From: Owenia fusiformis
Taxonomy: Eukaryota
Direction: 5' to 3'
Length of the DNA: 64,000 nucleotides
Assembly: GCA_903813345.2 (NCBI GenBank)
Contig: CAIIXF020000001.1
Span: forward strand, 23,188,001-23,252,000
Below the pieces are notes generated by a model. The model worked only from the letters and a program-made list of their open reading frames with translations, had not been told where the DNA came from and did not search any database. Each line of letters starts with the position of its first letter. Position 1 is the first letter of the stretch. The translations under genes and the position numbers were made by a program. Below, one piece after another: positions 1-64,000 of this stretch.

Positions 1-379
1 TGTTTGACATTAAGTAGTTGGTGTTCAGCGGTCGGCAGTCAGTGTCTGTAACAAATGGCATGTGGTGACATTTGCATGTCAATGCCTTTTGTTGAAGTCT
101 GGTATATACATGCACCCTGAGACCCAGGTACTAGAAGTTATTACTGACCTCTAACTAGGATAGATATGATATTTTACAGATTATTTCTCTCTGTAGAGTA
201 CAGATGAAGTTACTGAATCATTTTCATGAAAAGGGTATCTGCTACATTTATATTTTTTCCAACTTTCATGGATGGCATTTTTCCAAAAAAAGCCAAAGAG
301 GGTTGAGCTTGATTTCTATCACGTTATAGTTCACTCTTTAACAACTGTGTTAATTGAAAGCCTTAATTCCACACTTTGT

Positions 380-507
380 ATTCCAATGGAGCTAAATATA
401 GTTCCAATGGAGCTAAATGTAGTCCAAAGGAGCTAAATGTAGTTCCAATGGAGCTAAATGTAGTCCAAAGGAGCTAAATGTAGTTCCAATGGAGCTAAAT
501 GTAGTTC
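380..507. repeat. 20-21-bp minisatellite (~6 copies)
   Basis: GTTCCAATGGAGCTAAATGTA units. Confidence 0.85.
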
Positions 508-818
508 TTACACACAAAGTATATGATTTCCAGGGTAAAGTATGATACATTGTAAATCTGGTACCATATATACAGTAGTATCACTAGCATTTAGTATACT
601 ATACACTGTTAAGTTTCTTTGCATGTTCCTTCTTGTATATGCCTTTTTATAGCTCCCCTAAGGTAGGATATATGTGATTAACATAAAAGTAAGTATTGAT
701 GGATTCCTCCCAGGGTATCTCAGCATCACTTTGTTGTACCTCAACTTTCCATCAGCCAAGGCTTCATATCTCAAGGGTACAAAGAACTACAAGGTGTTTA
801 CAAAGAGGAATATCTTAC

Positions 819-880
819 TTGAGAGTGCTTGATTATGAACGAAACAGGTATAAATGTTTCGGAGGATTCTTGCTGGGTAC
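819..880 (-). CDS. Candidate internal exon of the minus-strand gene
   Basis: atgtag|GT ACC CAG ... CAA|GTAAGA; 62 nt, open in two frames. Confidence 0.3.
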
Positions 881-3800
881 CTACATGTTATATGCACGTT
901 GCTTCTCATAATGAGTCTTATATCAATCTAGTTGAATATTCAGATTTTAATTACATTCTTATTACAAAAGTAATCAATGATCAGGCACATCCAATTGTTT
1001 TGGTCTCGCTTAATTTAATGGAAATGGTAACATTTTAAATGATTCATAAAGATATTTTCTAAAATTTTGAGACCAAAGCCAACAAAATATTTGAGATGAT
1101 TGAAATATGAAATAACTAAATTTTTAGGTATACGTGTATGTAATAAAAGATATTGTAAAATCATGGGAAGTCACTTTCTATGGCACTATCATGGTGCATA
1201 TATCACACTATTATAATTATTGCACTATCATGATGCATATAGAACACTATCATGATAACTGCCCTACCATAATGCATACATAGCACTAAACATGATAACT
1301 GCACTATCATGATGCATATATTACATTTTCATGATAGCTGACTGTCATGATGAATACATCCACTAGGATGAGAACTGATGCTTATATTACGCATTTTTGA
1401 TTATTGCACTATTATGATTTTTGCACTATCATGATGCATATATTTCACCAGCACAATGCATAAACTGCACTATCATGACCAAAACCCTCATTAGATGGCA
1501 GAAAATTATCCTACCAAGCAATATAACCACATATGTGCCGTAGTGCAGTATGACCTCATATAGTTCCAATTCACACAAGGGGAACATAACAATATGCCTC
1601 AACAGATTGTGTTTCTTTCCATGCTTCTTCAATATTCCACAATACAACACACAAAATGATCATCAGATCTATTTAGTGTACATTTGAGATGCTGAAGCCA
1701 GTACATATATGATTTTTCTCAATTATCAGATCAAAATAATAACATCCTCTTTATTGATATACCTTATGTCTTAATGACAATAGATGTACTAGGACAATAA
1801 CTGGATCGAAATGAAATACTGTATGACCACAATTGGGTCATTGAATGCCCTAGATATCAATAAATATAAATGAGAAAACTAGAGAATTCTAGAAAAACTG
1901 AGTCGACTAATAGAACATGTAACACAATGTTACATTAATAAATGACAAAAGCCCATTATACAATGTAGTTCCATCCCTTTGGTGATAAAATTTCATGTAG
2001 CTTCCAACTGTAAAAAGCAACTCCAAGATTAATTTGATGATCTATCTACAAATAGAATCTGAGAATAGATCCAGATTTTCGTTAAAAGAAGTAGGTTTTC
2101 TATTTAATAACTAAGCTAGTATTGATTGATTCAGTTAGGCACTTTAAAAGCTATGTACGGTCATTCAATAAGTAAAGCTAATTTTGCTCTACAACTTCTA
2201 TCTTATAAAAGATATTGCCCACATTTTAACAGAAGTGGCAAATTACAAATATTTTGAAAATACGATGAAGATTATCATGATGTTTGGCACTTATGAGACA
2301 GTGGCTACAATATGACTTTGTGGCTACAATATGATACAATACAAAAGCTTCAATTTGATACAGGGTCTACAATATGACAAAGTAAATTTTTAAACTGCCT
2401 TTACCAAATTACAGATAACATGGGAGACATACATGTAGAAAAAGCTCTCTTAAACTTGGATTATGAAACCAACTTTAAAGTTTTTACTTTCACTGAAAAT
2501 GTGATTCCCATTCAGCTCATGTGGGGGAGTTCTCTCCCCTTAGATGAGATTGCATTTGAAGCGTTCTGGGGCATTTTAAAATACAAAATTCCAACTAATA
2601 TGGATTAATAAAATGTAAATTATTGGCCATTTTTTCCAATAATCCAGTATTTTTAAAGTGTGGGGTAATTTATTATAAAAAATAAAAAATAAACTTTTCT
2701 CTAAACTTTGAGAGTATGCCTGGATGGCGTTTTATGCGTATATGACGCTACGCCATTGATGCAAGATGTTTCAAATTGTATAGTTATATCAAACTACATA
2801 GATACTAGTATTCCAGAATTCCGCGGCGTGGACGGAATTTGACAAAACTTCAATTTTTTGCAGAATCCCTGATTTTCATGAAAATCCCGCGGTATTACCA
2901 GAATTTCCAAAAATTACATATTTTACGATCTACTACATTTTAGATGCAATTTTGTATGTAGATTTCAAATATGATCACTTTGACAAAATTTGAAATAAAT
3001 ATTGATGAAAATCAATTATATTTCTCCTGGCGTCTGACTCTATTCAACACAGTATTTGCAAGAATAAATCTAATAAATCTTAACTACATTACACAATTAT
3101 GGAGAAAATAATATTTTGATTCAGAATTCTTTGACAAAACTATCTCATGAAAACCTGCTAAAATCTCATTTTGATAAATAAAAATGAAGTGGAAAGTACT
3201 CAGATAAACTGATATTGGACACCAAATAATGGTTTAAAAAGTCATTTTTTCTAAAAAATGTGTTTTAAGTGAGAACTAAAGGCTAAGAATTGACCTAATT
3301 TTGCCAGATTTCATTTTTAAGCTGCCTTTCAGAGTGACCAGATCAGCTTGACCTTCAGTTTTATAACACATGTCATGGATTTCATTCCAAATATGGAAAG
3401 TGTAAAAATAGAGCTGTCAATCAAATCTGAATATTCTCAAGTGAAAGTGAATTTTAGCTTGATAAGCTGATTCTGCATTTCTATAAGGATTTGACGTGTG
3501 TGGAAATGTCTTAATAAACTGAAACTTAATAATAGAATATAATTTAATGTATTATATAGTTACTTTGGTTACTTTGACCTTTGTAATTAAAAATAAATTG
3601 CTTGAATTCAATTTTGTGCATATACATGTACATGTATATTGCGTATGTGTTTATTTTTTGTGTACCCTATATATAATTTTAAAATGCAAAAAACACTGAT
3701 ATAGAACTGCAAAATTAGATGACTTTATGATTTATATTGATTGATTAGATAATTAATTAATTTGGACTGCACCTTTTGATTTTAATTTAACATTTGTCTG

Positions 3801-4282
3801 GAAGTAAATCTCACGATAATTTTTGAAGACAAGATTCTATATTACCTCAGACCCAAATACCACTTCAAAATTCCCTCAGTTGGTAATTTTTCATAAACAC
3901 ATCAAAGTTTAGATCCATTCAGATGAGATGTTCATTGAGGGATTAATCATTTTTATAATTATGACAAGACTATCCTCAAAGAGTAGATTAGTTCAGACAT
4001 ATGCTACCCTTTGAGAAAGCTTGAATTTTTAAAAACTCAAGAGGTAATGCACTTTTTGCAATCGAAATTCAATTATTCTATTTATGGATACATTTCATGA
4101 ATTAAATGATATGAGGTCATACAGAAGAAATATGATTAGATATGGTCCAATGACAAAATAACTGGACATTGATTATTTAATTCAAGCTGAAATGTTTGTT
4201 GCAAACTATATTTCATATTCGTCCCAATTTTTTTTTAATTAACTGCATCATTTTCACGTCTCTTTGCATATCTGCAGCCCTT

Positions 4283-4355
4283 TTAATTAAAGGCTACAGA
4301 ACTTGTTCCTTCTCCAGTTGGGAAAGAGAAAGAAAATTTTCTGGATCCTTGAGAC
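4283..4355 (-). CDS. Candidate terminal exon (SQGSRKFSFSFPTGEGTSSVAFN*)
   Basis: tactgaccacag| acceptor; open in phase 2 to TAA at 4285-4283. Confidence 0.3.
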
Positions 4356-4526
4356 CTGTGGTCAGTAGGTTGTTGGATAAACAGATTGAACATACATATA
4401 ATGGAAAAGAAGACGAACAAACAGACAGACAAGGTGGTAAAAACTTATCTAAATGACCTAAATAATACATGTACTGCATTATTTGTCAGCGTGACTAACA
4501 TGTACAGCAAGGGTAAGAGTATTTAA

Positions 4527-5358
4527 AGTCCCTGTCTAAAGTTTGAAAATATTTTTTTATCATTCATTTACTATTTGTCATGACTTAAAAAGTTATTCTA
4601 GAGATTTTTGAAAGAAAAATTTTTCTGAAAAAAAAGTTGTGAGCATTTCATTTCTCAAATATTCAAATTTCCCGCCATTTTTCAAAAAAAGTTGAAATTT
4701 TTTAATCATCAAATATTTCTCAATGCATTTCGAAAAAGATTATCTTTTTAACACCAATGCAAAGATTGATCAAAGGACACACTATTTCAATAATAAAATG
4801 CCATATTTAATGGGCCACTTCAATGTTTTAACATATCAAAAATATTTTGCACCATTAGTGATGTCATTAAGGTACCAAAAACTTTTTGAAAAAAATTGAA
4901 ATTTTTTTTTCGACGTCAATCTTTTCTAATTATGCTAGACTTCAATAATATACCAATGTTGATTGTCTAACCAGGTTAAAAGGAAGAATATATTATGTTT
5001 TAGATATCATTGTACCATTGGTTTCTATGAGAACTAGAATTTTTAAATGCATTTTTCTTGGAACCATTTTCATGCACTGATAAGTTCATTTCTCGCTTAT
5101 TTATGAACCGATTTTCTTAATTTTTTCGGCAAAAAACATGTGAGGATGAATGCTATGCATTGGTATGAGTTGTTGCTAAGTAAAAGATATGTGTGACCTC
5201 TAAAAGTTAGTTTTAAATAAATTCACAAATTTTGGAACAAAAAGTCTATCAAAAACCACTTTTTGAAATTTAAAAAAAAAGTTTCACATATCACACTTTG
5301 ATAACATTGGGTAAGACTACAATATAAGCCAAAGTGGTTTAAACTTTAGATGGGGACT
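4527..5358. mobile_element. Non-autonomous DNA transposon, TTAA TSD, Kolobok-like
   Basis: TIRs AGTCCCTGTCTAAAGTTT / AAACTTTAGATGGGGACT (16/18) flanked by TTAA on both sides; RR...YY ends. Confidence 0.7.
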
Positions 5359-6083
5359 TTAAATGATGAAGATTCTTGGTAGCAAAGTCTATACATGTAT
5401 GTGAAGGATGAATTATGGACAGCCACACACCACAATGCATGACAAGTGAGCAACATAAGCTTCAACACGGACAATGATTACAATCTATGCTAATGGTACT
5501 CCAGAGTATGGACTATCCCCAAAAAATATTAATTACATTACAATTACAAAAAGACCCTCTCCCGGGATATTTGATGATTTTTTAAATTAAATATTTTTTT
5601 CACTTATAAGTTCTTTGACACCTGTTCCAAATGAAATTAAATAAGTTTGTGGGCATTATTCTAGAATTATATTGACCGTCCTTGTTACTAGGAAAACAAA
5701 ACAAGACATTGCCATGGTTACTTGCCAGGTGATAATAAATGTCACCTAAGACAATGGCTGTGAAAGGGTATTTATTGAAATAAAGTGTGAACTTCAAAAA
5801 AAAAAGATTATTTTTGTAAAGGTGTATTACTACTACTACTTTACTCCAAAAACGTTGTTGTGTTGTATGGTATCAAAAGCATAAGGTATTGAAGCCCGGT
5901 ATTGGAGATTCTTAAATTATGGAATAAAAAGACCCCTTGATGACCCCCCCCCCCCATCAACTTTACCTAATATCTTCTTGACATCAACATAAGTGATTTA
6001 TTTATCATTTAATAATGCAATCAATCCAGATACCCAAGACCATCAAAACATCACATTTAATTGCTTAAAATAAAGTAAATAAT

Positions 6084-6851
6084 AACTAGATAATGGCAAC
6101 TCCGCGGAGTAGCAAATCCCAACGAACAAAATATCAATTACCGAATTCCAATCAATTATACTCATTACTTTGGTTAAAATTGAAAAATTTAGATTTTAGA
6201 ATTGCGAATTCCTGCAAAGCAGCCATTTTGAATTTTCTGAGGTACAAATCTGAAAATAATAGCATAATTGTGATCTACTCCAAAATTCCTTCAATTTGAG
6301 TATAATATAGCCATACTTTGAAGGGATCGAAAAATGATTGCGAAATCGTACATTAGACAGCCATTTTGAATTTTACGAGGCTCGAATCAGAAAAAAGATA
6401 CAATATTTGCAATCTACTCTTAATTGCCTTTCATTTGAGTATAATAAAGCTATACTTCAGAAAGATCTAAAAATTTCTGTTTTCCTGACCCCCCATACAC
6501 GGCCCCTGGGGGTCAGGATGAAAAACACGGAATATATGTGAAATAGATAGATGTTGCGAATATACTACCAAAATTTCAAACAATAATATTAATTACTTTG
6601 GTTTAGATTGAAAAATTTATGATTTTTACGAAAAAGTCCCGTCATTTTTAAAGCGGCGGCCATCTTAGAAAAATTTTTTTTGTGTAAAACTATTCATCAA
6701 TATACATCTTTCCACCAAAAATGAAGAAAATCCATCTACAAATATGTGAGTTATCTTCCGGACGGACGGACGGTCTGACTGACTGACGGACTGACGGACG
6801 GACGGAGGGCTTCACTATATCCCTACCGAACTTCGTTCGTTGGGATAATAA
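6084..6851 (+). mobile_element. Helentron-associated element (HINE/DINE-1-like)
   Basis: Starts AACTAG; (GACG/GACT)n microsatellite at 6758-6806; 3' hairpin ATCCC-taccgaacttcgttcgtt-GGGAT followed by an A-rich end. Confidence 0.65.
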
Positions 6852-6989
6852 AGTGCCATTGTAAATATCTGGGTAAATCGAAAAAACATTCCATTTTCCT
6901 ATGGAGAAAACCTATCAAATCAGCACTACCATGAAATTATGCCAAGAGCTATAAATCAAAACAAGAAGAATTTATGTACTTTGCTTTAC

Positions 6990-7059
6990 CTGATGAAGCT
7001 GAGCTGTCTGCGAGAGGAAGTGGAAATATACAATAAAACCTATCTTGGTGAACAGTCTC
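6990..7059 (-). CDS. Candidate exon with two acceptors (70 nt from 7059; 18-nt microexon from 7007)
   Basis: Shared donor CAG|GTAAAG; strong internal acceptor ttccacttcctctcgcag. Confidence 0.4.
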
Positions 7060-8414
7060 CTAATATATAAAGTAAGATAACTATCATGTGGAACACGGCC
7101 TCTAGAAGGATATCCTAATTAAGTGGAGCACTATTGTATTGTTTTTTGGTTACTCCCATATTTTGACTTGCAATGTATTTTATGGTATGTCAACAATCGA
7201 AGGCAGACCAAGGAATATTCAAAAACAGCCAGGAAAAACTTCCTTCGATGATACTCATCATCTTTTGTGTGTACAATCGAAACATAGATATTACAACCAC
7301 ACAGCTCAGCCTTTTGTACGAGTGGCCCACACATCCTGAATTTCATACACACAAACAAATTATATCTCAACTGGCCCGGGGGGGAGCAAGCGATGTAATA
7401 ACCTTGATCTGTCAATTAGCCAAGGTAGGTGGCCTTCTGTGGTACCAAAGGCGTTCTATTAACAAAGGTTTCACTGTATTTTCGAAAGGTGTTGAATTCC
7501 CTTACTGGGTGCATCAAGGTAGACATTTTTCATTGCTTTGATATTTACAGAACACAAGGTTTATATCAAAGTTTATCTGAATGATGCTTAACTACATCTG
7601 AGACCATCATATGTTAGTCTCAGACTACATGTACATACATAATATACATTTATCAATGTATATTCAGAAACAGAAACATAGGCTGTAACCAATAAGCAGG
7701 CATCTGAATTCTATTACATTCCAACCCGATATGAAACATTTCCGCAATGTATGGATTCCAAAATCCGCAAGTTGTAGAATGTTCCTGATGATTTAACGCA
7801 GCAATTATTTATACAGCTGTAACATGTTAGTGAAGATACAATGATACATTTTACAGTACATGTACGGTAATACATAATTATCTCATAAAAGGGAGATTTT
7901 CAATGGCTTAAAGAGATGTAAGGTATCTGCTTGTTACTAAACTGGCGTTTACCCCTTTGGTTTGCAACCAAACTAGATAAGAGAAACACATATAACCTTG
8001 GAGGCTATCTCTTGAAGTCTGCTAGCACATCTTTCAATACCACAACCTGCTACTACAGTAATCAACACATTTATTTAGTAATATACTGCTGGATTTGCTT
8101 TCATTTCTATAGCTGCGTGGATTGGTGTGCTCACCTCAAAGACCTTGTGGCAGTGAATCCAATAATGCACTGGATATTGGAATGAAACATTGATTTTGTT
8201 ATCGTTATGAAAATATAGCCTAATAATCTTATCAACATGAATTCAAACAGAACTCATGCTTGAATCAAATGAGTTAAACAAGGTAAGAAAAGAAGCAGTT
8301 GATGTAAAACCACAAAAACAGTTGTCATATTCCTATAAGCACAATGAACTGACCAACACCAACACCCAATTGCACACTTTAAACTGAAATGCATATACTC
8401 ACACTTAATTGTCT

Positions 8415-9478
8415 TCTGTCATATCCCTTAGGAAACTCACCTATACCCACATCTCATGATCATATCCCTAAGAAACTCACCTATACCCATATCTAATTGT
8501 CATACCCCTAAGAAACTCACTTATACCCACATCTAATTGTCATACCCCTAAGAAACTCACTTATACCCACATCTAATTGTCATACCCCTAAGAAACTTAC
8601 TTATACCCACATCTAATTGTCATACCCCTAAGAAACTCACTTATACCCACATCTAATTGTCATATCCCTAAGAAACTCACCTATACCCACATCTAATAAT
8701 CATATCCCTAAGAAACTCACCTATACCCACATCTAATTGTCATACCCATAAGAAACTCACTTATACCCACATCTAATTGTCATACCCCTAAGAAACCCAC
8801 TTATACCCACATCTAATTGTCATACCCCTAAGAAACTCACTTATACCCACATCTAATTGTCATATCCCTAAGAAACTCACCTATACCCACATCTAATAAT
8901 CATATCCCTAAGAAACTCACCTATACCCACATCTAATGGTCATACCCATAAAAAACTCACCTATACCCACATCTAATAATCTTAACCCTAAGAAACTCAC
9001 CTATACCCACATCTAATTGTCATATCCCTATGGAAATTCACCTATACCCACACCTTGTCATATCCCTAAGGAACCTCCCCAATACCCATGCCTTATTGTC
9101 ACATCTCTATTGAAACTCACCTAAACCCACGCCTTATTGTCATATCTCTATTGAAACTCACCTAAACCCACGCCTTATTGTCATATCTCTATAGAAACTC
9201 ACCTATACCCACACCTTGTCATATCCCTAAGGAACCTCACCAATACCCGTGCCTTATTGTCATATCTCTATTGAAACTCACCTTAACCCAATCCTTTTTA
9301 TCTCTGTAAAAACTCACCTATACCCACGCCTTATTGTCATATCTCTATGGACGCTCACCTATACCCACGCCTTATTGTCATATCTCTATGGACACTCACC
9401 TATACCCACGCCTTATTGTCATATCTCTATGGACACTCACCTATACCCACGCCTTATTGTCATATCCCTATGGTCACG
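8415..9478. repeat. 40-41-bp minisatellite (~26 copies)
   Basis: CATAYCCCTAAGAAACTCACYTATACCCACATCTAATTGT grading into a CATATCTCTATGGACACTCACC variant. Confidence 0.9.
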
Positions 9479-9481
9479 CAC

Positions 9482-9670
9482 ATTGATGGTTGGCACAAGA
9501 ATCTCCTCAACAAGGCTCCATTTATCTGTGGAGCCCCTCTTTACAATAGCCTGATCTGCAGGCTGACCCTCCATGTACATGCACTGGCAGCACTGATCGC
9601 CACCACAGTCACAAAGCATAGACGCCAGATTAAATACAGGCTTTGGCACTACAGGTAATTGTGAGTCCAT
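9482..9670 (-). CDS. Candidate alternative first coding exon of the unidentified minus-strand gene
   Basis: ATG-initiated MDSQLPVVPKP...CDCGGDQCCQC...KRGSTDKWSLVEEILVPTIN, then donor GTGCGT. Upstream acceptor at 9760 with an in-frame stop before the ATG. Confidence 0.5.
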
Positions 9671-10396
9671 TAGTTCCTTCTACATGAGAAGAATCGCACC
9701 AGGCTCCCGATATTTCAATTGTTCTTTGATGTTCCTTCAGGTCGCACTGACTACAGGATCCTAGTAGAAGAATGACTCAGTGTAGCTTCAAGACTACTCA
9801 TGACAGGCATGTATCATCCTTCATGTCAACTGAGTATTATAATACAGTGTTGCATTTGTCCTAATGAATCAAACACAGTTTGTCCAGTGAGATTTCCTCA
9901 TATGCAAATATTGATACCCCTCATATGAAGTCTATATTCTTATGCATCCTTCTATGTTAAAATCCCATATGATAGCTGCACCCATAGTTGCTGATTGCCT
10001 GAAGGAATGGTGCTCTAAGGTGCCTATGGTTGTACAATACTGTACATAGTCAGCCAATATATTCCATGCTGTTGTGCAGTGGTGTCTAATACAGAGAGAT
10101 GGGAACAATCTAGCTACATACATTCAGTTAAATATTCAAGCATTGAGCAGCAGCGTATTAAGTAGACGCTTAATTACCACAAGGCGATGCACTCGCTTTC
10201 TTCCCTATATTCCGCAGCAGAGAGCTATTTCATCAAATGAAATCTAGAATCTAGAATTTGTGAACTATTTATAGGATATAATCAACTGATTTCATAATAT
10301 TTTCTTGTAAATACATGAGAAAGCTGTATTGACTCAACTGCATCCAGAAACATTATCAAAGCAATAATAATAGTACAAATAGCAAAATCAATGAAT

Positions 10397-11230
10397 TATC
10401 AAATCACAACATTACCCTCTAAGAGCAATGATGTATCAAATCGCAACATTATCCTCTTAGAGCAATGATGTGTCAAATCACAACATTATCCTCTTAGAGC
10501 AATGATGTATCAATTTGCAACATTACCCTCTCAGAGCAATGATGTATCTTATCACAACATTACCCTCTCAGAGCAATGATTTATCAAAAAATCACAACAT
10601 TACCCTCTCAGAGCAATGATGTATCAAATCAAAACATTACCCCCCCCCATAGCAATGGTGTATCAAATCAAAACATTACCCTCTCAAAGGAACGATCTAT
10701 CAAATCAAAACATTACCCTCTCAGAGCAACGGTGTATCAAATCACAACATTATCCTCTCAGAGCAATGATGTATCAAATCACAACATAACCCCCTCAGAG
10801 CAATGATGTATCAAATCAAAACATTACCCTCTCAGAGCAATGATGTATCAAATCACAACATAACCCCCTCAGAGCAATGATGTATCAAATCAAAACATTA
10901 CCCTCTCAGAGCAATGATGTATCAAATCACAACATTACCCCCCAAAGCAACGATGTATCAAATCACAACATTACCCTCTCAGAGCAATGATGTATCAAAT
11001 CAAAACATTACCCCCCAGAGCAACGATGTATCAAATCACAACATTACCCTCTCAGAGCAATGATGTATCAAATCAAAACATTACCCCCCCAGAGCAACGA
11101 TGTATCAAATCGCAACATTACCCTCAGAGCAATGATGTATCAAATCACAACATTACCCCCCCCCAGAGCAACGATGTATCAAATCACAAAATTACCCTCT
11201 CAGAGCAATGAAGTGTCTAATCACAACTTC
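10397..11230. repeat. ~35-39-bp minisatellite
   Basis: AGAGCAATGATGTATCAAATCACAACATTACCCTCTC units. Confidence 0.9.
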
Positions 11231-12776
11231 AAAATCATAAGATATCAAAGATTACATTTTTTAACAAAATATGGCAGTGATTTTGAATTGAGTGGCCATA
11301 TTGAAAATTTCCTCTAAGCAAAGGTCTTACGCCAATACAACATCAGCCTATAACATTTGTAACAAATCACAAGGACAAACAAATGGACAGATGACCAAAC
11401 GCTTCTCTATATCCCTTCAAACTTCGTTCAATTACCTTCTTTTCCATACTACATGTAAATCTACTTCACTGATCTATTCTTAGCTTGGCTAATTGAATGA
11501 AAATTGCCATTCTTTCACTGAGTATTGAATGAGGCCCAATGATTAATAATGGCCGGACGAGGAGCCAGCTATGTCTATAGAGGAAGACGAATTAAAGCAT
11601 CCTGGAAATGAAGACTTTGACTTCTACCTATTTGTGTATAACATCTTTACATTTAGGCACATGATCAAGAAGATTTTTGAAAAAATGCTATACCTGCATA
11701 TGTTATTGTCTGTCTAACTACATGTATTTTGATGAAAAAAAGTTTTGGGTTTTTCCTTGTATTCAAGAGGTGAAGACAATTATAAGGAAATCTTCACTTA
11801 ACTCATTTATCTCAAAGATTACTTCTGATATGGACAGATCATATCAATACTGATATCGGAAAAAGATAAAGATATGATTTGGGTGTGCAATTCCTTATGA
11901 GTTATTTCAACTGAAAGTTCTTCAATTATTTGGTCCCATTTTGGAATTTCTGAAATATGATTTTTTAATTCCTAATATTTCATCCACCCAACCATATTTG
12001 ACTGACTTTTACCAATGATTGACTCAGAGGTTATCCTATTAAAGGAAGATGCTCTTGACAAAAGGAAATTATAGCTCAGATATGATAAATAGGATTCTCT
12101 TAACTCTGACAATTCAATTTAAGATAAGGTTGGGTGACCTCAGAAAGCAATTGTATCCATCACAATATGGAATACTGGACATTGATCAAACAAAGTCTAA
12201 TCAACAGAAAACTTTCCATTTCAAACCCAACCAATTCAACAGTGGATAACAATGCAACGCTTATCATTTCATGCAACTAAGATGAAATTGGAAAATCTGA
12301 AGACATGTAAATATATAAGACACATATGAAAAGAAAAATTTGTAGTTGTAAATGTTTTTTCCAGAGTTTTCCTTGAAGATTAATCACAAGCAATGTCAGG
12401 TTGAGAAAGTGAAGCCCCCAGATGTGTTGCATAACTCAGTGATCTTCTCAAATCAACTTGGTGCAAAAATCACATTTTCACAATTCTGACCAACATTCAT
12501 TAAAATATGCCTATTTTTCAAAATTTTTCTAATTTTCATGTGGGTGCATATGAGTATTCAGATAGGCGTAAACATATTTTTTAAATCTCAAGGAGGTGCA
12601 GAACCAACCTTTTGAACCAATATTTCAAAGCTGGGGGGATCATTGGGATAAGTATCAAAATGAGAATGGCATATACATATGATATAACAAACCATTCAAC
12701 TAAAATAATGTCATTGTCGCCACAGCAGAACAACAGCCACCCAACAGAACACCCAAGATTACACTAATTTACAAAA

Positions 12777-12917
12777 ACAGGGCATTACATGCAAATGTCA
12801 GCACCTGCCATTTGTTACCAACACCGATCATCGAGCACCAACTGCCAAACACCATCCACAAAGAAAGTTGGAAACTACAACAATATACAGTATCACCACT
12901 AGTGGGGGTGACATAAT
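12777..12917 (+). mobile_element. Short HINE-family element (dispersed family)
   Basis: GGCATT(A)ACATGCAAATGTCA.CACCTGCC head and TCACCAC..GTGG.GGTGACAT hairpin tail, shared with copies near 1-92(-), 19179, 20301(-), 23936, 26017, 39900 and 61066(-). Confidence 0.6.
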
Positions 12918-14019
12918 CTGTAAACATTTTTGCTGAAATAGATTTTTTAATACAAACCTATCACAAGGCAGAACATAGTCTGAGATAATCAGATCTAAAC
13001 CTATTAGCTGTCAAAGTAATTAAATCTAGGATGAACTGAGGACAGGTATGACGCTAGTGTTTCTACTCCATACGCCTGTATATTCCTTGGAGATTAATCT
13101 ACTCCAAATGTTTGGATGAGCAACACTGACATAATTAAATATAAAAAGGCAACAAAGTAAAGAGAAACATGTTAACACTTTTAGAATATTTTTTCTCACA
13201 GGCATACGTGTCATATCTATTTTCTAAGAAGTCCAAGAATTTTGACTTCATTTCATAAGAAAACCAGTTTGAAGGTAAATAGGTAATATTTCTGAAAAAT
13301 ATATGTCTCCTTTAACGATTCAATTTCATTTGGACATTTCTGCATCTTAGTTCTTAAATAACTTTGTTGCATTTGACATTTATCGGGTGACAATAGTCAT
13401 AAAGGTTTTGTATTTTACAGCATTTACGGTTATAAGATTACAATCATATGTCAATGTCACAATTATAGGTCAATGTCATAATTATATGTCAAGGTCAATC
13501 AAATTGATATGTCAAATGCATTTATGGTGTGTACAACTTGAATTAAACCATGCTTTGCAATAAGTGACATCTATAAATATGTGTATTTTCAATGTCAGAA
13601 TGCCTCAAGCAACATTTTATTGAACTTCTAACTTATTAGCTCGTATTGCAATTCTGAATGTGAGATAGTGATTGAAAAACATGCTGCAACAATCATATGG
13701 CAGCAAAATATGAAGCAATAGAAGAAAATGAGAATTAATACTCTAAAAAAACGTCAACATTTTCTGCTTAGATCCAGTGATAATCCATTGAAGAGTGGAT
13801 CATACATCCATTCCTTTAATTTGTATAAAGCGAATGCCTAACATCCAAACAAGTGTAAATGTAACTCAATGTCTAGAAATATAAATCCAAAGCAAAATGC
13901 ACTCAAATAGGCTATTTGTGAAAAAGTGAACTGAAATAGCACATGAATAATTTTCAAAAACATAAGATGACTGACATACACACCTGAAGAAGCCACGCCT
14001 CCTATAGAATAAAGAGGAA

Positions 14020-14450
14020 ATAAGTACATGTAAACACAAGTACATGTAAATGTAAGTACATGTTAACAAAAGTACCATGTAAACTTAAGTACACATAAAT
14101 GTAAGTTTATACAAATGAAAGTACATGTAAATGTCAATATAAGTACATATAAATCTAAATTTACATGAATGTACATGTACATGTTAACTGTACAGTAGTA
14201 CATCGCGTAAACATAAGTACATATAAATGTAAGTACATGTAAACATTATTACATGTAAACATAAGTACATGTACACATAAATATAAATTCTTACAGATGA
14301 AAGTACGTGTACATATCAACATAAGTACATATAAAGGTACGTAAATGTACATGTTAAGTTGTTAACGTAAGTACATGTAAACATAAGTACATGTAAATGT
14401 AAATACATCTTAATGTAAGTTCATGTAAACATAAATACATGTAAACAAAT
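14020..14450. repeat. Degenerate TACATGTAAA-rich repeat
   Basis: Repeated AAGTACATGTAAA variants. Confidence 0.7.
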
Positions 14451-15911
14451 GTTCAAAAAGACAATAGGCATATACACTGACACAGGGCAACATAATTATA
14501 AGAAATGACCATTCTAACACCATCTATGAATAAACAAGGTATTTGGAATATTATAACAACATCAGACTAGTGTAATACGCGAAGGTATCAATTGGAGTAG
14601 AAGAACAAACTAAAAGAAATAGTTATTAGAAAGATGAATAGATGGCATTGTTTAAAATTGCCCAACTGGGCCTCAACAACCGCAACAATCGTATTCATCT
14701 TCATTTAAGACAAGTGTTAAGTTATATCAAGGTTGAAAATCGAAGCATTACCACTTTACTGTATCTACTTTGATAAACGAATATACATTAAAACATAACT
14801 AAAAGGGACATAAAGACCAAAGGACAGACCATATTAATGGACAATCCTCAAGGTATCTGACCTTCTATATGATAACTCCAGAGACACGTTTTTGTATTCT
14901 AATCTAAGCCCAAAATGTTTTTTCTATCTGAATTCAGGCCAGGAATCCTTGTCTGCCCCTTGGATAAGGTAATCTATCCTTCAAGTGTAAACCAGCTAAG
15001 CAAGGGAGCAAGCCACCAGGAATACAAATCAAACACTTGAAGATACAGAACTGAAGACAGGCCTACCAAACAAAGCATAAGAAATAGATGTAAACTTACT
15101 TGTATTTTCCCTTTGTAACACTGCTGTGATGGCATTAAAATACAATCATAGCATAAGCTCATTTTAAAAAAAATTGAAAATCTATTTTGAAAATCAGAGG
15201 AATTGAGGCCAATAATGAAATTCTCACACGCTTCGGTGTCAATGAATTCCATTAAGGTAATTACGTATGTAAGATTTTCCATGATTATATTTACCAATAC
15301 TGTACATGTAATCAATAAAATGGTTAATATTTTTACATATAATGAATATCATACATGAAACTAAAATATAGGATTCAAAACCAAAACATTTTGATGTTGA
15401 AATACAATTTCTCAGTGTCAATTTTTCAACTTTTTGGGAACACACTAACTACCTTAAGACATGTAAAACAATATAAAGAAGCACTTATGGGAATTAGTAT
15501 CAGCATGTGGGTTTCTTTGAAATTAGCCAATTAGAGTTTAAGCCATGACAAATTACACAAAACCTCATTTCACATGACGTTATTTTAAATGCCAAGTTGT
15601 GATATATGACGATAAAAGGTTAGATTTGTAATTCTAGATTCTGAGTGTCAGGAAAGAAATATTAAGATACCTGGATATCAGGTGTAAATGGGGACTTTAC
15701 TTGATTAGTGCATGACAAAAGCATTGTATTGACGAGACAAACACCTTCATAAGAGACAAGAGAAATTGTTATCAGCTAATTTCAGGATCTTGGAAATCAT
15801 CATTTACACAAATATAAATCATAAAGGGCTAAAAATAATATTCATTTTCTCTTTTTTGCAAAAACATTACATTCTGCAAAAACATTATATAGATATATAG
15901 ATAGGACCTAC

Positions 15912-16121
15912 CTATCAGTCGTTTTTCTGACAACGACTTCTGCGGTAGTTGGCAACCTTCCTGACCCAGAACCTTTCTCCGAAGATGATGAACCAGCGGC
16001 GCCATCTGGTGTACTTGTATCACCACCTAGTAACCAGTGCTTGGCCCCTGAGGAACCACTGCGGCTATCATTGCTATCTGTGCGGAAATGCCTGGGTCTA
16101 TCCCTACTGGACACATTGCCC
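15912..16121 (-). CDS. Internal exon of an unidentified long-intron gene (Ser/Gly-rich)
   Basis: ttttttatag|G ... GAT AG|GTAGGT; 210 nt, phase 2-2, GC-richer than its flanks; GNVSSRDRPRHFRTDSNDSRSGSSG...VVVRKTTDR. Confidence 0.65.
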
Positions 16122-18635
16122 CTATAAAAAAAATCCAATACAATCAATTCATATTCTATTGCTAATATTACATTGCACAGGTTTAATAATAAGTATATCT
16201 CTCAGACTTGACGATTGGGTTTTCAGATGTTACCGACTGTGCTAATTGCTTGATACAGAATTTAATATTGACTCTGACATCATACAAGTATTCAGAGGTT
16301 ACAGGTCTCATATTAGGTTATCAAAATAAATAGTTGATGCTATTTCATTCATTGAATTATAACTACAGGGAAAGATATAGTAAAAGGAATGCATAGGAAG
16401 CAGACTGCATGTGAAGAAGCATACAAGAGAAAAGTGCCATCTAGAAATACATACTATTTAAGTGAAAAATACCCTTAAAACCTTCTTTTTGATAATTCCA
16501 TACCATATACCAGTAGTGTTTATTTTAAGCAAGTGTTGTTTATTTTATGTAGAGCAATGATTTTCAAAATACACATAAAATCATTGCTTCAATAAAAAAA
16601 AAATTAAATAGATTAAAATCAAATATTAAAAAAATTAGAAAAACATTTTCAGTGACCAAACTTCCATCCATGCAATCCCCACACAAAACCTTAGTGAATA
16701 AATTCCATATACACTCCCCAGATGCAGTGAATAAACAAACTGAAACAAGTAGATTATAATACGGTATGGCATAATAATAACTCAGAATATAAGCTAATTT
16801 ATTTAGTTCATACAATCATCTGTCCTGAATATCTGCCAGATTAGGCCCTCATAAATCGATGAATCCTTAATATAAACTATATTATCTTAAGTTTAGCATA
16901 TGAAATTCAATAAGTATCGAATTGCCTTAAAATAAATTATTCAGTAATTTCGTTAATTGATATAATTTTGGGCTCTAGTTCAACCACATTTTCTGTAAAT
17001 TAGTGTAGCAAAATATTTTTTAACCCTTTTGATATTGACCATTCAGATTTATCCCTCAACCATTTCTAGACATTACAAATACTCTTAAATTAGTGTTCTG
17101 CACAAGATTTTCTCTCAAATTGGTGCAAAACTGCTCATTCTACTATTCTTACCAAATTACAATGAGTTTTCTCATCTTTGTGTCAAAGTGGGTGCAAATG
17201 GGTTTTTACTTGGGTGCTTGCCTATCATTCAAAATCTTGATAGGGCCCCCTTGCTTCACTTTTGGAAAGATCATTGTTCTTATATAATGGAAAATATACT
17301 ATACTATTATGTTTATCTCAAATAACTTCCCCAAGGTCTTTATTAGAATGATTCATTTCTTTCTGCTTGTCCATTTGCCACTTAAGCAGATCAACCATTG
17401 CCAACAATTGACTTGATTTTAAGATTGGGATCACAATATAAGATTGAAATTTTTCTCCCGAAAAAAGCAATGTGATTGTACTTGATGGTATCACGGTTCC
17501 CAAATGTTCCTATTACAAAAAGGAAATTGTATATTGATTTGCTTGTTTGCTTGAGCTCATTTTGGCAGAAAATAATTTTAGTTATTTCAGAACCGATTGC
17601 TCAAAATCATTTATTCAGATAAAAAATAAAATGAATGTAGATATTGGGGATTCATCAATATGTCCTTCAAACTTTGTTTCTGCATGGCATAAGCACCAAA
17701 GTGCATGGCATGCATGGCATCAAATATTTTACACCTTATTTAGCCTTAAAGAACACTTTTTGTTTGATGTAAAAATAGTCCATTAGGACTTCCATTGTGG
17801 TGATAAACATATAAAGATCGAATTACTCAATAAAATTAGGTTACTACTCGTAACGTTCATGTCCATTTGAACATTGCAGAACTAATACGGCAAAGTAGAT
17901 GATTCGATTAGCTTAGTAACTGAACATCTATAGACCACAAGCCTTCTATATTCCCAAGTGATAAATTGCATATAATGATTTTAATGTACTATAGTTATCA
18001 ATAAGGTTAAGGATAAGGGGCATCTTCACAATATATACATATACTGAGTTATACAAGAATGAACATGTACTTGTATTATATAATGACTGTAAATTACATG
18101 TATAGAAATCACATATTCAAAAACACCCCCACCCAATAAGATGTTTTACAATGTTTTACAAAAATATCTCTTGTAGAAGACTATAATAAATATTGATTAT
18201 CATATTTATATAAAAGAGCATGCAAGAGAGAATGAAAGTGAATAATTATTAGAAGATCGAAGTTAGTTTTCTACAATTTGACTCTCTCCCTCCCCGTAAA
18301 TGGTGTAGTATGTTGGGGCGCAGCAAATTACGCAAACCCAAAACAAACCATACACAACAGTGCAACAAAACATGCAGCAAAACAAAGCCATGCTAATAGG
18401 CATCAGACTCACTGTGACACAATTGAGTGCATCCTAACACATACACCTCTTGGTTAGCTTAGAACAACACAATCTAGCTGCATGTTCCAAAATAAAACAT
18501 TTCATATCCTTAAGCACAATATATAACAACTGGATGCAAGGAGGGAGCACAGGGATGGGGTTTGGAAATCAGATCATACGTATTGATGTTATGAATGATT
18601 TAGTAACTGTTATGGACTGAGGGAAGGATATGGTA

Positions 18636-18899
18636 CACTAAAACCTGTATAATGGAACACCTCTTTGTAAAGAACACCTCTTTGTAAGGAACACCTTTGA
18701 AATATGGATTTTTCACTGGAAATAATTCCTATTAACTAACATGTTTATGAGCTCTCTGTAAGGAACACCTCTCTACGTGAAACAGGTTTTAAAAGAGCCA
18801 AGTCCCATTGACTTACATGTAATGAACCCTCTTTGTGAGGAACCCTTGTCTATAAGGAATAAAAGTACTAAGGGTGTTCCATATACACAGGTTTTACTG
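18636..18899. mobile_element. Tc1/mariner (pogo/Tigger-like) MITE
   Basis: CACTAAAACCTGT...ACAGGTTTTACTG termini; internal GGAACACCT repeats. Confidence 0.55.
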
Positions 18900-19178
18900 A
18901 AATTTGATTGGTCAATTTTGTTAACTCTAGCATTTGTTAGTTTGTAGGATAACATTAAACCTAAAGTAGCAATGGAAATAATACAATTGAAATGGTACAA
19001 ACAAGATAAGTTAACACACACTAATTTGAATAAAAGAGTAGAATGCTATTATTTCAAAACTAAAGTTAGAAAAGGATCTATCTGCATGATGGTATCTAAA
19101 AATAATAAATGTTATATTTTAATTGAACACACTTCACATATAAGACTAAATGCGCTACTCTCCATGTGAAAGGAAGGA

Positions 19179-19352
19179 ATACAAGACATTAACATATAAA
19201 ATGTCACCACCTGCCATTTTTTACAGATGCCAACCACTGAACAAGAATTGCCAAACATCAAACATAAAATGCTTGACACCAAAACAAACTGACAAAAAAA
19301 ACATCCACAAAAAAGTTGGAGACTATGTCACCACTTATGGTGGTGACATACA
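19179..19352 (+). mobile_element. Short HINE-family element
   Basis: Same head; ATGTCACCACTTATGGTGGTGACAT hairpin tail. Confidence 0.6.
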
Positions 19353-20300
19353 AAAAAGAAAAAACATGATTGTGCCAGATACATGTACATTCATCTCATG
19401 TTCTAACATATTATCATACACACTAGACTTTCTACACTATAATGCACATTGCAGACAAAATCAAAATAAGAACAACATTCTTATTATCATATGGAAGAAA
19501 CTCAAATCATTAAAAGGGCTATACAAGTAAAAACCTTTTCTAACAATAGGGTTGTACAGGTAAGAAATCTGAGTCACCAAAATGGCTATACAAGAAAAAA
19601 TAAGAAATCCATTTAAAATATTGAGGATTGTTTTCCATTAGATTTGTCTATCAAAAATCACAGATTTGCAGCGCTGCGAATCAATGATTGAAGTCAAAAT
19701 AATGGGCAAAATTAATGGACATTACTTCGGCCCGTTTTCCTTAATCGCATTTAGACAAATTCAATCGAATAGATTTGGTTTTGTATGTGATTGCTTTTTG
19801 TAGAGATTAGAGGATTGCCAGCGGTTATTTGCCATCCTGTCAGTATTGTCTGTAATTACTCCTCAAAACATTTGTATTCAATGAAACTTCTAAATTAGAT
19901 ATTTCACTATTGTTTGGTAGTCATGGATCATGCAATATAGCGGAATAAACATTGGGAAAAAGGCTGAAAGCAGTTGTAATCTATTTTAATGGAATTAGCA
20001 CGTAATCTGTATACTCTATCACAGGTATATATAAACTTAAAATTTTTTCTAAAACATTTTTATAAGACACATACATGAACTTCCCAAATCTATGATTCAT
20101 TATATCCTCACAATGACCTATGTCACAACAAATTGCATTTGAGATACATTTGAGTTATGTCCAATGGGTAATGGGACATTTATCAACTGAACTTCTCCAG
20201 ACTCATTGGTAAATCTCCTTGGCACAAATGAGAATAAGTATTGTTCATTATTCTTGTCACTATTATCAAGCAGACCTATACTAGCTGATTTGATATCCAA

Positions 20301-20457
20301 TTTTTATGTCACCACAATAAGTGGTGACATATTGTTACAGTCTTCAAATTTTTATGGTGGTTGATGTTCATCGGTTGGTGTCTGGAGTTTGGTGTTCAGT
20401 AACAAATCTGTAACAAATGGTGAGTGGTGACATTTTGCATGTTAATGAGGCCTTGTT
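20301..20457 (-). mobile_element. Short HINE-family element
   Basis: Reverse copy with ATGTCACCAC..GTGGTGACAT hairpin. Confidence 0.6.
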
Positions 20458-20615
20458 ATTATTGACTTAAATTAGTATGATTTTAATTATGCTTTCTTAA
20501 TTGAATTCCAAATTACTTTAGGGTTAAAGATACATTAAATAATTTTTAATCATTCGGTTCCAGATAAAAAATAATTTTTTAATTAATGGTTATTGTAAAA
20601 TTAAATGTGATAAAG

Positions 20616-20712
20616 TCGAGACTCAAAGTGAGGCTCTCTATGCAGTCGAGACTTAAAGTGAGGTTCTCTATGCAGTCGAGACTTAAAGTGAGGCTCTGTA
20701 GGCAGTTGAGAC
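20616..20712. repeat. 29-bp tandem repeat, ~3 copies
   Basis: GTCGAGACTTAAAGTGAGGCTCTCTATGCA-like units. Confidence 0.75.
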
Positions 20713-21191
20713 AAACATCTCCAAACATCTCATTTTATAATTACTTTTTTTATTAAATAAAATAAAGCTTATCCAATTCAATCAGCAAGTTGATAAAATA
20801 GAACTTACCCCAGATGATCCAGTTAATAAGTAATTTCTTTCATTTTTTACTGTAATCAATGGGTATAAATACCTCACTATGTTTGATTCCTTTGGGTCTA
20901 ATAAGGACCTGGAATGGTTAAGAGAGACGATCTTTTATCAAACAGCAGCCACTAATTCAGGCCAGCAGCTGTTTTTATTCTCAGAAGTATCAATAATTCT
21001 CTTTTTGTATCTATATTGAGCTGAATGGATCACCGGACAGAGAGTATATATATTGTATTGTATATTATGACTTACTTACTGAAAATACCCAAGAAGAACA
21101 ATCTGTAATTACCCTAGGGACGCTCGTCCGGAGAGGTGTAGTGTAACGAGCCAGATACTAGACACGAAAGGGAGTGTGATGAATTCAATAA

Positions 21192-21262
21192 CCCATGCGG
21201 GAATTGAACCAAAGACCCTCCACTCCAAAGCCTGACACTCTACCGCTTAAGCCAAAGGGGCT
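21192..21262 (-). mobile_element. tRNA-derived SINE-like head or pseudo-tRNA
   Basis: Pol III A-box TGGCTTAAGCGG and B-box GGTTCAATTCC on the minus strand; the anticodon stem does not pair. Confidence 0.55.
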
Positions 21263-22039
21263 AGCCATTACAGCTAGGCTACAGCAACGACTTGCTATCA
21301 GGGTCATGTTTTGACAAACCTTTTTAAAGGATTTTTGCTTGTGCACTTAGATGTTTCTTTTCCTTGTCATGTCTTGTTATTAACTCTTTTATTGTTCCCT
21401 TTGTGGCACTTGCATGTAATATTTACTTCACTAATTAATTTAATGTTGAGCTACGATAACCCTACAACAGAGAGAGTAACATTCAGTGCATATGCTTCAG
21501 GAAAATGCTTGAACAATTGCATGTACTCTATGTATAGATCATTTGTATCAATCAAAATAACACATTAAATATTAACATCTACATGGTTTGGCTTTTGAGA
21601 TATGCTACACTGATTGATCTGCGGTAATAACTAGAATGTTTCAATGTATCATGGTTTGTTCCCATATACAAGTTTGAATCTCTATGGTACTTTAATTACC
21701 ATAAACCTTTCCAATGATATATATATTATTCATTGTTTGTAGCGTTATAAGACCAATCTAAGGTCAATCTATCTCCAGGTTACTTGTTCAACATAACTTT
21801 CTATTCAATTCTCATTGATACCACACATATTAATCTCAACCATTAATTATTAATCCAAGGTGTCTCACGACACTTGTAGTGTTATAGAATACAACATTGT
21901 AATTTCAATTTGCTTGTTTTGGTTTTGTTTGGTATTTAACTCTTTATTATAATTTCATCAGATGTAACTTTAATTAAAGATATAACAACAAAAGACAAGA
22001 CATTATTATGACAAAATTGGTCAAATTGAAGCAATTGTT

Positions 22040-22298
22040 AGATGGTTTAATTCCAATGGTTTGAGAGTTTAATTTCAATGGCTTGATAGTTTAATTTCAA
22101 TGGTTTTTTGATAGTTTAATTTCAATGGTTTCATTTTCATTTCAATGGTTTGATAGTTTAATTTCAATGGTTTAATTCCAATGGTTTGATAGTTAAATTT
22201 CAATGGTTAGATGGTTTAATTCCAATTGTTTGATAGTTTAATTTCAATGGTTTGATAGTTAAATTTCAATGGTTTGATAGTTTCATTACAATGGTTTT
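22040..22298. repeat. ~22-bp minisatellite
   Basis: AATGGTTTGATAGTTTAATTTC units. Confidence 0.8.
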
Positions 22299-23447
22299 AC
22301 TTTGTTATTTCAAAAAATTGTAGCTTCAAATATTCCTTACATTTCAAGTTTGTTTTAAGAGTGACAGAGCAAACTGATAAATAGTTTAGGGGATAAGAAT
22401 TGACACAAATCTCTGCTATGCAATCAGTTCTCAGAGTCACTGTGATATGAGGTGTCAATCACTGAGAAATAGTCATCTAACATTTGAACTATTGCAAAAT
22501 ATCACAAATTATCAGCTTTTATGTTGGGCTGATGGGGTCATCTAGTAAGATATAATGGATGATGGATGTACTTTATCAAAGTAATTAAAGTACTAAATGA
22601 TTCTTTATGTTAACACATTGCAAAAAATAAAGAGTTGAGGTTATCTCTTCTAAAAAGTATGAATGCACGTCACTGTCGTTTAGCCCTAATATAGATCCCT
22701 AAGTTAGCAGATTCACTTACCATGAAAAATAGTAGTAAGTGCATGCATTATGATACCCATTAATAACATCTTTCTCGTAATATTCTAAAGAGGAACTGAT
22801 ACAATTAGGCTGTCGTATCTCACGGCAGTATAAGTGCATATGTATATATGTTAAGGATATCCTATGATTTTGAGTGATATCATTTTTATCCATGAGTCGA
22901 TATCACTTTTTCCATGCATTTGAAAAGTATCATAAATAAACTGACATGCTATCATACAGATTTGACCTCAAATCTATTGAAAGCCCATGATTAATTAACC
23001 TTCAATCATTTTAATGCTCTGATCAATTATTAAAGGAAGAATTAAATTCCAAAAGCTTCATTTCTCATTGATTCTGACATGAACAAGACTTATTAAGCTA
23101 CACAACAGGAACATATCTTTGCCATTTTCCCTCTATTTACTATAAGCCATCTACATTCTATAAATCGACTTGCACGGCCATGAACCTTGCCAACGATGGG
23201 ACACGTTAATCTCTCGGACTGTCAGATGAGAATATTGCATGAAAACAAAGCATTTACTGGCACCCATATGTGATAATAACTTGCATACAAGATATATTGT
23301 GTTAATCTCGCAAAGAACTAATCAATGACATTAAAGTGCAATGTCCCACCAATATTTTAGCTTTACTATGTTTAGTTGTAGTATATTTCATTGAAGGATT
23401 GTGAATCTTTTACAAAAGTGATACATCTCGTATAATGACTACTATAC

Positions 23448-23583
23448 ACTTGTCCATTCTATATTTCCCCCATTGTATGCTTGCTAATTTTACGCTTGCC
23501 CATTCTATGCTTGTCCATTCTATGCTTGTCCATTCTATGCTTGCCCATTCTATGCTTGCCCATTCTATGCTTGCCCATTCTAT
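23448..23583. repeat. 15-bp minisatellite
   Basis: CTTGYCCATTCTATG units. Confidence 0.85.
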
Positions 23584-23935
23584 ACTAGTAGACCGAATGA
23601 TAAATATACGAATATATAGTCGAACCATATGGCAAAATTAGTTCCTAAACTACCTCTCTAAGTAACAATTCTTTTGATACTAATGTCTTCATATGTGGAA
23701 TAAGGGTCATGTTAAATTGTCATATCTATTCAGATATTAGAACTTAAAACTCTGTGCCCATGGTAACTACCAGTCCAAATCCTGTTTTAATTCAGGTTAA
23801 ACTAATTTAGTTGCATATTACACCAAATACTCGTAAATATTTCATGAGGGCTAGTACGATTGATTAATAATTTACACAAGCAGGTTATTTGTCAGCACGA
23901 CTCAGGGATAAAGCATCAACTCTCTACTCATCTAT

Positions 23936-24381
23936 AACTAGGCATTAACATGCAAATGTCATCACCTGCCATTTGTTACAGATGCCAAACACCAACCGCT
24001 GAACATGGTCCCAAAAAGTCATCACCTGCCATTTGTTACAGATACCAAACACCAACCGCTGAACATGGTCCCCAAAAATGTCATTACCTGCCATTTGTTA
24101 CAGATACCAAACACCAACCGCTGAACATGGTCCCCAAAAATGTCATTACCTGCCATTTGTTACAAATGCCAAACACCAACCGCTGAACATGGTCCCCAAA
24201 AATGTCATTACCTGCCATTTGTTACAGATACCAAACACCAACCGCTGAACATGGTCCCCAAAAATGTCATCACCTGCCATTTGTTACAAATGCCAAACGC
24301 CAACCGCTGAACACTGTCCACAAAAAAGTTGAAGACTGGAGAGTTCATGAATATGTCTCCATGTCTGGCGGTGACATAAAA
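23936..24381 (+). mobile_element. HINE-family element with an internal ~60-bp tandem amplification (~6 copies)
   Basis: Family head, repeated TGTCATYACCTGCCATTTGTTACAGATACCAAACACCAACCGCTGAACATGGTCCCCAAAAA, then GGTGACATAAAA tail. Confidence 0.7.
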
Positions 24382-26016
24382 ATGAAAACTACGCAGAATA
24401 TACTGCAAGCTACATATATATGAGGCCATTTGATCGTCCAGCTTAGAGGCAATTTGCGAGAAGATACGCTGCGATATGTCCTTATTTGCAAGCAGCATGG
24501 GGTATGCGCCATGGATGATAGGCCTATTATGCATGTACAACATGTTAGATGGGGAAAAATTGGTAATCAATGAACTGAAGCATACAAATACTAATTCTTG
24601 CAATTTTCCTTTCACAATTCTAGAGTATGGCTATTATACACCTACATGGTGACAGGTCACAAGCAATTTATTATTTTTCTTAATAAATAAAAGAAATCAC
24701 ACAGCTATGAGGATGCATACCTGACAAAAATTAACAATAAAATAAGAGGTTGATATTCTATACCTTTAGCTATATTCTGTTCCCAGCTGACCCCTTATAG
24801 CCAGCTTTCAACAAGAGTGGATGGCTCAGAATTTTTCAAAACTCATAAAACGTTAGAAATTTTTTTACTTAGTCAATATGTATTTATGCTTTTGGTAAAT
24901 TCCCAGAAACCTAAATACACATGTAAATAAGTAAACTTTTTTTCCATTTAAGATAATAAAAAAGGAAAGGTTTGCATCATGAGCTCCTCCTAGTACAAAG
25001 TGCTATAGTCTTGCTTCAAGACCATGGACACCCCTTCTGTTGTTGTTGAAATGGAGTGGGGGGGGGGTGTGGTCTTGAGGCAAGACTACAAGGAGTAAGC
25101 TTGATGAACATTTGGGGGTGAAATACTAAGCTAAAGGTACAGCTAGACATCAACCAAATAAATAGCATAAATGCATAGTCTTGTATCAATGCTATGGCCA
25201 CTTACTCCCCTAGATCTATTTCTATGTTGTGAGAGAATGAGGGGGGGGGCAACATGGAGGTTTGATGCAAGACTCGTATTAATAAATGCCCAGGGTAGTG
25301 TACAATGCATTGTTAGTTCTAGCTAATGGAATATATCTGCTCACTAGACTCGACAATCCACCCACCTGCCACCTGTGAAAGAGGGGTTCCTTGGCAAATT
25401 ACCAGAGCTAAAGAGAAAGAATTAAAATTCTATTTTAGACACGCAGCGCCTTGAAGAAGCTTTGCATTAACATTAAAACCCCTAACTCATCTGATCAAAT
25501 TATAAAACAAAAATTTTATTTCTTTTTTTGTGTTTTTATAATAAGTAGAGTTCAAAGTTAGTTTAAAAATTAATAATTAATAAAAGGAGAAATGGAGTCC
25601 AAATATGGTAATTGATTATATGATTTAGCAAGGTATGTACAAGCCAAAGATTTCTCATTTTTATGAGATGAATAATATGGGCTTTCTTTGTCCCTAGAGT
25701 GACCCAAAACTGCAACACTCTCATCACAAGAGTGTTGCATTATTTGGGACTCACCCTGTATATTGGCTTGTCAACTGTAGGATTCTATTACATTAATAGG
25801 GACCTCTAGGGAAGAATTCCTCAATTTAAAGAGCACTGGGATCATACTGATAATGCAAGCACTTTGTTCAGGATCATGACCCACCAAATGAATGTTTGTG
25901 ATCATGACCTACCTAATGGAAGTTTGTGAAGATTTTCGTTGAAGTTTTGACCCACTGCCAGCGCTACAAAATATAATGAAATACTTCTCAACATAATACT
26001 AAAAACATTTATTTCA

Positions 26017-27160
26017 ACAAGGCATTAACATGACAAAATGTCACCACCTAAAACAATTTGGTCAATTTAAAGCAAGCTGGAAAATACCTTTTGACCTTAA
26101 GAAGGTTTTTGAAGATTTGAGCTTCTGGGATCTTGTAGATGATTTTGAAAAAAGAAATTGTTCAATCTGAAGCAAGTTGAAAAAATACCTCTTTGACTTT
26201 TTTTGACATTGAGAAGGTCATTGAAGGTCAAATGTCAAATGAAAGTCAGATTTGAACTTCTGAGAACATGTAGATGATTTTGAAAAAGAAATTAAGTAAA
26301 TTTGAAGCAAGTTGAAAAAAGACCTTTTTGACCTTGAAAAGGTCATTGAAGGTCAAATGTCAAATCTAAAGTCAGATTTGAACTTCTGAGAACATGTAGA
26401 TGATTTTGAAAAAAAAATTAGTCAATTAGAAGCAAGTTGAAAAAAGACCTTTTTGACCTTGAAAAGGTCATTGAAGGTCAAAGGTCAAATCTAAAGTCAG
26501 ATTTGAACTTCTGAGAACTTGTAAAGTCAAATTTGAACTTCTGAAAAGATGTAGATGATTTTGAAAAAAAAATTTGGTCAATTTGAAGCAAGTTGAAAAC
26601 AGACCTTTTTGACCTTTTTCGACCTTGAGAAGGTCATAAAAGGTCAAATCTAAAGTCAGATTTGAATTTCTGAGAACACGTAGATGATTTTGAAAAAAAA
26701 ATTTAGTCAATTTGAAGCAAGTTGAAAACAGACCTTTTTGACCTTTTTTGACCTTGAGAAGGTCATTGAAGGTCAAATGTCAAATCTAAAGTCAGATTAG
26801 AAGGTCAAATGTCAAATCTAAAGTCAAATCTAAAGTCAGATTTGAATTTCTGAGAACATGTAGATGATTTTGAAAAAAAATTTAGTCAATGTGAAGCAAG
26901 TTGAAAAAAGACCTTTTTGACCTTGAGAAGGTCATTGAAGGTCAAATGTCAAATCTAAAGTCAGATTTGAACTTCTGAGAACATGTAGATGATTTAGAAA
27001 AAAATTGAAGTCAGTCTAAACAGTATTTGTTAAGTTATAGGAAGTTGTAAGAAATTGTTACAGACGCCGGACGCCGGACGCCGGACGCCAACCTCCAACC
27101 GTCGTCGCAAAAAAACGGAGACCATAACAATATGTCACCACTTTTGGTGGTGACATAATA
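26017..27160 (+). mobile_element. HINE/pearl-like element carrying a ~125-135-bp AGGTCA-rich satellite
   Basis: AACAAGGCATTAACATG head, about 6-7 internal repeats, (GACGCCG)n microsatellite at 27063-27090, terminal hairpin ATGTCACCAC-tttt-GGTGGTGACAT. Confidence 0.75.
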
Positions 27161-27599
27161 GCTTTACTGGAACAACATAAGATGACGCATGACTGACTAT
27201 GACTTAACCAAATACATGTAAGTAGTCATTTTCCAAAAAGAAAAGTTACATGTATTGACTTGGACTAACAGATATTTGCCATGGTAGCCTAGATTTTTTA
27301 ATAGAGCCTATGGCATAGTATCACCTTTTTTTAAACTTTTTCTCTAGATTAAGACTCTTTTATAAAACCAGGCTGTATGATCTGTATATTGCTATATGGC
27401 ATCATCTGTATGTATGGTTATAAATTCCTATTGGACAATTACGGCAAAGCGGCCACTGAACTCCAGCTAAATTCCCCCATGTTGGGATACTGGAAAGTAT
27501 AGAACCCCATTGCTCATGTATCATCATCTAAAATCATTAGCTGCATACAAATAATTATTTAATGTGATACTAGACGTGAGACAATGAATAACTCAATCT

Positions 27600-28306
27600 C
27601 ACACCGGAATAGCCTGACAACGGTAAAGTCAGATACCCTAAAGTCAGATACCGTTGTCACAAATGGCGGACATAACCATCGCTTCAATTGGATTTTCATG
27701 AACTGTATGTTTAATAGAGCGACTAGATTAAATTCCTTTGGTACAGCAATCACTCAAAGTGTTTTTCTACTGATCATATAGTTAAATTACTTAAATATGT
27801 TCTACCTTCAAAATAAAGGCTTTAATTTTACCAATCGGAATATGACACAGGACAATGGATAATGTATAAATGACAACAGTAGGTGTGGGTCAAATGAGAT
27901 GTAAATTTGAGGTGACAACAGTAATATTTGACAATGGTATATGTAAAGACAACGGTAAAGTGTCTATTTACCGTTGTCATTTTCCTATGTTCCAATGCAA
28001 TACATCCACCATAGTCCGTTGTCACATCTTACCATATGCCGTTGTCTTTGTAAATTATTTCAAATTCAGATTCCGTTGTCATTGACGATATCGAAGACGC
28101 TATATTGTGGCGATTCACGACCCCATTTGATAGAAATTGGGATTTCATATAATACATCATCACACGAGCTTAACACATGCACAGAATTAGCGACGACAAA
28201 GTCCCATGAAACGAGGACCAAGAGATTAAAGAGTTGAAGTAACGGTTATGTCTGCCATTTGTGACAACGGTATCTGACTTTACCATTGTCAGGCTATTCC
28301 GGTGTG
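27600..28306. mobile_element. MITE with CAC...GTG termini and 5-bp TSD (Transib-like signature)
   Basis: ~60-bp TIRs CACACCGGAATAGCCTGACAA.GGTAAAGTCAGATACC...; AATCT on both flanks (27595-99, 28307-11). Confidence 0.7.
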
Positions 28307-29446
28307 AATCTGAAGCCCCTACATAAAATACATTAAACAATCCATTAAGTTAAACACATTGCAATTGGCAATGCCCTAAAAATACAATCATCAACCTCAA
28401 CCAGTGTTCTCCCAAGGAGTTTAGTTTTTCTAAAGTAGGTCAGAATTTATCGATTTCAGTTCCGACCAAAATAGCAGAATAAGTGATTTCTCCAAAAAAT
28501 TAAAGCAATAATAATAGGAGTAGAGCTAAAATGTAACATTCCTAGCGCAAGGAAATATTAGAGTTTTCATTTAGCTTCCAGAGAGACAAAGCAAGTAATG
28601 ATCACCAGGACTACAATATTAAATAAGAGAATGACCATGAGCATGTACTGGCCAATATCATCGACGTCCCTGGAGAACTGGGCATCTAAATTAGTGGCAT
28701 CTGCGGATCTTCTTCAACTATCATCTATTATAATTGGACGTCTGGCTATCACATTCTTTAATAATACATCACGTCCTAAGCACAATTTGAAACCATCAAC
28801 AGAAATATTAATACATGCAATAATTAAATGTATATAGACATCCATCAGCTAACTTTTATTTGCAGGTTCTGAAAAAAACAACGTATCAGGATGTTGTTGA
28901 TATCGTAGAAAGAGTTTTAGAAACTGAACTATTATGATCATGTTTTTCATAGTCAGGGTACACAGGTTAGGCACCATTGAAACAATACCTACAAATGACA
29001 CAACACAAAATCCACCATAGATGAACAGGTTACAAGGACTTATTCTTGTAACAGTTTTTCTTTGTAACCAGTACATCCCCAGTGGCCATAACATCAAAGG
29101 TTAGTGCATAAATGTATTTCTACAAGGAGCACTAACAGTACATGTAGGTACAATATACAATGTCAGTACAATATACAATAAACAATAATCAACAATGCAA
29201 GATACATTGAGCCCTTAGCAGAAAGTTGGTGCTATACATGTACTGAATAATTACAAAGGATCACAATGGATTACAATTTCTGATCTCTAGCTAATAAGTG
29301 CTCTCTAAATTATACATCATTACCATTCATGAAAGTAAGAATATTTTCTCTCTGTGACATTTAAAACATCAGAGGATCCTAAAGAGTCCTAATAAATAGT
29401 TAGTCCAGTAATGCTATAGTGAGTTGTAAGTTGTAAGTTGACCTAC

Positions 29447-29558
29447 CTGTACTGTATCAATGTGCTCATGTTCCGTCCCCTATTTGAAGAGTCATCTGGC
29501 GCTATCTTGGAAAATATATCTGGCTAGCTAGAGGATCAGGTGGTGTTTCCTTCCTTAC
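29447..29558 (-). other. Candidate exon (5' UTR plus MSTLIQYR start at 29469)
   Basis: ctatttctag| ... TAC AG|GTAGGT; phase 2 joins the 16121 exon in frame. Confidence 0.4.
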
Positions 29559-32500
29559 CTAGAAATAGAGTAGTAATACATGTAGATGACAATTGATACA
29601 AGATGTATATGACAGCTCCTATGGATTGGAGGGCGACAGGAATGGCAGTGGGATAAAGGTACCTACTAGAAAAAAGGAAAAATTGGCATATTTAGACCAA
29701 TTTTGGTCTGAATTGTGAAAATGAGAATTTTGCACCCACTTGAGAAAAAATCACTTGAGAAAAAGATCACTGCTATTATTTACTTAAACTCTTAAATCAA
29801 ACTATAATGCCAGATAATTTTGTCTAAAATTTCACTATAATTCAAAATTCAATACAATTATTTTGATTTGATGCTAGATCATGTTCTACATTCAATGGCT
29901 GATTTTATTGATCAGAATAATATAATGTTAGGATAATCCTTCACCCTGAATTCTATCTTGCATTAATTTATAATAAATGCCTTTCATTGAAAAGATTACT
30001 ATGTGATAAATCAAATCTACAAAGCAGAGCTACAAAGAGTGTTTATGACAGACGTAACATTCCAGGTGCTCTGCAGTTCTGCAAAAATCAATAAGCCATT
30101 TAGGATGAAAAGGGATATATACCCTGAATCCATCAGTTAGAAAACTACATTCTGAGTACAACCATGGGCATTTGATAGATTGAAAACCCATGCAACAACC
30201 AAACATTTTATAGGTTGTTGTTTAATTTGCTCATCCAACCATCTTTGTACGAGACATGCCCTGATTGGCTACCTGAGTTCAAAGGTTATCCCTTAAATAA
30301 GAGTTGAGATCAACCACTCTTGATCTTACAAAGAGTAAGGTGACATCACCTCTCAACAAGTGAAACATGTTTGAGTCACTAAGGACCAAGTGTCAATATT
30401 TTCAATAAATAATTGAAGAATCGTTGCATGTTTGTATTCCCGATGAATGTGTCATTTCCCTAAAAACATCAGATAAATCAGTGAATCATTACATTTCAAC
30501 CTTACCGTCATATCAGCAATTATTGAAGGCAGCCATATTTTATCATTTTATACCCCGCTGAGAATTTACAAAAACAGGGTTTACAGGTTATTGTTAATAC
30601 GAAGCAAAAGCACAAAGGGTTTCAAAAAATCAATGTCTATAATATATCAGTAGATCATGACCACCCGATAACAGAAACACACTCGACAAAGAGAACCAAT
30701 CAGAAGAACAACTCGAGCCTGAGAGAATGTGAATGCCAGGTGAAAATTAATAATTCCCTCATAAATGTAAACACTTCAGAGAGCACCTAGGTCTTTCGGT
30801 GACTTGCATGTCCAACATGAAACACTGCTTCAACCAAAAATTGATTTCTCAACAACAGCAAATACCACATTTTATGCTGAACAATTACCCTCCCAGAGGC
30901 ATTAAAGGCATATATACAGAATCAATTTTCTTCAACATTGTAAAGCTGAGCTAGGTACAAACATGTGATGCTTTGTTCTAGCCATTTTGCGAACCTCGCA
31001 AAACCATTGTTTTAAAGAGGATTGCTGGATTTGGTATCCATATGATGACAGTTGAACAAATAATAAGTTAACATCCTTCAGAATTAATGAGAATAAGTTG
31101 AATCGAAAATAAAACTGATTATTCCCCGTTGTCAATCATTTATTTATTACCAAAGCTCGGGTTTGACATATTCTTGCTATATTACAATCTATATATTCTC
31201 CAATAGAACTGAAGAAATAATGATACTATATAGAGTAACAAAGCGAGGACATTTATACATAATTCATATTGGTCTGAGGACGTAAACAACCTATACAGGT
31301 ACTCAGATACATAATGAATCTGATATATAACAATTAGCAAACTGTGCGAGATTCTATTGTGCTGGAAATTACTACAAGAAAAAATAACACACTGCCATAA
31401 AATCGTGACAGCATTGAATGTGATGCTATTGGTTACCATGGAAACATCTACCTTCATTTTCCCATATAACCCAACCTTGTCATAACGTATGTACATATTA
31501 AAGAGGAACAATGAAGTTTAACAACACAAGGAAAATCAAGTCTGAAATCATTTATTTTTCATTCATCCTACTGACTGATTATTTTACCAATGATCATAAT
31601 GATTTATCTCATAACGAATTATTGCTCTTTGGTTCTTTGTCAAAGAAAGATATTCAACAAATATTCATTTGAGATTAAATTGTTAACTTGTAGGAAGCAT
31701 AATATCGACTATGTATATGTGAAAAGAGAACCTTGGTATTTGGGCAATTCATAACCACTCCCTAACAATATATGTACTATATAGTTTTTTGTTGTTTATT
31801 TTGTCACATCAAAAAGTACATATGGCAACAAATAAACAAAAAAGCCCCACAACCACAAATAACAATATCAAAAAAACACAGAACAACCAATATTTCTTGA
31901 TAGTTCTCAAATTGTGTTCTGATCACAAAATCATGACAATTTCATGTTATATTACAAGACTTATTGCAATGTAAGTATACAACCAGGTACAAGTCATTTT
32001 CTCAATTTTCTAAAAGCCATCATCATTCTATAAATTGTCTTGCAGAGCCACGGGCTTGATCTGTTATAGTACAGTATAGGATATAAATAAATACCTGGTG
32101 TTTAAGATTTCACTGAAACAACAAATCCCTAAATCTAAATGTTAGTTGTGATATAAAACCCGATGTTGGGATTAACTTATAAGATCAATAGTAAATGTCA
32201 ATAGAGTTTAGCTCGAAAAATGAGATTTCTTACCATATAGAAAAACAAGACTCAATTAATTCTGGCACATCTACCATATACCTGGAATACCAGAAAAATA
32301 AACATTCCCTACAGGTAAAAATATGTATGAGTATAAACAAGAAAATCAAAATCAGAAAAAATGCTGACCTATACCTGTAAGTATACCTGTCTCTGGCCCA
32401 CAAATTTTTACTTATTGCATATAAAAGTTCCTGCCCCCCCCCAGGTCCTACCCCTCCCTCAATATGTATTTCCATAACTGTACAGTAGAGGGGGGGGGGG

Positions 32501-32918
32501 TTGCATTGTGAGTTATTACAGCCTTCTATCAGGTCCTTTCTAGGAGTATTCTTTGTAAGATTCGATGGTTTTAGTATAAGAGTGAGAGAGGGTGAATTTC
32601 TACAGGGGCTCGTTTGCTTGAAGCAATAGCAGAATAGGGCAAAATAACTTCATAAAACCTGCAGAGAGATCTTTAAATGTTACTTCTGGTGATTCGTGAT
32701 TAGAACTTGTCACTGATCTGTGGAAGTAGATTTTCTTTCATTTACTACCCTTCCAAAACCATATTATCCTCTGACTGAAGTATTTTTTTTATTTTTTATT
32801 TATTTACTGTCAAACTATTTATTCTTTATTTATTAACTGTCAAACATTAATTAATAGGGTCAGCACTAGATACCCATAAGAGGGTATCTGTGCATTATAT
32901 TGAAATGTTATGCTATAG

Positions 32919-33125
32919 CAGTGATCTCCCCAGGACTTTTTCTATGCTGGGTGCAAAATTTTCATTTTCACAATTCAGACCAAAATTGGTCAAATTATGC
33001 CCACTTTTCATGATTTTTCTCATTTTCAAGTGGGTGCTGCAAATGGATTCTAAGGTGGGTATAAGCCTATTTTCAAAATCTCAGGTGGGGACGGCTCACT
33101 TGCTTTAATGCTGGGGAGATCACTG
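32919..33125. mobile_element. hAT-like MITE (CAG ends, 5-bp TATAG duplication)
   Basis: TIR CAGTGATCTCCCCAG / CTGGGGAGATCACTG; degenerate relatives near 17092-17277 and 29640-29772. Confidence 0.6.
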
Positions 33126-33471
33126 TATAGTTTTGATGCTTATAATCTGTAGCTTTCATGGTCTTTATGGGACAGTGAATAGGAAATTGATGTTCTATAC
33201 TTATTAAATAGAAAATGTTGTGTCATGGGCTAAATCCAAGAATTATCTCAGAGTGAAGATGAATGTGTGGTCTTATAAAGGGTTACAAGTATGAGTATAT
33301 CTTCTACAAGACTGCAGTAAAACAAGAAAGGTTATAAATGCTCCATAAATAGTAAGGCAATCTTTAGTGATGCAACAAGTAATTGAGATTTCACATTTGA
33401 TTTCAGTTTACGCTTGTAAACTTTGATGATTTCAACAGTCTAGAATTTCAATGCTCTATAGTTCCAATTAA

Positions 33472-33967
33472 TGGCCTAGTCACATAGCCCGGCCGATGTC
33501 CGGCATCGGTAGAGCTCGGTGGATTTTTTTGGTGCCACCGAGCTCTCCTCATCGGAAGCAGAGCTCGGTGACGTGAACGGACTCCGTCCGGACATCTTCA
33601 GGTACTATACTTTCCAAGGCTCTGTCCCACATCGGCCGGAGCTCGGTCGGAGCTCGGCCGGTGTCCGTTAAAAAAACCTCGTCCTCTGGTTGTCTCAGAT
33701 GCGCGGGACACCGACCGATACTCGGCCGTGCACCGGCCGACGTGTGTTCTGATGTGGTTACGATGGGGCTGCGATGAGGGAGCTCGGTGAGAGCCCGGTG
33801 AAATTTAACTCCGAAGTTAAAATTTCACCGAGCTGCCACCGATGCGGTTTTAAGCAACAAACGCCACGGATGTCCGGCCGGTGTCCGGCCGGTGTTCGGC
33901 CGAGTTCGGTGAAAATTGCATCGCTGGCTCATCGGAACCTCATCGGCCGGGCTATGTGACTAGGCCA
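33472..33967. mobile_element. PIF/Harbinger-type MITE (GC-rich)
   Basis: Perfect TIR TGGCCTAGTCACATAGCCCGGCCGATG with a TAA duplication on both sides. Confidence 0.8.
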
Positions 33968-35509
33968 TAAGGGAGTGACTCAGAAGCATAACACCCATAA
34001 AGAATATACAACACATTAAATGTAAGACTGAAAGCAATATTAAAATCTGAACAGGAACAAAGGGACAAAAGTTGGTCAAGGATGCCAGGTACCTGTAGCC
34101 TCCACCCTTTCCAAGATCCTAACCCTGATTGCACTCTTAAACTGCATGGGCAGATTATGAAGTTAGAAAATCGTGATCGTGTATATTTTCTGCCTAAAGG
34201 AAGTGAAGATCATTTCATAATCAAACAACAATAAAAATCAATGAATGTTTCATTTAAGATAATTAAAATCTTTACATGAAAACTGTTAATATAAATTTTC
34301 AAAGTCAGAGTTAACATATATATAGGTTACATTCAAGTAGTTAATTTTTCAAGAACAATTTTCTTATTATATATTGAAGAGAGAATTGAGTTCAATAACT
34401 CAGAAAACCATGACCTGAATCAATATTTTTCTACTTACTCCAGAAAATGCTAAATCAACAAAAAGCTAGAATTGAAGCTAATTATAGACAAAAATCATAT
34501 TAAATTCATTAAAAACCAGAGGATATGCTATATCAAGTTCTGCAAATGTGAGATTAGCAACCTTGATAACGGGGCATCTTACCCCTGACTGCCTTGTGAT
34601 GAAAGCCAGCCTCATCGAGACCTAACATAAGGCTGTTAAAACAGGTATCGATGAGAGGGATTGTTTACCTGAACAAGATTAATGAGCTATGAATGCAACG
34701 TTTTATCAATCAACTTTGAAAGATTAAAACACCTGACATTGAAAATTCTCTGAAAGTAAACAAGTGTGTAGATCTAACAGACAGTCTTAAATTTAGCACT
34801 TAATGCATCTTGCTACCTTTCATCAGATCAAACTCAGTATTTGATATTTGGTGTCATTTCTACAATATATTTAATTTGGCTGATTTATGAGAGAGTTTCT
34901 CTGACTACACGATGATGATATAGAACTTTGAAAAAGTGCAATAAAAAGCAGAATCACCAATGATATGCTCCCATCGAATAATTTGACTCATAAGATCGCT
35001 GATGGAATTTTAGAGCAAAAAAATGTGAATTCTTCAGAAAATTGAATTTTGAACATTTTGAGTTGACCCAACAAATAAGAAAAAATTAGGCCTTTTATAA
35101 AAAGTTTTACCACATAACACTTGATCTTTCATTGAACATGACTAAATTAACAATGATTAAATGAACAATGACTGAGTTAACAATGACTAAACCTTGACAT
35201 TCAAATTATTCCAAAAACTGACATTTGTATATTTGCATGCCGTTATACCAATTCTCAGTGGCACCTTGAATATTGGATATATTCCTTGAGGTGCTTGCTT
35301 ATATTAGTCTTAGATGAGTAATGACTGGACTGTTGATGGTTTTTCATCTTAGAGCTATGCATATATTGCATACATTGAATATTTTCCAGACAGCACTTAG
35401 TGTGTTTCTAACCTAAGAGACCTACAGTGATGTTAACTCCCCTATCAATAAATAAAAACATGTTATCACACAGGTTATTCTTGATATATAGGCTTATATG
35501 TGGGTGAGA

Positions 35510-37230
35510 AGACATTCAGGTATTCTGACCAACCTGAATGCATGCAGGTATGCTGGCCAATTAAGACACAGCAGGTGTGCTGGCCTACCTAAAACATGCA
35601 GGTGTGCTGTCTAACCTAAGACATGCACGTACGCTGACCAACCAAAGACATCCAGGTGTGCTATCCAACCTAAGACAATGCACATACGCTGACCAACCAA
35701 AGACATCCAGGTGTACTGGCCAATTAAGACACAGCAGGTGTGCTGTCCAACCTAAGACAATGCACATACGCTGACCAACCAAAGACATCCAGGTGTGCTG
35801 GCCAATTAAGACACAGCAGGTGTGCTGGCCAACCTAAGTCCAACCTAAGACAATGCACATACTGTGACCAACCAAAGACATCCAGGTGTGCTGGCCAATT
35901 AAGACAATGCACATACGCTGACCAACCAAAGACATCCAGGTGTGCTGGCCAATTAAGACACAGCAGGTGTGCTGGCCAACCTAAGTCCAACCTAAGACAA
36001 TGCACATACTGTGACCAACCAAAGACATCCAGGTGTACTGGCCAATTAAGACACAGCAGGTGTGCTGTCCAACCTAAGACAATGCACATACGCTGACCAA
36101 CCAAAGACATCCAGGTGTGCTGGCCAATTAAGACACAGCAGGTGTGCTGGCCAACCTAAGTCCAACCTAAGACAATGCACATACTGTGACCAACCAAAGA
36201 CATCCAGGTGTACTGGCCAATTAAGACACAGCAGGTGTGCTGTCCAACCTAAGACAATGCACATACGCTGACCAACCAAAGACATCCAGGTGTGCTGGCC
36301 AATTAAGACACAGCAGGTGTGCTGGCCAACCTAAGTCCAACCTAAGACAATGCACATACTGTGACCAACCAAAGACATCCAGGTGTACTGGTCTACTAAG
36401 ACACAGCAGGTGTGCTGGCCTACCTAAGACATGCAGGTGTGCTGACCAACCAAAGTCATCCAGGTGTGCAGTCTAAACTAAGACATGCAGGTGTTCTGTC
36501 CAACCTAAGACAGTTACATACAGGTGTGCTCTCTAACCTAAGACATACAGGTGTGCTGTTCAACCAAGGACATCCAGGTGTGCTGTCCAAACTAAGACAT
36601 GCACGTCTGCTGACCAACTAAATACATCCAGGTGTGCTGTCCAAACTAAGACATGCAGGTGTTCTGTCCAACCTAAGACATGCAGGTATGTTCTCTAACC
36701 TAAGACATGCAGGTGTGCTGTTCAATTTAAGATGTGTAGGTGTGCTGTTCAACCTAAGACAGTTACATGCAGGTGTGCTCTCTAACCTCTCTAACCTAAA
36801 ACATGCAGGTGTGCTGTTCAACCAAAGATGTGTAGGTGTGCTGTTCAACCTAAGACAGTCACATGCAGGTGTGCTGTTTCACCTAGGACATGTACGTAGG
36901 TGTGCTCTCCAACCTAAGACATGCAGGTGTGCTGTTCAACCTAAGATGTGTAGGTGTGCTGTCCAACCTAAGACAGTCACATGCAGGTGTGCTGTTTCAC
37001 CTAGGACATGTACGTAGGTGTGCTCTCCAACCTAAGACATGCAGGTGTGCTGTTCAACCTAAGATGTGTAGGTGTGCTGTCCAACCTAAGACAGTCACAT
37101 GTAGGTGTGCTCTCCAACCTAAGACATGCAGGTGTGCTGTTCAACCTAAGATGTGTAGGTGTGCTGTTCAACCTAAGACAGTCACATGCAGGTGTGCTGA
37201 ACAACCTTAGACATACGGGTGTGCTGTTAA
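35510..37230. repeat. ~28-30-bp satellite with higher-order repeats
   Basis: CAGGTGTGCTG...AACCTAAGACA monomers; 175-bp and 118-bp periodicities visible as identical repeated ORFs. Confidence 0.9.
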
Positions 37231-39939
37231 AAATTCAATTGAATACTGTATAAGTGGTATTTGATCCGGGTGGTTTAATTTTCCTAACCTGGGAAAAATT
37301 AGGCAATAGGCAAATTAAATGATTAGGCAAAATCACCACTTGTGCAGTAATGTCAGTAAAAGACGATTGGAAAGATTTATGTCGGCAAATGACATATTAG
37401 ATTTATGTCACCAAAAGACAATTGAATGATGTCAGTAAAAGACAATTGAACAGATTTATGTCAGCAAATGACAGATTAGATTTATGTCACCAAAAGACAA
37501 TTGAATGATGTTAGCAAAAGACAATAGATTTACGCCAGCAAAGGACAACAATTTCTATCAATGAATGAAAGACAATAGATTCAAATGTCCCTGAAATAAG
37601 CTGCAATGATATACACACATAAAATTCACACTGGTACTATATTCAGACCTTGTTCAGCAGACCATAAAACAATCTGATTTAGTTGCTAAGGACTCCTGGA
37701 GCAAATCACCATTTAATATCATTAACGTGAGGGTAAATCCAGGTTGAACACACGCTTGTCAAAGTATCGACAAATACATCATTCGTCCACTTACCTTGCT
37801 ATGTATGTAATAGCCACTATCCTCGATTATTATTACAAATCCGTGATGGGTATAGAACACGTTATATGGGCTGTTTGTTCTTATAGAATATTACTTGAAT
37901 TTATTAGTACTTGTTCTTATTCCCTAGGCACACTTCAGACAGCTGCCATCCTAACCACATCTTAACTCATATGATTTAGATATGAATTACTTTAACCAAG
38001 AGCTGGTACTGGCTCGTAGAATTGTTCAAGCTGATGATAAATTAATACCTAGTATAGCTGAACCAATAAGCCGTATATTACTCTGCCGTGAATCTTGTAT
38101 CTTCTCTGCTATGTAAAATAGGTGTAAACAGTGTATATCCTTTGATAACAATGCCCATTGGCAGATTTCATCAATTTTACATTTCCTATTGATCTCCCTC
38201 TCTTAGCTTCACGTAGGGTAAAATTCCATCATGGCATATAGAATCAATACGATACAGCTTTCAGCCTACTCATGAACCACTCAATTTTTCCCTCTACAGA
38301 TCATGTGACTGTCATTGACCAATCAGGCACTGGCATTTAATATACCAATCTTATCAATTGTGGGATAGAGTGATATATTTTTGTTTTTCAATCTGTTTGT
38401 TATGTAATGAAACGTTTGCAATTGTTTTGTAGTGTAACTTATAATTAAGGAACATTATAGAGAGGTTCAATGACATCATCACCATAGAGATCCAATCAAC
38501 AATTAGTTAGTATTTTCACCTGAGATTACACCTGGGACCACAGGTCTAGTTTCATCTTGATAACAAAGCCTTATATAGCATGACAGGTGACAAAATTCCA
38601 GGAAACCTGCAAGCAACAAGGGAGTAATAGCCGATGCTTGTAAAATAATATATTAACGTATATTTCAGTTCTACACAGGATGTTCAATAGGTTCTGTTTA
38701 AAAGGCTATTTAACTTAATCATCACTAAATCTATTCAGGCCCTGTATTTTGAATGTGGTGCTGCACCACAGTCTAAAAGCCTAGCGAGAGCCCTGCTACT
38801 TGAAGATCTAGATGGCATGCATTTTAAAGATACAGTATAGCACAATCTAAGTATTTCTGAGTTCCAGTCAGTCTTCGTATGTTGTTTAAACGAACGCTAT
38901 CTTTTACAAAGTTAAATGAAAAAGTAAAATCTTTCAGTTTGTAATGATTTTAATTGCTTATTCTATGAACATACTTCAGTTCATTTAATCAATCATTTGA
39001 TGCTTACTCAAAAACCCATCTGAATGTAAGAGGTCAGCGACTTATTAATTCCATTGATTATAAACGTTGCTCTATGAGGAGGTTAATTAGAAATATAGAT
39101 TTTTATTCCACATTAGTAACGCAGGTTATTTAAGGGCATTGTTCTTTGATGCGAGAATCTTGAAACACAAGAAGTCAACACCTGAGTATTAATTAATAAT
39201 ACGTCTGTAGGTAATACGAAATAAATTATTTAGAGTTGATTTACAAATTAAGGTGTTTGACTAACAGAGGGTGTAGAGGTGCTTGTTAACCTTCACAATT
39301 TCACCAAGAGTGTTTGACTAGGACACAAGGCCTTGTTTTATAAAAGTATTCATCAAATGAAGTGTTCAACTTACGAAGTGTTCAACTTTAGAGGTGTTTG
39401 ACTTATGCAAGTTTTAACCTACAGAGGTGTTTAACTTTTGTATAGATGCTTTAATTACATAGGTGTTTGACTAACAAAAATAACTTACAGAGGTGTTAGA
39501 CTTAAAGAAGATTAAATAAATAAGTAAGATTAACTTGACCTCTATAAAACAGAGCACTATCTCTATCATCACCTGCATGGAGTAAATCACACCAAACATA
39601 ATCTAGAACGCTCATCCAGGACTTAATGTGAAATCAATACACTGTATAAAACCAATTGATGAACAGAAAATTAGCTATTATATCAAAATTAAGTTCTGAT
39701 TTCTCCCTTTATCCGATCAGATTATGTGGAATCATTGAGCAGATCTGGCATGCTTTTGTGAAGCAAAAAGTTCAATGATAAATTACCCTTTTAACTAATA
39801 ATAATAAAGATACTTTGAAAGCATTCGATGTCTCTCAAGAGTGAACTATTTGATGTGGAGGACTGTTAACCCAAATTAGAGCACTCGCAACTAAAATGAA
39901 ACAAGGACATAACTGTTAATTTAACATGCTAAATGACAC

Positions 39940-41490
39940 CACCTACCATCCATTATATATGCAGAGTGTCAAACACCTACCATCCATTATAAATGGAGAG
40001 TGTCAAACACCTACTATCCATTATAAATGGAGTGTCAAACACCTACCATCCATTATAAATGCAGAGTGTCAAACACCTACCATCCATTATAAATGCAGAG
40101 TGTTTAACACCTACCATCCATTATAAATGCAGAGTGCCAAACACCTACCATCCATTATAAATGCAGTGCCAAACACCTACCATCTATTATAAATGCAGAG
40201 TGCCAAACACCTACCATCCATTATAAATGGAGAGTGTCAAACACCTACCATCCATTATAAATGGAGAGTGTCAAACACCTAGTATCCATTATAAATGCAG
40301 TGCCAAACACCTACCATCCATTATAAATGGAGAGTGTCAAACACCTACCATCCATTATAAATGGAGAGTGTCAAACACCTACCATCCATTATAAATGGAG
40401 AGTGTCAAACACCTAGTATCCATTATAAATGCAGAGTGCCAAACACCTACCATCCATTATAAATGGAGAGTGTCAAACACCTACCATCCATTATAAATGC
40501 AGAGTGTCTAACACCTACCATCCATTATAAATGGAGAGTATCAAACACCTAGTATCCATTATAAATGCAGTGCCAAACACCTACCATCCATTATAATTGG
40601 AGAGTGTCAAACACCTACCATCCATTATAAATGGAGAGTAGTGGTGTAGATAAGTACTCACGTAGTCATCGAATCGTCTCGCCAAGGTGTTATAGAATTC
40701 GGCTCGATTAGGAGTTCAGATTTCGCGAATTATTACACGAGTCTGAGACTCGCGAATTTGTATTCGTATTCGCGATTTCACAGCGAATCCTGACGTCAAA
40801 TGCATTGTTTTTTCTTACAAACAGGGTGAAACTATGTACAAATGATTGTTCCGTGTATCATTTGTTTTTATTTGAATGAATATGAGTAATAAATCTAATT
40901 TAAATGAAATATTTTTGAGTCTATTTTTTAATTCCATGATTAATTCAGTCCGTAGAACCGGAAATGAAAGTGCTGCAACAATGTGTGGCGGGAAACATAA
41001 AATAAACAATATTTCAATTTTTGTCGTAATTAATCGTAAGTATGTTATTTAAATCGGTAGATATGGACAACTCTTGATATACCTAGCGTACCTAGGGTAT
41101 TGTGCAAGTGAACAACATTGAAAAAAGGACTAAAAAACGACCATATGACATTTTTTGATGAAAAATCGCGATTCTTATTCGATCTCAGACTCAAAATCAC
41201 GCGAATTACTCGATTCCAAAAATTCCCGCGAGTTACAACACTAATGGAGAGTGTCAAACACCTACTATCCATTATAAATGTAGTGCCAAACACCTACCAT
41301 CCATTATAATTGGAGAGTGTCAAACACCTACCATCCATTATAAATGCAGAGTGTCAAACACCTACTATCCATTATAAATGGAGAGTGTCAAACACCTACT
41401 ATCCATTATAAATGCAGTGCCAAACACCTACCATCCATTATAAATGCAGAGTGCCAAACACCTACCATCCATTATAAATGCAGAGTGCCA
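39940..41490. repeat. 32-34-bp minisatellite within HINE-like ends
   Basis: AGAGTGYCAAACACCTACCATCCATTATAAATGC units; HINE-like head at ~39900 and GTGGTGGTGACAT tail at ~41567. Confidence 0.9.
40639..41243. mobile_element. hAT-type MITE inserted in a minisatellite
   Basis: 8-bp TSD ATGGAGAG (40631-38, 41244-51); TIRs TAGTGGTGTA / TACAACACTA. Confidence 0.75.
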
Positions 41491-42004
41491 AACCAACCAA
41501 AGAGCAGCAACAAACAAATGTGGAAACACCATCTACAAAAAACAGACCATAACAGTGGTGGTGACATTATAAATCTCTGATTAATATAAAATTGTCTTAC
41601 CTTTCTGTGATGTTATGGCTGGCTGATACAGCATTGGTACAAAGTCATATCATTGGTTGAACTACTTCTTAGCGTCTTCATTTACTTCTGCACATCTGTA
41701 CTTCTGTACATCGGTACTTCTGTACATTTGTACATCTGTACTTCTGTACATGGTTCCTTGTATGTACATCATATCATTGGTTGGGAAACTACTGTTCAAT
41801 AGAGTCTATCATTGGTCGCATGTTCAATGATCTGTATATCATTAGAGTCTTCATTTACACATGGATGTCTGTACATGGTGTGCAGACCATATCAATCGCT
41901 CATTGTATGTACATGATATCATTGGTTGAGTGAGTGTACATAATCTTTACAGCACTGGTTGAGTGCTTATATCTGCAAGCATATCATTGGTTGAACCTAT
42001 TCTA

Positions 42005-42587
42005 CAGGGTGGTCAAAAAATGGCAACCCTGTGGTTTCCTCATATCTTTGTCATTTTAGAGAATTACTCCCTGATATTTTACACACTTGTACATCATTTA
42101 ATTTCCTATCAGCCTACCATATTTTATGACCATCAGACTGAAAGTCACACTGTTACAGCACTTTAAACAACATGCACTGGGTCTGGCCATCATCGCGCTA
42201 AGGCAAACCTGCACAAGTTGTCTTTGACCCAACTGCAATCCTCAGTAGGTATGGCCTGAATGACAATTATGACCTCCTTTTGGAGGTCTGTAATTGTCCT
42301 GGGGTTATTTTGTACACTTTATCTTTGGCATATCCCAAAGGAAGAAGACAGCTAAGAACATTTTGGACGACAGGTGCAGGTTTGCCCAAAGCGCTATATT
42401 GGCCTCTGGAGCATGTTGTTTAAAGTGCTGTAACATTGTAACTATCAATCTGATGGTCATGAAATATTGTAGGCTGGTGAGAGATTGAATGATGTACACA
42501 TGTACCAAATATCAGGTAGGACTTTACTAAAATGACAAAGATATGAGGAAAAGAGTGGCAGGGTTGCCGTTTTATTTGACCACCCTG
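42005..42587. mobile_element. Tc1/mariner non-autonomous element
   Basis: TA-CAGGGTGGTCAAA...TTTGACCACCCTG-TA with long imperfect inverted arms; related ends at ~56687-56825 and 57844. Confidence 0.75.
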
Positions 42588-43674
42588 TATAAAAAATACA
42601 GTATGATTTATACAAGTTGTTTAAGAAAGGAACCCAGTCTCTAACTCTGACTGTTCAAGTTATAGATTATTCTTATCTTTTTTTAATTTTGATGTATTTT
42701 ATGATCAAAGTAAGAGACTGAAGTTGATAGAGCATGTTCCAAGAGAAAAGGCAGGTTCTAAAAACAGGAGACAAAATAAAGCTAAATAGGAGATATGATA
42801 CTTTGCCAGTAGATTTCATTTTTAATAGTTTCAGTTCAAAAATGGCCTAAATAAATAATTTTCAGTAAATTTTAGTGAGGCAGTTGAGCCTCCCCTGCCT
42901 CATGGCCCTGGGAAGTATTGACACCAGGGGTTGAGCTGAGGTTCTGAGAGCAGCTGGCCAAAATAGCACTACGGACCAGTTGACATGTTATTTTCAATGA
43001 CCAGTAGACCAGCCCTTAGCTCAAGCCCTGATTGAATATATATTTTCTGATACTGACAATTATCAAAATTACTTGGAATATTGCTGTATTTTGCAAACAT
43101 TTAAATTGGTAATCCTTGTCAAAATTGTGAATATTCAAGTTGAAGCCGAATTAATCCAACTTAAAGTAGTATTCATGAAGACAATGGTTAGCATGCACAC
43201 ATGATAATTTCTTTCATGTACATGTATATCCAGTACAGAAAACTATCTATTACAGAAAACTATATGGGCTTAAAGGGCCTCATCCTCTTTTGTATACACA
43301 TGTATCTAAAGAAGTACAAAAATGTACAAAAAAAGGAACTTGGTATGATCCTGTACATTGCAAACTTTCCAGTCTTAACAGCAAAAGTGCAGTTTGGGCA
43401 ATTGATAATCCAGAAACTAGAGATTTACTTTACAGAAGCTTCAAAGAAATTATTTAGAATTGTGTATTGACAGAATGGTATCATTTATTTTTAGTGCTTG
43501 TTTATCAGTATAGTCCAGGACTGAAAAAGCTCCTCAAAGATTTTTTACCAAAACATGCTTTGGCTAATTGACATTTTAAAGACCTTCCAAAATTTAATAC
43601 ACTTTCCCTTGCTATCCCTTTAAATTACAGGTTGCTGCAACTTTATTTTTGAGTTTCTAGCAAGAGAAAATATA

Positions 43675-44722
43675 CTGAACTCCCAGTAATTTTTGCACGC
43701 TAGTATATTTCTTGTTTTTCGTGAGTTTTGGAAAATTCGCGAAATACAATGGCCACGAAATTCCTACAGTTCTAATTCACGAAATTTGATAGTAGCGAAA
43801 TTCCCAGGAAATTCCCGGGTATTTTAATATTGACAATATTTTCAGCGATAAAAGGTACGTAAAAAACATGACATTTCTAGTTTTGAAAAAGAGAAATTAG
43901 AAGAAAGGACGTTATTACTGTATCAAAATGAGCATTCTAACGAAATGGCTTAAAAAGGTAAAGATTAAAAGGTGGATTGGATCGAGTGGATTGGATTCAT
44001 GTAAAAGGTGGATTGGATTGGCTATCTTTAAAATATGGATTTTCCTTTAAAAAATTCTATTGATCTCCCTTTAGGAAGATTGGTGCTCTCTTCACTTGCA
44101 CAATGTCAATTAATAGATGTAATATTATTTTGCTTGGGTGGGCTAGAAGGATGACCTGGTACCCGCTTTCTGATACACGATCTTATTCATTCCAAGTGTA
44201 ATTTGAGACATTTCATAAATCATAAGGCAGACTGGTTTGAAGATCCATATCATCTGTTTTCAATCCAAACTGAACATACCAGAAATGATTTGTGAACATT
44301 CACACATTAATTTGAATGACAGGTTTTCTTTTTCTAAAGATCTATGTCTTACAAAAGTTGATTTATAAGGGAAAGCGGTTAAATACTTAAAAGTGTCCCT
44401 GAACTAATTGGAGTATGTATTTGTCATTGCTTTGTTCTGATTTCTCAAAAGGGACCTGTAATACTGTAGAGGGAAATTGTTAAGAGGGAGATCAACAGAA
44501 ATTTTTTTATAAGAAATTCCACATTTTGAAGATTCCCGATCCAGTCCACCTTTTACATGAATCCAATCCACTCGATCCAATCCACCTTTTAATCTCTACC
44601 CTTAAAAAAGACAAGTTGAAAGAGTGAGCCTGCAAGACAAATCATCCAAAATTAATAGTCGCGAAATTTCAAAATGCCAAATACGCGAAATATAATAGCG
44701 TCAATTATTAGTGGGATTACAG
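43675..44722. mobile_element. TA-flanked MITE with a second MITE nested at ~43955-44602
   Basis: Outer TA-CTG(A)ACTCCC..TAAT / ATTAGTGGGATTACAG-TA with CGCGAAAT repeats. Inner ~120-bp inverted arms GGTARAGATTAAAAGGTGGATTGGATCGAGTGG. Confidence 0.65.
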
Positions 44723-45545
44723 TATATAAAATATATTCCATATTCGAAGATAAAACATTTCCAAATATAAAATAAAACCAGGTTGATTAATATTGTCACA
44801 TTTATTAATACAAAATAATTTTATTGTGCGTAATTGTCATGGAGACAACTGTGACTAGTGTCATATAATACTATTGGTCACTTTGTTAAGTTTCTCACAC
44901 ATTCTGTACATATAACCATGTGATATCTAGAGCTCAAAAATCTACCAATTAAAAGGTATTTATTTAGGCTGTATTTACATGCATTTTTGACAGCGGTGCA
45001 AGTGAAATTGATACCATTGTATATTATTCAATAGTTTGACACAACAGTATTTCGCACATACTATTGTGGTATAACCACGATCTAGCTAACTTTTAGGATT
45101 AAGATCTTGCCCGCGATCAAAAAGCATGTACAAAAATGCAGCCTAAGGCTACACTGAGAACTAATGTAGAAATAATCCATTGGAATGACATATGAATACT
45201 GCAATGGCTACCATGCCATCTATATTATTTCAATGTTAATAATACTGGTTGTGCATATATTGAAACAGTTATATTCATCAGGAACTAAACTGTATAATCT
45301 AGACCCAATACATTGCTCTTGCATATTATGAGGTAACATTGTTGACATATATCCGTATTGATGTACAATCTCATAAACTGCAATAAATTCTACAGATATT
45401 CTGATTTGTTTGCGGGTGGTTGCCAAAAGGCAATTCAATTGTATATAAAAAGTGCAAAATCATTTTCAAAACTGTACTTGTTTTCTATTAAAATATTAAA
45501 CTATATGCATTCTAAATATTTCATTTACAACTCCTTAATAATAAA

Positions 45546-46197
45546 TCAATGTTTCAGACATCTGTCTATAAAATCATAGCACTGCTTCACATAAACCTCT
45601 GGGTGGGTTCTCATGTGTGAAACATGCCCAGAGTCCTCCCAACAGATACTGGAGACCTGAACTCGTAGGGATTTTCTATGTGCTATAACCTCGTCAACAT
45701 AACTGGACTCTGTGATATCATCAGCAGTGGAATACAAGAACAGCGACGGCCATCTTGATTGACAGTTGCGGAATCGAGCGTGAAAGCTATGAGCATCTAC
45801 ATCACTTTTTAGTCCAGTCTTACTGATCACAAAACGTAGTAGTACCGTCATAACAAGCCAGCTATAAACAATCATTCCAAATAACCAGCTTATGACAGGG
45901 TTCATGCCAATCATAGAACCTTTAAATGCCTTAAAGGCTGTGCTGATTTTCTTTGGGGCAGGACAACTATCGAAGATTGTTCCGCAAATGTTTAGACTCT
46001 TGTGCTCCTTCAATAGAATGTCTATCATGCTCTGATATAAGATTCCCCCACCGTTACTAAACACATGAAAGAATATCGGGTTTTTATCAAGGCTCAGATC
46101 ATACAAGAGCTCCAATAGTTTTTCAGCTATGGGTTGCATTTTACCGCTTCCAAAAAAAACCTTTTCAGTTGGTGCAGTGTAGCGAATAGTGATTGAC
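45546..46197 (-). CDS. TMEM53: TMEM53 (DUF829, alpha/beta-hydrolase-like) coding exon 2
   Basis: Acceptor TTTCAG|G at 46197, phase 2 matching exon 1. Family motifs IRYTAP, FFHVFSNGG, GTIFDSCP, LFLYSTAD, SGHVSH; hydrophobic segment WLFGMIVYSWLVMTVLLRFVI; TGA at 45548-45546. Confidence 0.93.
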
Positions 46198-46666
46198 CTG
46201 AAATCACAAATTGAAAAAATAAATAATAAGTACATGAAGAAACAGTGTAATCAGTGTTCCCAATTATTCTTCTCACAAAGGAACAACTAAGATGCTCCAA
46301 ATCTCAAGTTTAAAAATGACATAATAAACTCCTTGCGAACATAGACAGCCCTGATACTTTTCATAATGAGGGAAATAGATTTGGGGATATAAAGTAATAG
46401 TATTTTAAGTTTTTTTAGTTTTAGCCCTAAGAAATATCTGGGAGAGCAATGGCCAGGAAACAAAGCTGGACACAAAAGGTCAGCCTTGATATCGGAATCC
46501 AGAAAAATCTCTGGGAGGGAAATGGCTTTGAAACAAGGCGGTACACAAATAGTCAGCCTTGATGTCTAGAGTAAGTCATAGCTATTCAAATGAAAATATG
46601 GGATACTAGTGAAAAATTATAATTTAAAAAGCAACAAGTTGGATAAATTTTAATTTCGAAACTTAC

Positions 46667-46853
46667 CCTCGCTTTTCATAAAAGGCACTATATTTCGCTA
46701 AATATTTATCTTTACAACCAACCCAACCAAGCAAAATGACAACAGGCTCTTTCTCCTCAGATATACATTGATTCTGTTCGTTGCCATTGTCTTCTGAGGG
46801 TCTTTCAGACAGATTTAGTGACGGAAAAGTAACGTGAAACCTTCGTCCGCCAT
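46667..46853 (-). CDS. TMEM53: TMEM53 coding exon 1 (start out of frame, see findings)
   Basis: Encodes [27 protein letters not shown], matching the TMEM53 N-terminal motif. Donor GG|GTAAGT at 46667. ATG at 46853 in AAGATGGCGG context. Confidence 0.88.
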
Positions 46854-47309
46854 CTTTAAACAATCAAGACAAGAATGACCTTCAATTAATATTTTGAACT
46901 AAAATGTATTGATCGGAGCGGTTGTTAAATGAACTAAAAGCCTTTGTCATTAATTTGTTATGTTTTTATTTTACATATAAGAAATATCTTTTTTGTAATG
47001 TTATAAATCAAAAGAATATAAATAACTATTGCGTGCACTTTCACGTCACTTCAATCTCAATTTTGAAAAATATTGCAGACGAATTTGTTCCAAGTTGGAA
47101 GGTACTTGTAGGCCTAGTTATGAACTATTTATTTCAATAAGAATCAAATAACAACAGTGTGATTGAAAGCAACACTACTAACGAATTGGCCCTTGTATAT
47201 TCACGGGGAAGTCACTATCTAATTTTCTCAATGGTCTCATTTAGGCCTAGGCTAAAAATGATTTTGAATTTGATCTTAGCCTATTTACTATTTAGCCTAG
47301 GCCGAGACC

Positions 47310-49008
47310 CTATCTGTTGCAAGACTAACGCCTGGCGTAACCGTCACCATGTTATTTGGTGTTTTTTAAGTAGCGCAAGGATCCTGCCATGACCGTGGTT
47401 ATGTTATCGTGAAAGCCTGGTATAACCGCGACAATGCTGTATTATATTAAAATGCCTGCCATGACCGTGGTAGTGTAATCGTGTAAGCCTGGCGCGACCG
47501 CAACCTTTATATGACATTAATGACCCGTTGCTGTTGGTATTTTTTATGAATAAATCTTATTAATTGATCATTATAGAAAGTATATGCTTTCGAATCGAAG
47601 CTCTTTGAATGAGAGTAGAGATATAGTTTGTTCGCAAATTATTTATGAGTAAAAATTAGGTTTTCGTTGTGAAATTAATACACATTTTTAGTAGTCTTTA
47701 TTTACATATTTAAGGTAGTTAAACACGAAGAAAAATTGTCATTACAGGGTTCTCATGCTACTTTAAATACAACCACGGTCATGAGAGGCCTTGCAACTAT
47801 TGTCACGGTCATACGGGGCTTTAACATTACCACGGTCATGACAGGCCTTATAAGCATTGTCACGGTCATATTAGGCTTTAACATTACCACGGTCATGACA
47901 GGCCTTGCAATAATTTATGATTAGGACTGCTATAACCGTGACAATGTTTATAGAAAAGCCGGGCATGACCGTGACAATGTCATATAGTACTGCAAGGCCT
48001 GGCATGGTCGTGACCATGTAATACAGTACTGCAAGGCCTGGCATGACCGTGACAATGTAATATAGTATTGCAAGGCCTGGCATGGTCGTGACCATGTAAT
48101 ACAGTACTGCAAGGCCTGGCATGACCGTGACAATGTAATATAGTATTGCAAGGCTTGGTATGACCGCCGTGGCAGTGTAATGTAGTATTGCAAGTTCAGG
48201 TATGAAAGTGGTGATGTAGAAATTTATGATTAGGACTACTGCTATAACCGTGACAATGTGTATTGCAAAGCCTGGCATGACCGTGACAAGGTAATATAGT
48301 ACTGCAAGGCCTGGCATGACCGTGACAATATAATATAGTATTGCAAGGCTTGGTATGACCGCCGTGGCAGTGTAATGTAGTATTGCAAGTTCAGGTATGA
48401 AAGTGGTGATGTAGAAATTTATGATTAGGACTACTGCTATAACCGTGACAATGTGTATTGCAAAGCCTGGCATGACCGTGACAAGGTAATATAGTACTGC
48501 AAGGCCTGGCATGACCGTGACAATATAATATAGTATTGCAAGGCTTGGTATGACCGCCGTGGCAGTGTAATGTAGTATTGCAAGTTCAGGTATGCGAGTG
48601 GTGATGTAGGTGTTTAACTACCTTAATTATGTTAATATCAAAATTACTACTAGACATTATATTCACATTATTTCCGCATATTCTAAAATAATTAATCATT
48701 TACACAGAATAAGACAAGTTATTTGTGTCACGCTAATAAACAATTTATTTAAAAGTGGATAGTAAACAAATCACTTAACAAACAACAATAAAAAATTCTT
48801 AAATTAAACTTAAATGCTACGGCCGCGCCAGGCTTCCACGATAACACTCACGGTCATGACAGGCCTTGCAATATAATACAGCGTTGTCACGGTTATACCA
48901 GGCATACAAAATAACACTGCCACGGTCATGGCAGGATCCTTGCGCTACTTAAAAAACACTGAATAACATGGTGACGGTTACACCAGGCGTTAGTCTTGCA
49001 ATAGATAG
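47310..49008. mobile_element. ~1.7-kb foldback-type element with long inverted arms and an internal ~42-bp tandem array
   Basis: CTATCTGTTGCAAGACTAACGCCTGG... is mirrored at 49008, with further inverted blocks at ~47690/48650. Internal GCAAGGCCTGGCATGACCGTGACAATG repeats occur in both orientations. Confidence 0.75.
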
Positions 49009-49768
49009 CATGTGCCTAGGCCTCATCTTCTTAGGACTAACCTGAGCCCTAGGCTAGGCTAGATCTAATCTAGGCTAGGCTATTTTGCCTACCGTCAATG
49101 TTGCTTTGATCCCCACAAAACCAATCTATTATATTAGATATTACATGGACTTTCTGAAAGCCCATGATAAAGCTTACTGTAGCCTACATGTAGATACATT
49201 TGTAGATGGACTGTGTGTCAACCTGGGAACACCTACATGTAAAATTAGTGACTTACAAATGTTGAACACCTACCTTCAAATTGTGAACACCATGGTCCAA
49301 ATCTGGACACCTTGGTCCACATGAATGAACTGCGTTCGTTTTTCGTTGTTCGGTTTTCCGCCTTCCTTTATATATTTTAGAAATAGTAAAAAAAACTCCT
49401 CAGCAGGGCAATCAATTGGCAGATTGGGGACCAAACTAATTTTGTCAGAATTTTGAAAATATGTAACTTGCCGTTAGAACATGTACATGTAAGTCATTTA
49501 TTGAAACTAGATAAGACATTTTGAATGATTATTTTGTTGTTTATATATACCCCTCGCCTGAACTGCAAAATAAGAAAATTGCAAAATAATTTTTGATCAA
49601 TTTTTGTAAAGGTTAGGGATCTCTACAATAAGTTTACTGCATTTTCTTGTTTACAAATATGCTACCTTTTTCTTCAGCATTTTTCAACAATCAGAGCATA
49701 TACATGTACATATAGGCTAAGGGAGTAGCAGGGAGAAATCAGAGAAGCAGAGTGAGACAAGGGCAAAA

Positions 49769-49841
49769 ATGGCTAGCAGTTCTGTCCACGAGTTCTTGAC
49801 AGATGAAGAGGGAAACTTAGAACAAATAATAAACAACCTTG
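49769..49841 (+). CDS. SIX6OS1-like exon 1 (MASSSVHEFLTDEEGNLEQIINNL)
   Basis: ATG in AAAAATGG context; donor G|GTGAGT, phase 1. Confidence 0.75.
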
Positions 49842-52800
49842 GTGAGTCTTAATTGGTAACTTAATTATCCCAGTGAACTCATGCAATATTGTTTGTCTGT
49901 ATATCGCATGGTCATGATAACCAGTTGTGTTGACATTAAAATAGCACACATTAAATGTTGTTGATATTAACACACATGGCACAGGTAGAATAACATACAA
50001 GTAATTTGAATATATTTGAAATATCAATTATCGTAATAAATTTGCCCGTATCTGCCCAACTGCGTACACTTGTCATTTACTATTCCAGAGTTTGAAGTTC
50101 AACAATACATGCAGCTTATTGAGAAGGAGCAACAGCACATAGATGGTGAGTTGTGTAAAGGGGGAATATGTTTCGTAAAAATCGTGGCCCCTTTAATTTG
50201 AAGGGTGTGACTGGCTTAAAGATCAACTTTGGTGCAAATTACATTTTTACACCAAAAAATCGAATTGCCCAGATTTTGAGATTTCGCCATCAAATGTGCC
50301 AAATGAGAGTTTAACAGATTATATTTATGTTAAGATCTCGAGTCATAAATATACATTGGGATTTGGTAGTCCATCACTGGGCCATCATGGTGCTTGACAA
50401 TTTCTAGTCTTTCAAGGGGAAGACAAGTTATCCACCTCCTGTTGTGGGAGGTTTTGCCACTTGTGCCTAAAACCAGTGTAAAGGCTGACCCATTATTTCC
50501 ACTATAATTAGTGAAGTTTGATATATTTGTACAGAACTTCTAAAATATCAACATCATAAGGAACCAATTAAAAATCCACATACTCTTTTCAGTCTTACAG
50601 AAAGATGTTGAAGTTAAACATAGAGAAATAGACTCATTTGAAAAATCTACAGCTGAAATAAATGAAGAAACTAAGCGACTGCATAAACAGTTTGTGTGGA
50701 ACAGAGAAAACTGTGAAAGGTATGTTAACATTGCTGAATATATACATGAATATACATTTTGAAGTGGAATGAATGATTAAATGAAATAGCAATTTGATTG
50801 AATAAATGTAATTTCCTAGCGTTTTATTTATTTTCACCTTTTTAAAACATGGCATATATTGGTCTCATGAGTCATGAGCCATTAATAGCTAACTTTACAT
50901 TTTTATAATGATACTTTTTTATAGCCTCAAGAAAACAACAGCAGTTCTCTCAGAACATGAAGATGCATTGAACAAAAAACTTGGAGAACTCGTTGCTAAA
51001 CATGAGCAGGAAAGGTAGATATTATATTACATTAATAACAAATAATATTTTATAGGGTATAATTTTATATAAATGTGTAGCTGTTTTTCATACAGTTCTG
51101 CATTGTTTTAAAATCTCAATTTGAGATAATGTAAAGTATCAGGCATAATGTAGTCAAAATGCAGACCCCTTGTGTGGTAGGCAAAGTAAACTTTACACCC
51201 CGATTTACCTATCAGAATGAATTATTATCACTTACCAGGTCTCATTACATTACAGAGAGGAGAATGAAGTATTATTACTTACCAGGTCTCATTACATTAC
51301 AGAGAGGAGAATGAAGTATTATTACTTACTAGGTCTCATTACATTACAGAGAGGAGAATGAAGTATTATTACTTACTAGGTCTCATTACATTACAGAGAG
51401 GAGAATGAAGTATTATTACTTACTAGGTCTCATTACATTACAGAGAGGAGAATGAAGTATTATTACTTACTAGGTCTCATTACATTACAGAGAGGAGAAT
51501 GAGGTATTATTACTTACTAGGTCTCATTACATTACAGAGAGGAGAATGAAGTATTATTACTTACTAGGTCTCATTACATTACAGAGAGGAGAATGAAGTA
51601 TTATTACTTACTAGGTCTCATTACATTACAGAGAGGAGAATGAAGTATTATTACTTACTAGGTCTCATTACATTACAGAGAGGAGAATGAAGTATTATTA
51701 CTTACTAGGTCTCATTACATTACAGAGAGGAGAATGAAGTATTATTACTTACTAGGTCTCATTACATTACAGAGAGGAGAATGAAGTATTATTACTTACT
51801 ACAGTGTAGGTCTCATTAAATTACAGAGAGGAGAACGAAGTATTATTACTTACCAGGTCTCATTCCATTACAGAGAGGGGCATGAAGCGGTCTTGTCACA
51901 TTATGAACAACTTTGGGGGAAGTACCAGGAGAAATATGAGAGCTTTGATCACTGTAAGGAACTTGCAGAGAAGAAAGCTGAACTAAGGAGAGTGGAGAGA
52001 ACGATTGAAGAGGCAGATGAAAGAATCACTGATTTAACTGAGCAGATGAATCAACTGCAAACAGAGAGTGAATCAGATGACCCATTGTATGAAAATACAA
52101 ATGATTTTGTTGTCAAAGTGTATCCTTTGGTATCATACAGTATATATCATGTTAAGGTGCTATGGAAGTTAACAGGAAATGACAAAACAGGAAGTGAAAA
52201 GCCATGCTGGATTTTGAAAATTTTTTGAACCAAGATAACAGAGTTCTGTTTGGACCTCCAGTCAGTTTAACTAGTTCCACATATCATTTACATGACCAGG
52301 AACACAACGGAAATGGTAAGAATGACCATAAACATGATGAAATAACCTTTTCAGCCCTCTGAAAATGTGCCTGAAAAACAGCTAAGAGTAGGTGCTCAGG
52401 AAAGGTCACTGAACAGAATCTTTTGACTTTTTCAGAAAATCTGCCCAATATATTGCTTAAAATGATACAATTTAAAAAAATTTGATATCATTCTTAGAAA
52501 AAGAAAAAAATTAAAAAAACTGAATCGAAAATTGATCAATTTACCTTTTTACTACAGCCATTATTGTTTCAGACAATTTTTTAAAATTTTAAAGATTGTA
52601 TCATTTAGAGCAATATATTGGACACGTTTTCTGAAAAAATCGAAAGATTCTGTTCAGTGACCTTTCCTGAGCACCTACTTTTAGCTATTTTTCAGTCACA
52701 TTTTCAGAGGGCTGAAAAGGTTATTTTATTATTTTTATGGTCATTCTGACCATTTCCATTGTGTTCCCAGTCATGTAAATGATATGTGGAACTAGTAAAA

Positions 52801-55800
52801 CTGACTAGAGGTCCAAACAGAACTCTGATATCTTGCTTCAAAAAAATTTCAAAATCCAGCATGGCTTTGTCACTTCCTGTTTTGTCATTTCCTGTTAACT
52901 TCCATGGCACCTTAAAGGTAGTACATTTCCTTTGGTATCATACAGTATATATCATGTTAAAGGTAGTACATTTCCTTTGGTATCATACAGTATATATCAT
53001 GTTAAAGGTAGTACATTTCCTTTGGTATCATACAGCATATATCATGTTAAAGGTAGTACATTTCCTTTGGTATCATACAGTATATATCATGTTAAAGGTA
53101 GTACATTTTAAAATGAACTATCCAATGTGCCATGTACCATCCCAAATGATATATTTCAAAATTACAAATATTACATTAAAATACATGAAGGTATAAGAGA
53201 CAGTGATTGAAATACATTCTTTGAAAGTAAAACCAATGTAGCACATTGTAAAAAAGAATTTATCTTGTCCTCAATCCCCAAAATTTCCATCTGTAAGCCA
53301 AATGAATCTTTGGCTGTTCAACAAGGTAATAATATTCCTCGATGTTCATAATGTGTGGAATTGCATCCACTAAGCAGGTACTACATACATGTATTCAAGC
53401 CTAACTCTTTGATGGTTTTCTATAACTGACTACAGTGCTGAACTGAAGGTTGACATAACTAGACTAGCTCAGGAAGAGGCAAAGTACGAACAAAATCTAG
53501 CTGAAAATGAGGAGACAATAGCTGAACTGAGGAACAAACAGAAGAGAGTGTTGGAGGTATTTAGTTTTTTTTTATATTACATTCATAAATGCAATTCTGT
53601 TAAATTATAGTCAAGAAAAACCTTGACGAATCAATACTGTATTAAAATGACACTGAAAAATCCTAATGTAATATTCGTAAAATAAGTTCCAAGCCCATGT
53701 GCTGTCAGAATTTAGAATGACCTAATTTTTGTTTTTGTCCAAATGTAGTAATTGCAGTATACACATACATATATGTACATTGTTGTCCAGTAAACCCTTC
53801 CGTCTTTTACTGATACATATTATAGTATTATACTATTGTATGTATGACTTAAACTGTACTGCCATATTTCATGACTCTCAGTGAAGAGAAAGCTAGGACC
53901 AGATTTATGATATAGGTAATGTCCAGTTGCAATGTTTACAAACAAATAGAAAATATTTGAAGTTTTCAAATTGAGTAATAAATTAGGATAAGAAACATCA
54001 TGAATCTAGAACCAATATATTTTGATCTCTTTGGTGTGGCATTGAGGGTAGAATTTATTAAAAAGATCTATTGCTATGATTCTAGGAACTTGAACAGCGA
54101 GCCATAGAGGCTGCAGCAATAGAGAGGCAGGCAGAATTAGCCAAAGAGCAACAGGAACAGGCACATCAACAGCAACAAGAAAACACACAACAAATCCCCA
54201 AGCAAATAAAACCCACAAATCCACAACAAACAGAAGGAACTAAACACAATAATCAAGCTGAGGATGATGAAGCTCCAACAAAAGAATCCCACAAGTCTAC
54301 CTCTATGTTTATAACTGACAAAATCCAAGTCACTGGAGCTGCAGTTCCAGTAGCACAGTCAACCAGAGAGGCTACAACAGTCCCAAAGTCGTGTGTTGTT
54401 GAGACCATTGGACCAATGGAGACTATAGTAAGAAGGTCAGTTCCTCCCCAGATCTTCATCCCGCCCTCACCAACTATTGGAACCACGAGGATTGAGCGTG
54501 AAACAGTAAGTCTATTCAGTATCTATAATAATTGTCTGTTCATTTATTTAATGATCGAGAAATTAAGAAGTATAGCTATGGTGTAATTACTTCTTTAAAG
54601 GCAATGAAGTCATTTTCTTAAGTGAATGTGAATTTGATTAGTACTATTCTTAGAAATATCTTAGTTATTTGATTATCTGTATTTGAATATTATATTTAAT
54701 GAGTCTAGAAATATACAATATATACACAACAGTTTATCATATATACACTATATACAACATATTATGCATATAGTAGACCTGAACACTTTGTTTTATGACT
54801 TAAATGATGTACTAGACTGAATAAGTTGACAAATAATTTACATAAACATTTCTTAAAACTGCAGTAGAATTATAATGAAGACATGTAGTAGGTGGATTAA
54901 CAAATTTTTTTCCCATTAAATGTTTTTAGACTAGTGTTATTTAATTTAAGTCCCTATAGCTGCAGTGTCTGCGTCACAATCACACTTCCTCCAAATCCAC
55001 ATTCTTTCCATTTGCATGAATTTTATCTGAAATATAAAGAGAGACATTTACTAAGATGGATCAGAAACCAGTCACTAAACTCATTTATTGGTGACTTGAC
55101 GATTGTAATGATTTTATGAACTGTACATTAAGTTATATTTCTGCTATTGATTTTCTACATTAAAATCATAGTTCTAATACTGATCTTAATGACCTCACAT
55201 GAACGTAAACTAGATTAAAGGAAAATGTCCAAATTAATTTTGAAGGCAAAGTTGTGCTCTTGCAACACATATGCAGCTTGCTTACCTGACTCATTATCCT
55301 GTGGTTGTGCGATATTTGGTTCAGTTTGGGTCCCCTCATCAATGCTTTCAACGGTATCAGTTTGGACGAGTGTCTCAACTGACGTATAAGCAGGGTTTTC
55401 CGTTTGTTCACCATTAACAAGTGTATGTTTTATTTCATATGTCAAGTCCTTGTTAATGTAGTATTTGTATGTAACTACACTGAGAGCTATGAGTGTTATC
55501 ACTATGATTGTAGCTTCGATTGCGATTACAATGACGTAGGTATGACCAGTTCCCTGATCCAGCGCTTTGATATCCTTGGGTGCGGGAGTTGTCAGCTTTG
55601 GGAAGCGACACTGAGTGAAGGCTGAAAAAGATTTTATGAGTAAACATATTTCACAAAATGCATATGATAATGATATTTTAATAAAATAGCTGGTGCAGAG
55701 AAAAGTATTTAAAATGAAAATGATAAGTGAATTTCTTTATCAGATTGAGAACCTTCATCTCAACAATTGATATTCCTATCTAATACTAGAATTATTTTTA

Positions 55801-58800
55801 TCGTATGATCTGTAAAATGAAGCCCTCTGATTGGTCAGTTCTTGTGCTGTACAGATCTGTATTGCTACTGAGATTGTCCCCGTTGATCAGCTCCGTAGCA
55901 ATACAGAAAATATTGGCATGGAGGGGACAATCTCAGTAGCAATACAGAGGATCACACAATAAAAACGTTATTGAATGATTTGAAGTGCAATACAGGATAT
56001 ATTCTGTCTCGATATTCTGTATTGGCACTCGACTTCAATACGGAATTCTCGAACAGAATATATCCTGTATTGCACTTCAAATCATTCAATAACTTATAGT
56101 ATCTCAATCTAAAAAAGATGTTTATCAATATTTTATAACGTCTATTGTATTCAATTTTAATTCATATAAAATTATAATGATACATTGGATAACCTTACAT
56201 GAACATAGAGTTTTCACATTGCCAATTTCAGTGTCACTGCATAGTTTCTGGATTTTTTTCACATCTCTCTCTCCACTTGGCACGCAAAGCTCAGAGCAGT
56301 AATTCGAATATTCTATTCCATTTATGGTACGGACTACCGGTATGTCAAACTTAGCACATGGATCAGGAGCAGCAATTGCTAGAGCCGCCAATCCCAAAGC
56401 ATATATCGGGAAATTCTGAAATATAAATGAAAGAATTAGCCTATCACAAAACAGTTTCAAAATACTTCAAAGTACATGATTCATAATGAGAAATGCACTA
56501 AATATTTCCTTGTATTATTGGAATTGTATTTTTATCAGAATTGCGATTATTTTGACAAATTGTTTCCTTTATTTTCACGAGATATTGACTCACCATCTTC
56601 CTTTGTCGCTTCCTGAATAAAATTAACTTCAATTAAGTTCCATGGTAAGGAAACTATGGGGAAGTTATAGTTTCTTATGAAAGTAACAGGGTGATCCAAA
56701 AAGTACAGTATTCTTTTAAAAGAGGTGATGAAAATGTTATAAAATGTTGCAATGCCTTTCTCAAATCTTTTTATGAGAAATATACACCACATCTAGTTTC
56801 TATTATGAAATCTTTGTCCACCCTGTATAAGGAAATCAATATACTTGTAGATGTGAACTGTTTCATATGAGAGTCCTTGATCTGGGATTTTGAAGGGTTG
56901 GGATTGGTGACTCACCTCTCTGGATGGCTTTCTCCTTTAGGAGATAATGGGATGAAATTATGTGTCTGTTGCTGCTTCATTGTGTCATCTCATTCAGCCT
57001 CACCTACATGTAACAATAAACAAAAAATAAATGAACAAATAACATACAAGCCATTAAATTGCAGATCTCTCTAATATCAAATATATGCATGTTTTTCCCA
57101 ATGTACAATGGATATACATGGTTTCAGAAAGGATTTCCAATGGTTTCTGTTTCTGGTATGATACCAGTTTCTGTATGGTTTCTGTTTTTGCTGCTTTCTC
57201 TATGTATGTGTATATGTTTGCTCTATTGTATCAATAGCAATTTACCCTATCAATTCAATTCTATTCATCAGTAATCTCTGCTTTAGACTATTATTATCTT
57301 ATGATGTATTGAAACTGGAACTGGAATTTTGGATCAATAGCCAGAATGTTATAATGACCTTAGATTGATTCTGATTCACAATTATAAAGTCCAGGTTGTA
57401 TTCTTTTCAGATAGCATTCCAATTCATCTGTAATGACTAGCATGAGAAAGGAGCTAATACTTGTCCTTGATCCCTTGATCACTGTCACAAATTTGGAATT
57501 TTGAATCCTCGGTATCATAATGCATAATGTAAATTCCATTCAAAACTTCCAAACAGTTGTAGTTGTTATAATAAGGTAGCATGTACTTTGTACTTTAATA
57601 TAGTAGTGTATTTTATGTTAATGATATCCTGATAAGTAGGCATTACTTTTTAAACTTGACTTTTGCTCATGTCTCTCTAAATTCAAATATTAACCATAGG
57701 CACTAGTTTGACAGAAAGATGGCAGTAGCTGTATGTCTGTATGTTTACATTATAGACAGAACTGCCATAATTTCTTTTGACTCTTGATATCTATAGGAAA
57801 TATCTATAGGAAATAGGATGGATTATTCTGGCCAGTTATGGTACAGGGTGGTCAAACATAATGAACATAAACCCTACGCACTTTATTTACAATAACTCAA
57901 TTTTCATCCTGTTCTTTTAAACATGTAGTCTATATCTTATAATACACTACATACATAATTAATGTCACCACCAACAACTGACCTCGTAAACATATATTCT
58001 ACAGCTTTATTGCGACTGGCGTGAGGCATTGTTGGTCAGTTTTGTGTCTGTGCTCTGTATTAAAATGACATTTTGTCATTATCGTATTATATACCTTGAA
58101 GGATCCGTTTGATTGTTGCAGAAATTGATTGGTAGAGAAACATACACTTGATCCCACTGAACATTTATTATTTATTATTAACATACTTTTTTCAAATTAT
58201 TCTTTTCTTCATTTACATATATGTTTAGGTCCCAAATTCCCCCCAGCCAATGATTGGACTGCATGTTCCACAACTTAGACACACCAGGATGTCACAGAGT
58301 CAAACAAACAAGTCACACGGTGTTACTGCTAATCAAGTCCCAAGACAGGTAATTCATTTAACCTATCCCTTTGTAAATATAAGCTGGGATCCTCGAAATA
58401 CAATGTATGAAATATATTCATTTGAGATTTGGGCCCACTTTCAAAACAAGTCCCAAAATGCCAACTTTTGGTACAAATAAAAGTCTGCCAGTGACAATTA
58501 CAGTATGTTAGACATGAACATTAATACCAGTAATGTATATTCTACATTGGTTTTAAGATGTTTAAAATTTAGAAATTATTATTAATATAAATTGTCTTCC
58601 TACAGTGGCTGATCCAGAAACTAACAAGGGGGGGAGAAATATTGAGTTTGGAAAAAAAATCCGCACTTGCGTGAAAAAAACTTTGGGCCCCTAAAACCCA
58701 AAATTGGGCCCAAATTTTTAAAAATAAAGGCCAAATTATGCCCCAAAAGGCACATGTCAAAAAGATTACATATGCAAAAAATTGTTTAACTTGATCAAAT

Positions 58801-61593
58801 TAATTGACAATGTTTTAGGGTGTCTGAAAAATATCTTTGTTTACTTTGAAGGCAAAAAGTGTTGGAATAGCAACTCTCTCTACACAGCCATTCAGACCAA
58901 GAGCAAGTCCCTGTATAGCTCCAGTGGCTCCAGTACAACATGTCCCTCATGTACCACCAAGGCCCCAATCAATTCCTTTTTCCAGACCACCATATAACCC
59001 CCCTTCTCTTGGGGCACACTCCATACTGATCAACCCAGCCCGAATAAGTGAACCTCAAGCTGATCAAAGTAGTGCATCTAATGTGTCCATACCATCAAGG
59101 TCTCCCATGATTCAAGCTAGGTCTCCCATGATTCAAGCTAGGTCTCCCATGATTCAAGCTAGGTCTCCCATGATTCAAGCTAGATCGCCCATGATTCAAA
59201 CAAGGTCTCCAGCCCCTAGTCCATCAACACAGATGTATGTACCTTACTCACAAAGTCAGCATCATCAAACACAGCAGCAGAAAATGGAGCAGCCTCAACA
59301 AATGCAACCACAACAAATGCAACAGGCTAAGCAAATTCAACAAGCTCAACAAATGCAACAGCATTATGAGAACCAACTGCAACAACAGCCACCTGTAGAA
59401 CCTACATCACAGAATGAAGCCATTCAACCAATGGGTAGATGTCTTAAAATTGCTTTAATCTTTACATCTACATTTTAAAATTGGTTCCTGCTAAACAATA
59501 TTCCTGCTGAAAATATGTGAAAATTACAATAATGCTCCAATGAAAATGTGAAGATAGATTATACCTAAGTAGTCTGCGCTCTACCAACCCAATGATGTAT
59601 TTTCTGATAAGTCATCTGTCTCTCCTTTGTTTGTTGTAGAGACATGTGATACAGAGGAACCAGTGACACCTGGAAGACCTATTCCAACCACTCCAGGGTG
59701 TAAGTAGAAATAGTTCTATGCTTCATGCATACGTGACCAGATGTAATGTTCCAGTGTTTATCTGCAAATAACAGCATTACAGTCAGTTAAAAAGACAGCC
59801 AAAAAATTAAAATGCACGTTTAAAAATGTAATTGTAACTTCCAAACAGGTCAAACAAGCGGGTAATACAGTGAAACACCTCTTCAAGTGGAGTCCCTAGA
59901 CCAAATGACTTAATGTTAAATGAACCTCTATAAGTAGAACACCTCCAAGTGGAACACTTTCAGAGGTACCACTTAAACATACTTTTACTGTATAAAAAAT
60001 TGTTAAACAGTTGATAATTATGCATGATTGCTTACCAGGTGAGGCTGCAGTGACCCCAGGAGCTAGCCCATCTAGTGAGTTTGACCTTGACAGAGAGCTG
60101 GAGAAGGTCAGGATGCTTGCTGCAGGTTCTCCTGGATTCTCATTCTCAAGCAGACCAATGTTTGAAGGCGACCATGACATGGTAAGTAATGCATGAAAGA
60201 CCTATAAACCATAAAGAACGACAAAAGACCTGAACTTGTGTTAAAGCACTGAATATTGTGTAAATAGTCTAGCTACAAGCCTCAAGGAGTCAATGACCCC
60301 TTCCTTCCACTTCTTAACTACACACCTTCTCACAAAGGGGAGATGTGTAGTGAGGGAGGGGGGGGGCTTAAAGGGCTTGTAGCTTGAAGTAATGTTTGAC
60401 TTACTATTTTGATTTTGTGATAAAATCAATTTTACTATTTTCTGTTGATCTACAGAGTTCACATGGTGGAGAGAGTGATCAGGCTATGCCAACTTCATTT
60501 GGAATTCAGAGCTTCTTCAATATGGTAAGATATTAGTATTGATATGAGCCTCTCTCTTTTGTCAAAATTTCAATATTGGTATTCAAAATATTACTCTTGT
60601 TGGGGTAGATTTTAATGAAACACAACATTTCCCTGTATACATTGCTTCATAAAATTCACTTGACTACATTTCAGAACTCTGGGCAAGAGTCTCCCAGCCA
60701 CCCTCAGACATCAATGCCAGCAGATTCATCTGGGTTCAACTTTATGGCTGGAGGAGGTGAGTTACCTTGTAGTGTGGGGTACCAGTGCCAAGACAGACCA
60801 ATGAATGAAGAAAGAAACCATAGAATATTGATTATAAACATGTTTTGCTAAGTAGATTTTGATAAAGATTTTGGCCTTGTGAGCCTATGGAATCACATAT
60901 TCATATGGAATCACCCAGCTGCCAGTCTTTTGAACTTAATTCATTATTCAGTATTCATCATTTTATTGGTAATTTTCCCTATTGGTCCCAGCTCCTACTT
61001 TTGCTACAATTTGGAGAAATCAGCTTTTTTGTTGGCAAAATATAAGGAATCACCATGCATGGCCATTTTTATGTCACCATCACAAGTGGTGACATGTTGT
61101 CAATTTTCGTTATAGTCTCAAATTTTTTTGTGGATGGTGTTTAGCAGTTGGTGTTTGGTGGTTGGATTCTGTAACAAATCGCAGGTGGTGACATTTTTCA
61201 TGTTGATGGCTTGTTATCTTAATTGGCGAGAGACTGATTCATGATGAGAGTCAATATGCTTCTTATATGTTTTCTTTCTTTGATTCAGATGCATCCAGCA
61301 CCCAGACAGGGTTCAACTTTGGTGGGGAAGCTTCTAACAATAACAGCCAAGGCTTCAACTTTGGTGTTTCTTCACCTTCAGAGACATCTACTTCTTCACA
61401 GTCCATGGCTTCTATATTTGGTGGAGCTCCAACGACAAGTAAACATTCAGCTGGGTTTTCAATCTTTGGCTCTGGTGATATGACAGCCCAGTCCCCTCAG
61501 ACACCTGGAGAGGGATTTAGTTTCAGTTTTGGGGGGCAAATCACTGATAGCCCTGAGGTGAAGGAAAACAGTTCAGGATTTAAACTTTTTTGA
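49769..61593 (+). CDS. SIX6OS1: SIX6OS1/C14orf39-like coiled-coil protein (synaptonemal complex central element), 14 exons, 831 aa
   Basis: Exons 49769-49841, 50089-50145, 50593-50719, 50925-51014, 51874-52119, 53436-53556, 54086-54505, 58229-58348, 58852-59434, 59640-59699, 60039-60181, 60456-60524, 60675-60756, 61289-61593. All GT-AG with matching phases, total 2496 nt. The N-terminal coiled coil (NRENCESLKKTTAVLSEHEDAL; YEQLWGKYQEKYE...LAEKKAE) and the C-terminal SPGFSF/GFSFSFG...GFKLF* resemble vertebrate SIX6OS1 as recalled. Confidence 0.72.
50089..50145 (+). CDS. SIX6OS1-like exon 2
   Basis: ttccag| EFEVQQYMQLIEKEQQHID |GTGAG, phase 1-1. Confidence 0.8.
50593..50719 (+). CDS. SIX6OS1-like exon 3
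   Basis: ttttcag| LQKDVEVKHREID...WNRENCE |GTATGT, phase 1-2. Confidence 0.85.
50925..51014 (+). CDS. SIX6OS1-like exon 4
   Basis: tttatag| LKKTTAVLSEHEDALNKKLGELVAKHEQE |GTAGAT, phase 2-2. Confidence 0.85.
51231..51887 (+). repeat. 47-bp tandem array, ~14 copies, overlapping the exon-5 acceptor
   Basis: CTTACTAGGTCTCATTACATTACAGAGAGGAGAATGAAGTATTATTA units. Confidence 0.9.
51874..52119 (+). CDS. SIX6OS1-like exon 5 (coiled coil)
   Basis: ttacag| EGHEAVLSHYEQLWGKYQEKYE...NDFVVK; ends at the U12-type donor GTATCCTTT. Confidence 0.85.
52156..52911. mobile_element. Kolobok-like MITE, TTAA TSD, ~300-bp inverted arms
   Basis: TTAA-GGTGCTATGGAAGTTAACAGGAAATGAC... / ...TTAACTTCCATGGCACC-TTAA. 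Confidence 0.8.
52915..53109 (+). repeat. 45-bp tandem array (~4 copies)
   Basis: AAGGTAGTACATTTCCTTTGGTATCATACAGTATATATCATGTTA; matches the sequence immediately after the U12 donor. Confidence 0.85.
53436..53556 (+). CDS. SIX6OS1-like exon 6
   Basis: tacag| AELKVDITRLAQEEAKYEQNL...KRVLE |GTATTT, phase 2-0. Confidence 0.85.
54086..54505 (+). CDS. SIX6OS1-like exon 7 (Q/E-rich, then Pro-rich)
   Basis: ttctag|GAA...ACA|GTAAGT; 420 nt open, in frame with ORF 54305. Confidence 0.85.
54980..55026 (-). CDS. Nested gene probable last exon (DKIHANGKNVDLEEV*)
   Basis: Polypyrimidine acceptor ctctctttatatttcag, phase 1, TGA at 54982-54980. Confidence 0.6.
54980..56596 (-). CDS. Nested antisense gene: 200-aa type-I single-pass membrane protein with Cys-rich ectodomain
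   Basis: Coding exons 56596-56594 (ATG at the end of a 19-nt exon 56612-56594), 56415-56199, 55621-55286, 55026-54980. All GT-AG with consistent phases, 603 nt. Signal peptide MNFPIYALGLAALAIAA, 6 Cys, TM YVIVIAIEATIIVITLIALSVVTY, acidic tail ending DLEEV*. Probable upstream exon 57003-56916. Confidence 0.75.
55286..55621 (-). CDS. Nested gene exon: stalk, transmembrane helix and cytoplasmic tail
   Basis: ttttcag|CC TTC ... TCA G|GTAAGC; 336 nt open, phase 1-1. Confidence 0.78.
55857..56093. repeat. Double hairpin element (24-bp and 41-bp perfect inverted arms)
   Basis: 55857-80 pairs with 55924-47; 55967-56007 pairs with 56053-56093. Confidence 0.8.
56199..56415 (-). CDS. Nested gene exon: signal peptide plus Cys-rich domain
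   Basis: tttcag|AAT TTC CCG ... TGT TCA T|GTAAGG. Confidence 0.78.
58229..58348 (+). CDS. SIX6OS1-like exon 8
   Basis: tttag|GTC...CAG|GTAATT; 120 nt, phase 0-0. Confidence 0.75.
58852..59434 (+). CDS. SIX6OS1-like exon 9 (Pro/Gln-rich, RSPMIQA repeats)
   Basis: Lies within ORF 58837-59478; ttgaag|GCA ... ATG G|GTAGAT. Confidence 0.8.
59640..59699 (+). CDS. SIX6OS1-like exon 10
   Basis: ttgtag| ETCDTEEPVTPGRPIPTTPG |GTAAGT, phase 1-1. Confidence 0.75.
59868..59990. mobile_element. Small TA-flanked Tc1/mariner-type MITE
   Basis: TA-CAGTGAAA...TTTTACTG-TA with AACACCTC repeats. Confidence 0.45.
60039..60181 (+). CDS. SIX6OS1-like exon 11
   Basis: ccag| EAAVTPGASPSSEFDLDRELEKVR...GSPGFSFSS...DM |GTAAGT. 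Confidence 0.8.
60456..60524 (+). CDS. SIX6OS1-like exon 12
   Basis: tacag| SSHGGESDQAMPTSFGIQSFFNM |GTAAGA. Confidence 0.78.
60675..60756 (+). CDS. SIX6OS1-like exon 13
   Basis: tttcag| NSGQESPSHPQ...GFNFMAGG |GTGAGT. Confidence 0.8.
61066..61216 (-). mobile_element. Short HINE-family element
   Basis: Reverse copy with ATGTCACCA..TGGTGACAT hairpin and the family head. Confidence 0.6.
61289..61593 (+). CDS. SIX6OS1-like terminal exon (GFxF-rich)
   Basis: ttcag|AT, phase 1; ends ENSSGFKLF-TGA. Confidence 0.85.
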
Positions 61594-62510
61594 TTTGCGA
61601 TGACTAATTCTATACAAGGACTCTAGTGATTTATTTTTGTCCCTGTGATCTTTGTGAGAACCTTTGCATTGGATGGCAAAGGGATGTCATTTTTACATGT
61701 AGAATTGCAGATCAACATTCACATTGAGCAGGACTATACATTTTCAAACAATTGAAAAATATCTAGATTGTTCCATTAGGAGGTTTCCACCTATAATTGA
61801 CAATGTATGGTCTTGCATTAAATTAGTGATCATCTGATCAGGTTTAACACATCGTCTAGTAATTCACGAATTTGACAGGTTGGACAAAATCTGGAATCAA
61901 TTTTACATTATTATACATGATAATGTTTGCGATGAAAGAACAGCCTAGAAATTGGTCACCTATCCAGACAAATGAATTATCAGGGCCTGTCCCTATATAT
62001 ACGTGCCAAAATCCAGCAATGCTTCAATTCCAAGTTTTCCAAGTTCATAATAGTCTCAATGCTGCTCCTTAGTCACAGCACTCAAATAAGACACTTCTAT
62101 TGATGCACTCACCTAAGAGGGATTTTACTGTAAGTTTCTGATTGAAGATTGAACCATATGCTGGACTTCTCTTTTTGACATTAAGTTTGTTACAAATCAA
62201 TTGTCTAGTCAATGTTATATTGATCTCATATACATACATGTGTATTACTGTTAGGATTTTACCATTGTTATTTTTGTACTTTGACAAATTCATCATGTTT
62301 ATTGTTTATCGAATATATATATTTAGAATATATCATAATTTTTACATTAAATTGAAAACAAATAGTTGTGTTTGAAAATATTGGACGTTTAACAAGTGAG
62401 ATACAAATATTTCATCTGGGTATACAGATAATTCAGTATTAGGTGCACACAAGAGAGAAAATTTATTGTGATCCCATTCTATAGTTAGTATACATAAACT
62501 TATCAGAGTA

Positions 62511-62915
62511 TAGTAAAACCTGTCTAATCCGAACGCCATTGGGACCGGATAAAAGCATTTAGATTAGGAGGTGTTCACATTTCAAGGTTTTTGCATTCGC
62601 AATATTCCGAATTCTTAAGAAATGTGAACACATTCTCGGTGAATATTTTTAGTTCGTTTGACCACATAGCTTTCTGGCATTCCAGAAATTTGAAATTTGA
62701 TTCAAATGAATCTAGTCATGCTGGAAAGCCCCATTATGAATGAGACAATTCAAGATTATTTGCCAAAGTTTTGATATCATGACAAAATTTGAGCAATTTT
62801 GTATGAAACATCAGAAATTTTATGAAAAGTGTTCAGATTAGACAGGTGAGAAAAAAAGTCTTCAGATTGGGAGGTGTTCGGATTAGCCAGGTGTTCAGAT
62901 ATACAGGTTCTACTG
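62511..62915. mobile_element. Tc1/mariner (Tigger-like) MITE
   Basis: TA-TAGTAAAACCTGT...ACAGGTTCTACTG-TA; subterminal GGTGTTCRGATT repeats. Confidence 0.6.
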
Positions 62916-64000
62916 TAATGGTTTTGTTTTAAGGTTATTTATGAAGTAATTGTCTTTCAAAAAATTGAATTTACAGAACACTATGACCCAAAAATTCTTA
63001 AAACATATTATTTTTCCATTTCAATAAAGACTGGCACCAAATTAAAATATAGATTACTCTGTCCAGCTGTTCTGCTTTTAAATGCCAAATATTGCAAGAT
63101 ACATGTTGATTTATTGCACTTTTTACTTCCAAAATAGCCGAGTGAACTCAACATGTTAAGTAATATTCAGAATAATGTGAAAACTAAATGTGTGACAAAA
63201 GACTTTTACAATGGAGCTAACAGTGAGCTCAAAGTTATAATTTCAGAGACTTTCTATAAGGTCAATTTTACATGTACTAATAGTCATATTAGAAACCAAT
63301 AAAACACTCAGCACTCTTTTAACAGAAATATCCCACAATACAAACATCATTAATATACATATACCAGATTTTCTCGTAATGATACCTTTTCCTTATTTTG
63401 AAATACCTCCAAAATAATGCCCATGGGCATTATTATGAAGAAAAACAGACTGGAAATAAGCCCTCATTTCATCTAACCATCCAGGATGTCATAACAAGAA
63501 AACCCAGCACAATATCCATATACGTACATGTATTGTACTATTGTTACTCTCCACTTGAAAATACTATAAACATCTTGTACACTGTTGGATAAAACTGTAT
63601 ATAACTATACCTAAATCTATGAGACTTTCAGTCAGAATAAATACATGTATGAACTATGAAACATTTACAATAAAACATTATATGTACAGAATATGATTTG
63701 GTGATTATACAAAAAAGTTCAACATTTTTTAGTTTTAATACACATCAACAGTAGTAAAGAACACACAATTACATATTTTTAATAAGAAACTGAGTTTACC
63801 TTATGAATGTTATCTAATTATCAAATCTGTCGTAGCATTCCATATTTAATAATTTTCAGATTTTGTTGAACAGAAATGACTGTGAAACTTTGCCACAAAT
63901 AACAAGTTTGAAAAATCTTATTTGTTTGGGGCCTATCTTTCTCAAATATATCTAAAATCACAAAAATTCTGAATTTATCTTGAATCATGACAACTTTTGA

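Follow-up and report, generated by a model that had tools for sequence, protein, structure and literature searches.

Among described proteins, the single-CRD TNF receptors Grindelwald (Drosophila), Fn14, BCMA and BAFF-R (vertebrates) are small type-I proteins in which the Cys-rich ectodomain, the stalk and the tail are all short. The Grindelwald ectodomain, as set out in PMC8024323, has eight Cys, distributed over an X2 hairpin with two disulfides and a C2 module of the form C-x3-C-x11-C-x3-C. PRIMA1, too, is of type I and small; it has one TM helix and only a few Cys in its ectodomain. Kazal domains are built of a hairpin followed by a helix, and the centre of their signature reads Cys-x6-Tyr-x3-Cys-x2,3-Cys. 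It is common in animal genomes that a gene lies wholly within an opposite-strand intron of another gene, and unproductive splice forms commonly occur alongside productive ones. For Owenia fusiformis, the genome paper sets species-specific genes apart as a class that shows expression dynamics of its own (PMC9977687). The nested gene described here may be one of them.

We analysed a window of 64,000 nucleotides of the Owenia fusiformis genome, to which all positions below refer. A sequence-only reading had proposed that an unrecognised receptor-like gene is nested antisense in intron 7 of a SIX6OS1-like gene. Overall we favour, with a probability of roughly 0.6, a nested coding gene for a small single-pass type-I membrane protein which belongs to an orphan family.

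Results

The host protein (P0009) is 824 aa long and matches the Pfam profile S6OS1 (PF15676) with 31.3 bits at a gathering cut-off of 27 (E = 1.1e-07). The match covers host residues 40-167, that is profile positions 2-129 of 557; single host exons alone gave no S6OS1 Pfam match. Judged by this profile, the host is a gene of the S6OS1/SIX6OS1 family, meiosis-type. Since host exons 7 and 8 flank it, the whole nested gene lies inside host intron 7 (54509-58228), as had been proposed, and nothing unusual was found in the nesting itself. The features are listed below; X1 denotes a run of Logan contigs, whose RNA label is presumed.

54086..54508, plus strand: host exon 7, residues 239-379 of the host protein (100%)
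54850..55026, minus strand: exon E, last 15 codons (…DLEEV) and 3′ UTR to at least about 54850 (X1 joint 55026/55286, X1 depth)
55286..55621, minus strand: exon D, C105, T/P stalk, TM helix and acidic tail with NPAY and TQT (X1 joints, sequence)
56199..56415, minus strand: exon C, signal-peptide h-region and Cys48, 68, 72, 87 and 99 (X1 joints, sequence)
56594..56612, minus strand: 19-nt micro-exon ending in ATG (56596-56594; public annotation)
56916..57003, minus strand: exon B, leader with ATG 56980, at which the annotated 227-aa form starts (X1 joints)
57107..57238, minus strand: exon A, 5′ leader, upstream end open (X1 joint and donor GT; the X1 record covers 57105-57238)
58229..58348, plus strand: host exon 8, residues 379-418 of the host protein (100%)

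Four joints are found in X1, each in one contig: 55026/55286 (depth 69.2), 55621/56199 (85.9), 56415/56916 (21) and 57001/57105 (15.6), the last being cut at +2 so that the borders are 57003/57107. All four read CT..AC on the plus strand and thus correspond to minus-strand GT..AG introns. Joint 55026/55286 is in addition spanned by one raw read of run X15; raw runs X13 and X14 showed none of the four joints, and the exons are almost uncovered in the three raw RNA runs, of which about 6, 6 and 12 in 100 were sampled. This is a real spliced minus-strand gene of Owenia fusiformis. Two of the three junctions predicted beforehand, 56199/55621 and 55286/55026, are borne out by X1. The third, 56594/56415, is absent among the X1 joints listed; X1 splices 56916 straight to 56415 and skips the micro-exon. 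Inclusion of the micro-exon is taken solely from the public annotation, and the skipped form is the sole isoform in the RNA examined (X1). Between X1 and the window there are five exonic differences, three of which alter a residue (I53T, A114V, Q123L) and two are silent. In this small sample, three non-synonymous differences out of five give no sign of strong constraint.

The coding exons 56415-56199, 55621-55286 and 55026-54980 on the minus strand are phase-consistent and have GT..AG borders. The stop codon in exon E is at 54982-54980, and X1 depth is present in the bins 54705-55026. The micro-exon is flanked by the acceptor ttattcag/G and the donor ATG/gtgagt. Splicing it (56612-56594) to exons C, D and E reproduced the 200-aa protein of the sequence-only reading. 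Its N-terminus is hydrophobic, it contains six Cys and a T/P stalk, and ENPAY and VQTD/GTQTE are present, as is EEV at the C-terminus. When 56980-56916 is placed in front, the spliced sequence yields CAH1773759.1 (P0004) letter for letter; by tblastn, residues 1-22 of this entry map to 56980-56915 with 100% identity. CAH1773759.1 is the micro-exon form and has 227 aa, the 200-aa protein being its residues 28-227. A second annotated form, CAH1773760.1, is a 197-aa partial with which exon D is 100% identical. Both isoforms are unnamed products of the public annotation, which according to PMC9977687 draws on RNA-seq, Trinity, Mikado, Portcullis, hinted Augustus and PASA, and one of the two isoforms has a UniProt entry. 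The nested gene was thus already predicted publicly and is unnamed, not unrecognised.

As the annotated form opens at the upstream in-frame ATG 56980, the product would be 227 rather than 200 aa long. In the spliced mRNA, Met28, the 200-aa start, is preceded by another in-frame ATG. It is plausible as a start by sequence comparison, since it coincides with the start of the paralogues' signal peptides. Upstream of ATG 56980 there are three short uORFs, at ATG 57119 (8 codons, exon A) and at 56993 and 56988 (both tiny, exon B). The micro-exon brings the reading from ATG 56980 back into frame and contributes Met28. In the skipped form the receptor frame has no in-frame ATG, and all that starts at ATG 56980 is a 33-codon ORF which stops before further exon junctions. 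For these two reasons the skipped mRNA is probably unproductive.

We searched 1.84 billion proteins with phmmer and found as relatives three paralogues from Owenia fusiformis only: P0005 (E = 3e-25, 42% identity), P0006 (E = 1.4e-06) and P0007 (E = 5.9e-05). No relative outside this species was found in that collection. The paralogues are located on contigs of 40.8, 38.9 and 39.8 Mb, the nested gene on one of 62.2 Mb. A profile search of the family returned only the four members among 277 candidates. P0004 to P0007 all have an N-terminal hydrophobic signal, the six invariant Cys in the arrangement C-x19-C-x3-C-x10/14-C-x11/12-C-x5-C (spacing 19-3-14/10-11/12-5 in 4/4 members), one TM helix and a cytoplasmic tail; P0007 differs in that about 130 aa are added at its N-terminal side. 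Further positions invariant in all four are V55, R57, G61, S75, D89, I92, G93, V95 and T97. Because of the paralogue match of E = 3e-25 among 1.84 billion proteins and the invariance of the six Cys, we consider the gene more than a product of chance. Identity to the paralogues is 55/37/35% over the ectodomain versus 40/31/29% over the whole length, thus the ectodomain is the conserved part. NxS/T sites are absent from all four ectodomains.

The nested protein has one hydrophobic stretch of at least 19 residues (Kyte-Doolittle 2.71), with the TM helix at about residues 128-152, and likewise in each of the four members the Cys domain is followed by a single strongly hydrophobic segment. The proposed type-I architecture of signal peptide, Cys domain and single TM helix thus holds, also for the paralogues. 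This cannot be said of the functions read from the tail. NPxY, TQT and a C-terminal [DE]x[VIL] end occur in none of the three paralogues and are therefore not family features. On sequence grounds we are dealing with a lineage-restricted orphan family of type-I membrane proteins which has four members and is apparently species-restricted.

None of Pfam, the PDB, the ESM Atlas, AlphaFold2 and Foldseek assigned the nested protein to a family, in agreement with the sequence-only reading. With E values up to 10 allowed, a profile of the ectodomain alignment found no match among PDB chains, and the ectodomain alone gave no usable match in the ESM Atlas. The AlphaFold2 models have a mean pLDDT of 46.0, alone and with a 4-sequence alignment, and at an ectodomain pLDDT below 50 they place a beta-hairpin at 54-59/62-67, then helices. 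Foldseek found no match to the PDB at E <= 0.001, which for a model of such low confidence carries little weight. ESM Atlas scores below 0.9 are leads only; in a third of cases a shuffled protein scores as high as 0.8. The best feature neighbour was PRIMA1 (PF16101) at 0.84. Its Pfam match is weak and confined to two of the four members (best E = 0.032), and PRIMA1 was rejected, as the nested protein scores 6.8 bits (E = 7.1) against a gathering cut-off of 38.6. Unlike PRIMA1, the nested protein has no proline-rich attachment domain, and the resemblance is one generic to small single-pass proteins.

Discussion

We suggest that the protein is made and displayed as follows. With the micro-exon acting as a splicing switch, its inclusion would give a precursor of 227 aa (or, from Met28, 200 aa), while the 33-codon ORF of the skipped form, ending upstream of further exon junctions, may direct that transcript to nonsense-mediated decay. 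The precursor would carry a cleavable signal peptide, cut likely just before or within A-P-D-P-C; we infer this site because positions -3/-1 carry small residues in each of the four paralogues. There would follow a domain of about 60 aa with the six invariant Cys, presumably forming three disulfides. The short T/P stalk would come next, then a single TM helix and finally the cytoplasmic tail, acidic and 75 aa long. The most likely role of such a protein would be to present a small binding module, stabilised by disulfides, on the cell surface or within the endocytic pathway. The overlapping tyrosine signal NPAY/YTSV might bring about clathrin-adaptor-mediated internalisation of the nested member, and the tails, which have diverged among the paralogues, may give each its own trafficking or coupling. 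The protein is probably a surface binding protein, a reading, like the term binding module, that is drawn solely from its architecture.

A bolder version is tentative and, in our view, unlikely. Here the ectodomain would be a new disulfide-rich extracellular domain, possibly with a new fold, in a small family of receptors restricted to oweniid annelids. The micro-exon would switch the nested member between coding and non-coding output, possibly in opposition to the antisense host.

The likeness to Grindelwald and the TNF receptors that had been put forward is not supported by the sequence comparisons, and we regard a very divergent single-CRD member of that superfamily, of the Grindelwald/Fn14/BCMA type, as quite improbable. 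Such a receptor would be expected to bind an Eiger-like TNF trimer via a beta-hairpin and then a disulfide-linked helical module. The small type-I architecture agrees with this, and so does the low-confidence model, in which Cys68-x3-Cys72 starts the helical part behind the hairpin; Grindelwald itself is described as hairpin plus helix-loop-helix (PMC8024323). Grindelwald-like receptors have reportedly expanded in annelids, with up to 12 per species (10.1101/2024.07.27.603686, a preprint). Fn14 (0.79), BAFF-R (0.78) and a mollusc cluster (0.79) in which 15-18% of the members carry TACI/BCMA domains are among the ESM Atlas neighbours, but these weak language-model scores fall below 0.9. Yet TNFR_c6, stn_TNFRSF12A, BCMA-Tall_bind, TACI-CRD2 and BaffR-Tall_bind were found in none of the four members (hmmscan, E up to 10), and TNFR-type Pfam models also gave no match to the exon translations or to P0004. 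There are six Cys, not eight, none of them within the predicted hairpin, and their spacing does not fit the Grindelwald C2 module. At the hairpin tip the Owenia family has [NT]-[ILV]-[DN]-G, not the D-x-L type motif given in PMC8024323. The PROSITE TNFR pattern matches none of the four proteins, TRAF2/TRAF6 motifs occur in none of the four tails, and the phmmer search reached no annelid Grindelwald-like protein.

It is slightly less probable still that the locus yields mainly a non-coding antisense transcript within the meiotic host gene, acting via transcriptional interference or as a regulatory RNA, with the protein rarely or never made. The X1 isoform without an in-frame start, the three uORFs, the share of non-synonymous differences and the antisense position within the host intron would all suit such a transcript. 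But an open frame of at least 199 codons over three exons is unexpected for a non-coding RNA, six Cys and nine other positions are invariant in paralogues elsewhere in the genome, and the public micro-exon isoform carries a complete ORF.

Least probable is that the ectodomain is a remodelled Kazal/follistatin-type module minus two canonical Cys, which would make the protein a membrane-tethered inhibitor-like or ligand-trapping one: domain size, six Cys, the order of hairpin and helix, predicted at low confidence, and the invariant core V-x-R-x-[ILV]-[DN]-G-x-x-[YF]-x-[NQ]-x-C-x3-C, with R-to-Y and Y-to-C distances equal to those of the Kazal signature, speak for it, but the invariant Arg stands for the third Cys, the first Cys is one residue too far from this Arg, only half of the six Cys correspond to Kazal positions, Kazal_1 and Kazal_2 (PF00050/PF07648; Pfam, E up to 10) and the Kazal pattern are found in none of the four members, and the ectodomain profile found no PDB chain.

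Neither the orphan family nor the micro-exon bears on a long-standing open question. The 19-nt micro-exon, which carries an ATG and restores the frame, is a neat example of splicing determining whether a transcript codes. Taken together, our results mainly correct the sequence-only reading. What remains is a family of four members whose ectodomain no sequence or structure tool placed. Families of this kind are candidates for a part in lineage-specific recognition at the cell surface, here in an annelid which serves as a slowly evolving reference genome.

A spliced gene within an intron of the host gene

The small antisense gene proposed by the sequence-only reading is real, and that observation was largely right. 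The window sequence, the splice joints of a run of Logan contigs (X1) and, for the micro-exon, the public annotation delineate one multi-exon gene on the minus strand, from 57238 to about 54850, with the following exons.

57107-57238, minus strand, exon A
56916-57003, minus strand, exon B
56594-56612, minus strand, micro-exon of 19 nt
56199-56415, minus strand, exon C
55286-55621, minus strand, exon D
about 54850-55026, minus strand, exon E

Exons C and D and the stretch 55026-54980 of exon E are open, consistent in phase and bounded by canonical splice sites. The micro-exon has the acceptor ttattcag/G and the donor ATG/gtgagt, this ATG being the exact 3′ end of the exon. Joined to exons C, D and E it yields the 200-aa protein that had been predicted. 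We compared the region 53900-58700 with X1, whose label as RNA is a guess, and with three raw RNA runs (X13, X14 and X15).

Splice joints of the nested gene, each a minus-strand intron in one X1 contig
55026/55286, depth 69.2; also one raw read of X15
55621/56199, depth 85.9
56415/56916, depth 21; micro-exon skipped
57001/57105, depth 15.6; cut shifted by +2 to 57003/57107

All four joints read CT..AC on the plus strand and are thus GT..AG introns of a minus-strand transcript. Two of the three junctions predicted earlier, 56199/55621 and 55286/55026, are among them, while 56594/56415 is absent among the joints listed; the fourth X1 record joins 144 nt of exon C directly to 30 nt of exon B and leaves the micro-exon out. 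None of the four joints was found in the sampled parts of X13 and X14. Over the exons of the nested gene the raw runs X13-X15 have near-zero depth with one spliced read altogether, which is uninformative for its expression since about 6-12% of each run was sampled. On the host exons X13 and X14 have the first mate on the minus strand and X15 is mixed. The sole X15 read on the nested gene has its first mate on the plus strand, and because X15 is mixed on the host exons we did not use mate strand as evidence.

The gene is nested as had been described. The plus-strand open reading frame at 54086-54583 matched a single one of 1387 candidates, an unnamed Owenia protein of 824 aa whose exons map in order over 49769-61590 (tblastn on the window). 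Two of them flank the nested gene.

54086-54508, plus strand, host exon 7 (tblastn)
58229-58348, plus strand, host exon 8 (tblastn)

Thus, the nested gene lies entirely inside intron 7 and antisense to its host. The full host protein matches the Pfam family S6OS1 with 31.3 bits (cut-off 27, E = 1.1e-07), a match not obtained from single host exons; a meiotic role of the host gene is suggested by the family name only. Host exon 9 (58849-59442, plus strand) contains a tandem peptide repeat RSPMIQA of about five copies within coding sequence. The annotated host protein is one copy short of the window's open frame (tblastn 94.9% identity, with a gap), which may reflect differing copy numbers in annotation and window or arise from the alignment. 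The last host exon (61207-61590, plus strand) encodes a C-terminus rich in GFNFG/GFSFSFG-type repeats with a weak match to Nucleoporin_FG (E = 0.3).

The micro-exon and the public gene models

The coding capacity of the nested gene depends on the 19-nt micro-exon. When it is skipped, an upstream stop closes the receptor frame, which then contains no ATG, and the ATG at 56980 opens a reading frame of just 33 codons. Inclusion (65 + 19 = 84 nt) brings this upstream ATG into frame, and a start there places 27 more residues ahead of the methionine of the 200-aa protein (Met28). The hydrophobic core is unchanged with either start and the signal peptides of the paralogues begin at the position of Met28, so that both starts would give the same mature protein.

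A query with exon D in a word-indexed protein search returned one protein among 18 candidates, at 100% identity, named 'unnamed protein product, partial [Owenia fusiformis]'. The 90% cluster of this protein comprises CAH1773760.1 (197 aa, partial, first residue two codons into exon C) and CAH1773759.1 (UniProt A0A8S4MYW3, 227 aa). When 56980-56916, 56612-56594 and exons C, D and E are joined in the window sequence, their translation is identical to CAH1773759.1 at every residue. The annotation therefore already holds the nested gene in two forms, the longer one with the micro-exon, and the gene is unnamed rather than unrecognised as had been thought. We infer that the partial CAH1773760.1 is the micro-exon-skipping isoform of X1. 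The sources named for the Owenia annotation include RNA-seq assemblies, curated splice junctions, hinted Augustus and PASA (PMC9977687). Six accession numbers of the four family proteins discussed below were looked for, and no paper of the searched literature mentions any of them.

Several observations point against a strongly constrained and well-expressed gene. The sole isoform seen, that of X1, skips the micro-exon, three short open reading frames (8, 2 and 3 codons) precede the ATG at 56980, and X1 departs from the window at five exonic positions, three of which change residues (I53T, A114V and Q123L). The sparse coverage in the sampled 6-12% of each raw run points the same way.

A four-member family in Owenia

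With phmmer, we searched all 1.84 billion protein representatives and found five proteins at E <= 0.001. One is the partial isoform of the nested gene itself and three are Owenia paralogues of its 227-aa product (P0004), which is encoded on a contig of 62.2 Mb.

Owenia fusiformis paralogues of P0004 (phmmer)
P0005, 223 aa, 42% identity, E = 3e-25, contig of 40.8 Mb
P0006, 171 aa, E = 1.4e-06, contig of 38.9 Mb
P0007 (CAH1788111.1), 407 aa, E = 5.9e-05, contig of 39.8 Mb

The fifth, a metagenome protein (P0008, 304 aa, E = 1.1e-04), was rejected because its repeated motif, in four short matches, covers stalk residues 103-139 alone without the cysteine domain. When longer proteins were searched with a profile built from the four ectodomains, the 277 candidates yielded nothing beyond these four Owenia sequences, and tblastn of the paralogues matched no second or tandem copy within the window besides the nested locus.

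All four members share one layout. A hydrophobic signal at the N-terminus precedes a domain of some 60 aa, which a short linker joins to a single strongly hydrophobic helix; the cytoplasmic tail follows. Six cysteines are invariant in their alignment (C48, C68, C72, C87, C99 and C105; numbering of the 227-aa form), with the family spacing 19-3-14/10-11/12-5, as are V55, R57, G61, S75, D89, I92, G93, V95 and T97. The paralogues are 55, 37 and 35% identical to P0004 in the ectodomain and 40, 31 and 29% over the full length; constraint is thus concentrated in the ectodomain. N-glycosylation sequons are absent from all four ectodomains. The tails are 56-174 aa long, with net charges from -22 to +3. 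The one element they share is a stretch near H216, Q-P-Q-D-x-E-S-D-K-x-H-[AV]-x-G, easily recognised in P0005 and fainter in P0006. A strict regular expression for the family matched three of the four members and missed P0005, and is unusable as a signature in that form.

Two members have features of their own. P0004 has a glutamate, E134, in its transmembrane helix (VIVIAIEATII…, encoded around 55500-55530, minus strand), and the three paralogues have no charged residue there; E134 could hint at pairing with a partner membrane protein. P0007 has an extra N-terminal region (residues 1-130), in which a Cys/His-rich stretch with weak RING-finger matches (Pfam E = 0.26-4.4) precedes the signal-like hydrophobic segment. 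Either two genes were merged in the P0007 model, or the protein is a variant with two TM segments and a RING in the cytosol.

The ectodomain and described families

As the sequence-only reading had suspected, no described family was found to accommodate the protein. Pfam matches stayed below the cut-off for every query (exon pieces, the complete protein and each of the four members), and the weak matches (PRIMA1, TMEM154, RIFIN, KIAA1549, EphA2_TM and others) are driven by the transmembrane segment. Searching PDB by sequence gave a single chance match to a nitroreductase (E = 1.6), and the ectodomain profile gave none. In the ESM Atlas the neighbours of the whole protein were small type-I proteins (PRIMA1, Fn14, BCMA/TACI-bearing clusters, TMEM154 and BAFF-R) at <= 0.84, a range also reached by shuffled proteins. 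The ectodomain by itself had no usable feature match there, and structural matches stayed at TM <= 0.44, to unrelated bacterial and viral clusters. AlphaFold2 reached a mean pLDDT of 46.0 both from the single sequence and with the four-sequence alignment; the transmembrane helix alone is confident, and removing residues with pLDDT < 60 would leave only this helix. Foldseek with this low-confidence model against PDB listed 216 matches, none of which reached E <= 0.001 (best E = 1.2, prefoldin).

The architecture of the protein had been likened to single-Cys-domain TNFR-like proteins such as Grindelwald (Grnd). According to PMC8024323, the eight cysteines of the Grnd ectodomain form four disulfides; two of these belong to one of its two parts, the hairpin X2, and the other part, C2, is a helix-loop-helix with the pattern C-x3-C-x11-C-x3-C. 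The P0004 ectodomain, in contrast, has six cysteines with another spacing and none in the predicted hairpin, and TRAF-type motifs are absent from the family tails. Grnd-like receptors are stated in a preprint to be present in annelids and expanded in Capitella (10.1101/2024.07.27.603686); phmmer over the 1.84 billion representatives reached none of these annelid receptors. AlphaFold2 predicts, at low confidence, a hairpin followed by helices in the ectodomain, and a distant structural kinship with TNFR/Grindelwald is therefore possible. Membership is supported by nothing that we tested. A Kazal module, suggested by a Kazal-like central stretch with Arg where the third Cys would stand, failed the profile tests (Pfam, PDB) and the pattern test.

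The cytoplasmic tail

The earlier reading of P0004 as a receptor drew in part on motifs in its tail. P0004 has NPAY, TQT and a terminal EEV, and none of the three paralogues has any of them; a receptor reading from these motifs is not supported. When the tail was shuffled 20,000 times, NPxY arose in 1.4%, TQT in 6.4% and a [DE]x[VIL] end in 4.4%, any of the three in 11.7% and all three in 0.01%, the last figure overstating significance because the motif set was picked after the sequence was seen. NPAY overlaps a YxxPhi signal, YTSV, which makes an endocytic signal in the P0004 tail plausible; it is not a family property.

Other features of the window

Further elements were observed in and around the two genes.

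55797-56102, between exons C and D, intronic repeat of some 300 bp that contains inverted repeats
55967-56024/56036-56093, its 58-nt arms, 88% complementary
55856-55881/55923-55948, its 26-nt arms, 100% complementary
45549-46250, minus strand, 234-aa open frame with a strong match to DUF829 (TMEM53-like; Pfam E = 3.7e-44)
35700-37250, 9231-9655, 10543-11314 and 47874-48617, long tandem repeats with open frames on both strands, satellite-like arrays
36000-38000, G+C of 0.424, high compared with the surroundings

In all four runs the depth over the intronic element is enormous (word depth > 100,000 in X1; depth 25-77 in the raw RNA reads against about zero alongside), and at 55797/55798 and 56098/56102 hundreds of reads continue into dissimilar sequence. 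It appears to be a transcribed MITE-like element of very high abundance. The DUF829 frame belongs to a neighbour of the host gene, located upstream of it and on the other strand.

Proposed mode of action

We suggest the following for the product of the nested gene. The signal would be cleaved near A-P-D-P-C, and the six cysteines of the ectodomain would form three disulfides. The resulting small binding module could be displayed at the cell surface or in endocytic compartments. The tails would act in a paralogue-specific manner, with NPAY/YTSV driving internalisation of P0004, and the micro-exon-skipped form may be decayed or left untranslated. The nested gene belongs to a family of four type-I proteins, apparently restricted to Owenia, with a conserved but unplaced six-cysteine ectodomain.
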